This document shows, piece after piece, positions 1 through 64,000 of a stretch of DNA of 64,000 bases. The stretch comes from an uncultured Candidatus Saccharibacteria bacterium (GTDB taxonomy: Bacteria; Patescibacteriota; Minisyncoccia; Phycocordibacterales; UBA9973), in the NCBI GenBank assembly GCA_964426555.1, contig CAYRQJ010000001.1, positions 117,633 through 181,632 on the forward strand, in the 5' to 3' direction. The notes below the pieces were generated by a model, which did not search any database, was not told the origin of the DNA, and saw only the letters and a list, made by a program, of their open reading frames with translations. The translations under genes were made by a program, and so were the position numbers. Positions within the stretch are counted from its first letter, which is position 1, and every line of letters begins with the position of its first letter.

Positions 1-656
1 GAAATTCCACGAGGGCCTTGTTCTACTTTGTATAAATACCCACGAATTCTTTCACCGCGACGGAAATATTCTCCTGGAATTTGTTCTTCCTGAGTCATTG
101 TTGCAAAAGCGCGACCAATAGCCACAGAAACCATTCCGCGTTCTATTTTATCGACTGTTCCAGAGATAATATCTCCTTCTTTTGCTCCAAATTCTGCTAA
201 AATTACTTCTTGTTCTGCTTCACGAATCTTTTGCATTATTACTTGTTTTGCAGTTTGAGCAGCAATACGACTAAATTCTAGTTGTTCTTCTAGTGGAAAG
301 ATTATTTCTTCTTCCAAAACTACACCAGATTTGATCATTTGAGCATCTACTATAAAAATATGATGTTCTTCGTTGTAGCGAACTCGAGTGTCTGATTCGT
401 CATAATCTTCATGTTCGGTTTCTTGGTTAACTATGCGTACTACACTGTCGTCTACTACGATTTTAACTTGATAAAAGTCTATTTTACCAGTTTCTACGTC
501 CATTCTGGCACGGACAATTTGTCCTTTTTTACCAAAATCTTTCTTGTATGCAGCCGCAAAAGCTTGTTCAATTGCGTCTACAATCTTTTCTTTTGGAATC
601 TTGCGTTCTTCACCAAGAGCTTCCAAAGCTGTCTTCATTGTTTTTAAATCCAACAT
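1..656 (-). CDS. nusA: Transcription termination/antitermination factor NusA, N-terminal part. The gene runs off the left edge, so it is partial.
   Basis: Minus-strand translation from the ATG (rc cat ~654-656) reads MLDLKTMKTALEALGEERKIPKEKIVDAIEQAFAAAYKK...GDIISGTVDKIERG, which matches the NusA N-domain plus S1 region. It is missing from the ORF track because it is open to the window edge. Confidence 0.75.
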   Translation of the reverse strand, partial: MLDLKTMKTALEALGEERKIPKEKIVDAIEQAFAAAYKKDFGKKGQIVRARMDVETGKIDFYQVKIVVDDSVVRIVNQETEHEDYDESDTRVRYNEEHHIFIVDAQMIKSGVVLEEEIIFPLEEQLEFSRIAAQTAKQVIMQKIREAEQEVILAEFGAKEGDIISGTVDKIERGMVSVAIGRAFATMTQEEQIPGEYFRRGERIRGYLYKVEQGPRGI

Positions 657-758
657 ATTAATTTGTATTTCTATTATTAACTTATAATATACTTTGACTT
701 TAGCATATTGGTAAATTCATTGCAAAAGGTTAGTTAAAATTGATATACTATACACAGT

Positions 759-2771
759 ATGAAGTTTATCTTAAAATCTTTTTTTATATTTGTCTTATTT
801 TTTATGGGATTCATAAATGTATCTCATGCAGCCAGTACTCAACATGCTTGTACTCATAATTCAGGACATAATTGTGTAGACATAAAAGGCTATGCATGGG
901 GAGCAGACGATAAACCTTTTGGTGGAGCTGGTTGGATAAATTTTAATAACACTAGTAGTGGCTCTACTACAAATACGGGGGGTAATGCGTCTTATAAAGT
1001 AGAGTTTGACCGAAATGACCTTAGTTTACAAGGTTATGCTTATAGTGAAAATTATGGATATATTAAATTTGGAGGATTTACCGAAGGGGCAGGCAATTAC
1101 CCAGTAGCAGCTGCTTGTAAAGGAGGAACAAACGATAATGCTAATTGTAATGCGCAATTAGTAGCAGTAAATGGTGGCTACGAACTGGTAGGCTACGCAA
1201 GGTTTTGTTTTGTATATCAAAGCGGATGTAGTGGTAATATTCGCCCAAGCTACGAACTGGGGGGGTATGATGGCTGGATAGCATTCAAAGGCTCAAATTT
1301 TGCAGTAACTTATAATACTTCTAATGTATTCCAATCTTATGCATGGGGTGGTGGACATGGTACACGTGGTAACAGTAACTATGCTGCAGGAATGGGCTGG
1401 ATAAAAATGAACCCAAGTGGAGGAGGAATATCCTGTTATGTAACAACTATAGGTAATGACTGTATTAGTGACAGTACAGACAAACCTATCGTAGACATAT
1501 ACACTGACAATAGCGACAACGGTACAACAAAAGTAAATTACAATACAACCTTTACTTTGAAATGGACAATTACAAATATTCCAAATGGTTGTGATGCTGT
1601 TACACCTACATCTACCCCAAATAACTCTGGTTGGAATAATCATTCAATTACAGGTACTAGAGTTGCCAGTGGTAGTTACACAGTAACTGGTGGAGTATCT
1701 GCTGATACAACATTTAATCTAGAATGTACTTATACCACAGAAAAAGGTAACGACAGTGAAATAATAGAGTTAAACAAATTTACTCCTGTGGTAACACTGG
1801 ACCCAACTAGCAGTATTACGTATGGTAACAGTGTAGATTTGACTTACAAAGTTACAAATGTGCCTTTTGGTTGTAGTGGTGGTGCCCAACTTTATACAGA
1901 AGGTGTCGCAGATGGTAGCCCAATTACCATAACCGGTGATGGCACAAGTACAAAAGAATACACCGGTACTATAACAAAAACCCCACTAGCAACTACAAAT
2001 TGGGAATTTCGTTGTACAGATTCTACCCCGCCTACACCAAATCGTATTGGTAGCGACACCGCAAAAACTACAGTAATAGTACCAACACCAACAATGTCAC
2101 TAACAGTAAAAGACACCGATACAAACAGTACTACAAATATTCCTTGTACAAATACTGGAGTAACAATTACATATAGTACAAAAGATGTAAAAACTGGTTC
2201 ATGTAAATCAATGTATATACCAGCCGGAGCTGGTAGTGCACAAGCATTGTCAGGCTGGGATACTGGAACCAGTATTACTGAAAATGATTACCCAACCACA
2301 CATACCAGTACAACAGGAAATATTACAAACACAGGGGGAAATGTATTTTATTTACAATGCCAAAAATTAGACGGAACTCCTTGGACTGCTGGTAAATCAC
2401 TAACTAGATCTTGTACTGCTGGCTCACTTTCAGTAACAGGACCAAGTTGCGTTGAGCCAACAGACATGTTAAACATTAGTTATATTGGATCTGGGTTTGA
2501 CAGTGGTAGTTGTACAATGAGTTGGAAAACCAGTCCAAATAATAAAATAAATACTACAGCACCAAATCATTCATTTAATGCAAACTATGTTTATCCAGCA
2601 AGCAATTTAACAGTAGGACAAACTTACACATATACAGTTTCTGGATGTCAGGAATCTGCTTACCCAGGAAATTCTCCTATGTCTAGTAGTGTAACCGTAG
2701 ATGTGCAAAATGATTGTGGTCCTGGACCAACACCGATACCTCGCCGTGGACCAAAATTTAAAGAACAATAA
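759..2771 (+). CDS. Secreted Thr/Gly/Asn/Cys-rich repeat protein, function unknown
   Basis: N-terminal signal peptide MKFILKSFFIFVLFFMGFINVSHA. An aromatic motif GYAWG..(D)GWI.F recurs at least four times. The composition is Thr/Asn/Gly-rich, typical of a surface protein. Confidence 0.6.
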   Translation: MKFILKSFFIFVLFFMGFINVSHAASTQHACTHNSGHNCVDIKGYAWGADDKPFGGAGWINFNNTSSGSTTNTGGNASYKVEFDRNDLSLQGYAYSENYGYIKFGGFTEGAGNYPVAAACKGGTNDNANCNAQLVAVNGGYELVGYARFCFVYQSGCSGNIRPSYELGGYDGWIAFKGSNFAVTYNTSNVFQSYAWGGGHGTRGNSNYAAGMGWIKMNPSGGGISCYVTTIGNDCISDSTDKPIVDIYTDNSDNGTTKVNYNTTFTLKWTITNIPNGCDAVTPTSTPNNSGWNNHSITGTRVASGSYTVTGGVSADTTFNLECTYTTEKGNDSEIIELNKFTPVVTLDPTSSITYGNSVDLTYKVTNVPFGCSGGAQLYTEGVADGSPITITGDGTSTKEYTGTITKTPLATTNWEFRCTDSTPPTPNRIGSDTAKTTVIVPTPTMSLTVKDTDTNSTTNIPCTNTGVTITYSTKDVKTGSCKSMYIPAGAGSAQALSGWDTGTSITENDYPTTHTSTTGNITNTGGNVFYLQCQKLDGTPWTAGKSLTRSCTAGSLSVTGPSCVEPTDMLNISYIGSGFDSGSCTMSWKTSPNNKINTTAPNHSFNANYVYPASNLTVGQTYTYTVSGCQESAYPGNSPMSSSVTVDVQNDCGPGPTPIPRRGPKFKEQ

Positions 2772-2778
2772 AAAACAA

Positions 2779-4605
2779 ATGGGAAATCAAGAAAACAAAT
2801 TACCAATAGATATTATTTCTTTGGTAATAGAAAATTATTTTACAAAAAATTATAATACTGCAATACCTGCGGAGTTGTCTTTGCCAGTGTACGAAATTCA
2901 TGGAGATATAACTACAAACATTGCACTGCGAGCTAGTAAAATAATTGGCGAGAAACCAATAGATATTGCAAATAATTTAGTAAAATTTTTAGAAACTGAA
3001 ATTACAGATTTGGTAGAAAAAATAGAAATAGCTGGACCAGGGTTAATAAATATTTTTCTTAGTAATACCGCGCGCAAAAATATAATTGTGGGTACTCTAA
3101 AAGAAAATACTGATTTTAAAATAAATACTGATACTGGTTTACACTGGGTAATAGAACACACCAGCCCCAACCCAAACAAAGCTATGCATCTTGGCCATTT
3201 GCGAAATAATTTAGTTGGAATGAGTCTTGCTAATATGATAGAAAACTGTGGGGCAGTAGTAACACGTGACGCAGTAGACAACAACCGCGGTATTGCTATA
3301 GCTAAAGCAATGTACGGGTTTTTAGCATTGGAAAAGCACCCCTCACAATCCCCTCTGTCTAAAGACATCTCCCCTTTATCAAGGGAAGAAAATTTGTTAC
3401 AAGCTTGGATAGAGAATCCAACTAATTGGTACACACCAGCTGAAAAAGATACACGTCCTGATGTATTTGTAACAAACTGTTATACCGGCGGGGAAGAACT
3501 ACGAAAAAATGACACAACTGGAGAAATAGACAAAGCTATTCGCCAAATGGTACTGGACTGGGAAGAAAAAGATGCAGATACTTGGGCATTGTGGCAGCAC
3601 ATTTTAGATTATTCTTATGCTGGAATGAACATTACTTTAAAGCGTTTAAATAACAAATGGGATAAAGTTTGGCACGAACATGAGCATTACCAAAGCGGTA
3701 AAGACTATGTAGAAGCAGGACTTGCAAAAGGCATATTTAAAAAGCTTGATGATGGCGCAGTACTAACCCAAATAGAAGAAAAATATAATATCCCAGAAAC
3801 CATATTACTGAAAAATGACGGAACAGCATTATATATTACACAAGACATTGCGCTAACAGATTTAAAAAAGAAAACATACAATGCCGACAAGCTAGTATGG
3901 GTAATAGGACCCGAACAATCTTTAGCAATGCAACAATTGTTTGCAGTATGTGAGCAATTGGGAATAGGTAAGTTAGAAGACTTTTTCCATATTGCATATG
4001 GATACATGGGACTAAAAGACGAAGCAGGGAATTTTAAAAAAATGTCATCACGTAGTGGTACGGTATTACTAATTGATGATCTTATAGACACAGTAAAAGA
4101 ACGACTAATCGAAAACAAAACTGAATTGGCTGACGATGATGTATTAGTAGAGAAACTGGCAATGGCTGCAATACGGTTTAGTATATTGAAATGCGAAAAG
4201 AATATGAACATGGCATTTGATATAAATGAATCTGTAAATATCAACGGTGATTCAGGAATATATGTGCTGTATACTTTGGCACGCATCAAATCTATTTTAC
4301 GTAATGCAAATTTTGAAAGTAAAAATATTAGTGCAGAATTTAGTGGGGCAGTAGCACAAGATGTACTACGTAAAATAAATGCGTACAGTGTAGTACTGCA
4401 CAGCGCGCGTAAACATTTATCCGTACACCCAATTGCGCATTACTTACTGGAACTGGCATCTACATTTAATAACTTTTATAACCGTGAAAAAGTTTTAGAT
4501 GGTGGTAAAGACGAGCAAGAAAAACTGGCAATATTAAATTCGGTGCTACGCGTAATGGAGCATGGGTTAGGTATACTGGGCATAGAAACAGTAGAGAAGA
4601 TGTAA
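2779..4605 (+). CDS. argS: Arginyl-tRNA synthetase (class I)
   Basis: HIGH-region PNPNKAMHLGHLRNN, ArgRS-like length and C-terminal anticodon-binding region. The start was moved to the in-frame ATG at 2779 (MGNQENK...), just after the upstream stop, instead of the overlapping track start at 2701. Confidence 0.9.
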   Translation: MGNQENKLPIDIISLVIENYFTKNYNTAIPAELSLPVYEIHGDITTNIALRASKIIGEKPIDIANNLVKFLETEITDLVEKIEIAGPGLINIFLSNTARKNIIVGTLKENTDFKINTDTGLHWVIEHTSPNPNKAMHLGHLRNNLVGMSLANMIENCGAVVTRDAVDNNRGIAIAKAMYGFLALEKHPSQSPLSKDISPLSREENLLQAWIENPTNWYTPAEKDTRPDVFVTNCYTGGEELRKNDTTGEIDKAIRQMVLDWEEKDADTWALWQHILDYSYAGMNITLKRLNNKWDKVWHEHEHYQSGKDYVEAGLAKGIFKKLDDGAVLTQIEEKYNIPETILLKNDGTALYITQDIALTDLKKKTYNADKLVWVIGPEQSLAMQQLFAVCEQLGIGKLEDFFHIAYGYMGLKDEAGNFKKMSSRSGTVLLIDDLIDTVKERLIENKTELADDDVLVEKLAMAAIRFSILKCEKNMNMAFDINESVNINGDSGIYVLYTLARIKSILRNANFESKNISAEFSGAVAQDVLRKINAYSVVLHSARKHLSVHPIAHYLLELASTFNNFYNREKVLDGGKDEQEKLAILNSVLRVMEHGLGILGIETVEKM

Positions 4606-4628
4606 CCTCTCCCTGGACTTCGTCTCAA

Positions 4629-4660
4629 CCCTCTCCTTAAAAAGGAGAGGGTCTTTATTA
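4629..4660. terminator. GC-rich hairpin plus T-tract downstream of argS. It is also a member of the GC-rich repeat family.
   Basis: ccctctcc-ttaaaaa-ggagaggg followed by tctttatt. Confidence 0.55.
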
Positions 4661-4722
4661 TAGTAATTAAACAATACTTGCATTTTATTGTAAAGTGTGT
4701 TATAATACTCTGCAATAACACT

Positions 4723-5100
4723 ATGAACAAAATAATTTCAAAAATTGTAGTAGTAGCAGTGATTTTCTTCACAGCTCCTGCAGTAAAATCACAAGTTAAT
4801 GATGCTGGACCAGAAGCATTTAAAAAAATTACAAAAATTGGCCCCGAAGGGTGTCCCGCATTATACTGGTGGAATCCACAGGGTTATTGCGGGTTAGGAT
4901 GTTGGCAATTAGCCAGTGATTCATCTACAGAAAAGATGATGATGCAACAAATTGTTCCAGAGAAATCTCGTGAAGTAAAAATTAATGGTGATACGACTAT
5001 TAAAATTATCACACTAACAGTGTCTGGCTTCTCTAACGAATTCTTTTTCGATGGATACTGGAGAAAGTATCCACAGTATTGTGTTGAACTCAACCAATAA
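4723..5100 (+). CDS. Small secreted/membrane-anchored hypothetical protein
   Basis: The internal Met gives the signal peptide MNKIISKIVVVAVIFFTAPAVKS. There is no recognisable domain. Confidence 0.45.
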   Translation: MNKIISKIVVVAVIFFTAPAVKSQVNDAGPEAFKKITKIGPEGCPALYWWNPQGYCGLGCWQLASDSSTEKMMMQQIVPEKSREVKINGDTTIKIITLTVSGFSNEFFFDGYWRKYPQYCVELNQ

Positions 5101-5117
5101 AAAAACCACAACGCAAA

Positions 5118-5150
5118 GGGCGGGGATGAATACATCCCCGCCCATTTTTT
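5118..5150. terminator. Bidirectional rho-independent terminator
   Basis: gggcggggatg-aata-catccccgccc hairpin with an A-tract upstream and a T-tract downstream. It lies between convergent genes. Confidence 0.7.
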
Positions 5151-5958
5151 ATACCCCACAAACTTTTTCAATATAGGGTTTTATATATTTAAAATTATCT
5201 TTAATAATTTTATTGGGTTCTACTAGTATTTTTTTATAATCTACTTCTTCGATTACTTGTTGCTCTACTTTAAGGTCTTTATCTATAGCTGAAGAAATTT
5301 CAACAATTGAATAAAATAACCAATGATTATTTCCTTTGTAATCTTCGGCTGCAGGAATTTGCATTAAATCTGCAAATAATCTTATACTTTTTCTTAATGT
5401 ATGAAGTTCGTCAACATTAATTTTTTCTTTATTAAAAAGTTTTTCAATCTTATTTAAGATTTTTAAAACATGATTTTTAAAATCTAAAACATCTACTGAT
5501 TCAATAGGTAATTCAATTTTATCGATCGCTAAAAAAATCTCATTTCTTTCAATTTCTAATGGGGTAGTTAAATACTTATCATTAAATTTCCCCAGTGTTG
5601 ATATAAATGTATGCAACTCATCCGGACATTTATGTTTTGGATATAAAAATTGGTAAATAGCTCTCAATACTAAACCATACCGCCTAATCATTCTAAGATA
5701 CTTTCGACTTTCTTTATTTGGTTCTTTTTGTAAATGATTTAAAAACTCATTTTTTTTAAAAACAAATGCAAAAGTCTTATTTGCTTCTTCAAATATATGT
5801 TTACGATATTCATCGTCAATAAAAATACTATTAAATTCTTCTACTCGAGGATTTAAATTTGGGTTCTCTCTAATATCCATAAAGTGATTAACCAAAACTG
5901 GTTCTAGATTTGAAGATTCATGGGTATTTGGAATATTAGAATTAAATTTTTCCTTCAT
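5149..5958 (-). CDS. Hypothetical protein, possibly CHAD-like (weak)
   Basis: 269-aa ORF with basic helical segments (RKYLRMIRRYGLVLRAI, ELHTLRKSIRLFADLM) that recall CHAD-domain patterns. No firm motif was found. Confidence 0.4.
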   Translation of the reverse strand: MKEKFNSNIPNTHESSNLEPVLVNHFMDIRENPNLNPRVEEFNSIFIDDEYRKHIFEEANKTFAFVFKKNEFLNHLQKEPNKESRKYLRMIRRYGLVLRAIYQFLYPKHKCPDELHTFISTLGKFNDKYLTTPLEIERNEIFLAIDKIELPIESVDVLDFKNHVLKILNKIEKLFNKEKINVDELHTLRKSIRLFADLMQIPAAEDYKGNNHWLFYSIVEISSAIDKDLKVEQQVIEEVDYKKILVEPNKIIKDNFKYIKPYIEKVCGV

Positions 5959-6403
5959 TATGGTTATTTAAAAATTTATATGCGTCTTCTAAAATCAGTT
6001 TTCGTTCCGGGAATGTTAAAAGTTCTATGGCTTGTTTGTAAGTAACCCATTTCAATTCTGGAATTTCATTTTTAAAATCATCAGGTATTGTGTTTTCTAT
6101 AGAATTAGTACGGCCTAAAAAATACACTACTGTTTTATTGTATGGTACCCCCTTTTTTTCCAAGTAAAATTTCTCAGTAAATGAAATGTTATTAATTAAA
6201 TTAATGTCAGTAATTCCTGTTTCTTCTTTTAATTCTCGAATTGCTGCTATTTCTTCTGTTTCACCCGGGTCTGCATGACCTTTTGGGAAACCCCAATGGC
6301 CTTTGTTGCTATATACTAAACAAATAAATATCTCACTATTTTGATCTTTAAAGAATGGAATAACCCCATATGATTTGTCTTCTTTTATTGCATTTATATC
6401 CAT
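5942..6403 (-). CDS. NUDIX hydrolase
   Basis: Nudix box GHADPGETEEIAAIRELKEETGI (G-x5-E-x7-REUxEExGU). Confidence 0.85.
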   Translation of the reverse strand: MDINAIKEDKSYGVIPFFKDQNSEIFICLVYSNKGHWGFPKGHADPGETEEIAAIRELKEETGITDINLINNISFTEKFYLEKKGVPYNKTVVYFLGRTNSIENTIPDDFKNEIPELKWVTYKQAIELLTFPERKLILEDAYKFLNNHNEGKI

Positions 6404-6434
6404 AAATAGATTATATCATACCAGTCCATAAAAA

Positions 6435-6470
6435 CAGGGCGGGGATGAATTCATCCCTGCCCTGTTTTTT
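6435..6470. terminator. Rho-independent terminator with nearly the same stem as the one at 5118
   Basis: cagggcggggatgaa-ttcatccctgccctg followed by tttttt. Confidence 0.65.
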
Positions 6471-6514
6471 ATCTATTTTTTTGTTTTAATATAAATTTTT
6501 ATTTAAAATAATTT

Positions 6515-7684
6515 TTACGGCTTCCAGTACATATACTGTCCATAATCGTCGGTTGATTTCCATTCCCAGAAACTGTTTGTACTGTTACATGAATCTACAT
6601 ATGAAATATTTCCTGTTGTGTCTGGGTCTACATTATTTAAAGTAGGGTAATGACCGTTTTGACAACCACCAGTTCCACAACCGCCACCAAATGTCCAATG
6701 GTAGCCATGTGTTTTTGGATTTTTACTATTTTTTGTTTTATCTATAACTAAACTAAATTTACATTGCCCTGTGTCACCCATATCGGTATCTGAAAAACTA
6801 CATGAACCAAAAGTAGTATATGTTGTCATGTTTACTCTTCTACACAAACGCTCTACAGTATAAGTATTTGTACTAAAAGGATTTGTTGCACATCTTCCTG
6901 TGTTTGTAGGGTTAGTAGATGGGTTAAATTTTGTACAAGTAGCCATTACTTGATTGTTGGTATTGTTAGTACCAGACAATGTTCCAGAAAAATTTGGAGC
7001 ACTATAGTATGAGATATAACTTCCTGCAGGACAGCCCCCGCCGCTACCAATAGTTACTCCAATGTCTGGAGCATACAAGTTACAACTATCCCCAAGACCA
7101 ATGTTGGTTGTGGGGTTATGTTTTGAGGTTTCAAAATTTGTAGCCAAAAAGTCTAATGAATAGACGGGGTTTGCAGCAGTATTACCAGATAAATTAATAT
7201 CATTTGTTATTGCAATTCCGCCCAACATTCTCCCAGCTATAATTCCTTGAAGTGCTTTAGCATTTTTAGCACTAGTATTAATTGGATAAACAAATTTAGG
7301 TATATTTAAATATTGATCAAATGATTTTGTTGTATTTTGATCATCTACCTGTGTTAATAAATCACTGGTTAAAAACCTTGTAGCTCCATTTACTACTAAC
7401 TTTTCACCAAATCCACCTTTGATACCATTTGCTCCATCGGACCCAGCATAAGACCCATTAGTTAAAACAGATTTTATATAATCTTTTGTTGTTTTGTTAG
7501 GGTCGGCACCTTCCCATGTACCAAATTTGTGTGCAATATTTACAGTATCAACACCCACTAACACTGGGGCACCAGTATTGCCAGCTGGGGCAGTAGTGGT
7601 TGGGTCTACATAGTCAGCCATTGCCATAGTTCCAAAAGTAAACATTAAAACAATTAGTGTAAGAAAAATTTTGTGCTTCATCAT
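6515..7684 (-). CDS. Secreted Cys-rich hypothetical protein
   Basis: Signal peptide MMKHKIFLTLIVLMFTFGTMAMA. The predicted mature N-terminus is DYVDPTTTAP. The C-terminal half has many Cys (GGGCGTGGCQ). Confidence 0.55.
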   Translation of the reverse strand: MMKHKIFLTLIVLMFTFGTMAMADYVDPTTTAPAGNTGAPVLVGVDTVNIAHKFGTWEGADPNKTTKDYIKSVLTNGSYAGSDGANGIKGGFGEKLVVNGATRFLTSDLLTQVDDQNTTKSFDQYLNIPKFVYPINTSAKNAKALQGIIAGRMLGGIAITNDINLSGNTAANPVYSLDFLATNFETSKHNPTTNIGLGDSCNLYAPDIGVTIGSGGGCPAGSYISYYSAPNFSGTLSGTNNTNNQVMATCTKFNPSTNPTNTGRCATNPFSTNTYTVERLCRRVNMTTYTTFGSCSFSDTDMGDTGQCKFSLVIDKTKNSKNPKTHGYHWTFGGGCGTGGCQNGHYPTLNNVDPDTTGNISYVDSCNSTNSFWEWKSTDDYGQYMYWKP

Positions 7685-7740
7685 AGGTATATTGTAACAT
7701 TTTAAAAGTATTCAAAACAAGCACAGATGCGCTGTATTTC

Positions 7741-7850
7741 ACTTCAACCTCACCCTCACCCTAACCCTCTCCAATAAATTAGAGATGGAATAATCACACA
7801 ACCACACCCCCCTTCTCTATATTTATGGAGCAGGGTCGGGGATGAGGTGT
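7741..7850. repeat. GC-rich imperfect palindrome of the cacctcaccct...ggagagggt family
   Basis: cacctcaccctcaccctaaccctctcc ... ggagcagggtcggggatgaggtg forms a long imperfect inverted repeat in an AT-rich intergenic region. Confidence 0.5.
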
Positions 7851-7953
7851 AACGGAAAAAATCACATCTAACGGGATATCCACATGCTGTGCAAATGTAT
7901 GTATTTGCTATATACAAAATGGTATAATTAATGTAAGAAATTAAAAACTGTAC

Positions 7954-9363
7954 ATGAAAAACATAAAGAAAATCTATGTGAGCATTCTGTGCAGCATAGT
8001 GTTATCCTTCGGGATAATCAGTCCTTTGAAAGGGCAAGTTGGTACCAAAGGGAACCAATGGAATAAACTAAGAGAAGATAATTTTGAAATCACCAACCGT
8101 TACCGCGCTGGTAAATATGTTGTAAAAACAACAGTACGGGATGGTGCAAAACAAACCACAACAATAAATGGAAAGACCGAAATCCAACCTATCACAATTT
8201 GGGATTTGACTCAAAAAGACAGCTTTGCAAATTTTGCAAATAATTGGGTGGGGGATCCTATGAATCCTGTGAAAATGTTTAAGTTCGACAGCTCTCGGTT
8301 ATTTATAACTGACGGAGTAAAGATAATTCGTGCTGATATTGATTTTCAGTACAAAACTATTAACTACGAACAAATATTTCAAGGAAATCAGGATAGTAAC
8401 AACATAATTGCTTTTTATAGAGGCAAAGATAATGTTTACTTTACTAGTTCTTATGGTAAAAATTTTGTTTATATTTGCGACATGTTTGGGAATATAGAAA
8501 AAACTATTACCATGAATACTTCGGCTCTTCTGTCTATTACGTCCATTGTTGAGTTGAATGACACCATTTATTTTGGTTACACCTATGTAGGTGGTCTTGC
8601 AGACGGAAGTGGTTTTGCAATTCTGGATCCAGTTAGTGGGCAGATTACAAAACTAAAAGACCCGTTATGGAAGAACAACAGTAACGGTTGTGAAATAAAA
8701 GTGATTAATGGTCGTTTTTATCTAACAACAGATGCTGCACTGTATAATTTTCGTCAAACATTATTTGAATATAAGAATGGTGGATGGAAAACAGTAGTAA
8801 TTGGAGCATGGATGCCAAAAACACAAGATGGTTCGTCTGTTATTGATATTGAAAAAAATGGTCACTATCCTAATGGTGATACAATCAATAAAACATCTGG
8901 TGGTCTTTATTACCAGTTTAAAACTGACGGAACTATTGGTAAGATAATTTCAAAAGATACTCGCCTCGACGTACAATTCTCAGAAACATTCAAAACACAG
9001 TTTTATCAAAGGAATAAATTTTTTCCTGCGATTGAATTCATTTACGAATATGAAAACAAAACAATTGGTTTTGGACCCAGTATCGTAGCTGAACTTGTTG
9101 ACACAAATTCTGTTGGAATTAAAAACCCAACAGTAATGGTCAAAAAAACTGTTTTAAATGTTTTACCCAACCCTGCCACTGGTGAAACAGTGTACATCCA
9201 AGGTTTGCAAAAACCAACAGAATACACCATTACCAACACAACTGGTCAAACAGTTGCAAATGGCTTGACGATGGACAGTATTGATGTGAACCAATTAAGT
9301 CCTGGTATTTATTTTATTGCTTTTCCGAAAATTGGCGCAACAGCCAAATTCATTCGGAACTAA
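7954..9363 (+). CDS. Secreted protein with a T9SS-type C-terminal sorting domain (Por_Secre_tail-like)
   Basis: Signal peptide. The C-terminal ~70 aa, LNVLPNPATGETVYIQGL...YTITNTTGQTVANG...LSPGIYFIAFPKIGATAKFIRN, matches the conserved PNPa / GvYfv pattern of T9SS CTDs. Confidence 0.6.
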   Translation: MKNIKKIYVSILCSIVLSFGIISPLKGQVGTKGNQWNKLREDNFEITNRYRAGKYVVKTTVRDGAKQTTTINGKTEIQPITIWDLTQKDSFANFANNWVGDPMNPVKMFKFDSSRLFITDGVKIIRADIDFQYKTINYEQIFQGNQDSNNIIAFYRGKDNVYFTSSYGKNFVYICDMFGNIEKTITMNTSALLSITSIVELNDTIYFGYTYVGGLADGSGFAILDPVSGQITKLKDPLWKNNSNGCEIKVINGRFYLTTDAALYNFRQTLFEYKNGGWKTVVIGAWMPKTQDGSSVIDIEKNGHYPNGDTINKTSGGLYYQFKTDGTIGKIISKDTRLDVQFSETFKTQFYQRNKFFPAIEFIYEYENKTIGFGPSIVAELVDTNSVGIKNPTVMVKKTVLNVLPNPATGETVYIQGLQKPTEYTITNTTGQTVANGLTMDSIDVNQLSPGIYFIAFPKIGATAKFIRN

Positions 9364-9449
9364 CCAGCCCGCAAAGCTGGAAACAATATTATTTGGCACT
9401 GTTAATTTATTAACAGTGCTTTTTTCTTTGTAAAATTTAGAACAAAACA

Positions 9450-9490
9450 ATATGCGCGGCCGTAGGCCGCGCATATTTTAGTTTTTATTT
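9450..9490. terminator. Rho-independent terminator
   Basis: atatgcgcggccgtaggccgcgcatat hairpin followed by a T-rich run. Confidence 0.6.
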
Positions 9491-9529
9491 TTTAACTTTT
9501 CCTATAGTAAGCTATGCTTACTACCGAGA

Positions 9530-10243
9530 TTAACTACAGGCTCCTTTGTTTACTGGGCTGGCAACCGGGGTAGTGTCATAACATGATACAACCACTTCGC
9601 TACCAGTACCAGGTATAATTTGACCCATATATGTTCGTACTGGGCATCCAGTGCTTTTTAGTTTATCTGCAGTTAATGTACAGTATGAATTATTCTTACC
9701 CATATTTGTAGCATTACTACCTGGTTCTACATAAAAATTATACAAATCCGCAGAAGCAGTCTTACTACCAATAACCATTCTTGGAACGCGAGTATGTTCA
9801 GTTACTTTAAATGTTAGCGGGCTACTATTTACATTATTTTGCATAAAAGTACTATTAGTAGGGTCTCCAACATACAATGGATATAGTGCAGAATTTGTTT
9901 CCAGTTCCGCACGGATACGGTTAGTATATGAACTGGTTAGTGAATCAGTAGTTAGTAAACCCATTACAACTAACGAATGCGCATTGAATTGTCCGTCGTC
10001 AACTGGGCTATTTGTTTTGTCTTTTGTTACACCCAGTTTACCCATTTTAAAATAACCAGTTTCACTGTTTGGAAATTTGTCAGCATTACCACTCAAAACT
10101 GCAGCAGGGGAATTGTTCCCCATTGGGCTACCAGCTGGTTCTACATATGCTGCTCGTACATAAGACAATGCTCCGCCAACTACTGCAGTTATTACTATAA
10201 TTGCAGTAAAGGAAAAGAATTTTTTTAAATTTATATTACTCAT
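9530..10243 (-). CDS. Secreted hypothetical protein, mature N-terminus AYVEP...
   Basis: Signal peptide ending VRA|AYVEPAGSP; Asn/Thr/Ser-rich. Confidence 0.5.
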   Translation of the reverse strand: MSNINLKKFFSFTAIIVITAVVGGALSYVRAAYVEPAGSPMGNNSPAAVLSGNADKFPNSETGYFKMGKLGVTKDKTNSPVDDGQFNAHSLVVMGLLTTDSLTSSYTNRIRAELETNSALYPLYVGDPTNSTFMQNNVNSSPLTFKVTEHTRVPRMVIGSKTASADLYNFYVEPGSNATNMGKNNSYCTLTADKLKSTGCPVRTYMGQIIPGTGSEVVVSCYDTTPVASPVNKGACS

Positions 10244-10249
10244 ATAGTA

Positions 10250-10564
10250 TTAGTTTTGTAAATTATAATTCATAATTTCGACTTGTTTTTTTACCGGTGG
10301 CAAACCTAATTCTTTTGTTTTGTTTACTGTTTCTTCTACGGCATTTACTTTTTCTTCCAGTGTTGGGATATATGGTTCTACGGGTTTTTTCATGTAAAAA
10401 TAATACCCAATTCCAAGCCCTATTAAAACAATTACAATTACAAAAATAGTTATTATTTTCTTTTTTGAAAATTTTTGTGTTATTACTGAATTATCATTTG
10501 ATACTGTATTTACAACTGGGTTTGGATTTATTGTTGTATTTTGTGTGTTTGTGTTTTCTTCCAT
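10250..10564 (-). CDS. Small membrane-anchored hypothetical protein
   Basis: Single TM segment IITIFVIVIVLIGLGIGYYFY followed by KKPVEPYIPT. Confidence 0.45.
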   Translation of the reverse strand: MEENTNTQNTTINPNPVVNTVSNDNSVITQKFSKKKIITIFVIVIVLIGLGIGYYFYMKKPVEPYIPTLEEKVNAVEETVNKTKELGLPPVKKQVEIMNYNLQN

Positions 10565-10589
10565 ATTTATAAATTTATATTAATTATTA

Positions 10590-11477
10590 TTACCATTTTT
10601 GACAATAAGTAGCAGAAGCTGTATTTACATCTACAGTTGTTGTGGTTTTTAGATTAAATTTATTTATTGTTGTTCCTCGTAATTCAAAAATCTTATAGCT
10701 TGTATTTTTAGTTAAGTCTACTGTTATATTTTTTGTTGTTCCAGAACCAAGATCTGTCCAAGTATTTACGTTTAAATTTTCTTTTAATTCCCACAAAGTA
10801 CTATCGGTTGCACTACTGGTGTATGTTAATGTTGCTAAACATTCAGCAGTATCTTTTGTGGTAGTTGTCAGGGTTAAAGCTATAGTTGGGTACGAGAATG
10901 AAGAACATTTTCCAAGATCACCCGAATTTTTTACTGGATTAATAAATCTACATACTGATTCACCAGTGCTAGGATTATGTTTTACTAATACAGTCCCAGA
11001 AGAACAAGGTACATTGCCAGAAGTAGTACAAGTATTACCACTAATTAAATTTGTAGTAGTTCCGTTTGGAAAATATAGTTTTTCAGCACCTGTGGTATAG
11101 CTTTGAGCTTTTGCAGGGTCAGCATCTACGGATACTTGAGCCACACGCAATGCTCCGGCAAAAATATTTCTTTTATCTACAGTAACATCACTAACAAAGT
11201 TGGCATTTTGTCTTACTGTTAAACGGTCTAATAATAAATTAGACTTTATCGCCAAAGATCCAACAGGGCACTGCGAAGTGTCTACTTTATTTGTACCATC
11301 ACCAAAACAAAGTGACCCGTAATGATACTGTGTAACTGGGCTCAAGTTAATAGGAGGGTACGACGACGTATCTGCAGGCAGTGTTGTTGGTTCAGTGAAT
11401 GCAGATATAGTAAATGCAGAACCAATTAACAAACCAAAAAGTGCAGCAATATAAAAATTCTTCTTATTTATGTTCAT
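10590..11477 (-). CDS. Secreted hypothetical protein, mature N-terminus FTEP...
   Basis: Signal peptide ending ISA|FTEPTTLP. The body is Thr-rich with several Cys. Confidence 0.5.
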   Translation of the reverse strand: MNINKKNFYIAALFGLLIGSAFTISAFTEPTTLPADTSSYPPINLSPVTQYHYGSLCFGDGTNKVDTSQCPVGSLAIKSNLLLDRLTVRQNANFVSDVTVDKRNIFAGALRVAQVSVDADPAKAQSYTTGAEKLYFPNGTTTNLISGNTCTTSGNVPCSSGTVLVKHNPSTGESVCRFINPVKNSGDLGKCSSFSYPTIALTLTTTTKDTAECLATLTYTSSATDSTLWELKENLNVNTWTDLGSGTTKNITVDLTKNTSYKIFELRGTTINKFNLKTTTTVDVNTASATYCQKW

Positions 11478-11563
11478 AAGTATATTGTAACATACCAGCC
11501 CAAAGTTAAAAGTCTATAAAGTAACAAGGTTTTTATTTTTCTTATGATATAATAAATACACAT

Positions 11564-13321
11564 ATGTATGTATCACCTGAAGCATTAAAAAAATTTTTAT
11601 TGGATTCAAATCTTGTTAATCAGTCTGACTTAGAAACAGCAGAAAAACAGGTAGAAAAAACTGGTGACAGTTTGGGAAATGTATTAGTTTCTCAAGGAAA
11701 ACTGGACGAAAATGAACTACAAAAATCTATGGGGTATGTTTTAGGAATACCTTTTCTTTCTATTGAAACTGAAAACATTGATTTTGAAACATTGTCTCTA
11801 ATTCCTGAACCTATTGTGCGTGCTCACAATATTGTAGCGTATCGCAAAACCGAAGCTGGTCTAGAAGTAGCAATGCTAGATGTAGATGATCTTGTGGTGT
11901 TGGATTCTTTAAAAAAGAAGCTGGGGGTAAGACTACTACCACGACTAACAAACAGTGCATCTATAAACCATGCACTAACTTTGTATAAAAAAACACTGCA
12001 AGATGAATTTCAAGAAATAATCGACAAAGAAGCCGGCAATGTTAAAGCATTAAATCAAGTAAAAGAAGGTGAAGGAGTAGAATCTGAAAAAGAACTAAAG
12101 CAATTAGCAGAAGATATGCCAATTGTAAAAATTGTTGATTCATTAGTTTCGCATGCAATATTGCAAGGTTCCAGTGATATTCATATGGAACCCCATGAAG
12201 ACGCTTTTTATGTGCGGTACCGTATCGATGGGCTACTACGCGACGCAATGGTGCTACCTAAAAAAACTGCAAGCGGAATAGTTGCACGTATTAAAGTTTT
12301 GTCTAATTTAAAACTGGACGAAAAGCGTTTACCACAAGATGGAAGATTTAAAATAGAACAAGACGGAGTAAAAGTATCTTTTCGTGTCTCAACTTTGCCA
12401 GTATATTACGGAGAAAAAATAGTTATTCGTATTTTGAAAGAAAATTCAAAAGGTTTTTCACTAGAAGGTCTTGGTTTTCATGGTGCATCACTGGAACGTG
12501 CTCATGAAGCACTAAAACAAAAAATTGGAATGATCGTAGCAGCTGGACCAACTGGGTCTGGTAAATCTACAACACTGTATACAATGCTGGATATGGTAAA
12601 TACTCCGGAAGTAAATATTTCAACTGTGGAAGATCCTGTGGAATATCAAATGCCACGAATAAACCAAACCCAAGTAAGACCAGAAATTGGATTAACTTTT
12701 GCAAACGGTTTACGTACTTTACTTCGTCAGGACCCAGACATCGTAATGGTGGGGGAAATTCGTGATGGAGAAACAGCTGGGATTGCAGTTAATGCTGCAC
12801 TAACCGGGCACCTGGTGCTATCAACCATCCACACCAACAGTGCTGCCGGAGCAATTCCTAGATTTGTGGACATGGGAGTTCCTCCTTTTCTTTTAGTATC
12901 AACGCTAAAAATCGTAATTGCTCAAAGACTGGTGCGCAGATTAGCTGAAACAAAAGAAAAATATTTCATGACCGATGCAGAATTGTTACAACTTGGTAAA
13001 TTTGTAGATTTAGACCGTATGATGAATTTCTTAAAAACCGAAAATATAATTGGCCCAAATGATACATGGCGAGAAATCCCTTTTTACAAAGCAGTATCTA
13101 CCCCGGACTGCCCAAGCGGTTATAAAAGCCGTGTTGGACTACACGAAGCTTTAAAAATTAGTTCAGCAATTAAAGAATTAATTCTTAAAAGCGCTACTAA
13201 CGACGCAATTGAAAAACAAGCAAAAGACGAAGGCATGATGACAATGCTTGAAGACGGAGTATTTTTAGCTGTAAAAGGTGAAACAACAATAGAAGAAGTC
13301 TTCCGTGTTATTAATGAATAA
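11564..13321 (+). CDS. pilB: Type IV pilus assembly ATPase PilB (GspE family)
   Basis: N-terminal GSPII_E_N-like region, Walker A GPTGSGKST and GspE signature regions. Confidence 0.9.
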   Translation: MYVSPEALKKFLLDSNLVNQSDLETAEKQVEKTGDSLGNVLVSQGKLDENELQKSMGYVLGIPFLSIETENIDFETLSLIPEPIVRAHNIVAYRKTEAGLEVAMLDVDDLVVLDSLKKKLGVRLLPRLTNSASINHALTLYKKTLQDEFQEIIDKEAGNVKALNQVKEGEGVESEKELKQLAEDMPIVKIVDSLVSHAILQGSSDIHMEPHEDAFYVRYRIDGLLRDAMVLPKKTASGIVARIKVLSNLKLDEKRLPQDGRFKIEQDGVKVSFRVSTLPVYYGEKIVIRILKENSKGFSLEGLGFHGASLERAHEALKQKIGMIVAAGPTGSGKSTTLYTMLDMVNTPEVNISTVEDPVEYQMPRINQTQVRPEIGLTFANGLRTLLRQDPDIVMVGEIRDGETAGIAVNAALTGHLVLSTIHTNSAAGAIPRFVDMGVPPFLLVSTLKIVIAQRLVRRLAETKEKYFMTDAELLQLGKFVDLDRMMNFLKTENIIGPNDTWREIPFYKAVSTPDCPSGYKSRVGLHEALKISSAIKELILKSATNDAIEKQAKDEGMMTMLEDGVFLAVKGETTIEEVFRVINE

Positions 13322-13323
13322 GT

Positions 13324-14526
13324 ATGAATTATAAATTCACAGCAATAAGAAGTAACGGTGAAAGATACGATGGCCAAATGGAAGCCGTTGATAAATTAAC
13401 TTTGGCAAAAAATTTACGTAGCCAAGGCGACATGTTAATAACAGTCAAAGAAAAGAAAAAAGGTGAAATAAATTTAAATTTTTTAAATAAAATAAAAACA
13501 ACAGATTTGATTTTGTTTTGTCGTAATATGGCTGGACTAATGCAAGCCGGAGTTTCTTTAGCAAGAGCTATTGAAATACTGGAAAGACAAACTACAAACC
13601 CAAAAATGAAAGAAACTTTACATGGAATTTTTGAATCAATAAAAGGAGGTGAAAGTCTTTCAAATTCACTGGAAAAATACCCAAAGGTTTTTGATAATTT
13701 ATTTGTATCAATGATGCGTGCCGGAGAAGAATCAGGAAATTTAGTTGGATCTTTGCGTGAAGTCCAAGTACACATAGAAAGATCATATAATCTAAAAAGA
13801 AAAATAAAAGGCGCAATGACATACCCCATGGTGATTATTGGGGCCATGGGAATAATTGGGCTATTAATGATGAAATTCGTTGTTCCAAATTTATTAAAAA
13901 TGTTTACAGAATTTGGAACTGATTTACCTTTTGCAACAAAAATAGTTATTTGGTTAGCTGATTTAATCAATAATAATTTTATCACAATGATAATTGGTAT
14001 TATTGTAATAATTTTTGGAATAATAAAATTAACAAAAATTGAAAAGGTTAAAAGATTTCTTAGTAAAGTTGTATTAAAATTACCAGCCATTGGCGGAATT
14101 GCAAAACAAACTTTAACAGCAAGAACGTCTCGTACAATGGCATCACTACTGAAATCTGGAGTAACTGTGGTTCGCAGTCTGGAAATTACGCGTGATGTAA
14201 TAGGTAATTACCAATACAAAGCTGTAATGGATGAAGCACTAAATAATATTCAAAAAGGGGAACCATTATCTAAAGCATTTCAAGCTCATCCAGATTTATA
14301 CCCAATAATGATGGGCGATATGATAGAAGTAGGGGAAGAATCAGGTAAAGTTGGAGATATGTTAATGGATGTAGCAAATTTTTACGAAGAAGAAGTAGAC
14401 GAAAAAACAAAAAGTCTTTCTACTATTGTAGAACCCATGCTAATGCTACTGATTGGGGGTGGGGTGGGATTTTTTGCGGTAGCGATGATGACTCCAATGT
14501 ATAAAATGATGGACAGTGTAAAATAA
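13324..14526 (+). CDS. pilC: Type IV pilus platform protein PilC (GspF family)
   Basis: 400 aa with two GspF-like repeats (GESLS..., GEESG motifs) and three TM segments. It sits immediately downstream of pilB. Confidence 0.85.
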   Translation: MNYKFTAIRSNGERYDGQMEAVDKLTLAKNLRSQGDMLITVKEKKKGEINLNFLNKIKTTDLILFCRNMAGLMQAGVSLARAIEILERQTTNPKMKETLHGIFESIKGGESLSNSLEKYPKVFDNLFVSMMRAGEESGNLVGSLREVQVHIERSYNLKRKIKGAMTYPMVIIGAMGIIGLLMMKFVVPNLLKMFTEFGTDLPFATKIVIWLADLINNNFITMIIGIIVIIFGIIKLTKIEKVKRFLSKVVLKLPAIGGIAKQTLTARTSRTMASLLKSGVTVVRSLEITRDVIGNYQYKAVMDEALNNIQKGEPLSKAFQAHPDLYPIMMGDMIEVGEESGKVGDMLMDVANFYEEEVDEKTKSLSTIVEPMLMLLIGGGVGFFAVAMMTPMYKMMDSVK

Positions 14527-14527
14527 T

Positions 14528-14998
14528 ATGAAAAAAAATAAAGGATTTACAATAATTGAACTACTAATGGCTATTGCAATACTGGTAATAATTACTGCAG
14601 TTAGCTGGCCAGGTCTACAAAATTATAAATTAAGCCAAATACAAAAATCTGGAACCGAGACAGTATTGTCTGTAATAAATGAAGCAAGAACATTGGCTCA
14701 GTCCGGAGAAAGCGCACGGTCTTACAGTGTTACTATTGATACAACAAATAAAACCCTGACATTATTCAAGGTCACAACCGACCCAGGGGACACTGCTTAT
14801 TCAAAAACAGAAACACTCGACAGTAATATAGTGTTGGTTACTCAAATAACTGGCAGTAGTGATACTATTACATTTGATAGATTTACCGGAGCAACAAGCA
14901 ACACTGCAACTGTAACTGTGCGTGTCACAAAAATAGATGGCACAAATTATGAAAAAATAGTTCGTATTTATAAAACTGGTCTTGCAGCATTAGACTAG
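14528..14998 (+). CDS. Type IV prepilin
   Basis: Class III signal K-G|FTIIELLMAIAILV (prepilin peptidase site with Glu+5). Confidence 0.8.
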   Translation: MKKNKGFTIIELLMAIAILVIITAVSWPGLQNYKLSQIQKSGTETVLSVINEARTLAQSGESARSYSVTIDTTNKTLTLFKVTTDPGDTAYSKTETLDSNIVLVTQITGSSDTITFDRFTGATSNTATVTVRVTKIDGTNYEKIVRIYKTGLAALD

Positions 14999-15016
14999 TA
15001 TCTATATAATTAAATA

Positions 15017-15499
15017 GTGAATTTATCTTTCCCTAAAAAAGAAAAAGGTTTTGCTTTGATTGAAGTATTAATTGCAGTTACATTGGTTAGCGGTGTAATG
15101 TTGGGTATTGTTAGTTCTGCAAATAAATTTTTAATTTATTCTAATTCATCTTTAAAATCATACCAAGCAACACTGGCACTGGAAGAAGGTGTAGAAGCAG
15201 TAAAAAATGTACGCGCAGTTTCATGGGGGAATATTTCTACTCTTGTTTCGGGGACTGATTATGGATTAACTTTTAGTGGACTAAACTGGACTATTGTTTC
15301 CGGAAGCCAACTTACAACAAATGGTTTTACGAGAAAGGTTAATTTTTATGATGTATACAGAGATGCGAATAATGACATTGCTGGTACAGGAACATTGGAC
15401 ACAAATATAAAAAATGTAGTAGTCACCACAACTTGGAACGACAGCGGGGTATCTAAATCTAAAGAAATAGAATTTTATATTGCTGATATTTTTAACTAA
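15017..15499 (+). CDS. Type IV prepilin-like protein
   Basis: KG|FALIEVLIAVTLV prepilin N-terminus. Confidence 0.75.
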   Translation: MNLSFPKKEKGFALIEVLIAVTLVSGVMLGIVSSANKFLIYSNSSLKSYQATLALEEGVEAVKNVRAVSWGNISTLVSGTDYGLTFSGLNWTIVSGSQLTTNGFTRKVNFYDVYRDANNDIAGTGTLDTNIKNVVVTTTWNDSGVSKSKEIEFYIADIFN

Positions 15500-15502
15500 T
15501 AT

Positions 15503-16036
15503 ATGAATAAATTTTTTAATAAAATTCAAAATCAAAAAGGCTTAACATTAATTGAAGTATTAATATATATTGGTATTTTTTCTTTAATGATTTCTATTAT
15601 TGTGCAAGTAATGAGCGGAACATTTTATATATTTGCCCAAGCAAGATCTGTCCGAGATTTAAACAATACTGGATCCAGTATAATGGAAAGAATTAGTACA
15701 AATGTGCGTAATGCTTATGATTTTAATTCTACAAATAATACTTTTGGGGTAAATCCTGGAGGATTATCTATTCTTGTTCGTGATGCAGCAGATGTATCCC
15801 ATACATATACTTATGTAACCACAGCTTCAAATACAATGTTAAACGAACAACTAGATTTGGGTACAGTTGAGCCACTGCATAGCAGTAAGATTACTTTGAC
15901 AAATTTTACAGTTAGCCAAATTACAACTGGGGGAACACAAGGAGTCGTAATAACAATAGAACTAACTGACAATAGAATTCGTCCAGCAAAATCAGCAATT
16001 TTTCAAACTACAGCATTAATGCGCGGAACTTATTAA
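15503..16036 (+). CDS. Type IV prepilin-like protein
   Basis: KG|LTLIEVLIYIGIF prepilin N-terminus. Confidence 0.75.
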   Translation: MNKFFNKIQNQKGLTLIEVLIYIGIFSLMISIIVQVMSGTFYIFAQARSVRDLNNTGSSIMERISTNVRNAYDFNSTNNTFGVNPGGLSILVRDAADVSHTYTYVTTASNTMLNEQLDLGTVEPLHSSKITLTNFTVSQITTGGTQGVVITIELTDNRIRPAKSAIFQTTALMRGTY

Positions 16037-16045
16037 TAACAAAAG

Positions 16046-17794
16046 TTGATTATGAAAAAAAATAAACTACAACAAGGAAATATTATGCTTATAACCGTAC
16101 TTTTTGTATGTATGGTTGGGGCATCAGTAATATTAACTTCCACAAAAAGCACAGTTAGCACAACATCTAATACAAAAAATTTATTACAATCAAAGCAAAG
16201 TTTTGCTACAGCAGAATCAGGAATAGAAGATGTTTTGTATCGAATAAGAAACAATATAGCGTACAGTAACCAAGAAGTTTTAAATATTGGAGATTCATCT
16301 ACAACAACAGACATAACATCTGGAGCAAGTGATAAAACTATTTCAGCATTAGGAATTTTTAATGGGAAAAATCGTGGATTAAATGTAAATGTTGTAACAG
16401 GTACAGGAACTTCTTTTAGTTACGGTATGCAAACAGGCCAAGGTGGTATTAGTTTTGGAAGTAATTCTGGAGTAGTTGGGAATATTTATACAAATGGCCC
16501 AATAACCGGAGCAAGTAACGCATATATTACAGGTACTGCAGTTGCTGCCAGTGGGGGTAGTGCTACGGCAGACCAGTCTTATGGCAATGGATCAGCCTCT
16601 AGCGTTGATACAACTTTTAGAAATGCATCAGGGACTCAGGATGCTACACAAAGTTTTGTAATTTCTGCAACAAATCCATTATCTAAAGCACGGATATATA
16701 TTAAAAAATTCGGTAGCCCAACAAATGCAACAGTTACCATAAGAACAAATAATTCAGGTAATCCATCTAGTACAGTAGTAGCAACAGGCACACTAACAGC
16801 TTCTTTAATAACTACTAGCTATTCTTGGGTAGACGTAACATTTAGTACAAGCCCCGCATTAACAGCAGGAACAACATACTGGTTAACAGTAGATAATTCT
16901 TCAACATCAGCATCTGCTTATTATGTTTGGGGTGGTGGTAATGCTGGATATAGTAGTGGGTTGGGTAAAATTGGTACTGTTGGTGGGACTTGGTACAGTA
17001 GCCCTTCACAAATTGCATCTGGTACAGATTTGTTTTTTGAAATATATACAGGTGGGGCATCTGGGTCAATTAGTAATGTAATAGTTGGTACTGGGTCAAC
17101 AGGAGATGCCTGGGCAAACACAGTAACTGGTTCGACTGTTCGTGGGACATTGTATTGCCAAACAGGTAGTAGTAATAATAAATCTTGTAACACAACACGT
17201 GCTGACCCAACACAACAAGATTTTCCAATATCAGACGCTACAATTAATGACTGGAAAGATACTGCCGCAGCAGGAAGTATAACAACAGGTAATGTTACAA
17301 TTTCTACAAACCAATCAATGGGGCCTAAAAAAATAGTGGGGAATTTAACAGTAGACAATAGTAAAACACTTACACTAACAGGTGTAGTTTGGGTAACAGG
17401 GAATATTACAGTATCAAACAATGGAATCATAAAACTGGATTCATCTTATGGTTCAAACGGAGGCATGATAATAGCTGATGGAACAATAACTATTTCAAAC
17501 AATGGTGATATGCGCGGATCTGGAACAACTGGTAGTTTTATGATGGCAATATCAACCAGCTCTTCAGGAAGCGCTATATCAATAGACAATAACGCTGGTA
17601 GTGTGGTTTTGTATGCCCCAAACGGTACACTAAGTTTGTCTAATAACGCTGGAGCAAAACAAGCTACTGCTTATAGAATAAGTTTATCCAACAACGCAAC
17701 GGTTACTTATGATTCAGGGTTAGCTAATTCTGTGTTTTCATCTGGGCCCAGTGGTGGATGGAATATTAGTAAATGGAAAGATTTAGATTTCTAA
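16046..17794 (+). CDS. PilX-like large minor pilin / pilus-associated protein
   Basis: N-terminus KLQQGNIMLITVLFVCMVGASVIL resembles the PilX N-terminus. The long Thr/Ser/Gly/Asn-rich body carries repeated SNNG motifs. It is the last gene of the pilus operon. Confidence 0.5.
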   Translation: MIMKKNKLQQGNIMLITVLFVCMVGASVILTSTKSTVSTTSNTKNLLQSKQSFATAESGIEDVLYRIRNNIAYSNQEVLNIGDSSTTTDITSGASDKTISALGIFNGKNRGLNVNVVTGTGTSFSYGMQTGQGGISFGSNSGVVGNIYTNGPITGASNAYITGTAVAASGGSATADQSYGNGSASSVDTTFRNASGTQDATQSFVISATNPLSKARIYIKKFGSPTNATVTIRTNNSGNPSSTVVATGTLTASLITTSYSWVDVTFSTSPALTAGTTYWLTVDNSSTSASAYYVWGGGNAGYSSGLGKIGTVGGTWYSSPSQIASGTDLFFEIYTGGASGSISNVIVGTGSTGDAWANTVTGSTVRGTLYCQTGSSNNKSCNTTRADPTQQDFPISDATINDWKDTAAAGSITTGNVTISTNQSMGPKKIVGNLTVDNSKTLTLTGVVWVTGNITVSNNGIIKLDSSYGSNGGMIIADGTITISNNGDMRGSGTTGSFMMAISTSSSGSAISIDNNAGSVVLYAPNGTLSLSNNAGAKQATAYRISLSNNATVTYDSGLANSVFSSGPSGGWNISKWKDLDF

Positions 17795-17811
17795 TAAATA
17801 TTCACTACGGG

Positions 17812-17840
17812 GTTGACAAATCACTTATAACTTGCTATAC
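17812..17840 (+). promoter_or_regulatory. Sigma70-like promoter (TTGACA-17-TATACT)
   Basis: TTGACA at 17812-17817, 17-bp spacer, TATACT at 17835-17840. Confidence 0.5.
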
Positions 17841-17846
17841 TACCTT

Positions 17847-17922
17847 TGTGAGTATATGCCTTTAACGGTTATTAATACAAACAAATGCCTCACAAAACCC
17901 CCGCAAGGGGGTTTTGTGTTTT
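17847..17922 (+). ncRNA. Candidate small RNA (promoter, internal stem, intrinsic terminator)
   Basis: Stem ctttgtgag...ctcacaaa, then terminator aaaacccccgcaagggggtttt plus T-run. No ORF. Confidence 0.3.
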
Positions 17923-17955
17923 TAGTGAAATATTTTTTTATGTTACAATAAATAA

Positions 17956-18717
17956 ATGAAATCCCAAAAAATAATCATTGGAAATTTTAAACAAAATCCT
18001 GACACGCTAGATCGGTCTATAAAATTAGCCGGAGAATACATAAAACTACAAAAAAAATATAAAGACACAACCATGGGAATAGCACTACCCAGTGTATTTT
18101 TGCATGAAGTAAACAAAAAGTATGGTAAAAATTTAAACATCTATAGTCAAACAGTTTCAGAATATTTAGAAGGGTCTCATACTGGAGAAATTTCTGTAAA
18201 CCAAATAAATTCCATTGGAATTAAAAAAACTTTAGTTGGCCATTCCGAAAGAAGAGCAATGGGGGACACAAATGAAATAGTCCAAAAACAAATATTAAAT
18301 GCATTAAATAAAAAAATGCAGGTAATTTTATGTGTTGGTGAACCAAACAGAGAAAACAATAACGAATACATAAAATTTGTAGATACCCAAATTGAAACAG
18401 CTTTGGATTTTGTAAAAAAAATAGATTATAAAAATATTACAGTTGCATACGAACCAGTTTGGGCAATAGGCAGTAATGCAAAAAGAAGTGCCAATGTAAA
18501 CGAAATATACGAAATGACAATCGCCATAAGAAAAAAATTAATTGAAATTTTTGGTAAAACAAATGGAACACAAATTTCAATATTGTATGGTGGCAGTGTT
18601 AATTCAAAAAATGCAGAAGAGATAATGGATGTTCACCACATAAATGGATTTTTATTAGGTAGAGCAAGTTTAGACATAAAAGAAGTTACTAAAATTATTG
18701 AAATAATAAATAAATAA
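17956..18717 (+). CDS. tpiA: Triosephosphate isomerase
   Basis: VGHSERR and AYEPVWAIG(S) TIM signatures. Confidence 0.9.
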   Translation: MKSQKIIIGNFKQNPDTLDRSIKLAGEYIKLQKKYKDTTMGIALPSVFLHEVNKKYGKNLNIYSQTVSEYLEGSHTGEISVNQINSIGIKKTLVGHSERRAMGDTNEIVQKQILNALNKKMQVILCVGEPNRENNNEYIKFVDTQIETALDFVKKIDYKNITVAYEPVWAIGSNAKRSANVNEIYEMTIAIRKKLIEIFGKTNGTQISILYGGSVNSKNAEEIMDVHHINGFLLGRASLDIKEVTKIIEIINK

Positions 18718-18718
18718 T

Positions 18719-19837
18719 ATGAATTCTGTAAAAAAAATAACGGGTATAAAAAATAAAACTGTCCTGCTTCGTGCTGATTTTAATGTACCAATGAAAGATG
18801 GCGTAATAACTGACACGTTTAGAATTGATGAAACCTTTAAAACTATAGATTTATTAATAAAAAAAGGTGCAAAAATAGTTGTAATTTCACATTTAGGGGA
18901 TGATGGTAAAGCAAGTCTATTACCTGTAGCAAAATATTTGGCCAAGAAAAAATACAAAGGTTATTTTGAGGAAAGTAATAATCCTGAAGTAATTCGTGAT
19001 AGCGTAGAAAATTTATGTAGTGGAGAAGTTTTGTTAGTCGAAAATATTCGTCGTTTTGATGGAGAAAAAACAAATGAAAAAAAATTTGCTGTATTTTTAG
19101 CATCACTGGCTGATGCATATGTAAATGATGCTTTCTCTGTATCACACAGAAAACATGCCAGTATTATAGGAGTTCCAAAATTACTTCCAGGCTACGCAGG
19201 ACTAGAAATGGAAAATGAAATTAAAATGTTATCTCGAGTACTAAAGCCTAAAAAACCTTTTTTCTTTATATTAGGCGGTGCAAAATTTGAAACAAAATTA
19301 CCTTTATTAAAAATATTTCTTGAAAAAGCTAACGGGGTGTTTGTAGGCGGAGCATTGGCTAATACATTATTACAAAAACGTGGCTACGAGATTGGTAAAT
19401 CAGTTAGTGAGCCAGAATTCAAAATTCCAGTAAGTTTACTTAAAAATCCTAAATTATTATTACCAATGGATGTAGTAATAAAAAAGAAAACAGGAAACGT
19501 AATTGTGGCAATAGAAGAAGTAGGTAAAGGCGATACTATAATAGACGTAGGGACAGAAACATTAACCCGAATAAGACCATTAATTGATTCTGCAAAAATG
19601 ATTTTATGGAACGGACCAGTAGGAAAATTTGATGAAGGTGGGCAAGATGGTACAAAAGAATTATTAAAATTGGTTGCTGGGTCAAATGCTGAAACAATAC
19701 TGGGTGGTGGCGATACTGCCGAAGCAATAGACGAACTAAAAATGAAAAATAAATTTACATTTGTGTCTACTGGTGGGGGAGCAACTCTGGATTTCCTGGC
19801 AGACGGAACATTGCCTGGAATACAAGCCTTAAAATAA
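18719..19837 (+). CDS. pgk: Phosphoglycerate kinase
   Basis: N-terminal LLRADFNVP, ~370 aa, located next to tpiA. Confidence 0.9.
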   Translation: MNSVKKITGIKNKTVLLRADFNVPMKDGVITDTFRIDETFKTIDLLIKKGAKIVVISHLGDDGKASLLPVAKYLAKKKYKGYFEESNNPEVIRDSVENLCSGEVLLVENIRRFDGEKTNEKKFAVFLASLADAYVNDAFSVSHRKHASIIGVPKLLPGYAGLEMENEIKMLSRVLKPKKPFFFILGGAKFETKLPLLKIFLEKANGVFVGGALANTLLQKRGYEIGKSVSEPEFKIPVSLLKNPKLLLPMDVVIKKKTGNVIVAIEEVGKGDTIIDVGTETLTRIRPLIDSAKMILWNGPVGKFDEGGQDGTKELLKLVAGSNAETILGGGDTAEAIDELKMKNKFTFVSTGGGATLDFLADGTLPGIQALK

Positions 19838-19850
19838 GATATTTTTATAA

Positions 19851-19882
19851 ATACCCCCGCATTTGCGGGGGTATTGACTTTT
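19851..19882. terminator. Rho-independent terminator
   Basis: atacccccgcatttgcgggggtat hairpin plus T-run. Confidence 0.65.
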
Positions 19883-19925
19883 GGTGTAGATATTAGTTTA
19901 ATTAGGAAAATTAAATCTAACGAAA

Positions 19926-20693
19926 ATGAAAAATTTTGATGAATCAGTCGAAAGACTAGTAAATGAAGGATTTTCAACTTTTGATTTTAAAAGACTTAGT
20001 ATAGTCGATTATGAACAATTGATGATACTTTCAAAAAAAGTTACTGCGCAAAACCCTGGTTTTAAATATTGCACAGATTATGGTGTAGTCCCTGACAAAA
20101 AAACTGACAGGGGAATCTTCCGAAGGGAAAGAGACGAAGTAACTGGTCAAGATGCAAAATGGCTTTACCAGTACAGACCATCTTTAAGAAGAGAGCTTTT
20201 AAATAAAAATGAGGAATCTCAATATTTACCTGCCGAGGTTGAAGACTGGATGCAAAAAGCAAAACAGGTGTACACAACACTTTATGGATTTTCAAAAGAA
20301 ATCATAAAAGGCGTAGACCATCTTTTGCCAGAATTTAAGATATATGAAAAATATGTAGATGTTGAATCAAGCGACATGCATATGCTTAGATCCATTGGAT
20401 ATGATGAATCAACTAGCGTTGCTCTTGTGGCAGACAAACATTGTGATTATTCATTCTTAACTTTAGCTCCGTATCAATCTTATCCAGGGCTTTGGCTTAA
20501 AAACAAGCTCGGAACCATGGTTGAATACAAACCAAAAGAAGGAGAATTGATGGCTTTCTGGGGTAGAAAAGCCCCAACTGTATCTAATGAAAAATTAATG
20601 AAAGTCGAGCACATGGTTGATATTCCAGAATTAGGAATACAGCGTGATGCAACTGTTTTCTTTGGACATTTGGCTGGTGTAAAAATGAGCTAA
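19926..20693 (+). CDS. Hypothetical protein, possibly 2OG-Fe(II) oxygenase-like (weak)
   Basis: H-x-D (DKHCDYSF) and a distal His, arranged as in DSBH oxygenases. Weak. Confidence 0.4.
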   Translation: MKNFDESVERLVNEGFSTFDFKRLSIVDYEQLMILSKKVTAQNPGFKYCTDYGVVPDKKTDRGIFRRERDEVTGQDAKWLYQYRPSLRRELLNKNEESQYLPAEVEDWMQKAKQVYTTLYGFSKEIIKGVDHLLPEFKIYEKYVDVESSDMHMLRSIGYDESTSVALVADKHCDYSFLTLAPYQSYPGLWLKNKLGTMVEYKPKEGELMAFWGRKAPTVSNEKLMKVEHMVDIPELGIQRDATVFFGHLAGVKMS

Positions 20694-20710
20694 TCTAAAG
20701 ATAAAAACAG

Positions 20711-20740
20711 AAACGGAGGTCTTGCCTCCGTTTTTTTTAT
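20711..20740. terminator. Bidirectional rho-independent terminator
   Basis: aaacggaggtcttgcctccgttt plus T-run, between convergent genes. Confidence 0.6.
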
Positions 20741-21123
20741 TTGTTTAATTTTTCTAGAACTTGTTCAAAGTCTTTTTTGTCTATCTCCATTGGGTTCCAG
20801 CCTTCTAGATGATCAGACATTACACGGGGAATCAAATGAATATGGAAATGGGGAACATCTTTACCCACGACAGACAGCTGGACATAGTCGGCACCAATTC
20901 TTTCCTTTATTTTATTAATTAAAGATTTAGATACAATAAACACATGCGACAATAAATCATCCGGAGTATCTTGTAACCACTGAAAATGTGATTTTGGAAC
21001 TATTAAAGTATGCCCCAGTGTAACTGGGTGAATGTCTAAAAAGGCAATACATTGTTCGTCTTCATAGACTTTGTAACTAGGAATTTCTCCAGCTACTATT
21101 TTACAAAAAATACAGTTATCCAT
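20737..21123 (-). CDS. HIT-family nucleotide hydrolase
   Basis: Histidine triad HFHIHLIP. Confidence 0.85.
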   Translation of the reverse strand: MDNCIFCKIVAGEIPSYKVYEDEQCIAFLDIHPVTLGHTLIVPKSHFQWLQDTPDDLLSHVFIVSKSLINKIKERIGADYVQLSVVGKDVPHFHIHLIPRVMSDHLEGWNPMEIDKKDFEQVLEKLNK

Positions 21124-21238
21124 CCCGTTAGAAGTAGGAAATCAAAGATTTCCGTCCTTTATTAACTATTAATTTAAAATTTGATTTATTCATTTCTTTA
21201 TTATATGTATTCCAATTAACAACAAAACTTCTAACGGG
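21124..21238. mobile_element. MITE-like element copy 1 (TIR CCCGTTAGAAG / CTTCTAACGGG, flanking ATCCAT direct repeats)
   Basis: 11-bp perfect terminal inverted repeats. A 6-bp direct repeat ATCCAT sits at 21118-21123 and 21239-21244. The element abuts the HIT-gene start codon. It contains the internal hairpin GGAAATC-aaa-GATTTCC. Confidence 0.55.
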
Positions 21239-21278
21239 ATCCATGAGTACATTATAACATATGCTATAATAGCCAAAT

Positions 21279-23018
21279 ATGCCAAACGGGAAATACACAT
21301 TACGAAAGAAAAACGAAGAAAGAAACGAGGATTTAGACAAAACTTATGGCACACTAATAGCTGATATTTTGTATTCACGTGGAGTTAGCGATATAAAATT
21401 AGCCCAAAAACATTTACATGACAAACTGGGGGATGTACATGATGACCCATTAAAGTTGGGTGAAATGGGTAAAGCTTTGGAGCGAATAAACAAAGCTATC
21501 CAAAATAATGAACACATTACAATACACGCAGACTATGACTGTGACGGTATTCCTGGAGCTGTAATACTAACTAGTTTGTTTAAAGAAATTGGTTTTACTA
21601 ATTACACAGTTTCAATACCTAATAGAAATATTGAAGGTTATGGTTTAAACACAGAACATGTTAAAAAATTTGTTAATACAAATACAAAATTAATTATTAC
21701 AATTGATTTAGGAATAACAGGATTTGAGGCAATTGAAGAGGCAAATATTTTAGGAATGGATACAATTATTACCGACCACCACACAATTCCGGAAAGAATC
21801 CCAACTGCCTACGCTATTGTTCACCCAAAAATATTTAATAGCAATTACGAAAACAAAGAATTATGTGGCGCCGGAGTAGTGTACACACTGGTTCGTGGGT
21901 TTATAAATGAATATGGTACACAATATAGTATCCCTAATAATTTTATAGACAGTGTAGTAGACATGGCAGCATTTGCAACATTGTCTGACATGGTAGAACT
22001 AACTCCTGAAAACAAAGCAATAATCAAAGAAGGTTTAAATAAAATTCGTAGTGGTAGCCGCCCAGGACTGTTGGCACTGGCTAAATCTGCACGAGTATAT
22101 TTACGTGATTTAACACAAGACGATTTAACTTTTATGTTGGCACCAAAATTAAATGTGGCGTCACGTATGGGTAACCCTCATGACGCATATAATTTATTGA
22201 TGGAAAAAGATTTTGCATTAGCTAGCGTATTGTCTGACGCATTAACAAATCTTTCAAATGAACGCAGAAAGATAGTGGCTTTGATGGTAAAGGAGGCACG
22301 ACGTGATATTGCTAAATTTGATAAAGACCAAAAAGATGTAATTGTGATTGGTCATCCTGCATGGAAAGTAGGGCTGTTGGGGTTAGTTGCTAGTAAAATA
22401 GTAGAAATATACGGTAAACCAACTTTTGTATGGGGGAGAACTGAAGATGAAGACAACATTGTATACAAAGGATCTTGCCGAGGAAACAATACAGTGAATG
22501 TTTACGAGATAATGGCATCATCACCAATGGAAACATTCTTGGAATTTGGTGGACATTTTGAAGCCGGAGGTTTTTCTGTTTCTCAAGAAAAAATTTATAA
22601 CCTAGAAAACAATTTAATCAAAGGCTACGAAAAAGTAGGCGAAGATATATTAAACATTACTGAATCTGTAGCATATATTGATGCGGTACTACCTATTTCA
22701 CTACTACACCCAAGACTACATTCTTCTATATTCAAATTAGCACCTTTTGGTAGTGGGTTTACTGAACCAGTTTTTGTTTTTAAAAATACAGAAATAGTAG
22801 ACATTCGTAATTTTGGTACAGGTAATGCACATATTGAAATAACATTTAAAGACACAAATGGGTTAACCGCCAGCGCTTATGCTTTTTATACAAAAGGGGC
22901 TGATCTTGGTAGCCCCGTAGTTGGCAACACTGTGCATATTGTTGGAACATTGGATGCAAAACTGTGGCAAGGAACAGTTCGTGTTAGACTAAAAGATATA
23001 ATTATAAGTGGAATTTAA
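21279..23018 (+). CDS. recJ: Single-stranded-DNA-specific exonuclease RecJ
   Basis: DHH motifs HADYDCDG and ITDHH, plus a DHHA1 region. Confidence 0.85.
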   Translation: MPNGKYTLRKKNEERNEDLDKTYGTLIADILYSRGVSDIKLAQKHLHDKLGDVHDDPLKLGEMGKALERINKAIQNNEHITIHADYDCDGIPGAVILTSLFKEIGFTNYTVSIPNRNIEGYGLNTEHVKKFVNTNTKLIITIDLGITGFEAIEEANILGMDTIITDHHTIPERIPTAYAIVHPKIFNSNYENKELCGAGVVYTLVRGFINEYGTQYSIPNNFIDSVVDMAAFATLSDMVELTPENKAIIKEGLNKIRSGSRPGLLALAKSARVYLRDLTQDDLTFMLAPKLNVASRMGNPHDAYNLLMEKDFALASVLSDALTNLSNERRKIVALMVKEARRDIAKFDKDQKDVIVIGHPAWKVGLLGLVASKIVEIYGKPTFVWGRTEDEDNIVYKGSCRGNNTVNVYEIMASSPMETFLEFGGHFEAGGFSVSQEKIYNLENNLIKGYEKVGEDILNITESVAYIDAVLPISLLHPRLHSSIFKLAPFGSGFTEPVFVFKNTEIVDIRNFGTGNAHIEITFKDTNGLTASAYAFYTKGADLGSPVVGNTVHIVGTLDAKLWQGTVRVRLKDIIISGI

Positions 23019-23023
23019 AATAC

Positions 23024-23545
23024 ATGTCAAAGGAAATAATATTTTTTACAGACGGTAGCGCGCTTGGCAACCCTGGGAAAGGGGGGTGGGCTTATTTAAT
23101 GATAGATAAAAAAAATGGGAATGTTTTGGAAAATGGTGGCAATAGTGCACACGCTACAAATAACCAAATGGAATTAAAAGCATTTTTAGAATCACTAAAA
23201 GAAATAAATGGTTTTACAGTAGAGAAAGAAATTATAATTTATCTTGATTCGGAATATGTAAAAAATGGTATTACCAGTTGGATACATGGATGGAAAAAAA
23301 ATGGTTGGCGCACTGCTGCAAAAAAACCTGTTTTAAATAAAGATTTATGGGTAGAAATAGATGAAGCTTATAATACAGTAATAGCTAAACAAAAATTAGA
23401 ATTAAAATATGTACCAGGACACAGCGGGGTAGCTGGTAACGAAATAGTTGATACCATAGCTAGAACATTGGCCGCAGGAGAAGAATACATTTTATATTCA
23501 GGAGATAAAACAAATTTTGAATTACAAAAAAATATAAAATTATAA
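23024..23545 (+). CDS. rnhA: Ribonuclease HI
   Basis: FTDGSALGNPGKGGWAY ... NQMELKA ... YLDSEYV RNase H type 1 pattern. Confidence 0.85.
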   Translation: MSKEIIFFTDGSALGNPGKGGWAYLMIDKKNGNVLENGGNSAHATNNQMELKAFLESLKEINGFTVEKEIIIYLDSEYVKNGITSWIHGWKKNGWRTAAKKPVLNKDLWVEIDEAYNTVIAKQKLELKYVPGHSGVAGNEIVDTIARTLAAGEEYILYSGDKTNFELQKNIKL

Positions 23546-23546
23546 T

Positions 23547-24863
23547 ATGTACAAATGGATAAGAATTATTTTAATAATCTTACCCATAACATACGGAATT
23601 TATTTTTGTTATATTAAAAAAGAAATTGAAATAATATTACCCCAAAACAGTGTAACTGTGATGGGGTATGTTAGTAATTACAAAGAAGAGAGAATTAGCA
23701 ACAACCATTATACTGTAAACGTAACAAAGCTAAATAACGAGCCGGTAACTGATAATTCAAAAATAATTATTACAACTAGTCCAGCAACTAATTTAAACTA
23801 TGGTGAAAATATAATAATAACTGGTGTAATAGAAAAACCCAAAAATTTTATTACAAATACTGGCATGGAGTTTGATTACCAAAATTATTTACGAATGAAA
23901 AATGTTGTTGGAATTATGCGTGAACCCGAAATAATAAATCATGGCGGGTTTAGTGGAAATTATTTATTAAAATTTTTATACAAAATTAGAAATAAATTTG
24001 CAATAAATTTAGAAAAATATTTAAATAAAAACGACAGCACATTATCTCGTGGAGTAATACTGGGGGAGAAGACTGGTATTACAAATAGCCTACGCGACAA
24101 TTTAGCAAATACATCTACCGCGCATATTATTGCACTGTCAGGCTACAACATTACTATTGTTAGTGAATTGGTTACTAAAATAACAGCGGGGTTAGGGCTG
24201 GTAATTAGCGGGGCATTGTCAGTATTTAGTATAATTATATTTATATTATTAGCTGGCGGGGGTAGTAGTGCATTGCGTGCGGGGATAATGGGAATAATTT
24301 TAGTTTACGCACGGTCTCGTGGTAAAAATTATAATGCAATATTTGCATTATTATTAGCGTCATCTATTTTAATATTGTTACAACCATTAATACTGCGCTA
24401 CGACATGGGTTTTCATCTTTCAGTATTGGCAACATTTGGTTTAATAGTCTTTCAGCGACCAATTGCAGTATTTTTAGTAAAGAAAAGATTTGGAAAATTT
24501 TTGGCAGAAATATTAGCCAGTACAATTTCTGCCAGTATTATGACTATGCCTTATATTGCATACAATATGGGCATAATTTCCATATTGGGAATTCCTGCAA
24601 ATATTATTGTGGTGCCACTACTGCCAATACTGATGTTTACTTCTTTTTTTACAGGATTATTTGGTGGAATATCTTACATACTAACTATACCTTTTGCATA
24701 TAGTACGCATATAGTTAGTAGTGTAATTTTAAAAACCATAAATACATTGGGCGATCTGCCATACAGTGCAGTGTATAAACAAAATATACCACTACTATTT
24801 ATAGTAGTGGTATATTTATTCTTGTTTTACTATGCTTTTAAATTACTTAAAAAATCATCGTAG
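23547..24863 (+). CDS. comEC: ComEC/Rec2 N-terminal and competence (membrane channel) portion
   Basis: N-terminal TM, an OB-like region, then a polytopic membrane domain (8+ TM) typical of the ComEC competence domain. There is no MBL domain in this ORF. Confidence 0.65.
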   Translation: MYKWIRIILIILPITYGIYFCYIKKEIEIILPQNSVTVMGYVSNYKEERISNNHYTVNVTKLNNEPVTDNSKIIITTSPATNLNYGENIIITGVIEKPKNFITNTGMEFDYQNYLRMKNVVGIMREPEIINHGGFSGNYLLKFLYKIRNKFAINLEKYLNKNDSTLSRGVILGEKTGITNSLRDNLANTSTAHIIALSGYNITIVSELVTKITAGLGLVISGALSVFSIIIFILLAGGGSSALRAGIMGIILVYARSRGKNYNAIFALLLASSILILLQPLILRYDMGFHLSVLATFGLIVFQRPIAVFLVKKRFGKFLAEILASTISASIMTMPYIAYNMGIISILGIPANIIVVPLLPILMFTSFFTGLFGGISYILTIPFAYSTHIVSSVILKTINTLGDLPYSAVYKQNIPLLFIVVVYLFLFYYAFKLLKKSS

Positions 24864-25429
24864 CGTCCACTGATTAATTCAAAATTAGTATTTTTAATAT
24901 AATCTTCTATATATTGTTTTTTGCCACTGGGCAGATAGTCGGCAACATAAGAATGTTCCCACATATCGATAGCATATACAGGAAAAGTATTCATAAGCTG
25001 GCCAATGTGTTGTTCGTCTACCCAAGATAATACAAGGTGGTCAAACGTTGTATCGTACGACAATACTGCCCAGCCTATACCCCTGGTCATTGCGGTTTCT
25101 TTTAGCCTAGCCATAAAATTATCCATACTACCAAAGTCAGCTACAATTTGATTTTCTAAATTTGAAGATGTGGGAATGTTTGAAGGAGCTCCAGTTAAAC
25201 TATAAAAATAAAGTTCGTGATTACGCATACCACAAAATTCAAAAGAAAATCTGCGTTGTAATTCAGTGCGAATATATGTTTCTTCCACTGGTAAGGAGTT
25301 TAGTTTTTCTTGAATTAAATTTGCGTGTTTTACATAACCAGCATACAGCTTTAAATGCTCTTCAATGTTTTTGGCAGAGATGCCAACAAGTTCTGGAATT
25401 TCAAAAGTTTTTGTATTATATGTTTCCAT
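24830..25429 (-). CDS. sodA: Fe/Mn superoxide dismutase
   Basis: C-terminal DMWEHSYV signature and the N-terminal helical domain. Confidence 0.9.
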   Translation of the reverse strand: METYNTKTFEIPELVGISAKNIEEHLKLYAGYVKHANLIQEKLNSLPVEETYIRTELQRRFSFEFCGMRNHELYFYSLTGAPSNIPTSSNLENQIVADFGSMDNFMARLKETAMTRGIGWAVLSYDTTFDHLVLSWVDEQHIGQLMNTFPVYAIDMWEHSYVADYLPSGKKQYIEDYIKNTNFELISGRYDDFLSNLKA

Positions 25430-25440
25430 ATTGATATTAT

Positions 25441-25545
25441 ATCACAAAGTGCACCCCACCTAAATCCTCCCCTTCACAGGCGGAGGACTTTGCACTTCTC
25501 CCCTTGTTAAGGGGGAGATAAAGAGGGGGTGCAGTGATATACTAC
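25441..25545. repeat. GC-rich composite palindromic repeat. It contains a reverse-complement copy of the 40-mer found at 51307 and 58381.
   Basis: gcaccccacctaaatcctccccttcacaggcggaggacttt at 25451-25491, plus the ctcccctt-gttaa-gggggag hairpin. The whole unit is bounded by atcacaaagtgcacccc / ggggtgcagtgat. Confidence 0.7.
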
Positions 25546-25549
25546 ATAT

Positions 25550-26410
25550 ATGAAACAGCGGAAACTGGTATATTGGATAATATTTATATTAATTGTTTTA
25601 ACTCTTGTATTTTTAGCCTTGTTTTATAAGACTGAAAAACCATTAAAGCTAGTAATGCTAGACGTTGGCCAAGGTGACGCAATATATATAGAAACCCCAA
25701 ATGGCACAAACATGCTAATAGATTCCGGCCGAGACAAGACGGTACTGTATGAACTGGGTGAAGTAATGAGTTTTAACCAAAACAAGATAGACATTATTGA
25801 AGTTAGTAATCCTGATTTGGACCATATAGGCGGATTTCCTTTTGTAATGGAGAAATATAAGATAAAAAATATAATTTCTCCTGGAACAAACCATGACAGC
25901 TTGGAAGCTTTTGGTGAAATAGAGAAATTAGCACAAGAAAAACAAATTCCAGTACTGAAACCAAAGCAGGGTACTGTAATAATGCTAGACCAAAAAGAAA
26001 ATATTACTTATACAATCTTATGGCCAACGGGAAATGTAAATGGTTGGGAAGTAAACGCTGGGTCACTGGTAGGGTTAATTACATATGGAGATAAAAAGAT
26101 ACTACTAACAGGCGACGCTCCAAAAGAAGTAGAAGACCAAATAATCAATAAATACAAAGACGAATTACAAAATATTGATATTTTAAAGGTTGGGCACCAT
26201 GGGTCAAAGACTTCTACTGGTAGCGCGCTCGCCATGCTCGCGCGCCCAAAATACGCACTAATTAGCGCCGGTAAAAACAACAGGTATGGCCACCCGCACA
26301 AAATAGTGTTGGATAATTTAAATAATGTGGGTTCAAAAATTTTAGTAACCAAAGATACAGGGAGAATAACTTGCACCATATGGCTTAAAAAAGAAACCGT
26401 GTGTGACTAA
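25550..26410 (+). CDS. comEC: ComEC C-terminal metallo-beta-lactamase-fold domain protein with an N-terminal TM anchor
   Basis: LVMLDVGQGDAIYIETPNGTNMLIDSG and the HHGSKTS MBL motifs. Confidence 0.75.
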   Translation: MKQRKLVYWIIFILIVLTLVFLALFYKTEKPLKLVMLDVGQGDAIYIETPNGTNMLIDSGRDKTVLYELGEVMSFNQNKIDIIEVSNPDLDHIGGFPFVMEKYKIKNIISPGTNHDSLEAFGEIEKLAQEKQIPVLKPKQGTVIMLDQKENITYTILWPTGNVNGWEVNAGSLVGLITYGDKKILLTGDAPKEVEDQIINKYKDELQNIDILKVGHHGSKTSTGSALAMLARPKYALISAGKNNRYGHPHKIVLDNLNNVGSKILVTKDTGRITCTIWLKKETVCD

Positions 26411-26434
26411 ATAATAGTATTTTTAAACAAGATT

Positions 26435-29400
26435 GTGTTAAAATATAAACATAATATGAAGCGGAAAGCCTTTGGGGTAATAGCAACTTTTCTGGTTATG
26501 TTCCAGATGTTTTCTCCGTGGGGGATACAGATAAATAAAAACGGAGTTAGCGTTAAAGAGAATACAGTTTTAGCAGCTGAACCATTAGACCATGGAGTTA
26601 TAGCTCTATTAAAGGAGGGAACAAAAGATGGTCAAATTAACTTAACTATACTTAGTGACCCACTTTATAAATATGATGAATTTGAGGTTAAAGTCCTTTC
26701 TGGTACAACAGTACAAACTGAAATGTTTAAAGGCGCACCAACAGATAAATCTATTACTCGAAATGAAGTTGGTGTGGTTGGTTTTGATAAAGATGGCAGC
26801 CAGGCAAGATTATATTTAAGAATCGATTATGAAATAAAAAATTCTAAATTTAAAACTTCAATGCTAACTGATGTTGCTGATCCTAAAATAGCAGTCAGGG
26901 TTCCATATTATGAAGCATTAAATCCTACAAACAAAAAAGATGCCTGGAACTACATTGGTCCGACCAATACAGATATTACTGATATTGAAGAAAATGGAAC
27001 TACTTTTATATCAGCTAGCGAAGCAAGTGGTAATAATTTCAAACTAAAATGGGGGGTTCTTTCTTCTAAGAGCTCTTCTACTAACTTAATATTACCTATG
27101 CCGTCTACTCTTAATGGTGCAGATGATGACTCAATAGCTTGTACAGGTGGATTAAAAACATTAGAAACAAAAAAGAAGTTACGGTTTGCACAAAACAACA
27201 AAGACTACCCAATATATGAACATTCTTGTTCTAATTTAATAGACATCACAAAAACATTACCAAAAAAAGAAAATGGTGTTTCAAAGTATGTTGCAAATTT
27301 TGATAAAACTTCTTGGTATAAAAATATTTCTTTGAATTTTAATTTCCCATTTACTGGGAAATTACATAGTTTTTATTTATACAACAACCCAGATGATATA
27401 TCAACAGATCTTCGTGGAACTTGTGATCTTGAGTGGTGTTTTCAAGATTTTCAAATCACAAAATTAGAAGCTGTTAAAGATGAAAATGGCACACCTGCTC
27501 TTGCGGCAGATGTATCAATATTTTTAGACGACAAAGAAATTGATGATTTTAACCCTTTTGAAGATGTTGGTGATGAACCTGGAAAATTAGATTCCAAAGA
27601 CAGACCAAACAGTTGGGAAGGATGGTTACTTGAAAAAAGAGTTGATAGCAGGGATCCATCTGTTGGTGGTGGTTTATCAAATGATAAAGATACATCTCGT
27701 GGGTTTTGGCTTATTTATTCAAAAGACAAAGATACTTTGAGTGACGGTATCGGAAATAGAGAAGTTATAAATCTGGGAGATTATTTGTTTGGTGGCGACA
27801 AGGTCCCAATTTCTCCAGTTGTAGTAAAAAAACAAAATGGATTAGCTTTTAAAGTATTAATCCCAGCAGAACTTGGTAAAACATATTATGCAAAACTGTA
27901 TTCATACAGAATAGATAAGGACAATTATATAAAAAACGAAAAGGCTAACTCTACAACAAAATCATATACTATGCCGGCTACAGTAGAAGAGATTACTCAA
28001 ACTGCTAGAGATGGGGCAATAATAGAAAATGGACAAGAAAAAGAATTAGTTGCCGACCCAGCATGGCTTCCAGCATGTGGGCTTGGTTTTTGGCCTGCAG
28101 AAGATGGATCAATTACTGGTTGTGCTATTCAAATATTTTATTATTTAGTGTTTGTTCCAACTGCTTATTTATTAGCAGCAGCAGGTACTGTTCTGGATTG
28201 GATTTTAGTTTATGCAATTTCACCAGTAGCGTATAAAGCTCAGTATATTGTAGATAGTTGGAAATTTGTAAGAGATGTATGTAATTTATTCTTCATCTTT
28301 ATGATGATATATCTTGCATTCAAACTTATACTTAGTATTGGGCATCATACAAAACAATTAATTGTAAACACACTAATTATTGCAGCGGTAATTAATTTTT
28401 CTTACCCATTAACTACTGTAATTATTGATGTTTCCAACATTACAGCAAGACAATTATATTATAATTCTTTCCCTAAAGAAGATACGTTGAATGGAAAACC
28501 TTATGGGCTTTCTTCAACAGTATCAAAAGGTTACAACCCTCAACAAATAGTTATAGATGGTTTAGATAAAAATAGTAACGATTTAAAAGATACCAAAGAA
28601 AACAATAAAGGAACAATTTTTATGATTCTTTTAATGGGGGTAATATTTAATATTATTGCCATGATAATATTCTTAAAAATAGCATTATTGTTTATATACC
28701 GTATTCTTGGTCTTGTTTTTGCAATTATACTTTCACCATTTGCTGTATTTTCATTTTCTATGGATAAAGAACAGCGTAGTAAATTAAAAATGGTTGGTTT
28801 TGACACATGGTTGTCTGGATTACTACAAGATGCATTTAAGGCTCCAGTATTTTTATTCTTTATGCTTATAATGGTGCTTTTTATAAAACACAATCCATTC
28901 AAGGCAGCATTTGGGTCTGATGTTAATGGTTTAGAATGGTGGGCAAGTTTAATTATTCCTTTTATGCTACTAGTTGGATTTTTAAGTCTAATTCATTCTA
29001 TAACTAAATCAATGTCTTCATCGTTAGCTGAAATGGCTGGGGGTGTGGTAATGAAGGGAATTGGTGCAGTAGCCGGAGTAGCTGCAGGGGGGTTAGCATT
29101 AGCTGGCAGTGGATTAATTGGTAAAGGGATGACTAAACTTGCTGGATCTGGAATGGGCCAAAGAATTATGGACCGCGCTGCTACTGGTAAAGGGCTTGGT
29201 GGTTTTATTGCTCGCCAACAAGCCAAAGCTATTCGTGGAATGCAAGCAGGTAGTTTTGATTTAAGACAAAATGGTGTAGCTAACGCAGTAAGTAAAGCAA
29301 CAGGGATGAACTTTAATCTTGGGGCATCTATGATTGGACTTGGTACAGCAAAAACTGCTGGTGGTTTCGTAGAAAGTGTTGAAAGAAAAAATAAAAAGAG

Positions 29401-30430
29401 AGAAGAATTTGTTAAAATGTTAGAGTGGAATAAAAATTTAGCAGAAAAACTAAAAGAACGCAAGGCGGATAAGGATACAGAGAAGGAAGGTTTAGAAACT
29501 GAAGCTAAGGATAAAAAAGCATTTATAGAAGAAAGAGATGCAGCTTTAAAAAATAGTGAGAAAAGTAAAAAAGATGCAGACGAAAGAGTAGGTGATTTTG
29601 AAAAATTACAAGATCTTTTAGCTAGAAGAACCGACTTTGTTTCAACAGGTAAACCAGTAACAGAAATTGATGTTCAAATTGGTAGAATAGAGGCAAAGTT
29701 AAGTGGTGGTCGTGGAAGTTTAAGTACTATTGACCCAACAACTAATACAAGGACAGTAAACGCTGTATTTGGAGCATTAAAAACAAATGCTGACGCTGAA
29801 AAAGTTAGAGCAAAGAGAGCAAAAGATGTTAATCAAGGCAGACTAGATATTGCTAAACAATCATTAAAAGAGAATAATGATGCAATAAGAAGTTTGGATA
29901 AAGAAATATCCGCACTTACTAAAGCAATTGAAAATGTAAAAAATAACCGTAAAAATGGTTATGCTCATATGATACGAAACAAATCTGGTCATATATTCCA
30001 TAAAGATACTTACACAGAAAAATATAACCACGGACACAAAACACCATTAAACGCTGCTGAAATGGCAAAATTTACTTCAACTTTTGGAACTCTTAGTGGG
30101 GATATGGCAAACATTATAACAAGAGTTGACGAGCATTCACATGAAGCAAATAATAAATTTAAAGCAAAAGTATTATCAGTAAATACAGCACTGGGGTTAT
30201 TAGCAGGAGCATTTACTGGTGGGGCAGGTGCTATTGCAGCCGGAATAGCTGCTGGGGGGCTAGTTGGAATATCTCGTACATACCAACCAGGTAACGAACA
30301 TTATGGCGTCGCACATGATCCAGCTGCTTGGCACCCACACCCTCATGATAATTATCACCCACCTACCGGTGGAGGAGGTGGCGGCGGAGGTGGCGGAGGT
30401 GGCGGAGGCCACGATAGTCACGGACACTAA
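26435..30430 (+). CDS. VirB6/TrbL-like polytopic giant protein of the T4SS-like locus
   Basis: Signal peptide, ~550-aa extracytoplasmic domain, central block of ~7 TM helices, coiled-coil Lys/Glu-rich region, Gly/Ala-rich segment, and the tail PPTGGGGGGGGGGGGGGHDSHGH. Confidence 0.55.
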   Translation: MLKYKHNMKRKAFGVIATFLVMFQMFSPWGIQINKNGVSVKENTVLAAEPLDHGVIALLKEGTKDGQINLTILSDPLYKYDEFEVKVLSGTTVQTEMFKGAPTDKSITRNEVGVVGFDKDGSQARLYLRIDYEIKNSKFKTSMLTDVADPKIAVRVPYYEALNPTNKKDAWNYIGPTNTDITDIEENGTTFISASEASGNNFKLKWGVLSSKSSSTNLILPMPSTLNGADDDSIACTGGLKTLETKKKLRFAQNNKDYPIYEHSCSNLIDITKTLPKKENGVSKYVANFDKTSWYKNISLNFNFPFTGKLHSFYLYNNPDDISTDLRGTCDLEWCFQDFQITKLEAVKDENGTPALAADVSIFLDDKEIDDFNPFEDVGDEPGKLDSKDRPNSWEGWLLEKRVDSRDPSVGGGLSNDKDTSRGFWLIYSKDKDTLSDGIGNREVINLGDYLFGGDKVPISPVVVKKQNGLAFKVLIPAELGKTYYAKLYSYRIDKDNYIKNEKANSTTKSYTMPATVEEITQTARDGAIIENGQEKELVADPAWLPACGLGFWPAEDGSITGCAIQIFYYLVFVPTAYLLAAAGTVLDWILVYAISPVAYKAQYIVDSWKFVRDVCNLFFIFMMIYLAFKLILSIGHHTKQLIVNTLIIAAVINFSYPLTTVIIDVSNITARQLYYNSFPKEDTLNGKPYGLSSTVSKGYNPQQIVIDGLDKNSNDLKDTKENNKGTIFMILLMGVIFNIIAMIIFLKIALLFIYRILGLVFAIILSPFAVFSFSMDKEQRSKLKMVGFDTWLSGLLQDAFKAPVFLFFMLIMVLFIKHNPFKAAFGSDVNGLEWWASLIIPFMLLVGFLSLIHSITKSMSSSLAEMAGGVVMKGIGAVAGVAAGGLALAGSGLIGKGMTKLAGSGMGQRIMDRAATGKGLGGFIARQQAKAIRGMQAGSFDLRQNGVANAVSKATGMNFNLGASMIGLGTAKTAGGFVESVERKNKKREEFVKMLEWNKNLAEKLKERKADKDTEKEGLETEAKDKKAFIEERDAALKNSEKSKKDADERVGDFEKLQDLLARRTDFVSTGKPVTEIDVQIGRIEAKLSGGRGSLSTIDPTTNTRTVNAVFGALKTNADAEKVRAKRAKDVNQGRLDIAKQSLKENNDAIRSLDKEISALTKAIENVKNNRKNGYAHMIRNKSGHIFHKDTYTEKYNHGHKTPLNAAEMAKFTSTFGTLSGDMANIITRVDEHSHEANNKFKAKVLSVNTALGLLAGAFTGGAGAIAAGIAAGGLVGISRTYQPGNEHYGVAHDPAAWHPHPHDNYHPPTGGGGGGGGGGGGGGHDSHGH

Positions 30431-30443
30431 TAAATAAATTTAT

Positions 30444-31190
30444 ATGGATGAAGAAGAAAACATACAATTAGACGAACAAGCTCAAGCAGAATCAATGAGA
30501 GATGCTATTCATGAAAGAATTGCTTCTCTTGATGCACCAGTTCGTAATTTACTGCTTAGTGATGATTATGTATTAAAGCTAAGAGACATGGTGACTAAAT
30601 ATAGCTTAGACGCAACAAACACTCAAAATCTTGAAGAGATTACTACAAATTATTTACTTGGGGTGATTCGTCCAGAAGAATTAGAACAAACATATAGAGA
30701 AGGTTTATCTAGTTTAACGAAAGATAATATAAATTCTATCTATACAGAAATAAAAAACAATATTTTAAATTCTGTATGGCAAACAATAATAGATGCTTGG
30801 GCTGAAGATGACGAAAACGAACAAATTTATAATGAACTTCTAGAAATGGACGAGATTCCACTACCACCTAATCAACAAAAAGATGGGTCAAAGACATTGG
30901 GGGACAAAGTAAACAAAGAAATAATTAGAAATACAGAATTAGAATTACAGAAAAAACAAGAACAAGTTGAAATAACCCCAGAAATTAAACCTTCAGGGAT
31001 TATAACCAACGAAGAATTAGTAAAAAAGATTAGCGAAGAAAAAAGTGTAGAAAAATCAGCTTGGGATAAAAAAGCTGACGACGTAGATGCAAATAACAAT
31101 GCAACAGTAACTAGTAGAAACAATGTGGACACCAGCTTACCAAAAATATCTCTAAAAAGTTCGGATCCATACAAAGAAACCATAGAATAA
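30444..31190 (+). CDS. Acidic hypothetical protein
   Basis: 248 aa, Glu/Asp-rich, no TM. Confidence 0.45.
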   Translation: MDEEENIQLDEQAQAESMRDAIHERIASLDAPVRNLLLSDDYVLKLRDMVTKYSLDATNTQNLEEITTNYLLGVIRPEELEQTYREGLSSLTKDNINSIYTEIKNNILNSVWQTIIDAWAEDDENEQIYNELLEMDEIPLPPNQQKDGSKTLGDKVNKEIIRNTELELQKKQEQVEITPEIKPSGIITNEELVKKISEEKSVEKSAWDKKADDVDANNNATVTSRNNVDTSLPKISLKSSDPYKETIE

Positions 31191-31214
31191 TCCCGCAATG
31201 CGGGGTTATTTTTA
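31190..31214. terminator. Rho-independent terminator
   Basis: cccgcaatgcgggg plus T-run. Confidence 0.55.
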
Positions 31215-31281
31215 TACAACATTTTATATAATACTAGTTAAAATGTTATTAATAAAATTTTATATGCTATAATTATTTTAT

Positions 31282-31710
31282 ATGCAATTCCAAATGCCAA
31301 GATTTTTGGACATTGAAGACAAAGTCATTGGGCCTTTGACTTTTAAACAATTCATATTTTTGGGTGGAGGTTTTGGTTTGGCATATGTGTCATACAAATA
31401 CTTGGGTTGGACATGGGGTTTTCCTTTGATTGGACTATTTTTATTCCTGGGAATAAGTTTGTCTTTTTGGAAACCAAACAGTCGTCCAGCAATTGTAATG
31501 TTTCAAGCTTTTTTAAAGCATTACACAAAAAACCATATGTATGTTTGGAAACGCCCTACAAAAGCTGAAAGAATTAAAAAAGAAGAAAAGAAAGACGAGG
31601 GTACAAATATACAAAACAAAGACATAAATAAAAATAAAATTGAAGCATTAGCATGGAGTCTAGATGTAATGGATAGAGTTGGATCGGGAATTAAAAAGGA
31701 AGAAAATTAA
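31282..31710 (+). CDS. Small two-TM protein, VirB3/PrgI-like (by position and topology)
   Basis: Two adjacent TM helices, and the gene sits directly upstream of VirB4. Confidence 0.4.
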   Translation: MQFQMPRFLDIEDKVIGPLTFKQFIFLGGGFGLAYVSYKYLGWTWGFPLIGLFLFLGISLSFWKPNSRPAIVMFQAFLKHYTKNHMYVWKRPTKAERIKKEEKKDEGTNIQNKDINKNKIEALAWSLDVMDRVGSGIKKEEN

Positions 31711-31711
31711 C

Positions 31712-32368
31712 ATGGCAATTAACGCACCTAAAAGTCAAGAATTTATACCTATAGAAAAAATCCGCGATGGTGTGGTTATACTTAAAGATGGGTCATACCG
31801 CAGTGTACTGTTGTGTACTGCTATTAATTTTACATTGCGGTCTGAAGACGAACAAAAAGCTATTCTTTCTCAATTTCAGTCATTTTTAAACTCACTGGAT
31901 TTCTCTGTACAAGTAGTAATTCAGTCTCGTAAATTTGATATAAGACCTTATTTAATAACACTGGAAGACAGATTAGATAAAATAGAAGAACCATTACTAA
32001 AATTCCAAACAAAAGAATACATAGAATTTATTCGCGAACTTACTAGCTCGGTAAATATAATGTCAAAACATTTTTATGTTGTTGTGCCATATTCCGAAGC
32101 AGTACTGGAAACTGCCGGGGCTTTTCAAAAATTATTTGGTGGAGTAGGTGGTTTAAAGAAAAAAGAAACATTTGAAGAAGCCGACTGGAACGAAAAAAGA
32201 AACCAGCTTGAACAAAGACTGGGAATTGTGGTATCTGGTTTGGGAAGATGTGGTGTTCGTAGTGAAGCATTAGATACCCAAGGTTTGATCGAATTGTATT
32301 ACAAGACTTTTAACCCTGGCGACGCAGCACAACATGTGCCAAAGCAAGCGATTGATGAATCCCGTTAG
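31712..32368 (+). CDS. virB4: VirB4-like ATPase, N-terminal segment (the gene is split by an inserted element)
   Basis: IPIEKIRDGVVILKDGSYRSVL... matches the VirB4/TrbE N-terminal pattern. It ends at a TAG inside the element's inverted repeat. The start was set at the ATG immediately after the upstream stop. Confidence 0.55.
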   Translation: MAINAPKSQEFIPIEKIRDGVVILKDGSYRSVLLCTAINFTLRSEDEQKAILSQFQSFLNSLDFSVQVVIQSRKFDIRPYLITLEDRLDKIEEPLLKFQTKEYIEFIRELTSSVNIMSKHFYVVVPYSEAVLETAGAFQKLFGGVGGLKKKETFEEADWNEKRNQLEQRLGIVVSGLGRCGVRSEALDTQGLIELYYKTFNPGDAAQHVPKQAIDESR

Positions 32369-32480
32369 AAGCCACGATCACAATTATGGTATTATTATAA
32401 TGATATGAGATATATGAAAGAGTTTAGTAAGTTTAATTTTATGCAAAATTGCGATTGTATCGTGATCTGCTTCTAACGGG
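32361..32480. mobile_element. MITE-like element copy 2, inserted inside virB4
   Basis: TIR CCCGTTAGAAGC (32361-32372) and GCTTCTAACGGG (32469-32480). Flanks are atgaat / atgggt. The upstream ORF stops in the TAG of the left TIR, and the downstream ORF starts at the ATG immediately after the right TIR. Confidence 0.55.
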
Positions 32481-34298
32481 ATGGGTATATTTTCAGGATT
32501 ATTTGGTGGTAATAAAAGGGAAGATTTAAACGATCTTGGATCTCTTTCTGTTCGCCCGGAAGATATTTACACTTCTGCTCAACTTGAACTACAAGACATT
32601 ATTGCTCCATCTGCATTACAAATAATGCCAACAGCGCTGAATTTGGGGGATATGATAGTGCGTTCATTTTATGTTGTGGGTTACCCCAGTATTCTTACAG
32701 ACAATTGGTTAACTCCTATTATTAATCTGGACCGAGTTTTTGATATTGCTATAAACATAAACCCAATTGATACTGGTAAAATTTTAATCCAATTCCAAAG
32801 AAAAGTTGCCGAAGTCCAAAGCCAAATCTCTGAGCGAGAAAGTAAAGGAATGGTTCGTGACCCAATGCTAGAAGCAGCGTATAGAGATTTAGAACAATTA
32901 CGTGATGGGCTACAACAAGCCCAAGAGCGAATGTTTGAAGTTGGGTTATACATTAGTATATATGCGCAAAACGAAACCGAATTATTCAAAGCTGAAAATG
33001 AAATAAAGGGTCAATTAGATTCTCAAATGGTTTTTCTAAAACCGGCAACATTCCAGCAAGACACAGCATTCCTGTCTAGTGTGCCAACTGGCGTAGACGA
33101 TTTAAAGGTTGTTCAAAAAATGAATACTGAACCATTAAGTAGTACTTTTCCTTTTGTATCTTTTGATTTAACAGGCAACAAAGGAATATTGTATGGTATT
33201 AACCAACATAATAATTCATTAATTATTTTTGACCGTTTTTCTTTAGAAAACTATAACTCGGTAACTTTTGCAAAATCTGGGTCTGGTAAATCTTTTGCTA
33301 CAAAGTTGGAAATTTTAAGATCTTTAATGTTTGATACCGAAGTAATCGTAATTGACCCAGAAAAAGAATACGAATATTTGTCTGATGCAGTAGGCGGAAG
33401 ATATTTTGATATTTCTCTTTCTTCTGACCACCATATTAATCCTTTTGATTTACCGGTACCAACAAAAGACGAAACAGCAGGGGACGTATTGCGTCAAAAC
33501 ACAATTAATCTTGTGGGGCTATTTCGTGTAATGCTGGGCGGGCTAACTCCTGAAGAAGATGCAATAATCGACCGCGCAATTACTGAAACTTATGCATTAA
33601 AAGACATTACCGTAGATTCAGATTTTACAAATTTAGAACCACCACTATTGTCTGACTTTGCTGTAGTACTGGCTGGTATGGACGGGACACAGTCTATCCA
33701 AACAAAGTTGGAAAAATATACAACCGGATCTTGGTCTGGGTTTTTAAACAAACCAAGTAATGTAGACATCAACCGTAAATTCGTAGTTTTTTCTATTCGA
33801 GATATGGAAGACGAACTAAAGCCAGTGGCAATGTATATTGTTACTCACTTTATTTGGAACGAAGTAAGAAAGAATTTAAGAAAGCGTTTAATGGTGGTAG
33901 ACGAAGCGTGGTGGATGATGAAAAATGAAGACACTGCTAGCTTCTTATATAGTATTGCAAAGCGTGGGCGTAAATATTATCTTGGTTTAGCTACAATTAC
34001 TCAAGACGTAGAAGATTTCTTAAAATCTCCTTATGGTAGACCAATATTGTCTAACTCTTCAATGCAACTATTGTTAAAACAATCGCCAACATCTATAGAT
34101 ATGTTAAAAGAGTCTTTTAATTTAACAGACTCTGAAAAATACACACTACTTGAAGCAAATGTAGGGGAAGGTATTTTCTTTGCTGGATTAAAACATGTAG
34201 CAATTAAAATTATTGCTTCTTATACTGAAGAACAAATTATCACATCTGACCCAGCCCAAGTATTGGCTATCCAAGCAGCAAAAGCTCAAGGTAAATAA
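32481..34298 (+). CDS. virB4: VirB4-like ATPase, C-terminal segment (Walker A/B)
   Basis: Walker A FAKSGSGKSFAT and Walker B MVVDEAWWMM (DEAW), typical of VirB4/TraC. Confidence 0.8.
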   Translation: MGIFSGLFGGNKREDLNDLGSLSVRPEDIYTSAQLELQDIIAPSALQIMPTALNLGDMIVRSFYVVGYPSILTDNWLTPIINLDRVFDIAININPIDTGKILIQFQRKVAEVQSQISERESKGMVRDPMLEAAYRDLEQLRDGLQQAQERMFEVGLYISIYAQNETELFKAENEIKGQLDSQMVFLKPATFQQDTAFLSSVPTGVDDLKVVQKMNTEPLSSTFPFVSFDLTGNKGILYGINQHNNSLIIFDRFSLENYNSVTFAKSGSGKSFATKLEILRSLMFDTEVIVIDPEKEYEYLSDAVGGRYFDISLSSDHHINPFDLPVPTKDETAGDVLRQNTINLVGLFRVMLGGLTPEEDAIIDRAITETYALKDITVDSDFTNLEPPLLSDFAVVLAGMDGTQSIQTKLEKYTTGSWSGFLNKPSNVDINRKFVVFSIRDMEDELKPVAMYIVTHFIWNEVRKNLRKRLMVVDEAWWMMKNEDTASFLYSIAKRGRKYYLGLATITQDVEDFLKSPYGRPILSNSSMQLLLKQSPTSIDMLKESFNLTDSEKYTLLEANVGEGIFFAGLKHVAIKIIASYTEEQIITSDPAQVLAIQAAKAQGK

Positions 34299-34322
34299 AT
34301 AAAGCTGTGATATAATAATTAG

Positions 34323-35267
34323 ATGAAAAGGCTTTTTGTAATGCTTTTTATGTTATCTAGTTTTTTAATTACTAACTCAAATGTATTTGGGCAAACTTCT
34401 AGCGCCGAACCAAATATAGACATTATAGCCAGCCCTAATGACCCAGAACCGGGGGAAGAAATCACAATTAGTCTTAGTAGTTACGAAATAGATTTGGGAT
34501 TAGCTTATATAAAATGGGCTGGAGAAAACAACACAAAAGAAGGTTATGGGGAAACAGAATTTACAGTAAACGCACCTAACAACGACAATGATTCATATAC
34601 TGCCCGAGCTTTTATAAAAACCAGTGATGGACAAAATATAGAAAAATCTATTACTGTATATACAAATACATATGATTTAATTTGGGAAGCCGTTGATACA
34701 AAATATCCTCCATTTTATGCTGGTAAAAAGTTACCAATTAAAGAAAATACGCTAAGAGTATCACTACTACGACCAACAACAAGTAAACAATATTCTTTTA
34801 AGTGGCAAAGAAATGGTAAAAGCATTACTGGTAAAGGTGGGATGCTTAACCCATGTGTAGAATTTGATAATACGGAAATTCAAAACAAAGAAAATGTTTC
34901 TGTAAAAATATCTAATGGTACAAACCAAGCTGAAAGAAATATTGATATACCATTAAACAAACAAAGAGTTTTGTTTTACGAATACATTCCACAATTTGGA
35001 TTAAACACAAATAATGCTTTGAATAAAAATTCAATTGGGTACGACGGCACAGTATCAGTACTGGGGTTGCCTTTAGGGTTAAGCAATAATGCAAAGACTG
35101 AATTTAGTTGGAATTTATCTGGAGATGATGTAAATAGTCAAGAAAATCCTTTTTTACTTTCTTTTGGTAAACCTGAAGGCAAGGGAGTTGTTAAAATAAC
35201 TGTAAGAATAGAAAATTTAAAATCTCTTTATCAAGAATTTAAAGGTGTTTTAAATTTAGAATTTTAA
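34323..35267 (+). CDS. Secreted hypothetical protein of the T4SS-like locus
   Basis: Signal peptide MKRLFVMLFMLSSFLITNSNVFG. Confidence 0.5.
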   Translation: MKRLFVMLFMLSSFLITNSNVFGQTSSAEPNIDIIASPNDPEPGEEITISLSSYEIDLGLAYIKWAGENNTKEGYGETEFTVNAPNNDNDSYTARAFIKTSDGQNIEKSITVYTNTYDLIWEAVDTKYPPFYAGKKLPIKENTLRVSLLRPTTSKQYSFKWQRNGKSITGKGGMLNPCVEFDNTEIQNKENVSVKISNGTNQAERNIDIPLNKQRVLFYEYIPQFGLNTNNALNKNSIGYDGTVSVLGLPLGLSNNAKTEFSWNLSGDDVNSQENPFLLSFGKPEGKGVVKITVRIENLKSLYQEFKGVLNLEF

Positions 35268-35367
35268 TATGAATCCGCCAAAACTTTTCATTTTAAATAA
35301 ACAAAAGTTTAGGAGGATGAATCCGCCAAAAATTTTTATTTGGTATTAATAATAAATTAAACTTTTC

Positions 35368-36450
35368 ATGAAAAAACTAAGAAAAATTAGGCGGATGAAT
35401 TTAAAAAAATTATTTACAATCATTTTTATACTAACTAGTATTGTTTTTTTGGGGAACATTACACATGCTGAAGAATTACCAACCGCCAAAACATACACCG
35501 AGCAAACCGGAATAGACGCATCTGCTGGTAGCTATGAACTAATCAGCCCAATAGGGAACTTAAGTAAAATACCAGATGTTAGTGATAATGGATTCTCTGA
35601 CTTTGTTAATCTACTTATTCGTATAGCTATAGCATTAGCAGGGGCTATAGCTGTAGTAATGCTAATAATAGGCGGTATACAGTATATGGGTACCGATAGT
35701 GTATGGGAGAAGGGGGAAAGTAGAAGTAGAATGACCAGTGCTATTATTGGTTTAGTGTTGTTATTAACATCTTATTTTATATTGTTTAATATTAATCCAG
35801 ATTTGGTAAATATTCGTATAGGGGGTCTGCGGGTTAGTGAAGAAGAGTGGGAAAAAGTAGAATTTGATAAAGGAGTAAGACCCTGGATAGGTTCTACTCC
35901 GGTAGATATAAGCAAAGCTTCAGAAAAAAATATTATTCAAAGCAATATTACTACTTATGATGTATCTTTAAAAAAAGCAGCAGTAGCAACAGGGTTATCT
36001 TGTACAGATTTAAAGGCTTTTGCTTTTGTGGAAACAGGTTTCGACAAAGATGTTGTTAATGGAACAAAAACTAGTAGTAGTGGAGCTGCTGGTCTTATGG
36101 CTTTAATGCCAGCTACGGGGAAAAATTATGGATGTAATACTGCTGCTGAACTAAGTGACCCTGAAAAAAGTGCTCTTTGCGGCGCAAAGTTTTTAAAAGA
36201 ATTAAAAACAAAAGCATGTAATGGTGCTGAAAAAAACGATGTTTGTAATACCACAGACACAAAATATATAAGTGCGGCTTATAACGGTGGCCCTGGGGTT
36301 AATGCTCAATCTAAAGACTGTCCAAATGAAAAAGTTACTCGCTGGCAGTGTCACACAAACCAGGGTGGATTAAAAGAAACAGAGTACTATACTGTTAAAA
36401 TAGCTGCAAATCAAGAACAACTAAAGAAAAAAGGGTGGGGTTGTGACTAA
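35368..36450 (+). CDS. VirB2/TrbC-like two-TM pilin module fused to an SLT-domain lytic transglycosylase (VirB1-like)
   Basis: Signal peptide, then FVNLLIRIAIALAGAIAVVMLIIGGIQYMG...RMTSAIIGLVLLLTSYFIL (two helices, VirB2-like pattern). C-terminal SLT motifs ETGF, AAGLMALMPATG and AYNGG. Confidence 0.7.
   Translation: MKKLRKIRRMNLKKLFTIIFILTSIVFLGNITHAEELPTAKTYTEQTGIDASAGSYELISPIGNLSKIPDVSDNGFSDFVNLLIRIAIALAGAIAVVMLIIGGIQYMGTDSVWEKGESRSRMTSAIIGLVLLLTSYFILFNINPDLVNIRIGGLRVSEEEWEKVEFDKGVRPWIGSTPVDISKASEKNIIQSNITTYDVSLKKAAVATGLSCTDLKAFAFVETGFDKDVVNGTKTSSSGAAGLMALMPATGKNYGCNTAAELSDPEKSALCGAKFLKELKTKACNGAEKNDVCNTTDTKYISAAYNGGPGVNAQSKDCPNEKVTRWQCHTNQGGLKETEYYTVKIAANQEQLKKKGWGCD
35500..35827. repeat. 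327-bp repeat, identical by eye (copy A), encoding the pilin-like module
   Basis: Same sequence as 38571-38898, as far as I can check by eye. Confidence 0.85.
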
Positions 36451-36520
36451 TATTTCTTTGTTTGATTAGTTTTATAAAAAATAAATAGTTTTTATAAAAG
36501 ATAAATGTTAAAATGTTTAT

Positions 36521-37771
36521 ATGCACAAGGGGCAAATGCTTCGAATATCTTTGTTTATCCTTATCTTAGGGATGGGAGCTTTTTTGATAATTAGAAACAT
36601 TACGCTAAAAAAACAACTAAAAAATGGAGAAATTGCGGAAATAAAACCCCGGGATTTTTTGCCGTTTGGAGACAAAGCAAAAGATTTTTTTAATAATGCA
36701 ATAGACAAAGTAACCGGTAACGAAGAAAACGACAATCAGCAAAATCAAGAAAATAAGCTTAGATTAAACAAGGTTTCTGCCGATGTTGCTGGTAGCGCAG
36801 TAGTAATAATAGACGACGAAATTGCAGGGCCAGTTGGAACAGATAAAAATGGTAATAACATATACGACAAAATTACTGCTGTGCAATATGTATTAAAGGA
36901 AAACGGATTTGTTTATAGCTATATCCCAAAATACAAAAAAAGTTATTTAATTTCAGAAACAAAAATTCCACACATTCAAAATGCTAAAATTTCAGATGAT
37001 GGAAATATTGTTTTATTTCAATATTTAGATTCAGATTTAAGTACTGAAAAATCTGTATTGGGTAAACTGGGGGACAGTGCTGTAAAAATTCTTCCGGACA
37101 ATATAATATCTTACGATATGAATCAAAGTGGTGATTTTGTTTATGTAAAAAAATCAAAAACAGGGTCAATTATTTCTTTAATTAATAATTTTGGGAATGA
37201 AGTAAATTTATATGTATCAACAGTCACAGAATGGAATGTAAAATTTATTAATAATAATGAATTATTACTAACTACAAAAGCATCAGAATATTTTAATGGG
37301 GTTTCTTATGTTTATAATATAAGATCAAAATCAATGACTCGTTTATGGGGAGGATTTTCTGGACTAACTACAAATATTTCCAGTGGTGGTAATTATATAT
37401 TACGAGCAGTTACAGAGCAGTCTGGACCAAAGCTTGCACTGTATGACAATAAAACTAAATCAGTTTTTGATTTAAACAAGCTGGGCATGGTTGAAAAGTG
37501 TGCTTTTAGTAAAGACGAAACAATTTTAGTATGTGCACTACCAAAAGAATTTCAGAATATGGCATATCCAGATAGTTGGTATTTAGGAGAAATCTCAACT
37601 AAAGATAATTTTATAAAATATACTACATTAAACAAAAACGAAACTATTCTTCCTGGTTTTAATGATATTACAGAAGATTTTGATGTAATAAATCTAAACA
37701 TTAGTAACACTGGAGACATTATGTCTTTTATCAACAAAAAAGATTCGTCTCTTTGGGTATATGAAGAATAA
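36521..37771 (+). CDS. Membrane-anchored hypothetical protein (N-terminal TM, large extracytoplasmic domain)
   Basis: N-terminal TM LRISLFILILGMGAFLII, no motif found. Confidence 0.45.
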   Translation: MHKGQMLRISLFILILGMGAFLIIRNITLKKQLKNGEIAEIKPRDFLPFGDKAKDFFNNAIDKVTGNEENDNQQNQENKLRLNKVSADVAGSAVVIIDDEIAGPVGTDKNGNNIYDKITAVQYVLKENGFVYSYIPKYKKSYLISETKIPHIQNAKISDDGNIVLFQYLDSDLSTEKSVLGKLGDSAVKILPDNIISYDMNQSGDFVYVKKSKTGSIISLINNFGNEVNLYVSTVTEWNVKFINNNELLLTTKASEYFNGVSYVYNIRSKSMTRLWGGFSGLTTNISSGGNYILRAVTEQSGPKLALYDNKTKSVFDLNKLGMVEKCAFSKDETILVCALPKEFQNMAYPDSWYLGEISTKDNFIKYTTLNKNETILPGFNDITEDFDVINLNISNTGDIMSFINKKDSSLWVYEE

Positions 37772-39377
37772 ATTTTTAAAAATTTTATTTGTTTTTGGAA
37801 TTTTATTTTATAGTATTAATTCTTTTGCTGCATGGAGTAATATTGGTAATAGTGTTTCCTTTATGGAAACCAGTAGTAATGGAAATGATACTGCTATTGT
37901 TTATTCTGGGTGTGGAGTTAGTGATGGTGGTGCACAAAACTGGGCAAATGCATTATATGAATCAAAATTAAAAACAAAAGGCATAAAATATCTCTATGCT
38001 GTGGCCTTACCTAGTGGAGCAAATAATTGTGCTGTATCTGTTGCAAATATCTCTAATTCAAAAATAGTTACTGATTTAGAATCAAAAAATACATCTGGGC
38101 AAATTAAAAATATTATAGTAATAATGCATTCATCTGGAGCATTCACAGCACAAGATTTTTTAAGACAAATCAATAATAAGTCAGCATTTAATAAAATAGT
38201 TACTGCTTTTAATATAGATGGGGCAAATATTAGTGGGGTAGCCTTAAAGAAAACATATTTAGTAATTGGTAAATCTGGAACAATCAAATCTTTAAATCAT
38301 GATATCGGTATTATAAACGACGAAACTATTGATTTAATTTTACCAACTGGATGTAGTACAGCTTTTTGTACACACATGAGACTGGTAAATAGTACTGGGG
38401 GGAATAGCACAGTAGATGCAGATTATAAAAATACGACAGCTAGTAATGTAACTAGTTCATATTTAGATAAACTACCTAATGTATCAGTTAGCTCTAGTGG
38501 CGGTACAACCCTTGTGGTTGGTGGTGGAGTAGCAAATACATCAACAACTCTAACGGCTAAAACTTTTAATGAGCAAACCGGAATAGACGCATCTGCTGGT
38601 AGCTATGAACTAATCAGCCCAATAGGGAACTTAAGTAAAATACCAGATGTTAGTGATAATGGATTCTCTGACTTTGTTAATCTACTTATTCGTATAGCTA
38701 TAGCATTAGCAGGGGCTATAGCTGTAGTAATGCTAATAATAGGCGGTATACAGTATATGGGTACCGATAGTGTATGGGAGAAGGGGGAAAGTAGAAGTAG
38801 AATGACCAGTGCTATTATTGGTTTAGTGTTGTTATTAACATCTTATTTTATATTGTTTAATATTAATCCAGATTTGGTAAATATTCGTATAGGGGGCTTA
38901 ACTGTAAATGAAGAAGCTTGGGATATCGAATTTGGTGATGGAGGATCACAGTATTTAACTAATGGCAGCTTAACTCCTGGATCTACAACAAAAAATTGTC
39001 CAGAAGGTTTTGTGAATACTGGTGTTTTTGTGGCTTGTAAAAGTATTGCTAAAAATATTGAAAACATGGTCGCAGCTGCAAAAAAAGATGGCATAATTTT
39101 AGGTGGGGGAGGATTTAGAACAAAAGAACAACAAATTGAATTAAGAAAGAAAAATTGCGGAGGCGATGTCGATACAAAAAAATCTACACAATGTAATCCA
39201 CCAACTGCTAAACCCGGAACTTCAAGACACGAAAGCGGAAAAGCTTTTGATATCACATGCGATGGTAAAAGTATGGCAGGTAGTAAATGTTTTACCTGGT
39301 TACAAAACAATGCAGCAAAGTATGGATTAAAAAACTACAAAGCCGAACCATGGCACTGGTCAACAGATGGACATTAA
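37761..39377 (+). CDS. Secreted multi-domain protein: N-terminal domain, VirB2-like two-TM module, C-terminal M15 (VanY/L-Ala-D-Glu peptidase-like) zinc peptidase
   Basis: Signal peptide. The internal 108 aa are identical to the 35368 gene. The C-terminus has SRHESGKAFD (SxHxxGxAxD) and EPWHW (ExxH) zinc ligands of peptidase M15. Confidence 0.65.
   Translation: MKNKFLKILFVFGILFYSINSFAAWSNIGNSVSFMETSSNGNDTAIVYSGCGVSDGGAQNWANALYESKLKTKGIKYLYAVALPSGANNCAVSVANISNSKIVTDLESKNTSGQIKNIIVIMHSSGAFTAQDFLRQINNKSAFNKIVTAFNIDGANISGVALKKTYLVIGKSGTIKSLNHDIGIINDETIDLILPTGCSTAFCTHMRLVNSTGGNSTVDADYKNTTASNVTSSYLDKLPNVSVSSSGGTTLVVGGGVANTSTTLTAKTFNEQTGIDASAGSYELISPIGNLSKIPDVSDNGFSDFVNLLIRIAIALAGAIAVVMLIIGGIQYMGTDSVWEKGESRSRMTSAIIGLVLLLTSYFILFNINPDLVNIRIGGLTVNEEAWDIEFGDGGSQYLTNGSLTPGSTTKNCPEGFVNTGVFVACKSIAKNIENMVAAAKKDGIILGGGGFRTKEQQIELRKKNCGGDVDTKKSTQCNPPTAKPGTSRHESGKAFDITCDGKSMAGSKCFTWLQNNAAKYGLKNYKAEPWHWSTDGH
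38571..38898. repeat. 327-bp repeat, identical by eye (copy B)
   Basis: Same sequence as 35500-35827. Confidence 0.85.
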
Positions 39378-39383
39378 TAAATA

Positions 39384-39408
39384 AAACCCGCAATTGCGGG
39401 TTTTATTC
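39384..39408. terminator. Bidirectional rho-independent terminator
   Basis: aaaacccgcaattgcgggtttt. Confidence 0.6.
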
Positions 39409-39876
39409 TTCTTTATAAGTTACAACTATTCTTCTTTCTTTACCTAAGCCAGTAGATTCTGTAGTTATGTTTTTGTCTTTTTCTAAGAATGTATGTATTA
39501 TTCTGCGTTCATATCCATTCATTGGGTCCAGCTCGATGCTGGATTTAAAAAATTTTGCACGCTCTGCCATCATATGGGCTTTTATTTTTAAATCCTCGAT
39601 ATGTTTTTTTTGAAAATCGTTAACATCAAGACCAACAGGGGTAGGGGTGTCAGTTTCTTTTAGGCCTGTTTCCATAAATCTATGTAGCAGAGTTACAAGT
39701 GAATGCAATGTTTCTCCATCTTTACCAATAAGTATTCTTCCGTCTCCCGATTTTATACTAATAGTGTTTAAACCACTTTCTTCGTCATATATCGTTTCAA
39801 TAGTCTCAATTTTAGCACCAATATTGGAAACAAGCTCATTTATGAAGTTTTGTGCATCTAAAATAGTCTTAGCCAT
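39403..39876 (-). CDS. khpB: Jag/KhpB-like RNA-binding protein (KH + R3H)
   Basis: C-terminal R3H-like GYERRIIHTFLEKDKNITTESTGLGKERRIVV. It is located downstream of yidC as in the jag-yidC cluster. Confidence 0.7.
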   Translation of the reverse strand: MAKTILDAQNFINELVSNIGAKIETIETIYDEESGLNTISIKSGDGRILIGKDGETLHSLVTLLHRFMETGLKETDTPTPVGLDVNDFQKKHIEDLKIKAHMMAERAKFFKSSIELDPMNGYERRIIHTFLEKDKNITTESTGLGKERRIVVTYKEE

Positions 39877-39926
39877 ATTTAGACTTTACCATAGACAGAT
39901 ATCTTGAGCAAGCTTGTAAATTAAGC

Positions 39927-40673
39927 TTATTTTAGTACTTCAGCTTTAGTATATACTTTGCCTTTATTTTTTATATGTTTAGCGATAGATCTTTCTTGAA
40001 CTATTGTAATAAGATTATTTACAACCCAATACAGTGCAACTGCGGCTTGGAATTTGTAAGCAATAAATATAATTAAAACAGGAAACACAAACTTCATTTG
40101 AGTTTGCATAGATTTTTGTAAATCAGCAGAAAATCCTTTTGCTCCACTGTTTGCATTGGCCTGCATTTTTTGAGTAGGGGAAAGATAAATCTGTAAGAAT
40201 TGAGAAACACCAGCAAGAATAGCTAAAGCAACAGAATGTACTTTTGTTAAATCAAGAATACCTAAAAACATTGTATTTAGTGTTTGGGGAGCATTCACAA
40301 ATGAATAAAGTGGTGCATTTGTAAAATCCATACCTTTTAAGAATACATAATACAAACCAAAAATAATCGGCAGTTGCACTATCATTACCAAACATCCTGA
40401 AAAAGGATTAACTTTTTTTTCTTTATATAAAGCAAATGTTGCTTTAGCTTCTTCTTCTTTAGAAAGACCTTGTTTTTTTAGTTCAGCTAATTCACCTTGA
40501 ATACTAGCTAATTCAAGCTGAGAAACAATAGCTTTTCTAGAAAGCGGATATAAAATAACTTTAATTAGAATAGTTAAAATTACAATTGCAAAACCAAGGT
40601 CTCCAAAAGTAACGTAAGAAAGTATTAAAACTAAAATGTTTAAAAGGGGTGTATAAATAAATGTATTCCACAT
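39927..40673 (-). CDS. yidC: Membrane protein insertase YidC (short monoderm type)
   Basis: 248 aa, five TM, YidC/Oxa1 core, in the rnpA-yidD-yidC context. Confidence 0.85.
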   Translation of the reverse strand: MWNTFIYTPLLNILVLILSYVTFGDLGFAIVILTILIKVILYPLSRKAIVSQLELASIQGELAELKKQGLSKEEEAKATFALYKEKKVNPFSGCLVMIVQLPIIFGLYYVFLKGMDFTNAPLYSFVNAPQTLNTMFLGILDLTKVHSVALAILAGVSQFLQIYLSPTQKMQANANSGAKGFSADLQKSMQTQMKFVFPVLIIFIAYKFQAAVALYWVVNNLITIVQERSIAKHIKNKGKVYTKAEVLK

Positions 40674-40693
40674 ATCGCTCCAGTGTAACAGAA

Positions 40694-40921
40694 CTAGGGC
40701 AGTGGGTCAAAGTTATTTTTTTGCCAAGGATGACAACGAATTATTCTTTTTATAGTTAGGCTTGTGCCTTTTAAAAAACCATATTTTATATATGCCTGTT
40801 TCCCATATTCTGAACAACTAGGATAAAATACACAAACTGCATTTTTTCTTTTAAAAATACCTGTATCTCTTGAAAGATATTTTTGGTAAAAATTTATCAA
40901 AAAAACCATTATTTTTGACAT
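40694..40921 (-). CDS. yidD: Membrane protein insertion efficiency factor YidD
   Basis: FYPSCSEY ... RCHPW motifs. Confidence 0.85.
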   Translation of the reverse strand: MSKIMVFLINFYQKYLSRDTGIFKRKNAVCVFYPSCSEYGKQAYIKYGFLKGTSLTIKRIIRCHPWQKNNFDPLP

Positions 40922-41229
40922 AAAATTCCTTCAAGTTCTTTTTTTAAGTCTAAATATGACAAATTATCAATGTTTACCTTTAAAAATAGGCTAAAGTGTC
41001 CATTTTTCTTATTATTTAGTTCTCTTATTATAGAAAAAACCCTTCTTTTGGCTCTATTTCTATCTACTGCCTTTTTATATAGCTTTTTAGTCACACTAAG
41101 GCCGTATTTATTGATGTTTTGGCGAGATTCTGCCCAGGTAATGGAAAAAAGAGTACTATGTACTCTTTTACCAGCTAATTTAAGCTCTTTTAAATCAAAT
41201 GTATTAAGCCGGTTTTGCCGAGGTAGCAT
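40909..41229 (-). CDS. rnpA: RNase P protein component
   Basis: Basic ~106-aa protein starting MLPRQNRL, with the RNR-like motif KAVDRNRAKRR, adjacent to rpmH. Confidence 0.8.
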   Translation of the reverse strand: MLPRQNRLNTFDLKELKLAGKRVHSTLFSITWAESRQNINKYGLSVTKKLYKKAVDRNRAKRRVFSIIRELNNKKNGHFSLFLKVNIDNLSYLDLKKELEGILCQK

Positions 41230-41230
41230 A

Positions 41231-41365
41231 TTAAACAGCTAATTTTGCGCGACCCTTGCGGCGACGTGCTTGTAGGATCTTTTGACCATCCTTACTAGCC
41301 CCACGAACTAAAAAACCATGGGTTTTTGCGCGCTTTCTTTTGTTTGGTTGATAGGTAACTGACAT
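41231..41365 (-). CDS. rpmH: 50S ribosomal protein L34
   Basis: Minus-strand translation MSVTYQPNKRKRAKTHGFLVRGASKDGQKILQARRRKGRAKLA. It is below the ORF-track size cutoff. Confidence 0.8.
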   Translation of the reverse strand: MSVTYQPNKRKRAKTHGFLVRGASKDGQKILQARRRKGRAKLAV

Positions 41366-41453
41366 ATAAAGCGATAATAACACTAAAGCTTATAAAAATC
41401 AACCCCGTGGTGAAGATTTGTAAAATATCTACTACTAGGGTTGATTTTTTAGT

Positions 41454-41483
41454 TTATCCAGAGTTATACACAACTTACCCACA
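41454..41483. promoter_or_regulatory. Three tandem DnaA-box-like 9-mers in the rpmH-dnaA intergenic region (oriC / dnaA promoter region)
   Basis: TTATCCAGA, TTATACACA and TTACCCACA each differ from TTATCCACA at one position. They are spaced ~10 bp apart. Confidence 0.5.
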
Positions 41484-41537
41484 ACTCTTTAACATTTATG
41501 GTGTGTTGTTTAGCTATAAAAAAAGTATAATAACTCT

Positions 41538-42896
41538 ATGCAAAATGATTTAAGCGGACAACAAGATCTTTGGAAGGAATGTTTAACATTATTAGAAAGA
41601 ATTGTTTCAAAGCCTAATTTCACAACTTGGTTCAAACAAACACACATAGTTAAAATTGAAGATGGTTTGGTTTTTATTGGTGTACCAAACGAATTTGCAA
41701 AAGACTGGTTACAAAACAAATTCCAAAAGGTAATATTAAAGACACTGGTAGATAATTCACCTGTTATAAAAGGTGTAGAGTTTATTGTTTCAAAATTTGA
41801 ACCTGAATCTAGTATTAAAAATATAGCTCCTAAAATAGCTACCCAACAATCTTTACCTATACAGGATATGTATGTAAACAAAGAAGATGGTTTAAACCCA
41901 AGATATACTTTTGAAAACATGATAGTTGGTTCATTTAATGAACTAGCGAATGCTGGAGCCCAAGCAGTGCTTCGTAGTCCTGGTATTTTATATAATCCAT
42001 ATTTTATTTATGGTAATACTGGTCTTGGAAAAACTCATATGATAGAAGCAGTAGGGAACTCTATAAAAAAACAATATCCTGGTAAAAAGGTTTATTACAC
42101 AAGTGCAGAAAAGTTTGTTATTGAGTGTGTACAAGCTGTGCAAAACAAAACAATGGGTACTTTTAAAGACAAGTACCGGATTTATGATGTTTTAATTATG
42201 GATGATATCCAAATGATAGGTAAGGGCGAAAAAATTCAAGACGAATTATTCCATTTATTTAACATGTTATACGAAGCAAATAAACAAATTGTATTTTCTT
42301 CAGATAAACATCCTAATTATATTCCAGGCTTAGAAGATCGTCTTCGTTCAAGATTCTCCCAAGGAATGATAGTAGATGTGCACGAACCAGACTATGAATC
42401 CCGTGTTGCTATAATCCGTACAAATCTGTCTAAATTAGGCGTAGGACTACCCACAGAGAGCATAGAATACATTGCAGCATCCGTTGAAGGAAACATTAGA
42501 GAGCTAGAAGGAAATGTAAAAACAATAGCCCTGCAAGCTGATATAAAGAAACGAAATTTAACCATTCAAGAAATAAAAGATGTATTAAAAAACAGTGTTA
42601 AATCACAAAAACAAATATCCGTAGAAGAAGTAGTAAAAGTAATAGCATCTTTTTACCATATAGAAAGTGAATCTGTATACGAAAAAACAAGAAGAAAAGA
42701 AGTTGTACGAGTTAGACAAATTGTTATGTATATATTAAGAGAAGATTTTAATTTATCATTTCCACTAATCGGACAAAAAATGGGTGGTAAAGACCATACA
42801 ACTGTAATTCATTCTTATGAAAAAATAAAACAAGAAATGGAAAAAGACACTGGATTAATGTCTGAAATGGAGAGGATAAGAGCATTATTCAAGTAG
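41538..42896 (+). CDS. dnaA: Chromosomal replication initiator DnaA
   Basis: AAA+ Walker A GNTGLGKTH, box VII, and a C-terminal DNA-binding domain with the DnaA signature. Confidence 0.95.
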   Translation: MQNDLSGQQDLWKECLTLLERIVSKPNFTTWFKQTHIVKIEDGLVFIGVPNEFAKDWLQNKFQKVILKTLVDNSPVIKGVEFIVSKFEPESSIKNIAPKIATQQSLPIQDMYVNKEDGLNPRYTFENMIVGSFNELANAGAQAVLRSPGILYNPYFIYGNTGLGKTHMIEAVGNSIKKQYPGKKVYYTSAEKFVIECVQAVQNKTMGTFKDKYRIYDVLIMDDIQMIGKGEKIQDELFHLFNMLYEANKQIVFSSDKHPNYIPGLEDRLRSRFSQGMIVDVHEPDYESRVAIIRTNLSKLGVGLPTESIEYIAASVEGNIRELEGNVKTIALQADIKKRNLTIQEIKDVLKNSVKSQKQISVEEVVKVIASFYHIESESVYEKTRRKEVVRVRQIVMYILREDFNLSFPLIGQKMGGKDHTTVIHSYEKIKQEMEKDTGLMSEMERIRALFK

Positions 42897-43084
42897 GATA
42901 AAATGTGAATAAGTAAAAAAATATAATACAAATAAAAAAGTTATAAGATAATGTGTTAATAAGTAAAAAAATAATTTAATTTAAAAACCTTGTAATATAA
43001 AGATAAAAAAAGTTTTCCCTAATTAACAGCCTTAATAGATAGTAATAATTTAATTTAAGATTTTATGCAAATAAATGTGGATAA
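42897..43084. promoter_or_regulatory. AT-rich dnaA-dnaN intergenic region with DnaA-box-like repeats (candidate oriC / DNA-unwinding element)
   Basis: Two direct repeats TGTGAATAAGTAAAAAAAT / TGTGTTAATAAGTAAAAAAAT. A perfect TGTGGATAA lies at 43076-43084 at the dnaN start. The composition is extremely AT-rich. Confidence 0.5.
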
Positions 43085-44153
43085 AAAATATAATGAAGAT
43101 ATAGTTAGAGCAATTAGTAGAATTTCTTTAAAAGGAATAATTCACCCTGCACTAAAATTATCTAGAGTTAATATAAAAAACAACAAAATAATAATATCTT
43201 CAACAAATCTTTCTATTGGGGTTACTATTGAAATACCTGTAGTGAATGATATTGAAAAAGAAATATTTATTGAAACAATGCCATTTGAAAGAGCTATTTC
43301 TGGAATGCTTAATTCTCCAGAAATAAGTTTTGATTTTAAAGATAATTATTTAGAACTAAAAACTAAAATTGCTAAAGCAAAAATTCCATATCAAAATGGA
43401 GAAGATATGCCAAATATACCAATAGTTACAGGGGAAAGTATGGTATTACCAGCCGCTATTTTTAAAAAAGCTATACAACTAACTATACCAGGGGCTTCAA
43501 CCACCGATATTAAACCAGAATTAGCTTCTTTATATGTTAGTCTTAAAAATAATTCAATAACCAGTGTTGCAACAGACGCTTTTCAACTTATTGAATTTAC
43601 TGATTCTGTAACAACAAATAAAGATTTAGCTTTTCTTATTCCTGCAAAAGAAGCAGGAGATGTTTTAAAAATAATTGAAAACATTGATGGAGCTATTACT
43701 GGTAGCTATACTGAGAATCTTTTTGAAGTAAAAACAACTACAACTACTGTTGTGGTAAAGCTTACAAACGGTTTATTCCCTGACTATAATGCAATTATTC
43801 CAAAAGAAGAAAAAGGTGGTGTACGACTACTTCGAAATGATCTTGATTCCGCAATGCGTTTCCTAAGTCAAATAAAATCTGAAAACAACCAAATAGTATT
43901 TAATGTTAACCAAGGGAATATTGTTCTAACAACTAAAAACGTTTCTGGTGGTGATAGTGAATTTATTATTAATTCCACATTAACCGGCGATGCTTTTTCT
44001 GGAACTGTTTTATTTAGTCATTTAAAAACATTAGCTGTAAATATCCCAAGTGAATCAATATATATATCTTATTATGGTAATAACAAACCCTTTATTGCTG
44101 TTCCTGGTCAAGGTACAGGGTTTAGATATTTAATGATGCCAATAGCTTCTTAA
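43065..44153 (+). CDS. dnaN: DNA polymerase III beta sliding clamp
   Basis: ~360 aa, three-domain clamp length, immediately downstream of dnaA. Confidence 0.8.
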   Translation: MQINVDKKYNEDIVRAISRISLKGIIHPALKLSRVNIKNNKIIISSTNLSIGVTIEIPVVNDIEKEIFIETMPFERAISGMLNSPEISFDFKDNYLELKTKIAKAKIPYQNGEDMPNIPIVTGESMVLPAAIFKKAIQLTIPGASTTDIKPELASLYVSLKNNSITSVATDAFQLIEFTDSVTTNKDLAFLIPAKEAGDVLKIIENIDGAITGSYTENLFEVKTTTTTVVVKLTNGLFPDYNAIIPKEEKGGVRLLRNDLDSAMRFLSQIKSENNQIVFNVNQGNIVLTTKNVSGGDSEFIINSTLTGDAFSGTVLFSHLKTLAVNIPSESIYISYYGNNKPFIAVPGQGTGFRYLMMPIAS

Positions 44154-44165
44154 AATAATATGGAT

Positions 44166-44245
44166 CCCGTTAGAAATTACATGGTTAATATAAATTATAA
44201 GTTTAATAAAATACGGAAATCTTAAGATTTCCTATTTCTAACGGG
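44166..44245. mobile_element. MITE-like element copy 3
   Basis: TIR CCCGTTAGAAAT / ATTTCTAACGGG. Perfect 6-bp direct repeat ATGGAT at 44160-44165 and 44246-44251. It shares the internal hairpin GGAAATC-ttaa-GATTTCC with copy 1. Confidence 0.6.
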
Positions 44246-44497
44246 ATGGATCATATAAATAGTTACTTTTCTAAAATTACAGGTACTATTTTAAAAAAAG
44301 GGCAAGAAAAAGAAGCTATTATTTTGTGCATAAAAGAAATAACTGGTATTGAATTAAAAAAACATGATTTTGTTTTAAAAAACCATGTTTTAAAAATAAA
44401 ACTTTTTGGGATTAAGAGATTTAAAATTATCTCCCTTAAGGAAAAAATTATCTCCCTTTTAAAAGAAAGAAATATTATAATTACTGAGCTTCAGTAG
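44246..44497 (+). CDS. Small hypothetical protein downstream of dnaN (possibly DUF721/DciA-like)
   Basis: 83 aa, basic. The start codon lies in the ATGGAT flank of the element. Assignment is by position only. Confidence 0.35.
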   Translation: MDHINSYFSKITGTILKKGQEKEAIILCIKEITGIELKKHDFVLKNHVLKIKLFGIKRFKIISLKEKIISLLKERNIIITELQ

Positions 44498-47063
44498 GGG
44501 GTAAATCTGTTTTCTTAAATTTAAAATTAATAGTATCTTCTCCTTGGTATAATAAATTATCGTATGCTATTGCTTTTATAATATAATCACCATCTTGAAG
44601 GTTTAAAAGATTTAAATCAATCTCGTAATCTAATTTTGCTGGTAACAATGTTGTTATTTTTCTGTTGTTTAAAAATAAATCAACTTTTTTCAAACTACTT
44701 GTTTCAGCTGTAATGATAATATTTATTTTTTCACCTGTTTTGAATTCATTGTTTCTCTCAAAACCACTAATTGTTACTGGAATATTTATAATATTTGTGT
44801 GAGCTGTATCGTAATAATTTGGTATATCAGCAGCGGTTACTGTTTTAGCTCCATTATTATTAAACCATCGTCTAACACCATATTCCCAATTATTAAATTG
44901 TGGGTCAGATTGTGGATTGTTAGGAATACCACCTGTTGGGTTGTCTTTGTCTAACCAATATAAAATTGTATGAACATTTGTTATGACTTTTTCTACTCTT
45001 GCGCTTTGCGGTGTAAAATCAGTTATTTTACCACCAGTGATACTGTCTATGTAAAAACTTTCTCCACCTTGCCACAAGCCTCGCAGGACCGCAGGACCAC
45101 CGGTTTCTGGCATTGGTATATCTAAAAATTCTTCATTTCCTGCTGTTTGCAGATATTTTGTTATAACTTTATTAAACAAAGGACCGGCAAGTTGTGCGCC
45201 ACCTTTTTTCATGGGTGTATTTTCATTGTTCCCAGCCCAAGCCCCAACAACAATTCTAGGAGAATATCCCACAATCCATGCATCGCGGTTAGAGTTTGTT
45301 GTTCCTGTTTTTGCGGCAACACTATAACCTGGCACATGTAGACTGGATCCACGCCCAAATGTTGGAGCTCTTAAGTCTTCATTAGAAAGAATTTTTGAAA
45401 TATTACTTGTTACATAGTCTGGCAGTATTTGTTCTCCTGTGTTTTCTTTATATTCTTCTAAAATCTCACCTTTTTTGTCTTCAATTTTCAGTATCCCTGT
45501 TGGAGATTTTTTTATACCGTTATTCGCAAAAACACCATAAGCTGAAACCATGTCTAATAGTTTTACTTCACCAGCTCCAAGAACCAAAGATAAACCATAA
45601 TCTTTGGGGTTACCCAGTGTTGTAATACCCATTGATCTTGCTGTGGCTATACTGTCACTAATTCCAGATAAATAAAGTAACTTTACTGAAGGAATATTTC
45701 TAGATTCTGCCAGTGCATTTTTTAATTGCATTGGGCCCTTGAATTTAGAATCAAAGTTTTCTGGAGAATAACATTCGCGCCCTTTTCCGTCTGAACTACA
45801 ATTTGTATTAAATTCTGTAAAAGTATCAAACAAAACTGTTTCTGGTCTATAACCTTTTTTAAAAGCAGTTGCATATACAAATGGTTTAAAAGAAGACCCA
45901 GGCTGTCTTGCGGCAGTTGCTACATTAAATTGCCCGTCTATTTCTTTATCAAAGAAATCTCTTGAACCAACCATTGATAAAATGTGTCCAGTTTTTGGAT
46001 CCAATGCAACCAGCGCAATATTTTTACCATTATAATCACGTTCGTTTCGTTCTGCTTCTTTTTTTGCTTCTTCTTCAGCATATACCTGTAAATCGTAATC
46101 CAGTGTTGATATTACATGTAAACCTTCTTTATTAACACGATCTTCTCCGTATTTTTTTATTAAATAATCTCTAATAAAAAACACAAAATGAGGAGCCTTT
46201 ACTGCAGTTTGAGCTTTGGGTACAAAGAAAACTTTTTCATTTAATGCTTCGTTTTGTTGTTCTTTTGTAATATAACCCAATGTTTCCATTCTGCTTAAAA
46301 CATAACGTTGTCTAACATCTAATTCGTCTCGATGTTTACCATTTGGGTCGTAATATACAGGACTTTGGGGGATTGCAGCTAAATAAGCTGCTTCAGCCAA
46401 GCTCACATCCAATGCATGTTTTTTAAAATAAACTTGTGACGCTTCTTCTACTCCGTACACATTTCCACTATATGGGGCTTCATTTAAATAAATTTCTAAA
46501 ATTTGATCCTTTGTTAGTTTTTGTTCTAAGCGTATTGCAATAATTATTTCTTTTATTTTTCTTGAAATTGTTTTTTCTCTTGTTAGTAAAGTATTTTTTA
46601 CAATTTGTTGAGTTAAAGTTGATCCTCCTTGGGTTTCACCTTTAAAGATTGTTGAAAAAGATGCACGGATGATTGATTTTACTCTAACACCGTGGTGTTT
46701 ATAGAATTCTGCATCTTCTGTTGCTATTATTGCATTAGGAATAAGTGGATTGATTTTATTTAAATCCACAACGGTTCTCCTTATTGAATTATGGTTATCG
46801 TAAAGTAAAATTTTTCCAGTACGGTCATAAATTTTTGTAGATTCTGTAATAATTCTTTTGTCAAAATTTGAAATATCAGGAAGAGGTACTGTTGCCAGAT
46901 AAAACAAAGACAAGGCAACTATTAGTGTTAAAAAACCTAAGGCAGTATAGCCCAAGTATTTTAAATAGTTTTTTGCAGTCTTTTTAACTTTTGGGTTTTC
47001 TATGTATTTTGTGACATTTTTAACCGCTTTGTGCTTTTTTACATCTTGTATGAATTTATGCAT
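44481..47063 (-). CDS. Class A penicillin-binding protein (transglycosylase + transpeptidase), PBP1A-like
   Basis: N-terminal TM. GT51 motifs EDAEFYKHHGV and GGSTLTQQ. Transpeptidase SSFKPF. C-terminal extra domain. Confidence 0.9.
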   Translation of the reverse strand: MHKFIQDVKKHKAVKNVTKYIENPKVKKTAKNYLKYLGYTALGFLTLIVALSLFYLATVPLPDISNFDKRIITESTKIYDRTGKILLYDNHNSIRRTVVDLNKINPLIPNAIIATEDAEFYKHHGVRVKSIIRASFSTIFKGETQGGSTLTQQIVKNTLLTREKTISRKIKEIIIAIRLEQKLTKDQILEIYLNEAPYSGNVYGVEEASQVYFKKHALDVSLAEAAYLAAIPQSPVYYDPNGKHRDELDVRQRYVLSRMETLGYITKEQQNEALNEKVFFVPKAQTAVKAPHFVFFIRDYLIKKYGEDRVNKEGLHVISTLDYDLQVYAEEEAKKEAERNERDYNGKNIALVALDPKTGHILSMVGSRDFFDKEIDGQFNVATAARQPGSSFKPFVYATAFKKGYRPETVLFDTFTEFNTNCSSDGKGRECYSPENFDSKFKGPMQLKNALAESRNIPSVKLLYLSGISDSIATARSMGITTLGNPKDYGLSLVLGAGEVKLLDMVSAYGVFANNGIKKSPTGILKIEDKKGEILEEYKENTGEQILPDYVTSNISKILSNEDLRAPTFGRGSSLHVPGYSVAAKTGTTNSNRDAWIVGYSPRIVVGAWAGNNENTPMKKGGAQLAGPLFNKVITKYLQTAGNEEFLDIPMPETGGPAVLRGLWQGGESFYIDSITGGKITDFTPQSARVEKVITNVHTILYWLDKDNPTGGIPNNPQSDPQFNNWEYGVRRWFNNNGAKTVTAADIPNYYDTAHTNIINIPVTISGFERNNEFKTGEKINIIITAETSSLKKVDLFLNNRKITTLLPAKLDYEIDLNLLNLQDGDYIIKAIAYDNLLYQGEDTINFKFKKTDLPPTEAQ

Positions 47064-47105
47064 ACCCCTATTTTAGCACAGCTGAGAAAATGTTATAGTC
47101 TATAT

Positions 47106-48284
47106 ATGGACAAACATGTTATTGATACAATATTAGAAAGAGGGGTAAGTGAGATTATCGACCGTAAATCTCTGGAAGAAAAGCTAAACTCTGGCCAAAA
47201 ATTAAGAATAAAGCTAGGTATTGACCCAACAAGCCCAAATATTCACCTGGGTAGAGCTACCGCACTAAGAAAGCTACGGGATTTTCAAGATGCTGGACAC
47301 CAAATTGTTTTTATTATTGGAGATTTTACTGGAACAGTTGGAGACACTTCAGACAAAGATGCTGAAAGACCAATGTTGGAGCAATCTGCAATTGAAGAAA
47401 ATTTAAAAACATATATTGATCAAGCAGCTAAAATAATTGATATTTCAAAATGCGAAATTCATAGAAATAGTGAATGGTTAACTAAATTAACTTTTGCTGA
47501 TGTTTCTTCTCTGACTGACGAATTTTCTGTAAATGATTTTATTTCAAGAGAACTAATTAGTAAAAGATTAGATGATGGTAAACGTGTGTCACTGCGCGAA
47601 GTAATGTACCCAATTATGCAGGGGTATGACAGTGTTGCTATAAAATCTGATGTTGAGATTGGTGGTACAGATCAAAGATTTAATATGCTAGCGGGTAGAA
47701 CACTGCAAGCAAAATTTGGCCAACCAAAACAAGATATAATAATGCTACCTTTAATAGAAGGTTTAGACGGCCGTAAAATGAGTTCAAGTTGGGGGAATAC
47801 TATAAACCTGTTTGATACACCAAATGATATTTTTGGTAAAGTAATGTCACTAAGAGATGATTTGATAGTTCGGTATTTTACAGTTTGTACTAGACTGCCA
47901 CTAACAGAAATAAAAAAACACGAAGAAGATTTAAATAGCGGCGTAAATCCAAAAGATATTAAAATCAAATTAGCTCAAAGAATTGTAGAAGATTTATATA
48001 ATGAAAAAGAATCAGAAAATGCCAAAGATTTTTGGATAGAGACTTTTTCTGAAAATAAAATTCCAGAAACAGTAGAACATGCTGTAAATAATACTGACGG
48101 CGCAATGCTTGTTGATTTGGTGGTTAGTGCAGGATTAGTTACTTCTAAATCTGAATACACTAGATTAGTTGATACTGGTTCCATTGAATTAATGGAAGAT
48201 GGTGAGATAATTAAAGATATAAAACAAACTGCAAAACCCGGAACTTATCGCATAGGTAAAAAAAGATTTATTCGAATAGTATAA
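47106..48284 (+). CDS. tyrS: Tyrosyl-tRNA synthetase
   Basis: HLGR (HIGH-type) and KMSSS (KMSKS) motifs, plus a C-terminal S4-like domain. The start was taken at the internal Met (MDKHVIDT...) using the ORF-track frame, because the track start overlaps the PBP gene. Confidence 0.85.
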   Translation: MDKHVIDTILERGVSEIIDRKSLEEKLNSGQKLRIKLGIDPTSPNIHLGRATALRKLRDFQDAGHQIVFIIGDFTGTVGDTSDKDAERPMLEQSAIEENLKTYIDQAAKIIDISKCEIHRNSEWLTKLTFADVSSLTDEFSVNDFISRELISKRLDDGKRVSLREVMYPIMQGYDSVAIKSDVEIGGTDQRFNMLAGRTLQAKFGQPKQDIIMLPLIEGLDGRKMSSSWGNTINLFDTPNDIFGKVMSLRDDLIVRYFTVCTRLPLTEIKKHEEDLNSGVNPKDIKIKLAQRIVEDLYNEKESENAKDFWIETFSENKIPETVEHAVNNTDGAMLVDLVVSAGLVTSKSEYTRLVDTGSIELMEDGEIIKDIKQTAKPGTYRIGKKRFIRIV

Positions 48285-48288
48285 ATTT

Positions 48289-48765
48289 ATGGAATCAAAA
48301 AAAGTCTTTATTCTGCATTCAATTAATGATTTATTAAAACCAATTAATGATTTAATTTTAAATATCAATAAAGCTTTAGATAAAAATGGGGTTATTATTT
48401 TTTTGAATGGAGATTTAGCCAGTGGTAAAACCGCTTTTGTTCAAGAATTTGGATTTTATGTTGGGATAACAAAAAATATTCAAAGTCCAACTTTTACTTT
48501 AATGAAAAGCTATAATGTAGATAGCGAAAAAATTCCTGAATTATATAAAATAGTACATATTGATGCGTACAGGTTAGAACCGCACCATAAAGAATCTTTA
48601 AATGTTGAAGAATTTTTATACGAAGCGGGAACTTTAGTTTTTATTGAATGGCCAACTGCAATTGATTTAGATAGTTCAATTTGTTTTGCAAATATTGACT
48701 TTGAGGTTGTTACAGAAGAAATGAGAAAAATTACTATTCGTTACAAAACAAAAGACGGGGTTTAA
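48289..48765 (+). CDS. tsaE: tRNA t6A37 biosynthesis ATPase TsaE
   Basis: P-loop LNGDLASGKTAF ... SPTFTL ... DAYRL, the TsaE/YjeE pattern. Confidence 0.8.
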   Translation: MESKKVFILHSINDLLKPINDLILNINKALDKNGVIIFLNGDLASGKTAFVQEFGFYVGITKNIQSPTFTLMKSYNVDSEKIPELYKIVHIDAYRLEPHHKESLNVEEFLYEAGTLVFIEWPTAIDLDSSICFANIDFEVVTEEMRKITIRYKTKDGV

Positions 48766-48986
48766 TACATCCCGTCTCTGTCTTCTTCGTCTCCAAAAAA
48801 ATCAAATAAATTTTCGTCTAAAACTTCTTCGTTTTCTCTTAGTCCTAAATAAAGATTATTTTCTTCTTCTATTTCTTCTACTGGTGTTTCTACTTCGTCA
48901 TGAAAATCATCTATTGCTGGCTCAGCACCTTCTGCCCCAAAAATTTCTGGGGATTCAAATATTGGTTTGTCTTCTTGTTCAGACAT
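48762..48986 (-). CDS. Small highly acidic hypothetical protein
   Basis: 74 aa, Glu/Asp-rich, no motif. Confidence 0.3.
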   Translation of the reverse strand: MSEQEDKPIFESPEIFGAEGAEPAIDDFHDEVETPVEEIEEENNLYLGLRENEEVLDENLFDFFGDEEDRDGMY

Positions 48987-49055
48987 GTTTCTTAAAAAAT
49001 TAAATACTACTACTATGTTTCATACTTTTACATTTATTATTTAATTTAGCAAGTG

Positions 49056-49568
49056 TTATTTTGAGGATAGCTGTGAATAACGAATACGAGAGCTACCTGC
49101 CAGGGCTATAGCTATTGCATCTATCTCGTCGTCACCCATTTTACTGGTGTCTAATTTAATAATTTTAGGCACCATTTTTAAAATTTCTGGCTTTCCAGAA
49201 GCACCATTTCCTGTTACAGCGCTTTTTATTTCAGTAGGGGTTAGTTCTATTATTTTAATATTTTGTTTGCCAATACTGGACAGTATTGCTCCACGAGCAT
49301 GAGCCACGGTTATTGCAGTTTTGATATTTACTGTAAAAAATATTTTTTCAATTATAACTACATTTGGTTTATATTTTTTTATAATTTCTTCTACGTGTTC
49401 ATAAATGTGGGACAATCTTTTTTCTATGTCTAAATTCTTACTAGTTTTAAAACATTCTGAGAAGATTAATTTTTCTTTTGGGTTTGTATTTAAATTTTTA
49501 TTTATTATTGCTATACCAACTCGCTCTATGCCTGGGTCAATACCACAAATAATATAGTCGTTATTCAT
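49056..49568 (-). CDS. ruvC: Holliday junction resolvase RuvC
   Basis: IICGIDPGIERVGIAI, the RuvC N-terminal catalytic Asp context. Confidence 0.85.
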   Translation of the reverse strand: MNNDYIICGIDPGIERVGIAIINKNLNTNPKEKLIFSECFKTSKNLDIEKRLSHIYEHVEEIIKKYKPNVVIIEKIFFTVNIKTAITVAHARGAILSSIGKQNIKIIELTPTEIKSAVTGNGASGKPEILKMVPKIIKLDTSKMGDDEIDAIAIALAGSSRIRYSQLSSK

Positions 49569-49569
49569 A

Positions 49570-50529
49570 TTAGCTATTTAAATAGTTTATTCCACTTTCA
49601 GTGATTGTTCTGCCACGAGGAGTTCTTTCCATAAAACCCAATGTTAGTAAATATGGTTCTATTACATCTTCTAGTGTTCCTTCGTCTTCGTGTAGCGATG
49701 CAGCCAGTGTTTGCAATCCTGTTGGACCTCCACGGAATTTTTCCTGTAATGTTTTTAAATATTCGCGGTCTAGTTCGTTCAGTCCCATATGGTCAACACC
49801 CAATAGCGTTAGTGCATCGTCAGCAATATTTGCGTCTAAATCTACGCCTTTGACTTGTCCGTAATCACGTACACGCTTTAAAAAATAGTTTGCAGTACGT
49901 GGAGTTTTGCGGGACCTGCGCACGATGGTATTTATTGCATCATTTTTTATTGGAATACTTAAAATATTTGCAGAGCGTTCTAATATTTTTTCCAGCTCTT
50001 GGTCTGTATAATATTCTAGTCTAAATACACCACCTCCAAAACGAGACCGCAGTGGGGCAGACAGTAGGGAAATACGAGTAGTGGCCCCAACCAAAGTAAA
50101 TGGTGGTAATTCCAGTTGCACACTGCGAGCTGATGGACCTTTGCCAATCATAATATCCATTACGCCAGACTCCATGGCAGGGTAGAGAATTTCTTCTACA
50201 AGTTTTGAAAGCCGATGTATTTCGTCAATAAATAAAATATCGTGCGGAGCTAAATTTGTAAGAATACTGGCAAGGTCACCAATTTTTTCTATTGCGGGGC
50301 CAGATGTTACAGTAATATTTCTTCCTGTTTCTTTTGCTATAAGGTGAGCCAAGGTAGTTTTGCCTAATCCTGGGGGACCATAAAAAAGCATATGTTCAGC
50401 AGATTCACCACGCTCTTTTGCGGCTGTTAATAAGATGTGTATATTCTGTTTAATATTATTCTGACCAATGTATTCGGTCCAGCTCTCTGGGCGAAGATGT
50501 TGGTCTAAAAATTTGGATTCTGTCTTCAT
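49570..50529 (-). CDS. ruvB: Holliday junction branch migration ATPase RuvB
   Basis: Walker A GPPGLGKTTLA and RuvB winged-helix C-terminus. The start was taken at the internal Met (MKTESKF...). Confidence 0.9.
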   Translation of the reverse strand: MKTESKFLDQHLRPESWTEYIGQNNIKQNIHILLTAAKERGESAEHMLFYGPPGLGKTTLAHLIAKETGRNITVTSGPAIEKIGDLASILTNLAPHDILFIDEIHRLSKLVEEILYPAMESGVMDIMIGKGPSARSVQLELPPFTLVGATTRISLLSAPLRSRFGGGVFRLEYYTDQELEKILERSANILSIPIKNDAINTIVRRSRKTPRTANYFLKRVRDYGQVKGVDLDANIADDALTLLGVDHMGLNELDREYLKTLQEKFRGGPTGLQTLAASLHEDEGTLEDVIEPYLLTLGFMERTPRGRTITESGINYLNS

Positions 50530-50571
50530 ATATAAGGCTTTTTGGCTAATTGATGTAATATCTCTATGGTC

Positions 50572-50600
50572 TTGACAATTAAAACTTAATCTGCTATACT
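50572..50600 (+). promoter_or_regulatory. Sigma70-like promoter (TTGACA-17-TATACT) reading into a 270-nt noncoding stretch
   Basis: TTGACA at 50572-50577, TATACT at 50595-50600. Confidence 0.4.
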
Positions 50601-50606
50601 GTGCTA

Positions 50607-50880
50607 GTAGAAGTATCAAGTTTAGTTGCACGAAAGTCAGGACTTGATATAATTACATTATAGCACAGATGAAGTTCTGGCTTTGTTTTTTTCTAAAGAC
50701 AATATTGATCTATAAGCAATCAGCTAATTTTGCCCGGTGCCTCTCGCGGAGGACGATTTGGTTTCGACTGGATCTATCCTACAAGGTTGTACTACTTGCT
50801 CGGACTTGTGCCTTGCAAGGATTGTTTATAGATTAATGCTGTTTTTAAAAAACCACTGAAATAAATTCAGTGGTTTTTTT
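50607..50880 (+). ncRNA. Candidate structured noncoding RNA (unidentified) bounded by a promoter and an intrinsic terminator
   Basis: No ORF. A GC-rich core ggtgcctctcgcggaggacgatttggtttcgactgg stands out in an AT-rich background. The terminator aaaaaccactgaaataaattcagtggttttttt lies at 50848-50880. Confidence 0.2.
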
Positions 50881-50883
50881 GTT

Positions 50884-50935
50884 TACTTATTTTAACGCAC
50901 CCCACCCTGACCCTCCCCGTGACCAGGGAGGGAAG
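50884..50935. repeat. GC-rich hairpin repeat (family member) overlapping the 3' end of the DUF559 gene
   Basis: gcaccccaccctgaccctcccc-gtgaccag-ggaggg. Confidence 0.6.
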
Positions 50936-51278
50936 ACAGCAAAATCTTAATACTTGTTATTGTTTTATCTAAATCAGATTCTATCTCCTGATTTTTAAAT
51001 CTAATTATATTTAGTCCTAAGGATTTTAAATAATAATCTCTTTCTTTGTCGTAATTTTTATTTTTTAAATGTATTTCTCCATCTAATTCAATTACTAAAT
51101 TTTTATCTTTACAATAAAAATCTACAATATATATACCAATACTATGTTGTCTTCTAAATTTAAATCCTAGTTGTTTGTTTTTTAAATTACTCCAAAGTAA
51201 AGATTCTGCGTTAGTCATATTTTTTCTTAAACTTTGTCTTCTTTCTTTTAAGGTAAATTTAGTAAAAATCTTCTTCAT
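50892..51278 (-). CDS. DUF559 (Vsr-like endonuclease fold) protein
   Basis: LWSNLKNKQLGFKFRRQHSIGIYIVDFYC...ELDGEIH is the DUF559 pattern. The C-terminal residues GHGEGQGGVR are encoded by the GC-rich repeat. Confidence 0.75.
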   Translation of the reverse strand: MKKIFTKFTLKERRQSLRKNMTNAESLLWSNLKNKQLGFKFRRQHSIGIYIVDFYCKDKNLVIELDGEIHLKNKNYDKERDYYLKSLGLNIIRFKNQEIESDLDKTITSIKILLSSLPGHGEGQGGVR

Positions 51279-51300
51279 GTATAAATAATATCATTTATGT

Positions 51301-51352
51301 AGCAAAAGTCCTCCGCCTGTGAAGGGGAGGATTTAGGTGGGGTGCGGTTAGT
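51301..51352. repeat. GC-rich repeat, exact 40-mer copy
   Basis: agtcctccgcctgtgaaggggaggatttaggtggggtgcg at 51307-51346, identical to 58381-58420. Confidence 0.8.
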
Positions 51353-51355
51353 TCT

Positions 51356-53059
51356 TTACTTATTTTCTTCTAAGCTAACAACACTACGTACTTCTTCTAA
51401 TGTTGTGATTTTGTTTAATACTTTTACTATTCCATCTTCGCGCATATCAAATATTCCTTGTTTATCAGCAACTGTTTTGATTTCGTATTCAGAAGGATTG
51501 TTTGGAATAATTTCTTGAATGGATTGGTCATTATAAATTGCTTCAAATATTCCCATTTGGCCCTTGAATCCTGTGAAGTTACATTTCTCACATCCATGCG
51601 CCATGGCTAATTCGTAACTATCTTTTATTTCTACATTATAAGGTTTTAAATCTTTACCATTTTTTACAGCAACATTTAAAATATTATTTATTATCGCAAC
51701 TTCTTCAGCTGTCGCAGGTTTTGTTGTGCTGCAGTCTTTACAAATTTTTCTTACCAACCTTTGTGCAATAGACAAAGATAATGCAGATACAAGAATTTTT
51801 GGGTTTACTCCAAGATCTATAAAACGAGGGATTACTCCGGCAGCGTTGTTGGTGTGCAAAGTAGAGAACACAATGTGTCCAGTTAATGCTGCTTCTATGG
51901 CAATTTCTGCTGTTTCGTGGTCACGGATTTCTCCAACCATTATTACTTCTGGGTCTTGGCGAAGTGCACTACGCAAACCTGCTGCAAAAGTATAGCCTTT
52001 TTCTACATCAGCTTGAGTTTGGGTTATACCCGGTAAATGATATTCAATAGGGTCTTCAATTGTAATGATTTTTACTTCTTTACTATAAATTCTTTGTAAG
52101 AATGAATATAATGATGTTGTTTTACCAGACCCTGTAGGACCAGTTAATAGTATCATTCCATTTGGCTTATGAATTTCAGCATCGATAAGTTTAAATAAAT
52201 TATCTGGGATACCCAATACTTCCATACCAACACGAATAGATTTCGGGTTAAGTAAACGCATTACAATAGACTCACCATATGCTCCTGGGATTAAAGATAC
52301 ACGAACAGATATTTCGTCTTCACCAATAAAAATAGAAAATCTTCCGTCTTGAGCAATAGAACTGTTGGTAATTTTAACTCCGGAAATTAATTTGATACGA
52401 GAAGAAATAAGATGGAAAAATTTAATAGGCAACACTACGGCTTCTTGCAGTACTCCGTCAAGACGATAGCGAATAGTTAAATCATTTTCATTGGGTTCAA
52501 TATGAATGTCAGATGCAGATAATTTCATTGCACCGGCAATAATTGTTTTTAAAACATGAGATGTAAAATGAATACTGTCTTTTCCTGCTTCATCAATTTT
52601 GCTTTTTACATCAGCAATAGTTTTAATAGATTCACCAATTTCCATTATTACGTCTCCTGTAATTTCAATACTACCAGTAGCGCTGGCGGTAGCTCCGGAC
52701 AATTCGGTATAACGCTCCCAAACTTTTTCTAAACTAGCGCGAGACGCAATGTATAATTCGGGATTCATACCTTTACGCTGAATACTTTCTAGAATTTGAG
52801 ACACTTCACCACGGCTGGGTGCATGAGCAGCCACCATTATTTTTTTACCAACAATTTTAAAAGGAGCTACTTCGGCATTTCTAGCTTCGGCTTCGGTAAC
52901 GTAGCGCAGGGCTTCGTTGTCGATAGCAATAGTACCCAAATTAATATAGGGGATGTTATATTTTTCAGCAGAAAGTAGTTGCATTAAGGCTTCTTCTTCT
53001 CTACGACGAAAATCTTCTATGGTTTTGTTTTGTTCGTCTTTATCACTAAGGTTGGACAT
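51356..53059 (-). CDS. Second GspE/PilB-family secretion ATPase (solitary paralog)
   Basis: Walker A GPTGSGKTT, GspE signature, tetracysteine CKDC...CEKC motif. Confidence 0.85.
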   Translation of the reverse strand: MSNLSDKDEQNKTIEDFRRREEEALMQLLSAEKYNIPYINLGTIAIDNEALRYVTEAEARNAEVAPFKIVGKKIMVAAHAPSRGEVSQILESIQRKGMNPELYIASRASLEKVWERYTELSGATASATGSIEITGDVIMEIGESIKTIADVKSKIDEAGKDSIHFTSHVLKTIIAGAMKLSASDIHIEPNENDLTIRYRLDGVLQEAVVLPIKFFHLISSRIKLISGVKITNSSIAQDGRFSIFIGEDEISVRVSLIPGAYGESIVMRLLNPKSIRVGMEVLGIPDNLFKLIDAEIHKPNGMILLTGPTGSGKTTSLYSFLQRIYSKEVKIITIEDPIEYHLPGITQTQADVEKGYTFAAGLRSALRQDPEVIMVGEIRDHETAEIAIEAALTGHIVFSTLHTNNAAGVIPRFIDLGVNPKILVSALSLSIAQRLVRKICKDCSTTKPATAEEVAIINNILNVAVKNGKDLKPYNVEIKDSYELAMAHGCEKCNFTGFKGQMGIFEAIYNDQSIQEIIPNNPSEYEIKTVADKQGIFDMREDGIVKVLNKITTLEEVRSVVSLEENK

Positions 53060-53084
53060 GGGTTTATTATATAGGAAAATAGGG

Positions 53085-53165
53085 AGAGGAGCAAAAACCT
53101 ATAACACCTCAAAAACACACCTCACCCCTGACCCCTCTCCATTAAAATAGGAGAGGGGAATGTGG
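53085..53165. repeat. GC-rich hairpin repeat (family member)
   Basis: cacctcacccctgacccctctcc-attaaaata-ggagagggg. Confidence 0.6.
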
Positions 53166-53170
53166 TTTAT

Positions 53171-53530
53171 TTACAAACTAAGTTCTTTTTTGATTTTTAA
53201 TATTACACTTGGTAAATTTTTAGCAATTTCGCTATTCCAAAATCTAAGAACTTTAATATCTTTTGAGTTTAAGTATTCTTGTCGTCCAAGATCATAATTT
53301 TTTGTTTCTTTATTATGCACACCACCATCTAGTTCTATACATAACTTCATTTCTGGACAATAAAAATCAAGGATAAATTTATCCAAGGGGTGTTGTCTTC
53401 TAAATTTAAAGCCTAGTTTGTTATTACGTAAAAATTTCCAAAGCATTTTTTCTTCAATAGTTTCTTCCTTTCTTAAATATCTAGATTTTTTAATTAGATC
53501 AACTTTATTCATGTATTTAAATTTTACCAC
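53171..53530 (-). CDS. DUF559 (Vsr-like endonuclease fold) protein, second copy
   Basis: MLWKFLRNNKLGFKFRRQHPLDKFILDFYCPEMKLCIELDGGVH. Confidence 0.75.
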   Translation of the reverse strand: MVKFKYMNKVDLIKKSRYLRKEETIEEKMLWKFLRNNKLGFKFRRQHPLDKFILDFYCPEMKLCIELDGGVHNKETKNYDLGRQEYLNSKDIKVLRFWNSEIAKNLPSVILKIKKELSL

Positions 53531-53590
53531 ATTCCTTTCTCCGCAAAAGTGGGGAGAAAGGTAAGGGATGAGGTGTTTTTGGGATATAAA
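53531..53590. repeat. GC-rich hairpin repeat (family member)
   Basis: cctttctcc-gcaaaagtg-gggagaaagg ... gggatgaggtg. Confidence 0.55.
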
Positions 53591-53684
53591 ATACTCTTAA
53601 TCTATAAGCCTAAAACCCAAATACTACCCATTGACTTTTTATATAAAAAGTGATATAATAATACCAAATTAACAATAGAAAAAG

Positions 53685-54875
53685 ATGAAAAACCATAAAG
53701 GTTTGAAGACGTGGATCCTGATTGGATTCTGCTTCGCAGCACAAATTGTGGCAGGGTCTAATTACAACCCACCAATGAAGGCCACTGATGGCTCAACTAT
53801 CTCCAACTTAACCATACTCGACTTTGTTGAGAACGGTGAGAACGTGAAAGTTGGGGAGGAGTTTTACTCTGCTCGTAGTGGGCAAACAGTAAAGGTTTAC
53901 GTAAAGTGGGCACAGTATGTGTACACCTACAAAACTTTATTGTCTGAGGCAAAAACAATTAACCCAGCTAGATATCGTAAATATGTCACACTGGAAGATT
54001 TTATTGCTGACTGGGTTTCGATTCCTGGAGAAAAAGTTGGTAGTGAAAACCGTTTCAAAAATACCGGAGTACACATTGTAACCGGTGCTATTGAGCCACT
54101 TCCAAGTTTTACTACTTGGAGTACATTACCAACCAATACCTCGTATTGGGGAATTGTAGACGGAGGCATTTATTATGATATATGGGCTAAAGGTAACTGT
54201 GCAAATGTTATCTTAACCTATATGGAGTATATTGCTCCTGTGGTTGTATCAGACTTTGTTGAAGCACCAGCACCTGTTGTTGTAACACGCCGTGCATTGG
54301 GTTCCAATGAAAAGATCACCTGTTTGGGTGATACTGTAGTTATGGGAACCAGAACTACTAGCGGAACTTTTGCAAAGAATAATACTCTTTGGTTAAGTGA
54401 TGCTGGTGTGTGGTATCAGCTGCATCCACCAGTTAATGGAGTAAAGGTTGATAAAACCGAACTGTGCCCAAAGACTGGAAGTGTTATTAAAACCGACACC
54501 ATTCACAAAATGGTTATTATTGAAGAAATTCATAAAAAAACTACTACAGTGGATACTACTCGGACCATGTCTCAGAATTATTCTGGATCTGGTAGACGAT
54601 TCGTTCAACAGAGATCTATTTGGAGATCTGGTGGAGGCTACGTCACTTTTAATAGTGGTGGTGGTCAGCAACGACAACAAACAAGGAGATCTCGCCCGCA
54701 ACAACGAACACAATTTGGTGGAAGATCTTCCAACGGTGGCTCATCTGGAGGACTTGTCTCTAATGGTGGCTCAAACGGTGGAGTTATTTCCAACGGTGGC
54801 TCATCTGGCGGCGGCGGTTCCAATGGAGGAGGCGCAATCTCTGGTGTAAAACAAAGAATGCCTCGTCGATGGTAA
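53685..54875 (+). CDS. Secreted hypothetical protein with a Gly/Ser/Asn tandem-repeat C-terminus
   Basis: Signal peptide. C-terminal RRSRPQQR..SNGGSSGG repeats are encoded by a ~20-bp tandem DNA repeat. Confidence 0.5.
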   Translation: MKNHKGLKTWILIGFCFAAQIVAGSNYNPPMKATDGSTISNLTILDFVENGENVKVGEEFYSARSGQTVKVYVKWAQYVYTYKTLLSEAKTINPARYRKYVTLEDFIADWVSIPGEKVGSENRFKNTGVHIVTGAIEPLPSFTTWSTLPTNTSYWGIVDGGIYYDIWAKGNCANVILTYMEYIAPVVVSDFVEAPAPVVVTRRALGSNEKITCLGDTVVMGTRTTSGTFAKNNTLWLSDAGVWYQLHPPVNGVKVDKTELCPKTGSVIKTDTIHKMVIIEEIHKKTTTVDTTRTMSQNYSGSGRRFVQQRSIWRSGGGYVTFNSGGGQQRQQTRRSRPQQRTQFGGRSSNGGSSGGLVSNGGSNGGVISNGGSSGGGGSNGGGAISGVKQRMPRRW

Positions 54876-54897
54876 TTTGTTCTTTTAAGATTTATTT

Positions 54898-54932
54898 AGG
54901 CTCCTGGATTTTTAATCCAGGAGCCTTTTTTC
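54898..54932. terminator. Rho-independent terminator
   Basis: aggctcctggatt-tttaa-tccaggagcct plus T-run. Confidence 0.65.
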
Positions 54933-54947
54933 TTGTATAAACTTGAC

Positions 54948-55014
54948 CCCGTTAGAGCCAAGCCGCCCCAAGGTGGCTGTAGCACTCGCGTTGCGAGGGC
55001 GGGCCTCTAACGGG
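54948..55014. mobile_element. MITE-like element copy 4 (GC-rich interior), inserted at a promoter -35 box
   Basis: TIR CCCGTTAGAG / CTCTAACGGG. Flanks are cttgac / gttgac. The right flank is the TTGACA of the downstream promoter. Confidence 0.5.
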
Positions 55015-55015
55015 G

Positions 55016-55045
55016 TTGACAAAAGCCTATAAAAGGTGATATAAT
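55016..55045 (+). promoter_or_regulatory. Sigma70-like promoter TTGACA-18-TATAAT for the 55052 gene
   Basis: TTGACA at 55016-55021, TATAAT at 55040-55045, ATG at 55052. Confidence 0.55.
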
Positions 55046-55051
55046 ACTGGC

Positions 55052-57178
55052 ATGAAACAAAGTATAAAACTTTTAGGTTTTTCATTATTTGCCTTTGCAA
55101 TGCTGGCTTTTACTAGCACAGCACATGCAGCATTTAACGAAAATATTGCCGGAACAGATTGTTCCGTAGCTGGTATTGCACTGGCTGGGCAACCACTGCA
55201 AAATGGTTGTGCAAATTATCAGGATCAAGTATCTGCAACATACGGACAAGTAATAGATGTTAATCTTTACTACCGTAATACTAGTAGTACCGATGCACAA
55301 AATGCACGCGGGACAATTGCTGTTGTTGGTAGTGCAAATGGTTATTCATTTAGAAACAGTATCACATCCAGTGTGGGTGGAGCTGGTCCAAAAACAGTGT
55401 ATCTTACACTGCCAGCTGATGCTGAAATAGATTTTAATGGTGCAAAAATATATCAACGTCGTCGTGCTAGTCCAATGAATCAAACATTGATGGGGCAAAT
55501 TACAGACGCCGCTAATTTAAATAGTTTTGCATTGGGAAATAACGGAACTGTAGAATCTTATTTAAAATGTCAAACATTTGGTGATTCTTTTTGTTACCAA
55601 GGTTATGTTGTAGCTACTTTTACTGTAGTAAAAACTGCAACTAATCCACAAATTTGTACTGACCCAACTGCATTAAATTACAATGGGGCATTGCCATGTA
55701 GTTACTATACACCTCCACAACAACCAAGATGTTTGGTTCCAGGAGCTATTAACTATGGATCTTACGACCCATGTACTTTTCCTTATGTTCCTCCGGTGCA
55801 ACAATGTGTAATAAATTATTTTAGTGCAAACCCTGCAGTAATAACACAAGGAGCTACTTCTAACTTAACTTGGTCAACAACTAATTGTACTAGTGCACAA
55901 ATATATCCAACATTAAACAGTGTTAGTGTTACAGGTTCTCAATATGTAACACCTGCATCTAGTACTGTGTATACTTTGTACGCAACTGGCCAAAATGGTA
56001 ACCCAACAGCTACTACTGTAGTTACAGTAGGAGCTCCTCCGGTAAAGCCTGTATGTTCTGACAATATCGATAACGATGGTGATGGTAAAATTGATATAAA
56101 CGACCCAGGGTGTTTTGATGGTAATATTTATAACCCAAACAAGCAAAGTGAATACAACGTTGTAATAAATACACAATCTGGACCAAGCGTTAGTACACTG
56201 GCTGCTTCTAGTATTACAAAAGATACTTGTAAAATATCTGGAATTGTTCGTATTAATGACACTGCTTTGACTACTGGATATTTCAAATATGGGACTAGTC
56301 CAAGTAATTTAATTTATACAACAAAACAGGATACTGTAGGCAGTAGTGCTGGGTCTTACCAATTTGCAGATTATATTCAAAGTCTTGCAGCTAATACTAC
56401 TTATTACTATAAAATAGTAGCAACAAATAGTTTTGGTACTAAAGAAGGTGAAGTAAGATCTTGTAAAACAAAAACAAATACAGTAGTCGTAACACAGCCG
56501 GGTGATACTGTTACAAGAACAGTAGTAAGACAAGTAGAAGTAAAACCAATTGTTACAACTGTTGTTCCTCAGGAAAGAATTATTGCAAATTCTGCACCGT
56601 CACTGTTATTCCTAAGAATTGATGACCGTAGAGAAGATTTAACTTGTAGTGATGTTGTGGACTATCAAGTAGTTTACAAAAATGTATCAAATGTAGTATT
56701 GCAAAATGCAGTATTAGAAGTTCAATTACCAACAGGAGTTAACTTTGTTAAAGCCAGTGGTGGTGGTGCATATAGTGAATCTACAAAAACAGTTACATTT
56801 ACTATTGGTACAGTATTGCCTGGGCAAGAAGATGCTAAATTTATTCAAGCAGATGTTGTTTGTGCTGATATTGATTCTAATATGCTTGTAGCTAATGCTA
56901 GTATGGTTTACACAAACCCAATGACAACTGCTCAGGAAGAAGCAATTGCTTATGATATTGATGCATTTTTAGGAGCTACTGCAATAAACGGTAGAACATC
57001 TCTAACTGGTGCTGCAATTTTTGGAGCAGGATTTATGCCTAATTCATTAGTTGGATGGTTAATATTGATACTACTGATTGCTGGTTTAATATATTTGATA
57101 AGAATATTTTTAATGCCAACACCATTAAGACGATCAAAAATTACTACTGATACTCATAGCGAAGAAACACATCACTAA
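55052..57178 (+). CDS. Large surface protein with an FN3/PKD-like region and a C-terminal TM anchor plus basic tail
   Basis: Signal peptide, NTTYYYKIVATNSFG FN3-like motif, C-terminal LVGWLILILLIAGLIYLIRIFLMPTPLRRSK. Confidence 0.55.
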   Translation: MKQSIKLLGFSLFAFAMLAFTSTAHAAFNENIAGTDCSVAGIALAGQPLQNGCANYQDQVSATYGQVIDVNLYYRNTSSTDAQNARGTIAVVGSANGYSFRNSITSSVGGAGPKTVYLTLPADAEIDFNGAKIYQRRRASPMNQTLMGQITDAANLNSFALGNNGTVESYLKCQTFGDSFCYQGYVVATFTVVKTATNPQICTDPTALNYNGALPCSYYTPPQQPRCLVPGAINYGSYDPCTFPYVPPVQQCVINYFSANPAVITQGATSNLTWSTTNCTSAQIYPTLNSVSVTGSQYVTPASSTVYTLYATGQNGNPTATTVVTVGAPPVKPVCSDNIDNDGDGKIDINDPGCFDGNIYNPNKQSEYNVVINTQSGPSVSTLAASSITKDTCKISGIVRINDTALTTGYFKYGTSPSNLIYTTKQDTVGSSAGSYQFADYIQSLAANTTYYYKIVATNSFGTKEGEVRSCKTKTNTVVVTQPGDTVTRTVVRQVEVKPIVTTVVPQERIIANSAPSLLFLRIDDRREDLTCSDVVDYQVVYKNVSNVVLQNAVLEVQLPTGVNFVKASGGGAYSESTKTVTFTIGTVLPGQEDAKFIQADVVCADIDSNMLVANASMVYTNPMTTAQEEAIAYDIDAFLGATAINGRTSLTGAAIFGAGFMPNSLVGWLILILLIAGLIYLIRIFLMPTPLRRSKITTDTHSEETHH

Positions 57179-57227
57179 GCCCTACGTGGCCTACACCCGT
57201 AGGTAAATGTGTAGCCGATACTAAATC

Positions 57228-57258
57228 AAAACCCGCCAAATTCTTGGCGGGTTTTGTT
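57228..57258. terminator. Rho-independent terminator
   Basis: aaaacccgccaaattcttggcgggtttt. Confidence 0.65.
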
Positions 57259-57422
57259 ATTGTGGATAAGTTGCTATGTTTAAAAATTATATCTGTTATT
57301 ATAGCTACTAGTATGTCGATACAGAACAAACATGTAAAAAGATTTTCTATCGAATCTATTATATGTTTTTCGTCCCTCACAATTGTTGTGAGGGATTTTT
57401 TTATTAATTAATTAAATTTATT

Positions 57423-58268
57423 ATGAGAAATAACTATATAGCAACGCCAGATATAAAATTGTTTAACGAAGTCGTGCAAAAAATGCGCAGTTTCTTTTTA
57501 GGAAAAGGTTATGTTGAAGTTCACACTCAAGACCGGTTATCCATACTTGCAGCATGTGAAGACCCTGAAACCGTAGCTACATACAACTATGCTGGAGAAG
57601 TGTGGCCATTACCCCAAACGGGCCAAATGTGGCTAGAATATGAACTATTAACCAAGCCTAAAATTCCAGGTGTTTTTTGTGTCTCTACTAGCTACCGCCA
57701 AGAACCACGCCCAGTGCCAGGAAGACATAATATAGTTTTTCCAATGTTTGAATTTGAATCACACGGGACACTGGATGATTTACGAAAATTAGAAATTGAA
57801 CTTTTGGAATATATGGGCTTTGGAAAAGAAGAAGATTTCAAACATTTTACATATAAAGAATTAGCAAATAAATACGGAGTTATTGAATTAACCAATGAAC
57901 ATGAAATGAAAATGGATACAGAAATTGCGCATAATACTTTTATAGAATATTTTCCGGAAACTACATCTCCATTTTGGAATATGAAAAGGCAAGACTCCGA
58001 AACTGCAAAAAAAATAGATGTAATAATGTACGGAATGGAAACCATTGGTAGTGCGGAAAGAGAAGTGGATAAAGAAATTATGCGTAAAAGATTTGATACT
58101 ATTTCAAACGGGGGTTATGCGCAAAAGCTGTATGATTTGTTTGGGCGTGAGCGAGTAGAAAAAGAATTGAACGAATTTTTAGAACTGGAATTTTTCCCAA
58201 GATTTGGTGGGGGAATAGGCATGACCCGCATAATGCGAGCATATAAGATACTAAATGAAGGCAAGTAG
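57423..58268 (+). CDS. Class II aaRS-like catalytic-core paralog, probably AsnA-type aspartate-ammonia ligase
   Basis: Class II motif 2 YRQEPRPVPGRHNIVFPMFEFE and motif 3 GGGIGMTR. At 281 aa it lacks an anticodon-binding domain. Confidence 0.55.
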   Translation: MRNNYIATPDIKLFNEVVQKMRSFFLGKGYVEVHTQDRLSILAACEDPETVATYNYAGEVWPLPQTGQMWLEYELLTKPKIPGVFCVSTSYRQEPRPVPGRHNIVFPMFEFESHGTLDDLRKLEIELLEYMGFGKEEDFKHFTYKELANKYGVIELTNEHEMKMDTEIAHNTFIEYFPETTSPFWNMKRQDSETAKKIDVIMYGMETIGSAEREVDKEIMRKRFDTISNGGYAQKLYDLFGRERVEKELNEFLELEFFPRFGGGIGMTRIMRAYKILNEGK

Positions 58269-58380
58269 TATTTAAAACTAAGCTCTTCTCAAAATGCACA
58301 CATAATTTTTTGAGAAAAATTTGCTCTGCTCGAAGGATGGACCTTCTGCGCAAGGCATTTTTCAAAGACTTAGTTTTTAA

Positions 58381-58420
58381 AGTCCTCCGCCTGTGAAGGG
58401 GAGGATTTAGGTGGGGTGCG
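58381..58420. repeat. GC-rich repeat, exact 40-mer copy
   Basis: Identical to 51307-51346. A reverse complement lies at 25451-25491. Confidence 0.8.
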
Positions 58421-58469
58421 TTATAGAAGCTAAAGAATTTATTAGTGGGTTTTGTGCTAAAATAGGCTT

Positions 58470-60893
58470 ATGAAACGAATAGTACTACTGGATACTCATG
58501 CCATAATACACCGGGCTTATCATGCCTTGCCGGACTTTCGAGCTAGCGATGGCACGCCTACTGGGGCACTGTACGGCCTGTCTACTATGATTAGTAGTAT
58601 TATTCGTGAACTAAAGCCGGATTATATTTTTTCGTGTTACGACTTGCCAGGTAAGACTTTTCGCCACGAGGCATTTGACGCATACAAAGGTAAAAGACAA
58701 AAAGGTGACGATGATTTGATTACTCAAATTATTTCTTCACGAGATATAATAAATGCATTAAATATTCCTATATATGATGAACCTGGGTTTGAAGCCGATG
58801 ATGTAATTGGTACTATTGCAAAAAAATTTGCCGACAAAAATAAATACGACATTATAATTGCATCAGGGGACATGGACACTCTGCAATTGATAGAAGACAA
58901 ACATGTACGTGTATTTACTTTGAAAAAAGGAATTACCGACACAGTACTGCTGGACGAAGATTATGTAATTGAAAGATTTGGTTTTGAACCAAAATATATT
59001 CCTGATTATAAAGGTTTGCGTGGAGATAATTCTGACAATATTCCTGGGGTTCCTGGTGTTGGAGAAAAAACCGGAATGATACTAATAAGTAAATTTAAAA
59101 CTATTGAAAATTTGTATAAAGTTTTAAAGAAAAATCCAGAACTAGTTAAAGCAGCTGGGGTAACTGACAGAATAATAAATATTTTGAAAGAAAATGAAGA
59201 CGGGGCAGTTTTTTCAAAAATGCTGGGGTCTATTCGTTATGATGCTCCGGTAAAAATTGAGACACCAAAGAAAACTTGGGCAGAATCTTTTGATAAAGAT
59301 AAGGCTGAAAAATGTTTTAAAAAATATGAATTTAAAAATATGTTAAACCGTTTTGACCCTGATTATATAAAGCCAATTCCTGTAAAAGTAGAAAAGAATA
59401 CAGTAAAAACAAAAGAAATAAAAGATGGTGACAGTATTTCAGTTTCAAAAAAACAACCCGATTTATTTGCCGAACCAGTGGATGAAATAAAATTAGAGGA
59501 AGCACGCATAATGCTATTTTTGCTAAATTCCGAAAGAACCAATGTTCCAGTAGAAACAATAATCGACGACATGGGCGCAAATAGTTTTGATGAGGCATAT
59601 AAAGATTTGGAAATAAAAATAAACAAAGAGTCTAAATTAAAATGGCTATACGATAATATGGACCGCCCATTAATACCAATAGTTCAAAAAATGAAGGAGC
59701 GTGGTATGAAAATGGACAGGGGATATTTAAAAGAACTTTCAAAAAATATTCATAAAGAAATTTTAGATTTAGAACGCGAGATTATAAAACTTGCAGGTGA
59801 AGAATTTAATTTAAATTCACCAAAGCAACTTTCTCAAGTTTTATTTGAAAGAATGGGTTTACCAACCAAAGGTTTGAAGAAAAGAAAAGATGGACTATAT
59901 TCTACAGACGTAGATACGCTAAATAAATTTTCTGCAGATTACCCTGTTGTAGCTAAAATGCTGGAATACCGAGAATTGGAAAAATTGCGTTCAACTTATA
60001 TTGATGCGTGGATAGAATTACTAGATGACCAAGACGAACTGCACCCTACATTTATTTTAACCGGGGCAGCTACTGGACGATTTGCTTCACAAAATCCTGG
60101 CGTTCAAAACATTCCAATTCGTGGCGAGCGAGGGCAGCAAATTCGTAAAGCTTTTATTGCGCGACCTGGGTTTACACTTGCTGCGTTTGATTATTCACAA
60201 ATTGAACTACGCGCATTGGCGATACTGTCTCAAGATCCAGTTTTAATAGATGTGTTTAATAACGGGGAAGACATTCATAGTGAAGTAGCTTCCCGTGTTT
60301 ACAATGTACCCGCAAATGAAGTTACTAAAGACATGCGTCGTCATGCAAAAGTAATAAACTTTGGCATATTGTATGGTATGGGGGCAACAGCGCTAGCTAA
60401 AGAAATGGGAGTTAGCCGTACCGAAGCCAAAGCCGTAATAGATACTTATTTTACCCGTTTTCCAAAAATTGCTATGTATATAGACAATGTTTTAACTACT
60501 GCAAAAAAGACCGGCTATACGGAGACATTGTTTGGGCGCAGGCGCTATGTGCCAAATATTAAATCAAATATCCCATTCCTGCGGGCTATGGCAGAAAGAA
60601 TGGCGGGGAATGCCCCCATCCAAGGCACAGCCACAGCAGACATTATTCGTTTGGCATTGGTAAATGTACATAAAATGTTTGAAAAGAATGGTTATACAGG
60701 GAAAGCTTTTACAATACTACAAATTCATGATGAATTGGTTTTTGAAATTAGTGACGATGTTTTAAAAGTTGTATGTGAAGATATCAAAGCCGAAATGGAA
60801 CGCGGAATTGCAAAAGAATTTTTGGTAGGTAAAAAAAGTGTACCAATAATAGTAGATATGCATCTTGGCAAGACATGGGGAGATATGGTATAA
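58470..60893 (+). CDS. polA: DNA polymerase I (5'-3' exonuclease + polymerase; too short for a full proofreading domain)
   Basis: Motif B RRHAKVINFGILYGMG, motif C LQIHDELVFE, and an N-terminal FEN-like domain. Confidence 0.9.
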   Translation: MKRIVLLDTHAIIHRAYHALPDFRASDGTPTGALYGLSTMISSIIRELKPDYIFSCYDLPGKTFRHEAFDAYKGKRQKGDDDLITQIISSRDIINALNIPIYDEPGFEADDVIGTIAKKFADKNKYDIIIASGDMDTLQLIEDKHVRVFTLKKGITDTVLLDEDYVIERFGFEPKYIPDYKGLRGDNSDNIPGVPGVGEKTGMILISKFKTIENLYKVLKKNPELVKAAGVTDRIINILKENEDGAVFSKMLGSIRYDAPVKIETPKKTWAESFDKDKAEKCFKKYEFKNMLNRFDPDYIKPIPVKVEKNTVKTKEIKDGDSISVSKKQPDLFAEPVDEIKLEEARIMLFLLNSERTNVPVETIIDDMGANSFDEAYKDLEIKINKESKLKWLYDNMDRPLIPIVQKMKERGMKMDRGYLKELSKNIHKEILDLEREIIKLAGEEFNLNSPKQLSQVLFERMGLPTKGLKKRKDGLYSTDVDTLNKFSADYPVVAKMLEYRELEKLRSTYIDAWIELLDDQDELHPTFILTGAATGRFASQNPGVQNIPIRGERGQQIRKAFIARPGFTLAAFDYSQIELRALAILSQDPVLIDVFNNGEDIHSEVASRVYNVPANEVTKDMRRHAKVINFGILYGMGATALAKEMGVSRTEAKAVIDTYFTRFPKIAMYIDNVLTTAKKTGYTETLFGRRRYVPNIKSNIPFLRAMAERMAGNAPIQGTATADIIRLALVNVHKMFEKNGYTGKAFTILQIHDELVFEISDDVLKVVCEDIKAEMERGIAKEFLVGKKSVPIIVDMHLGKTWGDMV

Positions 60894-60929
60894 TATACAA
60901 ATATTAGTAAGACTATTAATAAAATATTT

Positions 60930-61418
60930 ATGTCATCTACTCCGCATAATTACGAACAAACTATGGCTGAACCAAAAATGAATATTCAAATACTGCTTTC
61001 TAAATCTTATTCTGTGTATTTTTTTACATTTATCACAGCATTACTTTTTGATATTTTTGTAAAATTTAATTTTAAAAGTAACACTTTTGGGGCTATTGGT
61101 TTAGCACTGATAATTCTTTCAAGTTTGCTTATATATTGGGCACAAACAGTAAATAAAAAACCTGCATATAACATTGATGGAACCAGAGATTTTACATTGG
61201 GACCATATGCGTATTCTCGTAACCCAACTCAAACAGGGCTTTTTATAATGATGGTTGGAGCTAGTTTTGTAATGGGTTCGTTTCTTGTGTTGGCTTCAGC
61301 AATAGCTGCATTAATGTATTCTACATTTGTGATAATACCTCTGGAAGAACGTCGTCATATTAAAAAATACGGAGATGTATATACAAACTATATGAAGCGT
61401 GTTCGCCGAATAATATAA
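60930..61418 (+). CDS. ICMT/PEMT-family membrane methyltransferase
   Basis: RNPTQTG ... EERRHIKKYGDVYTNYMKRVRR C-terminal signature and multiple TM segments. Confidence 0.6.
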   Translation: MSSTPHNYEQTMAEPKMNIQILLSKSYSVYFFTFITALLFDIFVKFNFKSNTFGAIGLALIILSSLLIYWAQTVNKKPAYNIDGTRDFTLGPYAYSRNPTQTGLFIMMVGASFVMGSFLVLASAIAALMYSTFVIIPLEERRHIKKYGDVYTNYMKRVRRII

Positions 61419-61420
61419 AT

Positions 61421-62113
61421 ATGCTTTTTGTAATTTGCGCCAAAGATTATAAAAAATTAGTAGCAGAGGTTAGTAAAAAAACCACTGCTATTTTAAAGAT
61501 AAATGCGGATGCAAATGTAGAAAAATTCTTGGCAGATAATTTAAAAAAAGATGATCTTGTATATAAGGCTGAAGGTAATTCACTGTTTGGCAATATTAGT
61601 GTAAATATAGTAAATGAATATATTACAAAAAATAGAGATGAATTTTTAGAGATTATCCCAAAACTAGCGATTTCAAAAAACTATTTTATTTTTACCGAAG
61701 ACGAAGTAAATAAAGAAACTGAAAAAGAAATATTAAAATACCGTGGTGAATACATGGTAATAAAAAATGACGAAAAAGAAAGAACTAATCCTTTTGCCAT
61801 AACTGATGCATTGCTAGCTAAAGACAAAAAGAAATTATGGTTATTGTATCGACAAGAAATTGACGGTGGCGAAAGCGCCGAAGCCATTTTGGGCCGGTTT
61901 GTATGGGCAATAAAGACGCTAACATTGATACAAAAAAACCCAAACCAAAATGCGCTGGATTTAGGTATATCACCATTTGTGTATACTAAAACTAAATTTG
62001 CTGGTAAAAGCTGGAAAGACGGCGAACCGGAAGAATTTTATACTAAATTACTATTTGGGATTAAAGACGGCGAAGAAATGGAATACCATTTAGAAAAACT
62101 AATACTGAGTTAA
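61421..62113 (+). CDS. Possible DNA polymerase III delta subunit (HolA-like), short form
   Basis: Weak. NPFAITDALLAKDKKKLWLLYRQEIDGGESAEAILGRFVWAIKTL resembles a delta-subunit helical domain. Confidence 0.35.
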   Translation: MLFVICAKDYKKLVAEVSKKTTAILKINADANVEKFLADNLKKDDLVYKAEGNSLFGNISVNIVNEYITKNRDEFLEIIPKLAISKNYFIFTEDEVNKETEKEILKYRGEYMVIKNDEKERTNPFAITDALLAKDKKKLWLLYRQEIDGGESAEAILGRFVWAIKTLTLIQKNPNQNALDLGISPFVYTKTKFAGKSWKDGEPEEFYTKLLFGIKDGEEMEYHLEKLILS

Positions 62114-62114
62114 G

Positions 62115-62148
62115 AAATATGCTAGGCAAGACCTAGCATATTTTTATT
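62115..62148. terminator. Bidirectional rho-independent terminator
   Basis: aaatatgctaggcaagacctagcatattt. Confidence 0.6.
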
Positions 62149-62674
62149 TAAAATCTCTAGTTAGTTCAGCCAGTGCTATGGCTGCGGCGACGGAGACATT
62201 TAGAGATTCTTTTTCTCCGCGCATAGGTATAGCAATAATATGGTCCGAATTTTTAAGTGCACCCTTTGTAACACCAGTTACTTCATTGCCAACTATTAAT
62301 GCAATTTTTAAATCGGTACCAGTATTTTCTTTTTTTAATTTATTTACAATTTCTCGGTAATCTACTGCATTAGCATCTAGCTCTAAGGCTAAAATTAGAA
62401 AATTATCTTCCCTTAATTTTTTTAATAGTGGGGCAAGAGTTAAGCATTTTTCATATTTTATAGTTTTTTCTGCACCCAGTGCAGTTTTGGCTATTTTACT
62501 GTCGGGCTTTTTAAATTTGTCGATGGGGGATGGAGTATAGCCAACAAGGTAAATTGCGTTTATTCCCAGTGCATCGCTGGTACGAAAAAATGACCCTACA
62601 TTTTCACTACTGCGAATATTCTCGGCAATTAGAATAATTGTGTTGATTTTATCTTGTTTTCGTGGTATCTTCAT
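62144..62674 (-). CDS. SpoU/TrmH-family RNA 2'-O-methyltransferase
   Basis: SPOUT motifs LIVGNEVTGV ... IPMRGEKESLNVSVAAAIALAEL. Confidence 0.75.
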   Translation of the reverse strand: MKIPRKQDKINTIILIAENIRSSENVGSFFRTSDALGINAIYLVGYTPSPIDKFKKPDSKIAKTALGAEKTIKYEKCLTLAPLLKKLREDNFLILALELDANAVDYREIVNKLKKENTGTDLKIALIVGNEVTGVTKGALKNSDHIIAIPMRGEKESLNVSVAAAIALAELTRDFK

Positions 62675-62700
62675 ATTTGTAGCTTAGCATAAAAAAATAT

Positions 62701-62773
62701 CCTCTTGTAGCTCAGTCGGTAGAGCAGCTCCCTTTTAAGGAGATGGTCGTAGGTTCGATTCCTACCGAGAGGA
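62701..62773 (+). tRNA. tRNA-Lys (anticodon UUU)
   Basis: Cloverleaf folded by hand. Acceptor CCUCUUG/CGAGAGG, D-arm GCUC-AGUCGGUA-GAGC, anticodon loop CUUUUAA, T-arm GUAGG-UUCGAUU-CCUAC. No encoded CCA. Confidence 0.85.
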
Positions 62774-64000
62774 CAGTAGAAGACTTAGGAGGCAGAAATG
62801 CCTCTTTTATCTTGAATACACTGGCTACTTGAGTGGTTCCAAAAGTATTATCACAGAATGTTATCCCAGATGGAAATTGGAACCATTGTAATTTTACTTT
62901 TGTTTCCATTTTAGTACTTTTCCATATATCACTTGGTTTTTTTAAATATCCTTCTAGATAATCAATCATTTCTTCAAAATTAGAATCAGTATTGGGTCTA
63001 GAAGAGAGAGTCGTGTCTATCTTTAATAATTCTTCTTCAATCATTTCAAGTTGTTTTTGCAAAACATCATCGGAAATAAACCCATCGAGATTTTTCTTTA
63101 TAATTAAAGATTGTTTGTTATTTAATTCTTGGATACGCTTAACCAACCTACCTACCTCCATTCTTTGATCTTGTGTGGCTTTTATTAAGTTTTCTCTTAC
63201 TAACTCTTTTAATTTTTCTATTCTTGAAGCATCAAAACTATACTGGTCCATAAACTTAATAAAATCTTCTTCAAATTTATCTCGATTTAAACTCTTGTTT
63301 TTATTACCAAAACGATAAAAGGGGTATTTTTTACTTCTTTCTTTGGACCAACTACCAGTTATTTTTTCACCATCTTCATTTTCTATAAATCTACGCAAAG
63401 GGAAATCTGGGTTATCGGTTAAATATCCTGAATTCTTCCTACCTCTACTATTTAATATTTTTTGGACCTGATTAAATAAATGATCAGAAATAACTGGAGT
63501 AAAAGTTCCTTTATGTTTTTCACCAAACTTAATAATCCATCCAGTGTAAAGCTCATTTCTAAGTAAATGATAAAAATATGATTTTGATAATGGTTTACCT
63601 ACTTTATTAATAAGGCCCTCTTTTGTCATAATTTTTCTAACATCTTCTATCAAATATATATTTGTAGAAATTAATTCGAAAGTTTTTTGTATTAAAGGAC
63701 CAAATACAGGATTAATTACTATTGTATGTTTACCATCAACTTTAAGATTGTCATATCCAATAGGAGCCATCCAAACATATCTTCCATCTCTCATTGCATC
63801 TCTCATACCCCCCATACTACGTTCAGAACGTACATCATTATCAAATTGTGCTACATTAGCAAACATGTTTTCCATAAAACGACCAGCTGAGTTGTTTCCG
63901 AAATTCTCAGTAGTAGATTTTATTTCTATTTCATATTTTTTTAATAAAAGCCTTATGTAACTATAATCATCAGTATTTCTAGATAGACGATCTAGTTTGT
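62712..64000 (-). CDS. Large serine recombinase (integrase/resolvase family). Partial: the N-terminus lies beyond the right edge.
   Basis: The reading frame stays open upstream of the track start to the window edge and reads ...LDRLSRNTDDYSYIRLL...FANVAQFDNDVRSERSMGG. These are the serine-recombinase LDRLSR and E-helix motifs, followed by a recombinase domain. The 3' end overlaps tRNA-Lys antisense. Confidence 0.7.
   Translation of the reverse strand, partial: KLDRLSRNTDDYSYIRLLLKKYEIEIKSTTENFGNNSAGRFMENMFANVAQFDNDVRSERSMGGMRDAMRDGRYVWMAPIGYDNLKVDGKHTIVINPVFGPLIQKTFELISTNIYLIEDVRKIMTKEGLINKVGKPLSKSYFYHLLRNELYTGWIIKFGEKHKGTFTPVISDHLFNQVQKILNSRGRKNSGYLTDNPDFPLRRFIENEDGEKITGSWSKERSKKYPFYRFGNKNKSLNRDKFEEDFIKFMDQYSFDASRIEKLKELVRENLIKATQDQRMEVGRLVKRIQELNNKQSLIIKKNLDGFISDDVLQKQLEMIEEELLKIDTTLSSRPNTDSNFEEMIDYLEGYLKKPSDIWKSTKMETKVKLQWFQFPSGITFCDNTFGTTQVASVFKIKEAFLPPKSSTVLSVGIEPTTISLKGSCSTD

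Follow-up and report, generated by a model that had tools for sequence, protein, structure and literature searches.

Two predicted peptidoglycan hydrolases share an identical VirB2-like module in a Patescibacteria type IV secretion operon

Two genes in a 64-kb stretch of DNA (the window) join the same VirB2-like module to different enzymes, and both products are predicted to be extracytoplasmic peptidoglycan hydrolases. The pair is within a conserved oriC-proximal type IV secretion (T4SS) operon of Patescibacteria, beside yidC-rnpA-dnaA (Table 1). In the reading that we favor, the module probably serves to dock exchangeable wall hydrolases onto the secretion machine. The identity of the two modules indicates recurrent gene conversion, and not an assembly artefact or a recent duplication. 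Also, the predicted C-terminal enzymes are exchanged even among close relatives.

Table 1. Coordinates of operon features in the window
Feature	Position	Strand	Basis or extent
VirB6-like candidate, 1331-aa polytopic membrane protein	26435..30430	+	Position and topology only
PrgI/VirB3-like protein	31282..31710	+	PF12666, 26.8 bits vs cut-off 27; orthologs annotated alike
Separate TraC-like N-terminal part of VirB4, 229 aa	31679..32368	+	Weak PF11130 match
VirB4-type ATPase (TraG P-loop domain)	32481..34298	+	PF19044, 94.4 bits
p314, secreted or anchored protein of no known family, between virB4 and gene 1	34323..35267	+	
Gene 1, 360 aa: signal peptide, VirB2-like module, linker, SLT lytic transglycosylase	35368..36450	+	ORF and Pfam
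Identical tract, copy 1	35500..35825	+	326 bp; aa 45-153 of gene 1
Gene 1 module core	35602..35826	+	Helix 1 (aa 79-108), loop, helix 2 (aa 122-140), boundary motif
Gene 1 flexible linker, module to SLT	35827..35937	+	About aa 154-190
SLT lytic transglycosylase domain, gene 1	35971..36315	+	Pfam, aa 202-316
p416, N-terminal membrane anchor and extracytoplasmic domain, between the two fusion genes	36521..37771	+	
Gene 2, 538 aa: signal peptide, N-domain, VirB2-like module, linker, VanY/M15B peptidase	37761..39377	+	ORF and Pfam
Gene 2 N-domain	37830..38495	+	About aa 24-245
Identical tract, copy 2	38571..38896	+	aa 271-379 of gene 2
VanY/M15B zinc peptidase domain, gene 2	39039..39362	+	Pfam, aa 427-534

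Our ORF list agrees with the gene boundaries in the initial annotation, and every peptide string quoted there was found in the sequence. That annotation had also described an identical 327-bp segment in both genes. The identity stood, as one unbroken exact match in an in-register comparison, but the length did not: the end had been placed 2 nt too far (35826-35827 mismatch), and the match is 326 bp. It encodes 109 residues that are the same in both proteins, and the direct repeats are 3.07 kb apart. Such a match cannot be due to chance in 64 kb. Scans of the window with tblastn and HMMs detected these two copies of the module and no third. Upstream of the tract there were 7 mismatches in 19 nt between the copies, and across the 184 aa of the homologous region the two proteins are about 70% identical. 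Homology extends past both ends of the tract, although with more differences, so the tract is an identical core within an older, diverged paralogous region.

Both proteins have a signal peptide, the two-helix module, a flexible linker, and then a peptidoglycan hydrolase domain. Hydrophobic segments of gene 1 are at aa 10-34, 76-109, and 121-144. Its true start may be an in-frame ATG at 35395; the ortholog P0002 begins at the position that matches codon 10. The polar loop of the gene 1 module is TDSVWEKGESRSR (aa 109-121), and the conserved boundary motif NINPDLVNIRIGG (aa 141-153) closes the module. An AF2 model has helices at residues 75-108 and 112-142 (pLDDT 76-84), and pLDDT is below 50 at residues 150-184, in the linker region, where sequence similarity between the paralogs stops. 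The C-terminal domain matched PF01464 (52.3 bits) with its catalytic SLT motifs intact (FVE222TG, GLMALMPATG, and AAYNGGPG), and Foldseek of the AF2 model returned Slt/Slt70, MltE, MltF, and MltC (E about 1e-4). In gene 2, hydrophobic segments are at aa 5-24, 302-335, and 347-370. Its C-terminal domain matched PF02557 (VanY, 54.6 bits) and VanXY, D-Ala-D-Ala carboxypeptidase, and LdcB in the PDB (E = 5e-8 to 1e-4), and the catalytic M15B motifs are intact (SRH490ESGKAFD497 [H-x6-D] and E529PWH532 [ExxH]). These results bear out earlier assignments of the two domains as an SLT transglycosylase and an M15 peptidase. The gene 2 N-domain has motifs in common with its ortholog in a related locus, L083 (YSGCGVSD, VIMHSSGA, FNxDG, and CxHM), and these motifs are compatible with a candidate Ser-Asp-His alpha/beta hydrolase.

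The module pair is carried by seven species-level genomes, with exact tracts of 326, 357, 352, 335, 233, 244, and 758 bp. Module DNA was 99-100% identical within a genome vs 53-82% between genomes, and of 74 codons, 0-2 had synonymous-only differences within a genome vs 6-27 between genomes. The C-terminal domains are orthologous between genomes (44-86% amino acid identity) and unrelated within one genome. GIDASAG is in both window copies and GINASAG in both L083 copies, and the homogenised pattern was found across the whole clade and in an independent lineage (L076). Within-genome identity, between-genome divergence, and orthologous enzyme domains together point to recurrent gene conversion. 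From one genome, the initial annotation had proposed recent gene conversion or module shuffling.

It is extremely unlikely that the identity has a trivial origin, be it assembly collapse or bubble-popping, a very recent duplication, or protein-level purifying selection alone. Short-read assemblers can homogenise near-identical repeats, and in a 98%-identical strain (L082) one base differs between the copies inside the tract, so that the "100%" of a single assembly may be slightly overstated. However, that base also means that the L082 copies were assembled separately, and the same repeat structure is in eight other independent assemblies (nine with the window, from different projects). The short-read contigs of L082 and L083 stop inside the second copy instead of collapsing it, as expected for a real repeat. 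A recent duplication is excluded because the gene pair, the orthologous enzyme domains, and the intervening p416 are older than the divergence of the genomes. Selection on the protein alone is excluded by the synonymous differences.

The gene order of the window (VirB6-like, p248, PrgI, TraC-like, VirB4, p314, fusion, p416, fusion, jag, yidC, rnpA, dnaA) is also that of L001, L002, L082, and L083. The 1331-aa protein has roughly eight separate hydrophobic stretches at aa 563-896 (overlapping segments merged) and matched no Pfam family. Its position is kept in L001, L002, and L083, and from position and topology we infer an extended VirB6-like channel subunit. Orthologs of the TraC-like protein are annotated PF26593 in L001, L002, L082, and L083. 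We retrieved 79 related loci, and in 74 of them VirB4 (68-91% amino acid identity) is directly upstream of the module gene. Two further proteins are conserved operon members, with homologs of p314 in 76 of the loci and of p416 in 73. The latter matched no Pfam family, and the 3' end of its gene overlaps the gene 2 start by 11 nt. These extracytoplasmic proteins evolve fast (p314, 44-47% identical; p416, 49-55%) vs VirB4 (88-91%). The organism also encodes a class A PBP.

The likeness of the module to T4SS pilins, noted earlier by eye, was upheld by profile scores. Both proteins exceed the gathering score of PF18895 (T4SS_pilin), which is Pfam's own cut-off (29.2 bits for gene 1 and 29.8 for gene 2 vs 26.6). 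PF18895 also matched 64 of the 79 relatives, and the classical TrbC/VirB2 family, PF04956, matched 11 (E <= 1e-3). However, there was no significant similarity to solved VirB2 (PDB profile searches, E = 1.6 and 4.3; hhalign probability, 7.6%). Therefore, "pilin" is used here as a family label only. The top match in the second PDB profile search was a cytochrome b561-type protein.

These results bear on whether the proteins are ordinary membrane-anchored autolysins, in which a generic hairpin anchor is functionally unrelated to pilins or the secretion system. The nonsignificant match to solved VirB2 would fit, as would PF18895 margins of only 2.6-3.2 bits, and hydrophobic hairpins cross-score easily, as with the cytochrome b561-type match. 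Even so, we regard this as very unlikely. A generic anchor would not account for the place of the gene directly downstream of virB4 or for the family matches among relatives, and small stand-alone homologs with the same motifs reach 37.6 bits on PF18895. Among 80 modules, Y, L, and T-I-N-P-x-L are near-invariant columns, T-I-N-P-x-L being the most conserved stretch. Such conservation of Y-x-L-L-x-P and T-I-N-P-x-L far exceeds what a passive anchor needs.

The initial annotation had called the architecture unusual, but it is not rare. Relatives were found in 430 species-representative genomes, and in Paceibacteria-type genomes this operon normally has the fusion as its VirB2-like gene. Such proteins were counted simply as VirB2 in a 2025 survey. 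Among the 79 relatives, almost every C-terminal partner that Pfam could identify acts on peptidoglycan: VanY (15), SLT (7), NlpC/P60 (7), YkuD (5), SLT_2 (3), Amidase_5 (3), and Amidase_2 (2), and also M15_4, M15, and SLT_3. The rest comprise Ig-like domains (TIG, Big_1, and Filamin) and a single Pur_ac_phosph_N match. Many relatives have large N-terminal Ig-like domains. One protein, P0027, has four modules and then an SLT domain, and the stand-alone homologs P0115 (140 aa) and P0126 (131 aa) terminate 10-15 residues past INPxL. Module shuffling, also suggested earlier, is apparent in L083, where virB4 DNA is 93% identical to that of the window, yet a different enzyme domain directly follows the same module. 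In the clade with VirB4 88-91% identical to that of the window, gene 1 has three or more enzyme types and gene 2 five or more.

Hydrophobic segments and the AF2 helical hairpin with its disordered linker give a predicted topology. The cleavable signal peptide places the N-terminus outside, helix 1 runs inward, the short polar loop is cytoplasmic, and helix 2 runs back out. The enzyme is thus on the outer face of the membrane, as in the VirB2 pro-pilin topology. Each hydrolase would be tethered to the same two-helix membrane module by a flexible linker of roughly 35 residues. We propose that the module is the part recognised by the secretion machine; it could serve as a pilin in the membrane pool or help to build a short pilus or stalk. 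An SLT glycan cutter and an M15B peptide cutter might then be concentrated where the machine must cross a cell wall, be it that of the cell itself, that of the host, or both. In effect, VirB2 and VirB1 roles would be merged into one protein. A need for both proteins to occupy one site, or to assemble together, might be why recurrent gene conversion keeps their modules identical, and the enzyme domains downstream of the T-I-N-P-x-L boundary would be exchangeable cassettes. Some points count against this docking role. A cargo of 25-40 kDa per subunit is hard to fit in a VirB2-type filament, whose subunits are tightly packed, and the locus showed no cargo-free pilin. The direct resemblance to solved VirB2 is also weak. 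Many VanY-family enzymes are carboxypeptidases, which shorten stem peptides instead of opening the wall. Also, closely spaced direct repeats can go on converting each other when their identity is not selected for, so identity alone is not proof of co-assembly.

The 64-kb window has no stand-alone pilin-like ORF, which leaves the fusions as the sole VirB2-like genes at this locus. This would suit pro-pilin precursors that are cut at both ends of the module, N-terminally near Y-x-L-(I/L)-x-P and C-terminally near T-I-N-P-x-L. The two genes would then give rise to one same mature pilin and to free secreted hydrolases in fixed stoichiometry, and module identity would reflect the need for a homogeneous pilus subunit. 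The pilins RP4 TrbC and Ti VirB2 are matured by C-terminal processing or cyclisation. The identical tract corresponds to the complete unit of same-subfamily stand-alone pilins (P0115 and P0126), the conservation peak at T-I-N-P-x-L is where the C-side cut would fall, and poly-module proteins such as P0027 are known. However, we found neither a protease gene nor evidence of cleavage, and no TraF/LepB-like peptidase was noted in the operon. The motifs could equally be structural hairpin caps, and the N-terminal Ig-like domains of many relatives would require a second cleavage. We consider such processing improbable.

An enzyme-armed pilus, or a set of polymorphic effectors, is possible, although we doubt it. 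[quoted passage not shown] Rapid cassette exchange would track the peptidoglycan chemistry of hosts, on the model of polymorphic toxin systems. In F-type pilins, both termini probably lie on the outside of the filament. Behind a sharp, conserved demarcation motif, the enzyme type changes among close relatives, the module and VirB4 are conserved, and p314 and p416 evolve fast. Furthermore, the T4SS of Southlakia epibionticum is reported to be essential for epibiotic growth (PMC10633639). Against it, there is no immunity gene that varies together with the enzyme type (p416 is kept whatever the type), bulky cargo poses a steric problem in packing the filament, and the pilus is itself putative. 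The cell must open its own wall too, and it has a class A PBP.

Some features of the fusion pair have counterparts in known systems. Polymorphic toxins (CdiA-CT, Rhs, and LXG) have a conserved trafficking part, a demarcation motif, and a variable C-terminal domain. The fusions likewise have a conserved N-terminal module, a sharp T-I-N-P-x-L boundary, and predicted C-terminal enzymes that differ among close relatives. Unlike these toxins, the fusions have no evident cognate immunity gene, nearly all of their Pfam-identifiable variable domains are wall-remodelling, and the conserved part is a membrane hairpin, not a soluble secretion domain. Bacterial paralogs such as duplicate tuf genes and rRNA operons evolve in concert by gene conversion. 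The modules resemble them in within-genome identity that includes synonymous sites, between-genome divergence, and tracts bounded by homology loss, but here one domain-sized segment is homogenised inside two otherwise unrelated multi-domain genes.

PrgK/TraG-type hydrolases have glycan- and peptide-cleaving activities in one polypeptide behind a simple N-terminal anchor. Like VirB1-like hydrolases, the fusions are predicted membrane-tethered wall hydrolases of a T4SS operon that combine the two activities; unlike PrgK and TraG, they split them over two proteins, each with a signal peptide and a VirB2-like hairpin. This comparison with the VirB1-like hydrolases of monoderm conjugation (PrgK of pCF10, TraG of pIP501, and the CD419/TrsG profiles; PMC12102498) is by architecture.

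In family terms, the module resembles the PF18895 pilins of Patescibacteria, such as SEML1_0014-0019, the essential pilin array of S. epibionticum (PMC10633639, PMC12102498). The module scores above the cut-off of the same Pfam family, has a signal peptide, two hydrophobic helices, and a short polar loop, and its gene is near oriC beside VirB4, VirB3 (PrgI), and VirB6-like genes. However, known PF18895 pilins are small, stand-alone proteins of about 125-140 aa, and their arrays are highly diverged (mean 25% and maximum 54% amino acid identity; PMC12102498). In contrast, the window modules sit in 360- and 538-aa enzymes, in two copies only, and are identical in DNA. One T4SS cluster of S. epibionticum ML1 encodes a lysozyme-like/cysteine peptidase protein (SEML1_0006), an M15B-like protein (SEML1_0007), and the pilins, and the cluster and pilin array are reported to be essential for epibiotic growth (PMC10633639). 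The same three kinds of part (pilin, lysozyme-like glycosidase, and M15B peptidase) are thus oriC-proximal in both. They are separate genes in S. epibionticum but fused pairwise in the window, which is a Rosetta-stone argument for joint action.

Genes 1 and 2 share a module, a two-helix VirB2-like segment, which is joined to an SLT domain in gene 1 and lies between an N-domain and a VanY/M15B domain in gene 2. An in-register comparison showed that the two copies contain one uninterrupted exact repeat (see the table). The initial annotation had reported this repeat by eye. The match is real and the other items quoted are present, but the end coordinate was placed 2 nt too far. The tract accounts for 109 identical residues (aa 45 to 153 in gene 1 and aa 271 to 379 in gene 2), and the 64-kb window has only these two copies of the module. 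Of the 19 nt upstream of the repeat, 7 are mismatched, and amino acid identity is ~70% over 184 aa overall. Because these flanks are diverged but homologous, the identical tract is a homogenised core within an older paralogous segment. An assembly artefact had been a concern. However, short-read contigs from two independent close relatives, L082 and L083, end inside module copy 2 (at 7196 and 11400), which speaks for a genuine repeat, one that assemblers could not cross, rather than a collapse. Exact tracts in seven species-level genomes, described below, also support a real repeat.

Features of the window and their coordinates
Feature	Coordinates	Strand	Size	Remarks
ComEC (competence channel)	23547-24863			directly upstream of the T4SS operon
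Fe/Mn superoxide dismutase	24830-25429			directly upstream of the T4SS operon
Metallo-beta-lactamase-fold protein	25550-26410			directly upstream of the T4SS operon
VirB6-like			1331 aa	polytopic; putative identity
TraC-like N-terminal protein	31679-32368		229 aa	
VirB4 ATPase	32481-34298		605 aa	
p314	34323-35267			extracytoplasmic; without Pfam family
Tiny ORF 1	35269			MNPPKLFILNK, then stop
Tiny ORF 2	35317			MNPPKIFIWY, then stop; directly after AGGAGG
Gene 1 ORF	35368-36450	+	360 aa	
Exact repeat, copy 1 = copy 2	35500-35825 = 38571-38896		326 bp	uninterrupted
p416	36521-37771			extracytoplasmic; without Pfam family
Gene 2 ORF	37761-39377	+	538 aa	
Gene 2 N-domain	37830-38495		~220 aa	secreted
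Class A PBP	44481-47063			

The initial annotation had compared the module to VirB2/TrbC pilins. Both proteins matched the Pfam family PF18895 (T4SS_pilin) above its gathering score of 26.6 (29.2 bits for gene 1 and 29.8 bits for gene 2), and 64/79 relatives matched the family at an E value of ≤1e-3. PF04956 (TrbC/VirB2) had no match in the two window proteins at an E value of ≤0.1, and matched 11/79 relatives (best E = 6e-6). Similarity to solved VirB2 structures was not significant. A 9-sequence module profile had only two matches in the PDB, both of them VirB2 (E = 1.6 and 4.2), an 80-sequence profile found solved VirB2 at E = 4.3, and hhalign gave a probability of 7.6% against the T-pilin sequence. 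The pilin-like assignment holds at the level of the PF18895 family. In Foldseek, the full-length gene 1 model drew mainly SLT-domain matches, which were uninformative on the hairpin.

Both proteins have a signal peptide, with A-x-A-type cleavage sites recognizable by eye (THA/EE and SFA/AW), and hydropathy indicates two hydrophobic segments with a short polar loop between them. The AF2 model of gene 1 (mean pLDDT of 71.7) has a helical hairpin (75 to 108 and 112 to 142) followed by a disordered linker (150 to 184). Given a cleaved signal peptide, the predicted topology is N-out, helix 1 in, a cytoplasmic loop, and helix 2 out, with the enzyme outside.

The annotated SLT and M15 domains were both borne out. 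Gene 1 matched PF01464 (SLT) with 52.3 bits against a cut-off of 21.3. Its residues 190 to 355 were modelled by AF2 as a lysozyme-like domain with a pLDDT of ~90, which matched Slt, MltF, MltC, and MltE at E values of ~1e-4 in Foldseek. Family 1 lytic transglycosylases have a catalytic Glu in an E-S/T motif, a GLMQ-like motif, and AYNxG. The corresponding motifs of gene 1 are intact (FVE222TG, GLMALMPATG with Q replaced by A, and AAYNGGPG). Gene 2 matched PF02557 (VanY) with 54.6 bits (cut-off of 25), and its C terminus matched VanXY-type D-Ala-D-Ala carboxypeptidases (E = 5e-8) and LdcB (E = 1.6e-4) in the PDB. In VanY/peptidase M15B enzymes, the zinc ligands are H-x6-D and a C-terminal His, and the catalytic Glu is in ExxH. 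These motifs are also intact in gene 2 (SRH490ESGKAFD497 and E529PWH532). Gene 1 and gene 2 are therefore predicted to encode hydrolases of the SLT and VanY/M15B types, respectively.

The gene 2 N-domain was more elusive. Its sole homolog detected is an ortholog with 50% identity in L083 (10497 to 11240), in which the motifs YSGCGVSD, VIMHSSGA, FNxDG, and CxHM are kept. A protein search with the 222-aa domain returned no homologs, although it also missed P0003, a protein identical to gene 2. A 2-sequence profile gave only a chance match in the PDB, and AF2 modelled gene 2 poorly (mean pLDDT of 49). The motifs hint, as a lead only, at an alpha/beta hydrolase of the Ser-Asp-His type, in which case the gene 2 protein would bear a third lytic activity.

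The two genes are the last of an operon in the order VirB6-like (a putative assignment), p248, PrgI/VirB3, a TraC-like N-terminal piece, VirB4, p314, gene 1, p416, and gene 2. Directly after gene 2 is jag, in a convergent jag-yidC-rnpA-rpmH cluster followed by dnaA-dnaN. This is the oriC-proximal type of Patescibacteria T4SS operon described previously (Microb Genom 2025, PMC12102498). The gene order is repeated in L001 (GCA_964632605.1), L002 (GCA_964401705.1), L082 (GCA_020049755.1), and L083 (a JGI metagenome contig), and so is the separation of the TraC-like part from the VirB4 ATPase. The split-off piece may correspond to the TrsD component of the published survey. No small stand-alone pilin-like ORF was found in the 64-kb window. 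p314 and p416 evolve much faster than VirB4 (44 to 55% versus 88 to 91% amino acid identity within the clade), and they are candidate surface or host-contact parts of the secretion machine. The superoxide dismutase and metallo-beta-lactamase-fold neighbors upstream of the operon are also present in L001 and L002.

Two tandem tiny ORFs precede gene 1 in the intergenic region at 35268 to 35400. Each begins ATGAATCCGCCAAAA, of which there are 2 exact copies, whereas chance would give 0.16. The sequence ATCCGCC, present in both tiny ORFs, has its complement at 35390 (GGCGGAT). On sequence grounds, this region may exert leader-peptide or RNA-structure control of gene 1. Rfam had no RNA family above threshold between 34000 and 40000. 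An in-frame ATG at 35395 may be the actual start of gene 1, the position used in its ortholog P0002.

The fusion had been thought an unusual architecture, but it turned out to be common. Module relatives were found in 430 stretches (one genome per species), of which we analysed the best 79 loci. These carry the labels Paceibacterota, Nomurabacteria, Parcubacteria, Minisyncoccia, and generic 'Saccharibacteria' MAGs. All 79 had module ORFs, of 151 to 964 aa (some cut at contig ends), and every complete ORF had a further domain after the module. Peptidoglycan-related Pfam domains among the 79 proteins were VanY (15), SLT (7), NlpC/P60 (7), YkuD (5), and, more rarely, SLT_2 (3), Amidase_5 (3), Amidase_2 (2), M15_4 (1), M15 (1), and SLT_3 (1). 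The Ig-like domains TIG, Big_1, and Filamin and one Pur_ac_phosph_N were also present. In the two cases located, L076 and L045, the extra domain was N-terminal of the module. A VirB4 homolog was immediately upstream in 74/79 loci, and the other neighbors were p314 (76), p416 (73), YidC (71), and DnaA (64). phmmer, run exhaustively on 1.84 billion representatives, found 13,466 matches at an E value of ≤1e-3. The best 150 of these were mostly 300 to 700 aa, with a few stand-alone pilins of 131 to 140 aa and some proteins with 4 to 15 tandem modules. P0027 has 4 modules and a C-terminal SLT domain, P0033 has 10 modules, and P0028 has 15 in 1775 aa. Such proteins may be pilin oligomers linked covalently, or they may be precursors of the polyprotein kind.

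In L028 (5017 to 7665), one module is joined to two enzymatic domains, YkuD and VanY/M15, and the cargo in L041 (RAAC4_OD1_1, 5449 to 6858) is a YkuD domain of the L,D-transpeptidase fold. Therefore, the cargo domains are not all classical hydrolases. Table S3 of the published survey lists RAAC4_OD1_1 gene 537, two genes after VirB4, as 'VirB2' via PF18895 (PMC12102498). By position this gene is the L041 ORF, a 469-aa pilin and YkuD fusion, so such fusions have already been counted as pilins without comment. In the literature searchable here, an incomplete set, we found no paper describing a VirB2-like/hydrolase fusion.

Seven species-level genomes have two module genes at the locus (the window, L001, L002, L003, L005, L007, and, independently, L076). 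In all seven, the paired genes share exact DNA tracts (326, 357, 352, 335, 233, 244, and 758 bp), and all of these tracts end only a few codons from the boundary T-I-N-P-x-L...IGG. Nucleotide identity in a 74-codon module core is 99 to 100% within genomes versus 53 to 82% between them, and synonymous-only codon differences number 0 to 2 within genomes versus 6 to 27 between them. Given this pattern, selection at the protein level does not account for the identity, and nor does an embedded nucleotide element. A functional element at the nucleotide level was rejected because synonymous sites diverge freely between genomes. The two enzyme domains of one genome are unrelated to each other. Between genomes, the domains L001_1, L003_1, L005_1, L007_1, and L076_2 are orthologous, as are L001_2 and L003_2 (44 to 86% amino acid identity). 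Together with the conserved fusion-p416-fusion order, this orthology makes the gene pair older than the divergence of the clade, in which identity to the window is 88 to 91% for VirB4, 81 to 85% for DnaA, and 49 to 55% for p416. We conclude that the modules have been homogenised repeatedly by gene conversion since then, the process that the initial annotation had proposed. L083 has GINASAG in both copies, and the window has GIDASAG in both. In L082, a 98%-identical strain, a single base distinguishes the two copies, and this difference may be a recent mutation awaiting conversion. By contrast with these near-identical modules, VirB2 arrays of stand-alone proteins in other Patescibacteria are reported to be highly diverged (mean of 25% and maximum of 54% amino acid identity; PMC12102498).

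The module shuffling suggested by the initial annotation was also evident. Across virB4, the DNA of L083 has 93% identity to that of the window, but the gene 1 similarity stops ~470 nt in, directly after the module. The C-terminal domain there belongs to the lysozyme-like type found in L001, L003, L005, and L007 rather than to the SLT type of the window. Across the clade, gene 1 carries at least three enzyme types and gene 2 at least five. One partner of each pair is always SLT/lysozyme-like, and the other is VanY, NlpC/P60, or a domain without assignment. Therefore, enzyme cassettes turn over between close relatives behind a conserved module.

This turnover favors a host-directed role, for example an enzyme-armed pilus that delivers host-specific hydrolases, although we think such a pilus unlikely. 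Polymorphic toxin/effector systems resemble the fusions in having a conserved N-terminal part, a demarcation motif, and variable C-terminal domains, but they also have a co-varying immunity gene directly downstream, and none is evident for the fusions. p416, downstream of gene 1, is kept in its 73/79 loci whatever the enzyme type, and we rejected it as an immunity protein because it does not co-vary with that type. The missing immunity-like partner and the cell's own wall, indicated by the class A PBP encoded in the window, favor a VirB1-like role instead. Even less probable, in our judgment, is that the fusions are precursors processed into one mature pilin and free enzymes. A bolder proposal spans both ideas. 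The 'pilin' of Paceibacteria-type T4SSs would be made only within wall-hydrolase fusions, and these would either be cleaved at T-I-N-P-x-L, giving one identical mature pilin and free enzymes, or polymerise as an enzyme-armed pilus. Either way, interchangeable host-specific hydrolases would be carried to the host. Gene conversion would hold the module that polymerises uniform, and only the enzymatic warheads would be exchanged. We regard this proposal as speculative and rather unlikely. If true, it would couple the filament of a secretion system to polymorphic effectors in a new way, and it would explain concretely how epibiotic ultra-small bacteria breach the host wall.

In the reading that we favor, the VirB2-like module would serve the machine as a handle for recruiting or assembling the fusion proteins. 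Two complementary wall-cutting activities would be placed in this way where the machine crosses a wall, and identical modules would be favored because the two proteins would have to occupy a single site or assemble together. Few machines have been shown to be essential for Patescibacteria to live as epibionts, and T4SSs are one of them. In a large clade, the only VirB2-like gene of the system is physically fused to wall hydrolases, gene conversion holds the pilin part of two such fusions identical, and the enzymes are exchanged between close relatives. These findings bear on what the system does, and they correct the published inference that VirB2-bearing Patescibacteria mostly lack VirB1 function. 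Directly testable predictions also follow for the processing and localisation of the fusions and for their substrate specificity toward own versus host peptidoglycan, and the locus offers a clean natural case of concerted evolution limited to one domain. Thus, the original observation was confirmed and its interpretation supported. The parts were already known. What appears to be undescribed is the fusion as the standard form in a clade, clade-wide domain-limited concerted evolution, and cassette-like enzyme exchange.

Known PF18895 pilins are stand-alone precursors of ~100 to 150 aa, whereas the window proteins are 360 and 538 aa and have enzymatic domains. Those pilins are encoded in T4SS loci with VirB4, VirB3, and VirB6-like genes, as in the window, and stand-alone members of the same module subfamily exist elsewhere (P0115 and P0126). 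The predicted topology of the fusions is that of a VirB2 pro-pilin, and it would put the enzyme where a wall hydrolase must be. As for the VirB1-like wall hydrolases of monoderms (CD419/TrsG/PrgK), the hydrolases are encoded inside the T4SS operon. In the T4SS cluster of Southlakia epibionticum, separate genes encode a lysozyme-like protein (SEML1_0006), an M15B-like protein (SEML1_0007), and pilins (SEML1_0014 to SEML1_0019), and the cluster and pilin array were reported to be essential (PMC10633639). The same three parts are therefore separate in S. epibionticum and fused here, which makes the fusions a Rosetta stone that links pilin, glycosidase, and peptidase functionally.

Follow-up and report, generated by a model that had tools for sequence, protein, structure and literature searches.

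Short DUF559 genes and BoxC/PIT/TM-like repeats form discrete insertion cassettes on both sides of a resident pilB gene and suggest a candidate enzyme for a dispersed repeat family

The locus lies on the window's minus strand, the window being the whole 64-kb stretch of DNA that was analyzed. It comprises a DUF559 gene (DUF559 #1, 50892-51278, 128 aa; Pfam PF04480, E = 1.4e-34), a pilB/GspE-type gene for a PilB/T2SSE ATPase (51356-53059; Pfam, E = 1.4e-115) and a second DUF559 gene (DUF559 #2, 53171-53530; PF04480, E = 6.4e-34). This is the layout described in the first-pass annotation; its ORF coordinates are exact, and all three products have Pfam matches. DUF559 #2 can be read as 119 aa from a GTG or as 113 aa from the ATG at 53512, and the ATG is the more likely start. 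The two DUF559 proteins are 45% identical. The pilB gene lies at a distance from the pilus cluster, and 12131-13288 encodes another T2SSE ATPase that is 40% identical to PilB.

Of the inverted repeats in 50700-53800, the two longest each enclose one DUF559 gene: 50896-50923 pairs with 51319-51346 around DUF559 #1 (79% complementary), and 53113-53140 pairs with 53553-53580 around DUF559 #2 (82% complementary). Terminal inverted repeats are thus clear at both genes, and the GC-rich repeats previously noted on both sides of each gene coincide with four units found by a profile. We refer to DUF559 #1 and #2, each with its two repeats, as cassettes A and B; each paralog carries its own repeat subtype, also A or B, on its flanks. 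On the stop side of cassette A, the unit at 50891..50937 reads TCCCTCCC-loop-GGGGAGGG-TCA-GGGTGGGG on the minus strand and runs over the final 14 codons of DUF559 #1 and its stop codon, as had been seen when a repeat was said to provide the C-terminal codons of a DUF559 ORF. The start-side unit (51304..51349, plus strand) reads TCCTCC-loop-GGGGAGGA-TTTA-GGTGGGGTG; 42 nt of it are identical to 58383-58424 and, as the reverse complement, to 25446-25487. In cassette B, the stop-side unit (53113..53165) reads CCCCTCTCC-loop-GGAGAGGGG-TCA-GGGGTGAGG on the minus strand and lies 53 to 105 nt upstream of the pilB ATG, and the start-side unit (53527..53581, plus strand) is a degenerate copy with TTCCTTTCTCC-loop-GGGGAGAAAGG-TAA-GGGATGAGGTG. 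The span of 53085-53165 formerly given to this stop-side repeat was too wide: the unit begins at 53113, which leaves in 53085-53112 no more than a partial, tail-like copy.

Each unit is built from three blocks, a C-rich arm, a G-rich arm and a mirrored G-rich tail. The earlier view of plain palindromic repeats therefore stands as far as GC-rich inverted repeats are concerned but not as plain hairpins, since a third, mirrored block is present. In a Watson-Crick hairpin model only, each gene-flanking unit folds better than its shuffles (z of −2.3 to −4.7). The profile, run over the whole window, found exactly nine units: the four gene-flanking ones, two doublets and one solo unit, so that both subtypes also exist without a gene. 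A subtype-B inverted doublet (7746..7857, tails outward) lies in the spacer of two divergent genes, folds into one long hairpin (z of −4.4) and is MITE/REPIN-like; a subtype-A inverted doublet (25446..25535; z of −5.7) lies between divergent sod-like and metallo-beta-lactamase-fold genes, and a solo subtype-A unit (58379..58424, plus strand) lies between a class II tRNA-synthetase-like gene and polA. All nine units are intergenic except for that at 50891-50937, which runs into the 3′ end of DUF559 #1. A degenerate tail pattern gave 4 matches in place of the 0.13 expected from shuffles. The inverted pairing of the ends, the third mirrored block and the gene-less copies elsewhere in the window are absent from the first-pass annotation.

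BoxC, PIT and TM repeats have been known from E. coli since the 1990s. They were described as TM(ECO) intrastrand triplex motifs (here TMECO) by Holder et al. 2015, who cite the earlier BoxC and PIT descriptions (PMC4666352). By its sequence, the window repeat belongs to this family of putative triplex motifs: with 7-nt blocks and at most 1 mismatch, seven of the nine units pass the three-block rule, and the other two are degenerate partners. The window units share with TMECO the succession of a C-rich arm, its G-rich complement, a loop of 3 nt and a mirrored G-rich block in which T replaces A; both are intergenic and dispersed. TMECO loci are rearrangement-prone, and TMECO, too, often occurs as inverted doublets, there pairing two subtypes. 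However, the first loop measures 7 to 11 nt in the window and 3 to 6 nt in TMECO, the blocks are shifted or of other sequence (subtype A is CCCTCCCC/GGGTGGGG), and TMECO is catalogued in Proteobacteria whereas the window units come from an AT-rich, Saccharibacteria-like genome. The strict TMECO consensus, CCCTCNCCC N3-6 GGGNGAGGG N3 GGGNGAGGG, has no match in the window, and the units are TM-like variants rather than TMECO in the strict sense.

Each repeat-DUF559-repeat unit measures about 0.46 kb and is a discrete insertion cassette. The proposal of a DUF559 gene with two terminal repeats of its own as a cassette is borne out by a variably present block with sharp ends in several contexts. 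In relatives whose PilB is 80 to 85% identical, one or both cassettes are missing, and so are any repeats at those sites: three of them (L209, L210 and L211; PilB 83 to 85% identical) keep the gene order with neither cassette and zero units, and a fourth (L002) has cassette A but not cassette B. At a further locus (L005), a 73%-identical cassette A has an ATPase gene and map as its neighbors, which makes a third context. Across these three contexts, the likeness of the related cassette A copies ends at the repeat tails. The boundaries are sharp, since invariant columns of the three-way alignment make up 84% of one repeat, 93% of the other and 74% of the ORF but 20% of the flanks; among these three look-alike cassettes, the ends are thus more conserved than the gene.

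Cassette A is also flanked by a direct repeat with 12 exact matches. On the minus strand, one copy (50878..50893) reads AAAATAAGTAAACAAA and has the pilB terminator next to it, and its partner (51351..51366) reads AAAATAAGTAAAGAAC and contains the pilB stop codon. The terminator, bidirectional and intrinsic with a 14-bp stem and a T-run (50847..50879), today lies downstream of cassette A; joining the two copies would restore the pair of pilB stop codon and terminator, and in relatives a terminator directly follows pilB. The direct repeat looks like a target-site duplication, seen at this cassette only. At 35 well-bounded DUF559 loci, flanking direct repeats were no longer than in controls, which speaks against a general target-site duplication.

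The proteins score 118.7 and 116.5 bits against the DUF559 model (PF04480; curated cut-off, 20.6). A profile of 20 homologues matches PDB 3HRL (E = 1.9e-32), and an AlphaFold2 model (pLDDT of 85) was matched by Foldseek to 3HRL (target TM-score of 0.90), to 3R3P (I-Bth0305I; E = 7e-5, target TM-score of 0.69) and to 1VSR (Vsr; E = 0.04). D53, E64, D66, H70 and D77 are invariant across the 20 sequences and presumably act in catalysis. These matches and the invariant acidic and histidine residues agree with the Vsr-like endonuclease fold assigned before; the window proteins are predicted nucleases of about 115 aa with a Vsr-like/EDxHD fold. The C-terminal tail of DUF559 #1, SLPGHGEGQGGVR, is translated repeat and is disordered in the AlphaFold model. 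DUF559 #2 is 44% identical to E. coli YcjD and is the closer of the two paralogs to it. Vsr is a distant fold relative, which YcjD detects by profile comparison, and the label "very-short-patch-repair endonuclease" is common on DUF559 proteins in source databases. However, the Vsr family model (PF03852) does not match the window proteins, for which Pfam gives DUF559 and, below threshold, MTES_1575 as the only matches at E ≤ 0.01, and no C5-cytosine methyltransferase gene is adjacent, the neighbors being pilB, ruvB and a gene for a 396-aa protein without a Pfam match. The label is an annotation transfer that carries no evidence of T/G mismatch repair. I-Bth0305I, from the EDxHD/Vsr-like family, has the same catalytic domain fold and is likewise encoded by a small, selfish-looking nuclease gene, but it resides in a group I intron of a phage recA gene and has an extra DNA-binding region, whereas DUF559 is a bare 115-aa domain, free-standing and intergenic, with repeat ends. 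DUF559 is a very widespread family whose structure has been solved and for which, to our knowledge, no function has been described.

The association of gene and repeats extends far beyond the window. We surveyed 80 DUF559 loci, all from the short subfamily closest to the query, in Patescibacteria, Bacteroidota, Proteobacteria, Chloroflexi, Planctomycetota, Cyanobacteria and others. The left flank compared with the reverse-complemented right flank gave a median score of 34, versus 18 in displaced controls, and 65% of the loci exceeded the control 95th percentile. The 150 nt on each side of the gene have 5.2 and 3.3 GC hairpins per kb, compared with 0.03 to 0.13 per kb beyond 500 nt; triplex motifs occur at 3.2 and 2.0 per kb within 250 nt and at 0.015 to 0.08 per kb beyond 1 kb, an enrichment of 25 to 200 times. 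At least one triplex motif is present at 53 of the 80 loci and motifs on both sides at 33; with strict criteria, 14 loci have no hairpin and 27 no triplex motif. The two-sided pairs are inverted at 19 loci and direct at 14, and therefore the units are not strict terminal inverted repeats. Across bacterial phyla, there is a close association between the short DUF559 genes and the triplex-motif repeats. The first-pass annotation had held that DUF559 genes without repeats, and repeats independent of the gene, would speak against a link: the genes do carry repeats elsewhere, and the repeats far outnumber the genes, as in REP/RAYT systems. Indeed, only 6 to 7 of 127 subtype-A units in metagenome contigs adjoin a DUF559 gene. 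Among 150 ORFs neighboring units, no Pfam family besides DUF559 recurs more than twice, and neither a transposase nor an integrase is among the 25 most recurrent families listed. The exact 21-nt tail-plus-arm sequence was found in contigs of 33 to 70% GC. Proteins of the same tail type are slightly more alike than others (47.2% versus 44.4%; 0 of 2,000 label shuffles reached this difference), a small co-variation of protein and repeat subtype that is confounded by taxonomy.

E. coli has ycjD in single copy, followed by the published TMECO #9; the YcjD repeats are subtype-B-like. Among 60 E. coli genomes sampled with an even spread, those with ycjD have a median of 17 other repeat places (11 to 25) and those without it a median of 2 (1 to 16), with a phylogenetically confounded Mann-Whitney p of 5e-10. 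The negative genomes comprise a low group with 1 to 3 places, which includes ST131, UTI89 and Nissle, and a higher group with 8 to 16, which includes O55:H7. The gene is stable within phylogroups A, B1 and C, and the correlation tracks phylogroups and thus few independent events. Enterobacter asburiae and E. cloacae, both repeat-rich, have named YcjD homologues, and no Salmonella sequence is among the best 120 YcjD matches listed; TMECO is richest in E. asburiae and absent in Salmonella (PMC4666352). The DUF559 gene of E. asburiae has an intact doublet beside it and not around it. The largest TM survey, with thousands of copies in hundreds of genomes, ties the repeats to genome instability, states that a mobility function was never found near them and is silent on ycjD, DUF559 and any endonuclease (PMC4666352). 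Our own literature search found no paper that ties DUF559 to BoxC/PIT/TM repeats.

The link between DUF559 and the repeats is associative. The reading that we favor, with about even confidence, is that DUF559 is a Vsr-like nuclease dedicated to its own repeats, in a pairing like that of REP and RAYT, which makes it a candidate enzyme for spreading or processing BoxC/PIT/TM repeats. Its substrate would be the structured repeat, which single-stranded or supercoiled DNA would extrude as a hairpin, a cruciform or a triplex, and the nuclease would introduce a nick there or close by. The host would then, through its own replication and repair, copy or rearrange the DNA bounded by the repeats. The gene-bearing cassettes would be the autonomous form, and the much more numerous gene-less doublets and solo units would be its non-autonomous derivatives, on which the enzyme acts in trans. 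This arrangement would resemble that of the RAYT transposase and REP/REPIN, with another enzyme class and another DNA structure. As in that system, one or a few genes per genome are flanked by their own palindromic repeats and outnumbered by gene-less copies and inverted doublets, the paralog matches the repeat subtype, and repeats are fewer where the gene is absent. The earlier alternative of REP-like elements fits in so far as the repeats form a dispersed, mostly gene-less family with inverted doublets. However, RAYT is a Y1 HUH transposase and DUF559 a Vsr-like nuclease of the PD-(D/E)XK type, and the GTAG or CGTC heads of REPs are missing from the window units, whose heads are CACCCCACC or CACCTCAYCC. 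Furthermore, REPs are typically species-specific, whereas the tail-plus-arm sequence of the window is kept across very different genomes. The likeness supports a system that may work like REP/RAYT, not membership in it.

Going further, it is conceivable, though we regard it as rather doubtful, that repeat-DUF559-repeat is an unrecognized, minimal class of mobile element of about 450 bp and that the BoxC/PIT/TM repeats seen from E. coli to Saccharibacteria descend from it as their autonomous parent. Its only protein would be the 115-aa Vsr-like nuclease and its ends triplex- or hairpin-forming motifs, and it would spread via nicked structured DNA and host replication and repair, with no transposase. 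No recognized transposase was found in the cassettes, which encode the DUF559 nuclease and nothing else. It weighs against the favored reading, too, that strand transfer is beyond a hydrolytic nuclease of 115 aa acting alone, and we know of no mobile-element class that works in the proposed manner. The elements of the IS200/IS605 group, other hairpin-ended elements and MITEs are similar in their very small size, structured hairpin ends, non-autonomous miniatures and apparent lack of a general target-site duplication, but the cassettes have no HUH, DDE, serine or tyrosine recombinase and the orientation of their ends varies. If DUF559 and the repeats do belong together, the repeats gain a candidate enzyme and an orphan family gains a substrate, with ycjD of E. 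coli K-12 as an immediate genetic and biochemical test case. The pairing would then be a second partnership of repeat and dedicated enzyme beside REP/RAYT, mechanistically distinct from it, and would account for many spurious C- or N-terminal extensions ("PSP..GEG") in annotated DUF559 proteins and for some contig breaks.

Alternatively, DUF559 might be a free-standing homing-type endonuclease gene that parasitizes pre-existing repeats as cleavage and landing sites; repair of the breaks with an occupied copy as template would spread the gene, and the repeats would spread by other means. We consider this unlikely, although its closest functionally characterized structural relative is the homing endonuclease I-Bth0305I (PMC3239194), the gene-less inverted doublets resemble "empty" sites and the window genes lie between two inverted units, repair-based copying suits the absence of a general target-site duplication, and repeats are far more numerous than genes. 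However, the empty loci of relatives at both window sites are without any repeat, which argues that the repeats came with the gene and were not pre-existing targets, even if the flanks there (neighbors with 79 to 85% protein identity) have diverged too far to define the site. The 12-nt direct repeat lies outside the repeats of cassette A. Efficient homing also predicts many doublets filled with near-identical genes, but ycjD is single among 11 to 25 repeat loci, the two window genes share only 45% identity, and the E. asburiae doublet beside the gene is intact.

It is improbable, in our view, that DUF559 is a host-beneficial, structure-specific repair nuclease that removes or resolves repeat triplexes or hairpins able to block DNA polymerase, with the linkage arising from selection wherever repeats are or from recombination hot spots that collect small genes. 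PIT/TM elements do block DNA polymerase in vitro and E. coli repeat loci are rearrangement-prone (PMC4666352), DUF559 has its fold in common with the repair nickase Vsr, and the single-copy ycjD is stable in its phylogroups. Repair leaves unexplained, however, why repeats stand within tens of bases of both gene ends in many phyla and fall to background by 0.5 to 1 kb, and why gene and repeats are gained or lost jointly as a sharp-ended block in three contexts. Moreover, genomes without the gene have fewer repeats rather than more harmful ones, and other gene families do not pile up at the repeats.

It is very improbable that the repeats serve a housekeeping DUF559 gene as ordinary hairpins for regulation or termination and recur through convergence of GC-rich stems. 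One unit is terminator-like by score (51325-51310), and the units occupy the 5′ and 3′ untranslated positions, but the real terminator is the separate, AT-rich hairpin downstream of cassette A, and PIT elements showed no promoter or terminator activity in published tests. Nor does this explain the exact recurrence of the 21-nt sequence over that range of GC contents, the third mirrored block, which plays no part in termination, or the gene-less copies between divergent genes.

The pilB gene is a resident gene outside both cassettes, a neighbor that took one cassette of each subtype, one per side. The idea that it is cargo between them is contradicted by its same site and same neighbors in the four relatives (L002 and L209 to L211) that lack one or both cassettes, namely, a gene of 350 to 460 aa upstream and a conserved RNA-like block, ruvB and ruvC downstream. 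A composite transposon or selfish element in which the two cassettes mobilize pilB is hardly credible: only the layout itself, two like-oriented DUF559 genes and repeats around pilB, suggests it, and besides this synteny, each cassette has its own pair of ends and the two differ in repeat subtype and share 45% protein identity, and therefore form no composite element. In the public record, PilB has 587 aa and starts at a GTG inside repeat B1 of cassette B.

Each of the two DUF559 genes in the window forms, together with the two repeats that flank it, a bounded and variably present cassette. The three ORFs of the locus lie on the minus strand, exactly where the first-pass annotation had placed them: DUF559 #1 at 50892-51278 (Pfam E=1.4e-34), pilB at 51356-53059 (Pfam E=1.4e-115), and DUF559 #2 at 53171-53530 (Pfam E=6.4e-34). 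The two DUF559 proteins are 45% identical, and tblastn found no further copy in the 64-kb window. Four separate hairpins had been described around these genes; four GC-rich structures are indeed present, but since the two longest inverted repeats in 50700-53800 each bracket one DUF559 gene (50896-50923/51319-51346 around DUF559 #1 and 53113-53140/53553-53580 around DUF559 #2), they are better described as two terminal inverted repeat pairs. Cassette A thus comprises DUF559 #1 and its repeats (50891-50937 and 51304-51349) on the stop side of pilB, and cassette B comprises DUF559 #2 and its repeats (53113-53165 and 53527-53581) upstream of pilB. From the outside inward, each cassette end has a C-rich tail (CACCCCACC or CACCTCAYCC), then a short spacer, then a GC hairpin with only pyrimidines in its 5' arm; its folding beats that of shuffled sequence (z of -2.3 to -4.7). 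The earlier observation that the DUF559 #1 ORF extends through one repeat was confirmed, and the structure prediction shows the final, repeat-encoded residues as disordered. In a promoter scan, sigma-70-like sites showed no excess over shuffles, and none could be assigned to the DUF559 genes. The listed GTG start of DUF559 #2 (53530) falls in the inner flank of the repeat, and an ATG at 53512 (MNKVDL...) fits the starts of homologues better. The public record gives PilB 587 aa (P0121); a protein of that length would have to begin at a GTG within repeat unit B1 of cassette B (window 53059-53119). In relatives, PilB has 565 to 577 aa, and these proteins align with the ATG at 53059, so the extra length of the public call is probably spurious and due to the inserted repeat; no exact public match to the window PilB sequence was found, since the public call starts further upstream.

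The window hairpins are triplex-motif repeats with the architecture of BoxC, PIT elements, and the "TM" intrastrand triplex motifs. On the G-rich strand, subtype A reads TCCCTCCC-loop-GGGGAGGG-TCA-GGGTGGGG and subtype B reads CCCCTCTCC-loop-GGAGAGGGG-TCA-GGGGTGAGG, the tail of a unit being the mirror image of its purine arm with T replacing A. The TM consensus is CCCTCNCCC N3-6 GGGNGAGGG N3 GGGNGAGGG (Holder et al. 2015, PMC4666352). The same study reports 3610 copies in 262 proteobacterial genomes, triplex formation of the motif in vitro, and TM loci that are prone to rearrangement; Escherichia coli K-12 has 23 copies, all intergenic, five of which are inverted doublets pairing two subtypes. 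Neither ycjD or DUF559 nor an endonuclease of any kind is mentioned in that paper. Searching the 64 kb with a unit-derived profile gives exactly nine copies, four of which are the gene-flanking ends. The gene-less copies, every one of them intergenic, are an inverted doublet of subtype B, the subtype found upstream of pilB (7746-7857), an inverted doublet of subtype A (25446-25535), and a solo unit of subtype A (58379-58424). Forty-two bases are identical among three A units, namely those at 51304-51349, 25446-25492, and 58379-58424. Seven of the nine units were recovered by a three-block motif finder, and the strict consensus of the E. coli version (TMECO) had no match in the window; the units are therefore variants of the family and not TMECO proper. 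Rfam holds no family for the repeats or doublets and gave only sub-threshold chance matches to miRNA hairpins. A G-quadruplex reading of the G-rich arm and tail appears less apt, the mirrored third block being better accounted for by a triplex motif.

The cassettes come and go in an otherwise common gene order. Four relatives have an unknown gene on the minus strand, pilB, a variable spacer, a conserved block of ~135 nt, ruvB, and ruvC, with 80 to 85% (PilB) and 79 to 85% (RuvB) identity to the window. Neither cassette, nor a unit anywhere in 7.7 kb, was found in relatives' contigs L209, L210, and L211; contig L002 has a relative of cassette A (72% protein identity) and nothing upstream of pilB. 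A third context is provided by the Saccharibacteria MAG contig L005, in which a cassette A relative (73%) lies between an ATPase gene and map. In a three-way alignment of cassette A, the columns invariant in all three amount to 20% in both flanks, 84% in the left repeat, 69% in the spacer, 74% in the ORF, and 93% in the right repeat; the repeat tails thus mark where similarity begins and ends, and the gene is less conserved than the cassette ends. Cassette A of the window sits between the stop codon and the terminator of pilB, and in relatives, a terminator directly follows pilB. A 12-nt exact direct repeat, found for cassette A only, flanks the insertion, and removal of the cassette would restore "stop codon plus terminator." Within this clade, the content of the pilB-ruvB spacer varies: L209 has an N_methyl pilin-like gene there (4791-5225), L211 has two unknown ORFs (4835-6179), and L002 has cassette A together with two small ORFs (5497-5929). 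A second T2SSE ATPase of the window (12131-13288, plus strand) is 40% identical to the pilB product at 51-53 kb, and the sequence at ~14450 resembles, by eye, the end of a PilC/GspF-type gene. If so, a pilus cluster would lie there and the pilB at 51-53 kb would be a separate paralog.

The short DUF559 subfamily is associated with triplex-motif repeats across phyla and in E. coli. We searched a single genome of each species using a DUF559 alignment and retained the best 80 loci, which represent the subfamily nearest the query and come from Saccharibacteria and other Patescibacteria, Bacteroidota, Gamma- and Alphaproteobacteria, Chloroflexi, Planctomycetota, Cyanobacteria, Elusimicrobia, and others. 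In these loci, the left flank and the reverse-complemented right flank had a median similarity score of 34 versus 18 for displaced control pairs, and 65% of the loci scored above the 95th percentile of the controls. Perfect GC hairpins with a pyrimidine arm occurred at 5.2/kb in the 150 nt upstream and 3.3/kb in the 150 nt downstream, compared to 0.03 to 0.13/kb beyond 500 nt, and full three-block triplex motifs at 3.2 and 2.0/kb within 250 nt versus 0.015 to 0.08/kb beyond 1 kb. At least one motif was present in 53 of the 80 loci, and 33 had motifs on both sides. Terminal extensions such as PLRRGASSPSQGR in many DUF559 homologues are translated repeat. The evidence for the link is associative. 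Strict terminal inverted repeats are not the rule in the both-sided loci, whose motif pairs are of mixed orientation (19 inverted, 14 direct), nor is a general target-site duplication supported, flanking direct repeats being no longer than controls in 35 well-bounded loci.

In E. coli K-12, the DUF559 gene is ycjD, whose product is 44% identical to DUF559 #2 and ends ("...RRSPSP") inside a degenerate unit; the published TMECO #9 (1,351,239-1,351,204) follows ~170 nt downstream of the gene. Between that degenerate unit and TMECO #9 lies a duplicated remnant of the ycjD 3' end (K-12 1351204-1351420; GGAGACGGTGCTGGAGAATATTC...CTGAACCG), which suggests a nested or tandem cassette event. The gene is present as a single copy, in 3377 of 5426 complete E. 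coli genomes, and blastn detected no second paralog. Of 60 genomes sampled at even spacing, 37 have ycjD and 11 to 25 other repeat places (median, 17); the remaining 23 lack the gene and have 1 to 16 places (median, 2; Mann-Whitney p=5e-10), a contrast that is not phylogenetically independent. Among the ycjD-negative strains, ST131, UTI89, and Nissle have one or two places and an O55:H7 strain has 12. ycjD is known to mark phylogroups A, B1, and C, replacing the eefRABCD operon (PMC12817139). The ycjD-negative strains BEN2908 and O157:H7 carry a TetR gene and an RND efflux operon (eefRABCD) upstream of fabI, and in such strains, homology to K-12 stops ~40 nt before TMECO #9 is reached. Homologues named YcjD are found in Enterobacter asburiae, E. 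cloacae, Klebsiella, Kluyvera, and others, and the best 120 matches include none from Salmonella; TMECO copies are most numerous in E. asburiae and absent from Salmonella (PMC4666352). In E. asburiae, the DUF559 gene occupies another locus; an inverted repeat doublet directly adjoins its 3' end, and 4.6 kb away lies a second, gene-less doublet. Three independent Enterobacter short-read contigs (L218, L219, and L220) end 5 nt after DUF559, inside the doublet; the repeats therefore break assemblies and may hide cassettes at contig ends.

The repeats greatly outnumber the DUF559 genes. A metagenome scan for the subtype A tail plus arm yielded at least 120 loci, and the host contigs of the matches listed range from 33% to 70% GC. 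Among the 127 matches listed, the complementary arm follows immediately in 100, many of them inverted doublets or alternating arrays. A DUF559 gene lies within 150 nt of only 6 or 7, and 71 lack one even though at least 600 nt flank them on each side. The 150 ORFs adjoining the listed units fall into 138 Pfam families, none seen more than twice, with no transposase or integrase among the 25 most recurrent families listed. DUF559 is thus the one recurrent neighbour of the units listed, yet at only ~5% of them. A strict search found a near-identical inverted partner in only 20 of the 127, because partner units are usually of another subtype. Four matches to the unit pattern lie on viral contigs. 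Also among the matches listed is a ~60%-GC type of organism with many subtype A units, each preceded by GCTCGCT(T/G)CGCTCG (contigs L109, L114, L124, L127, L157, L169, L171, L172, L179, L180, L187, L193, L197, and L203), apparently a composite form of the repeat that is specific to one lineage.

The AlphaFold2 model of DUF559 (pLDDT of 85) superposes on the Neisseria gonorrhoeae DUF559 structure 3HRL (target TM-score, 0.90), followed by the catalytic domain of the homing endonuclease I-Bth0305I (E=7e-5) and then by Vsr and the Vsr-like domains of AbaSI and PvuRts1I. A sequence-only PDB search detected neither Vsr nor I-Bth0305I, and in the predicted model, the kinship to both is visible at the fold level only. 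D53, E64, D66, H70, and D77 are invariant in 20 homologues. Earlier surveys had grouped DUF559/YcjD with Vsr in the PD-(D/E)XK superfamily (PMC3424549, PMC1189080), and in the literature found, no member has a demonstrated function. We propose that DUF559 is a nuclease acting on triplex-motif repeats: it would nick the structured repeat DNA, and host functions would then finish the copying. By analogy with the REPIN/RAYT repeat/transposase system, the gene-less units would depend on a dedicated enzyme, here DUF559 and there RAYT. The main rival, that DUF559 homes into repeats already present, agrees with the fold relationship and with the absent target duplications; we nevertheless consider it rather unlikely, as it poorly fits the repeat-free empty sites and the single-copy gene. 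A host repair role of DUF559 appears slightly less probable still. That the two cassettes carry pilB as cargo, as first proposed, is contradicted by synteny, the gene order being the same in four relatives with one or no cassette, and deserves hardly any credence. DUF559 and the triplex-motif repeats are each already known separately; in a search covering only a minority of subscription journals, we found no literature linking DUF559 or ycjD to these repeats.

Further structured elements were observed in the window. Just past a 396-aa gene, at 54940-55027, the AT-rich surroundings are interrupted by a long, imperfect, GC-rich palindrome of 88 nt (...GACCCCGTTAGAGC...GCCTCTAACGGGGTTGAC...), which has no Rfam match. 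The conserved block of ~135 nt (50695-50846, minus strand), located between the cassette A/pilB terminator and ruvB, is 85 to 90% identical in four relatives, unlike the surrounding intergenic DNA, and has no Rfam match either. RNAalifold predicts a 17-bp closing helix, two internal hairpins, and four pairs with compensatory double changes, making the block a candidate for an unannotated ncRNA or a ruvB leader in Saccharibacteria. Finally, a second, unrelated pair of GC-rich palindromes, GGGCGGGGATGAAT[A/T]CATCCC[C/T]GCCC, is found 1.3 kb apart at 5112-5143 and 6435-6464; these may be terminators or another small repeat family.
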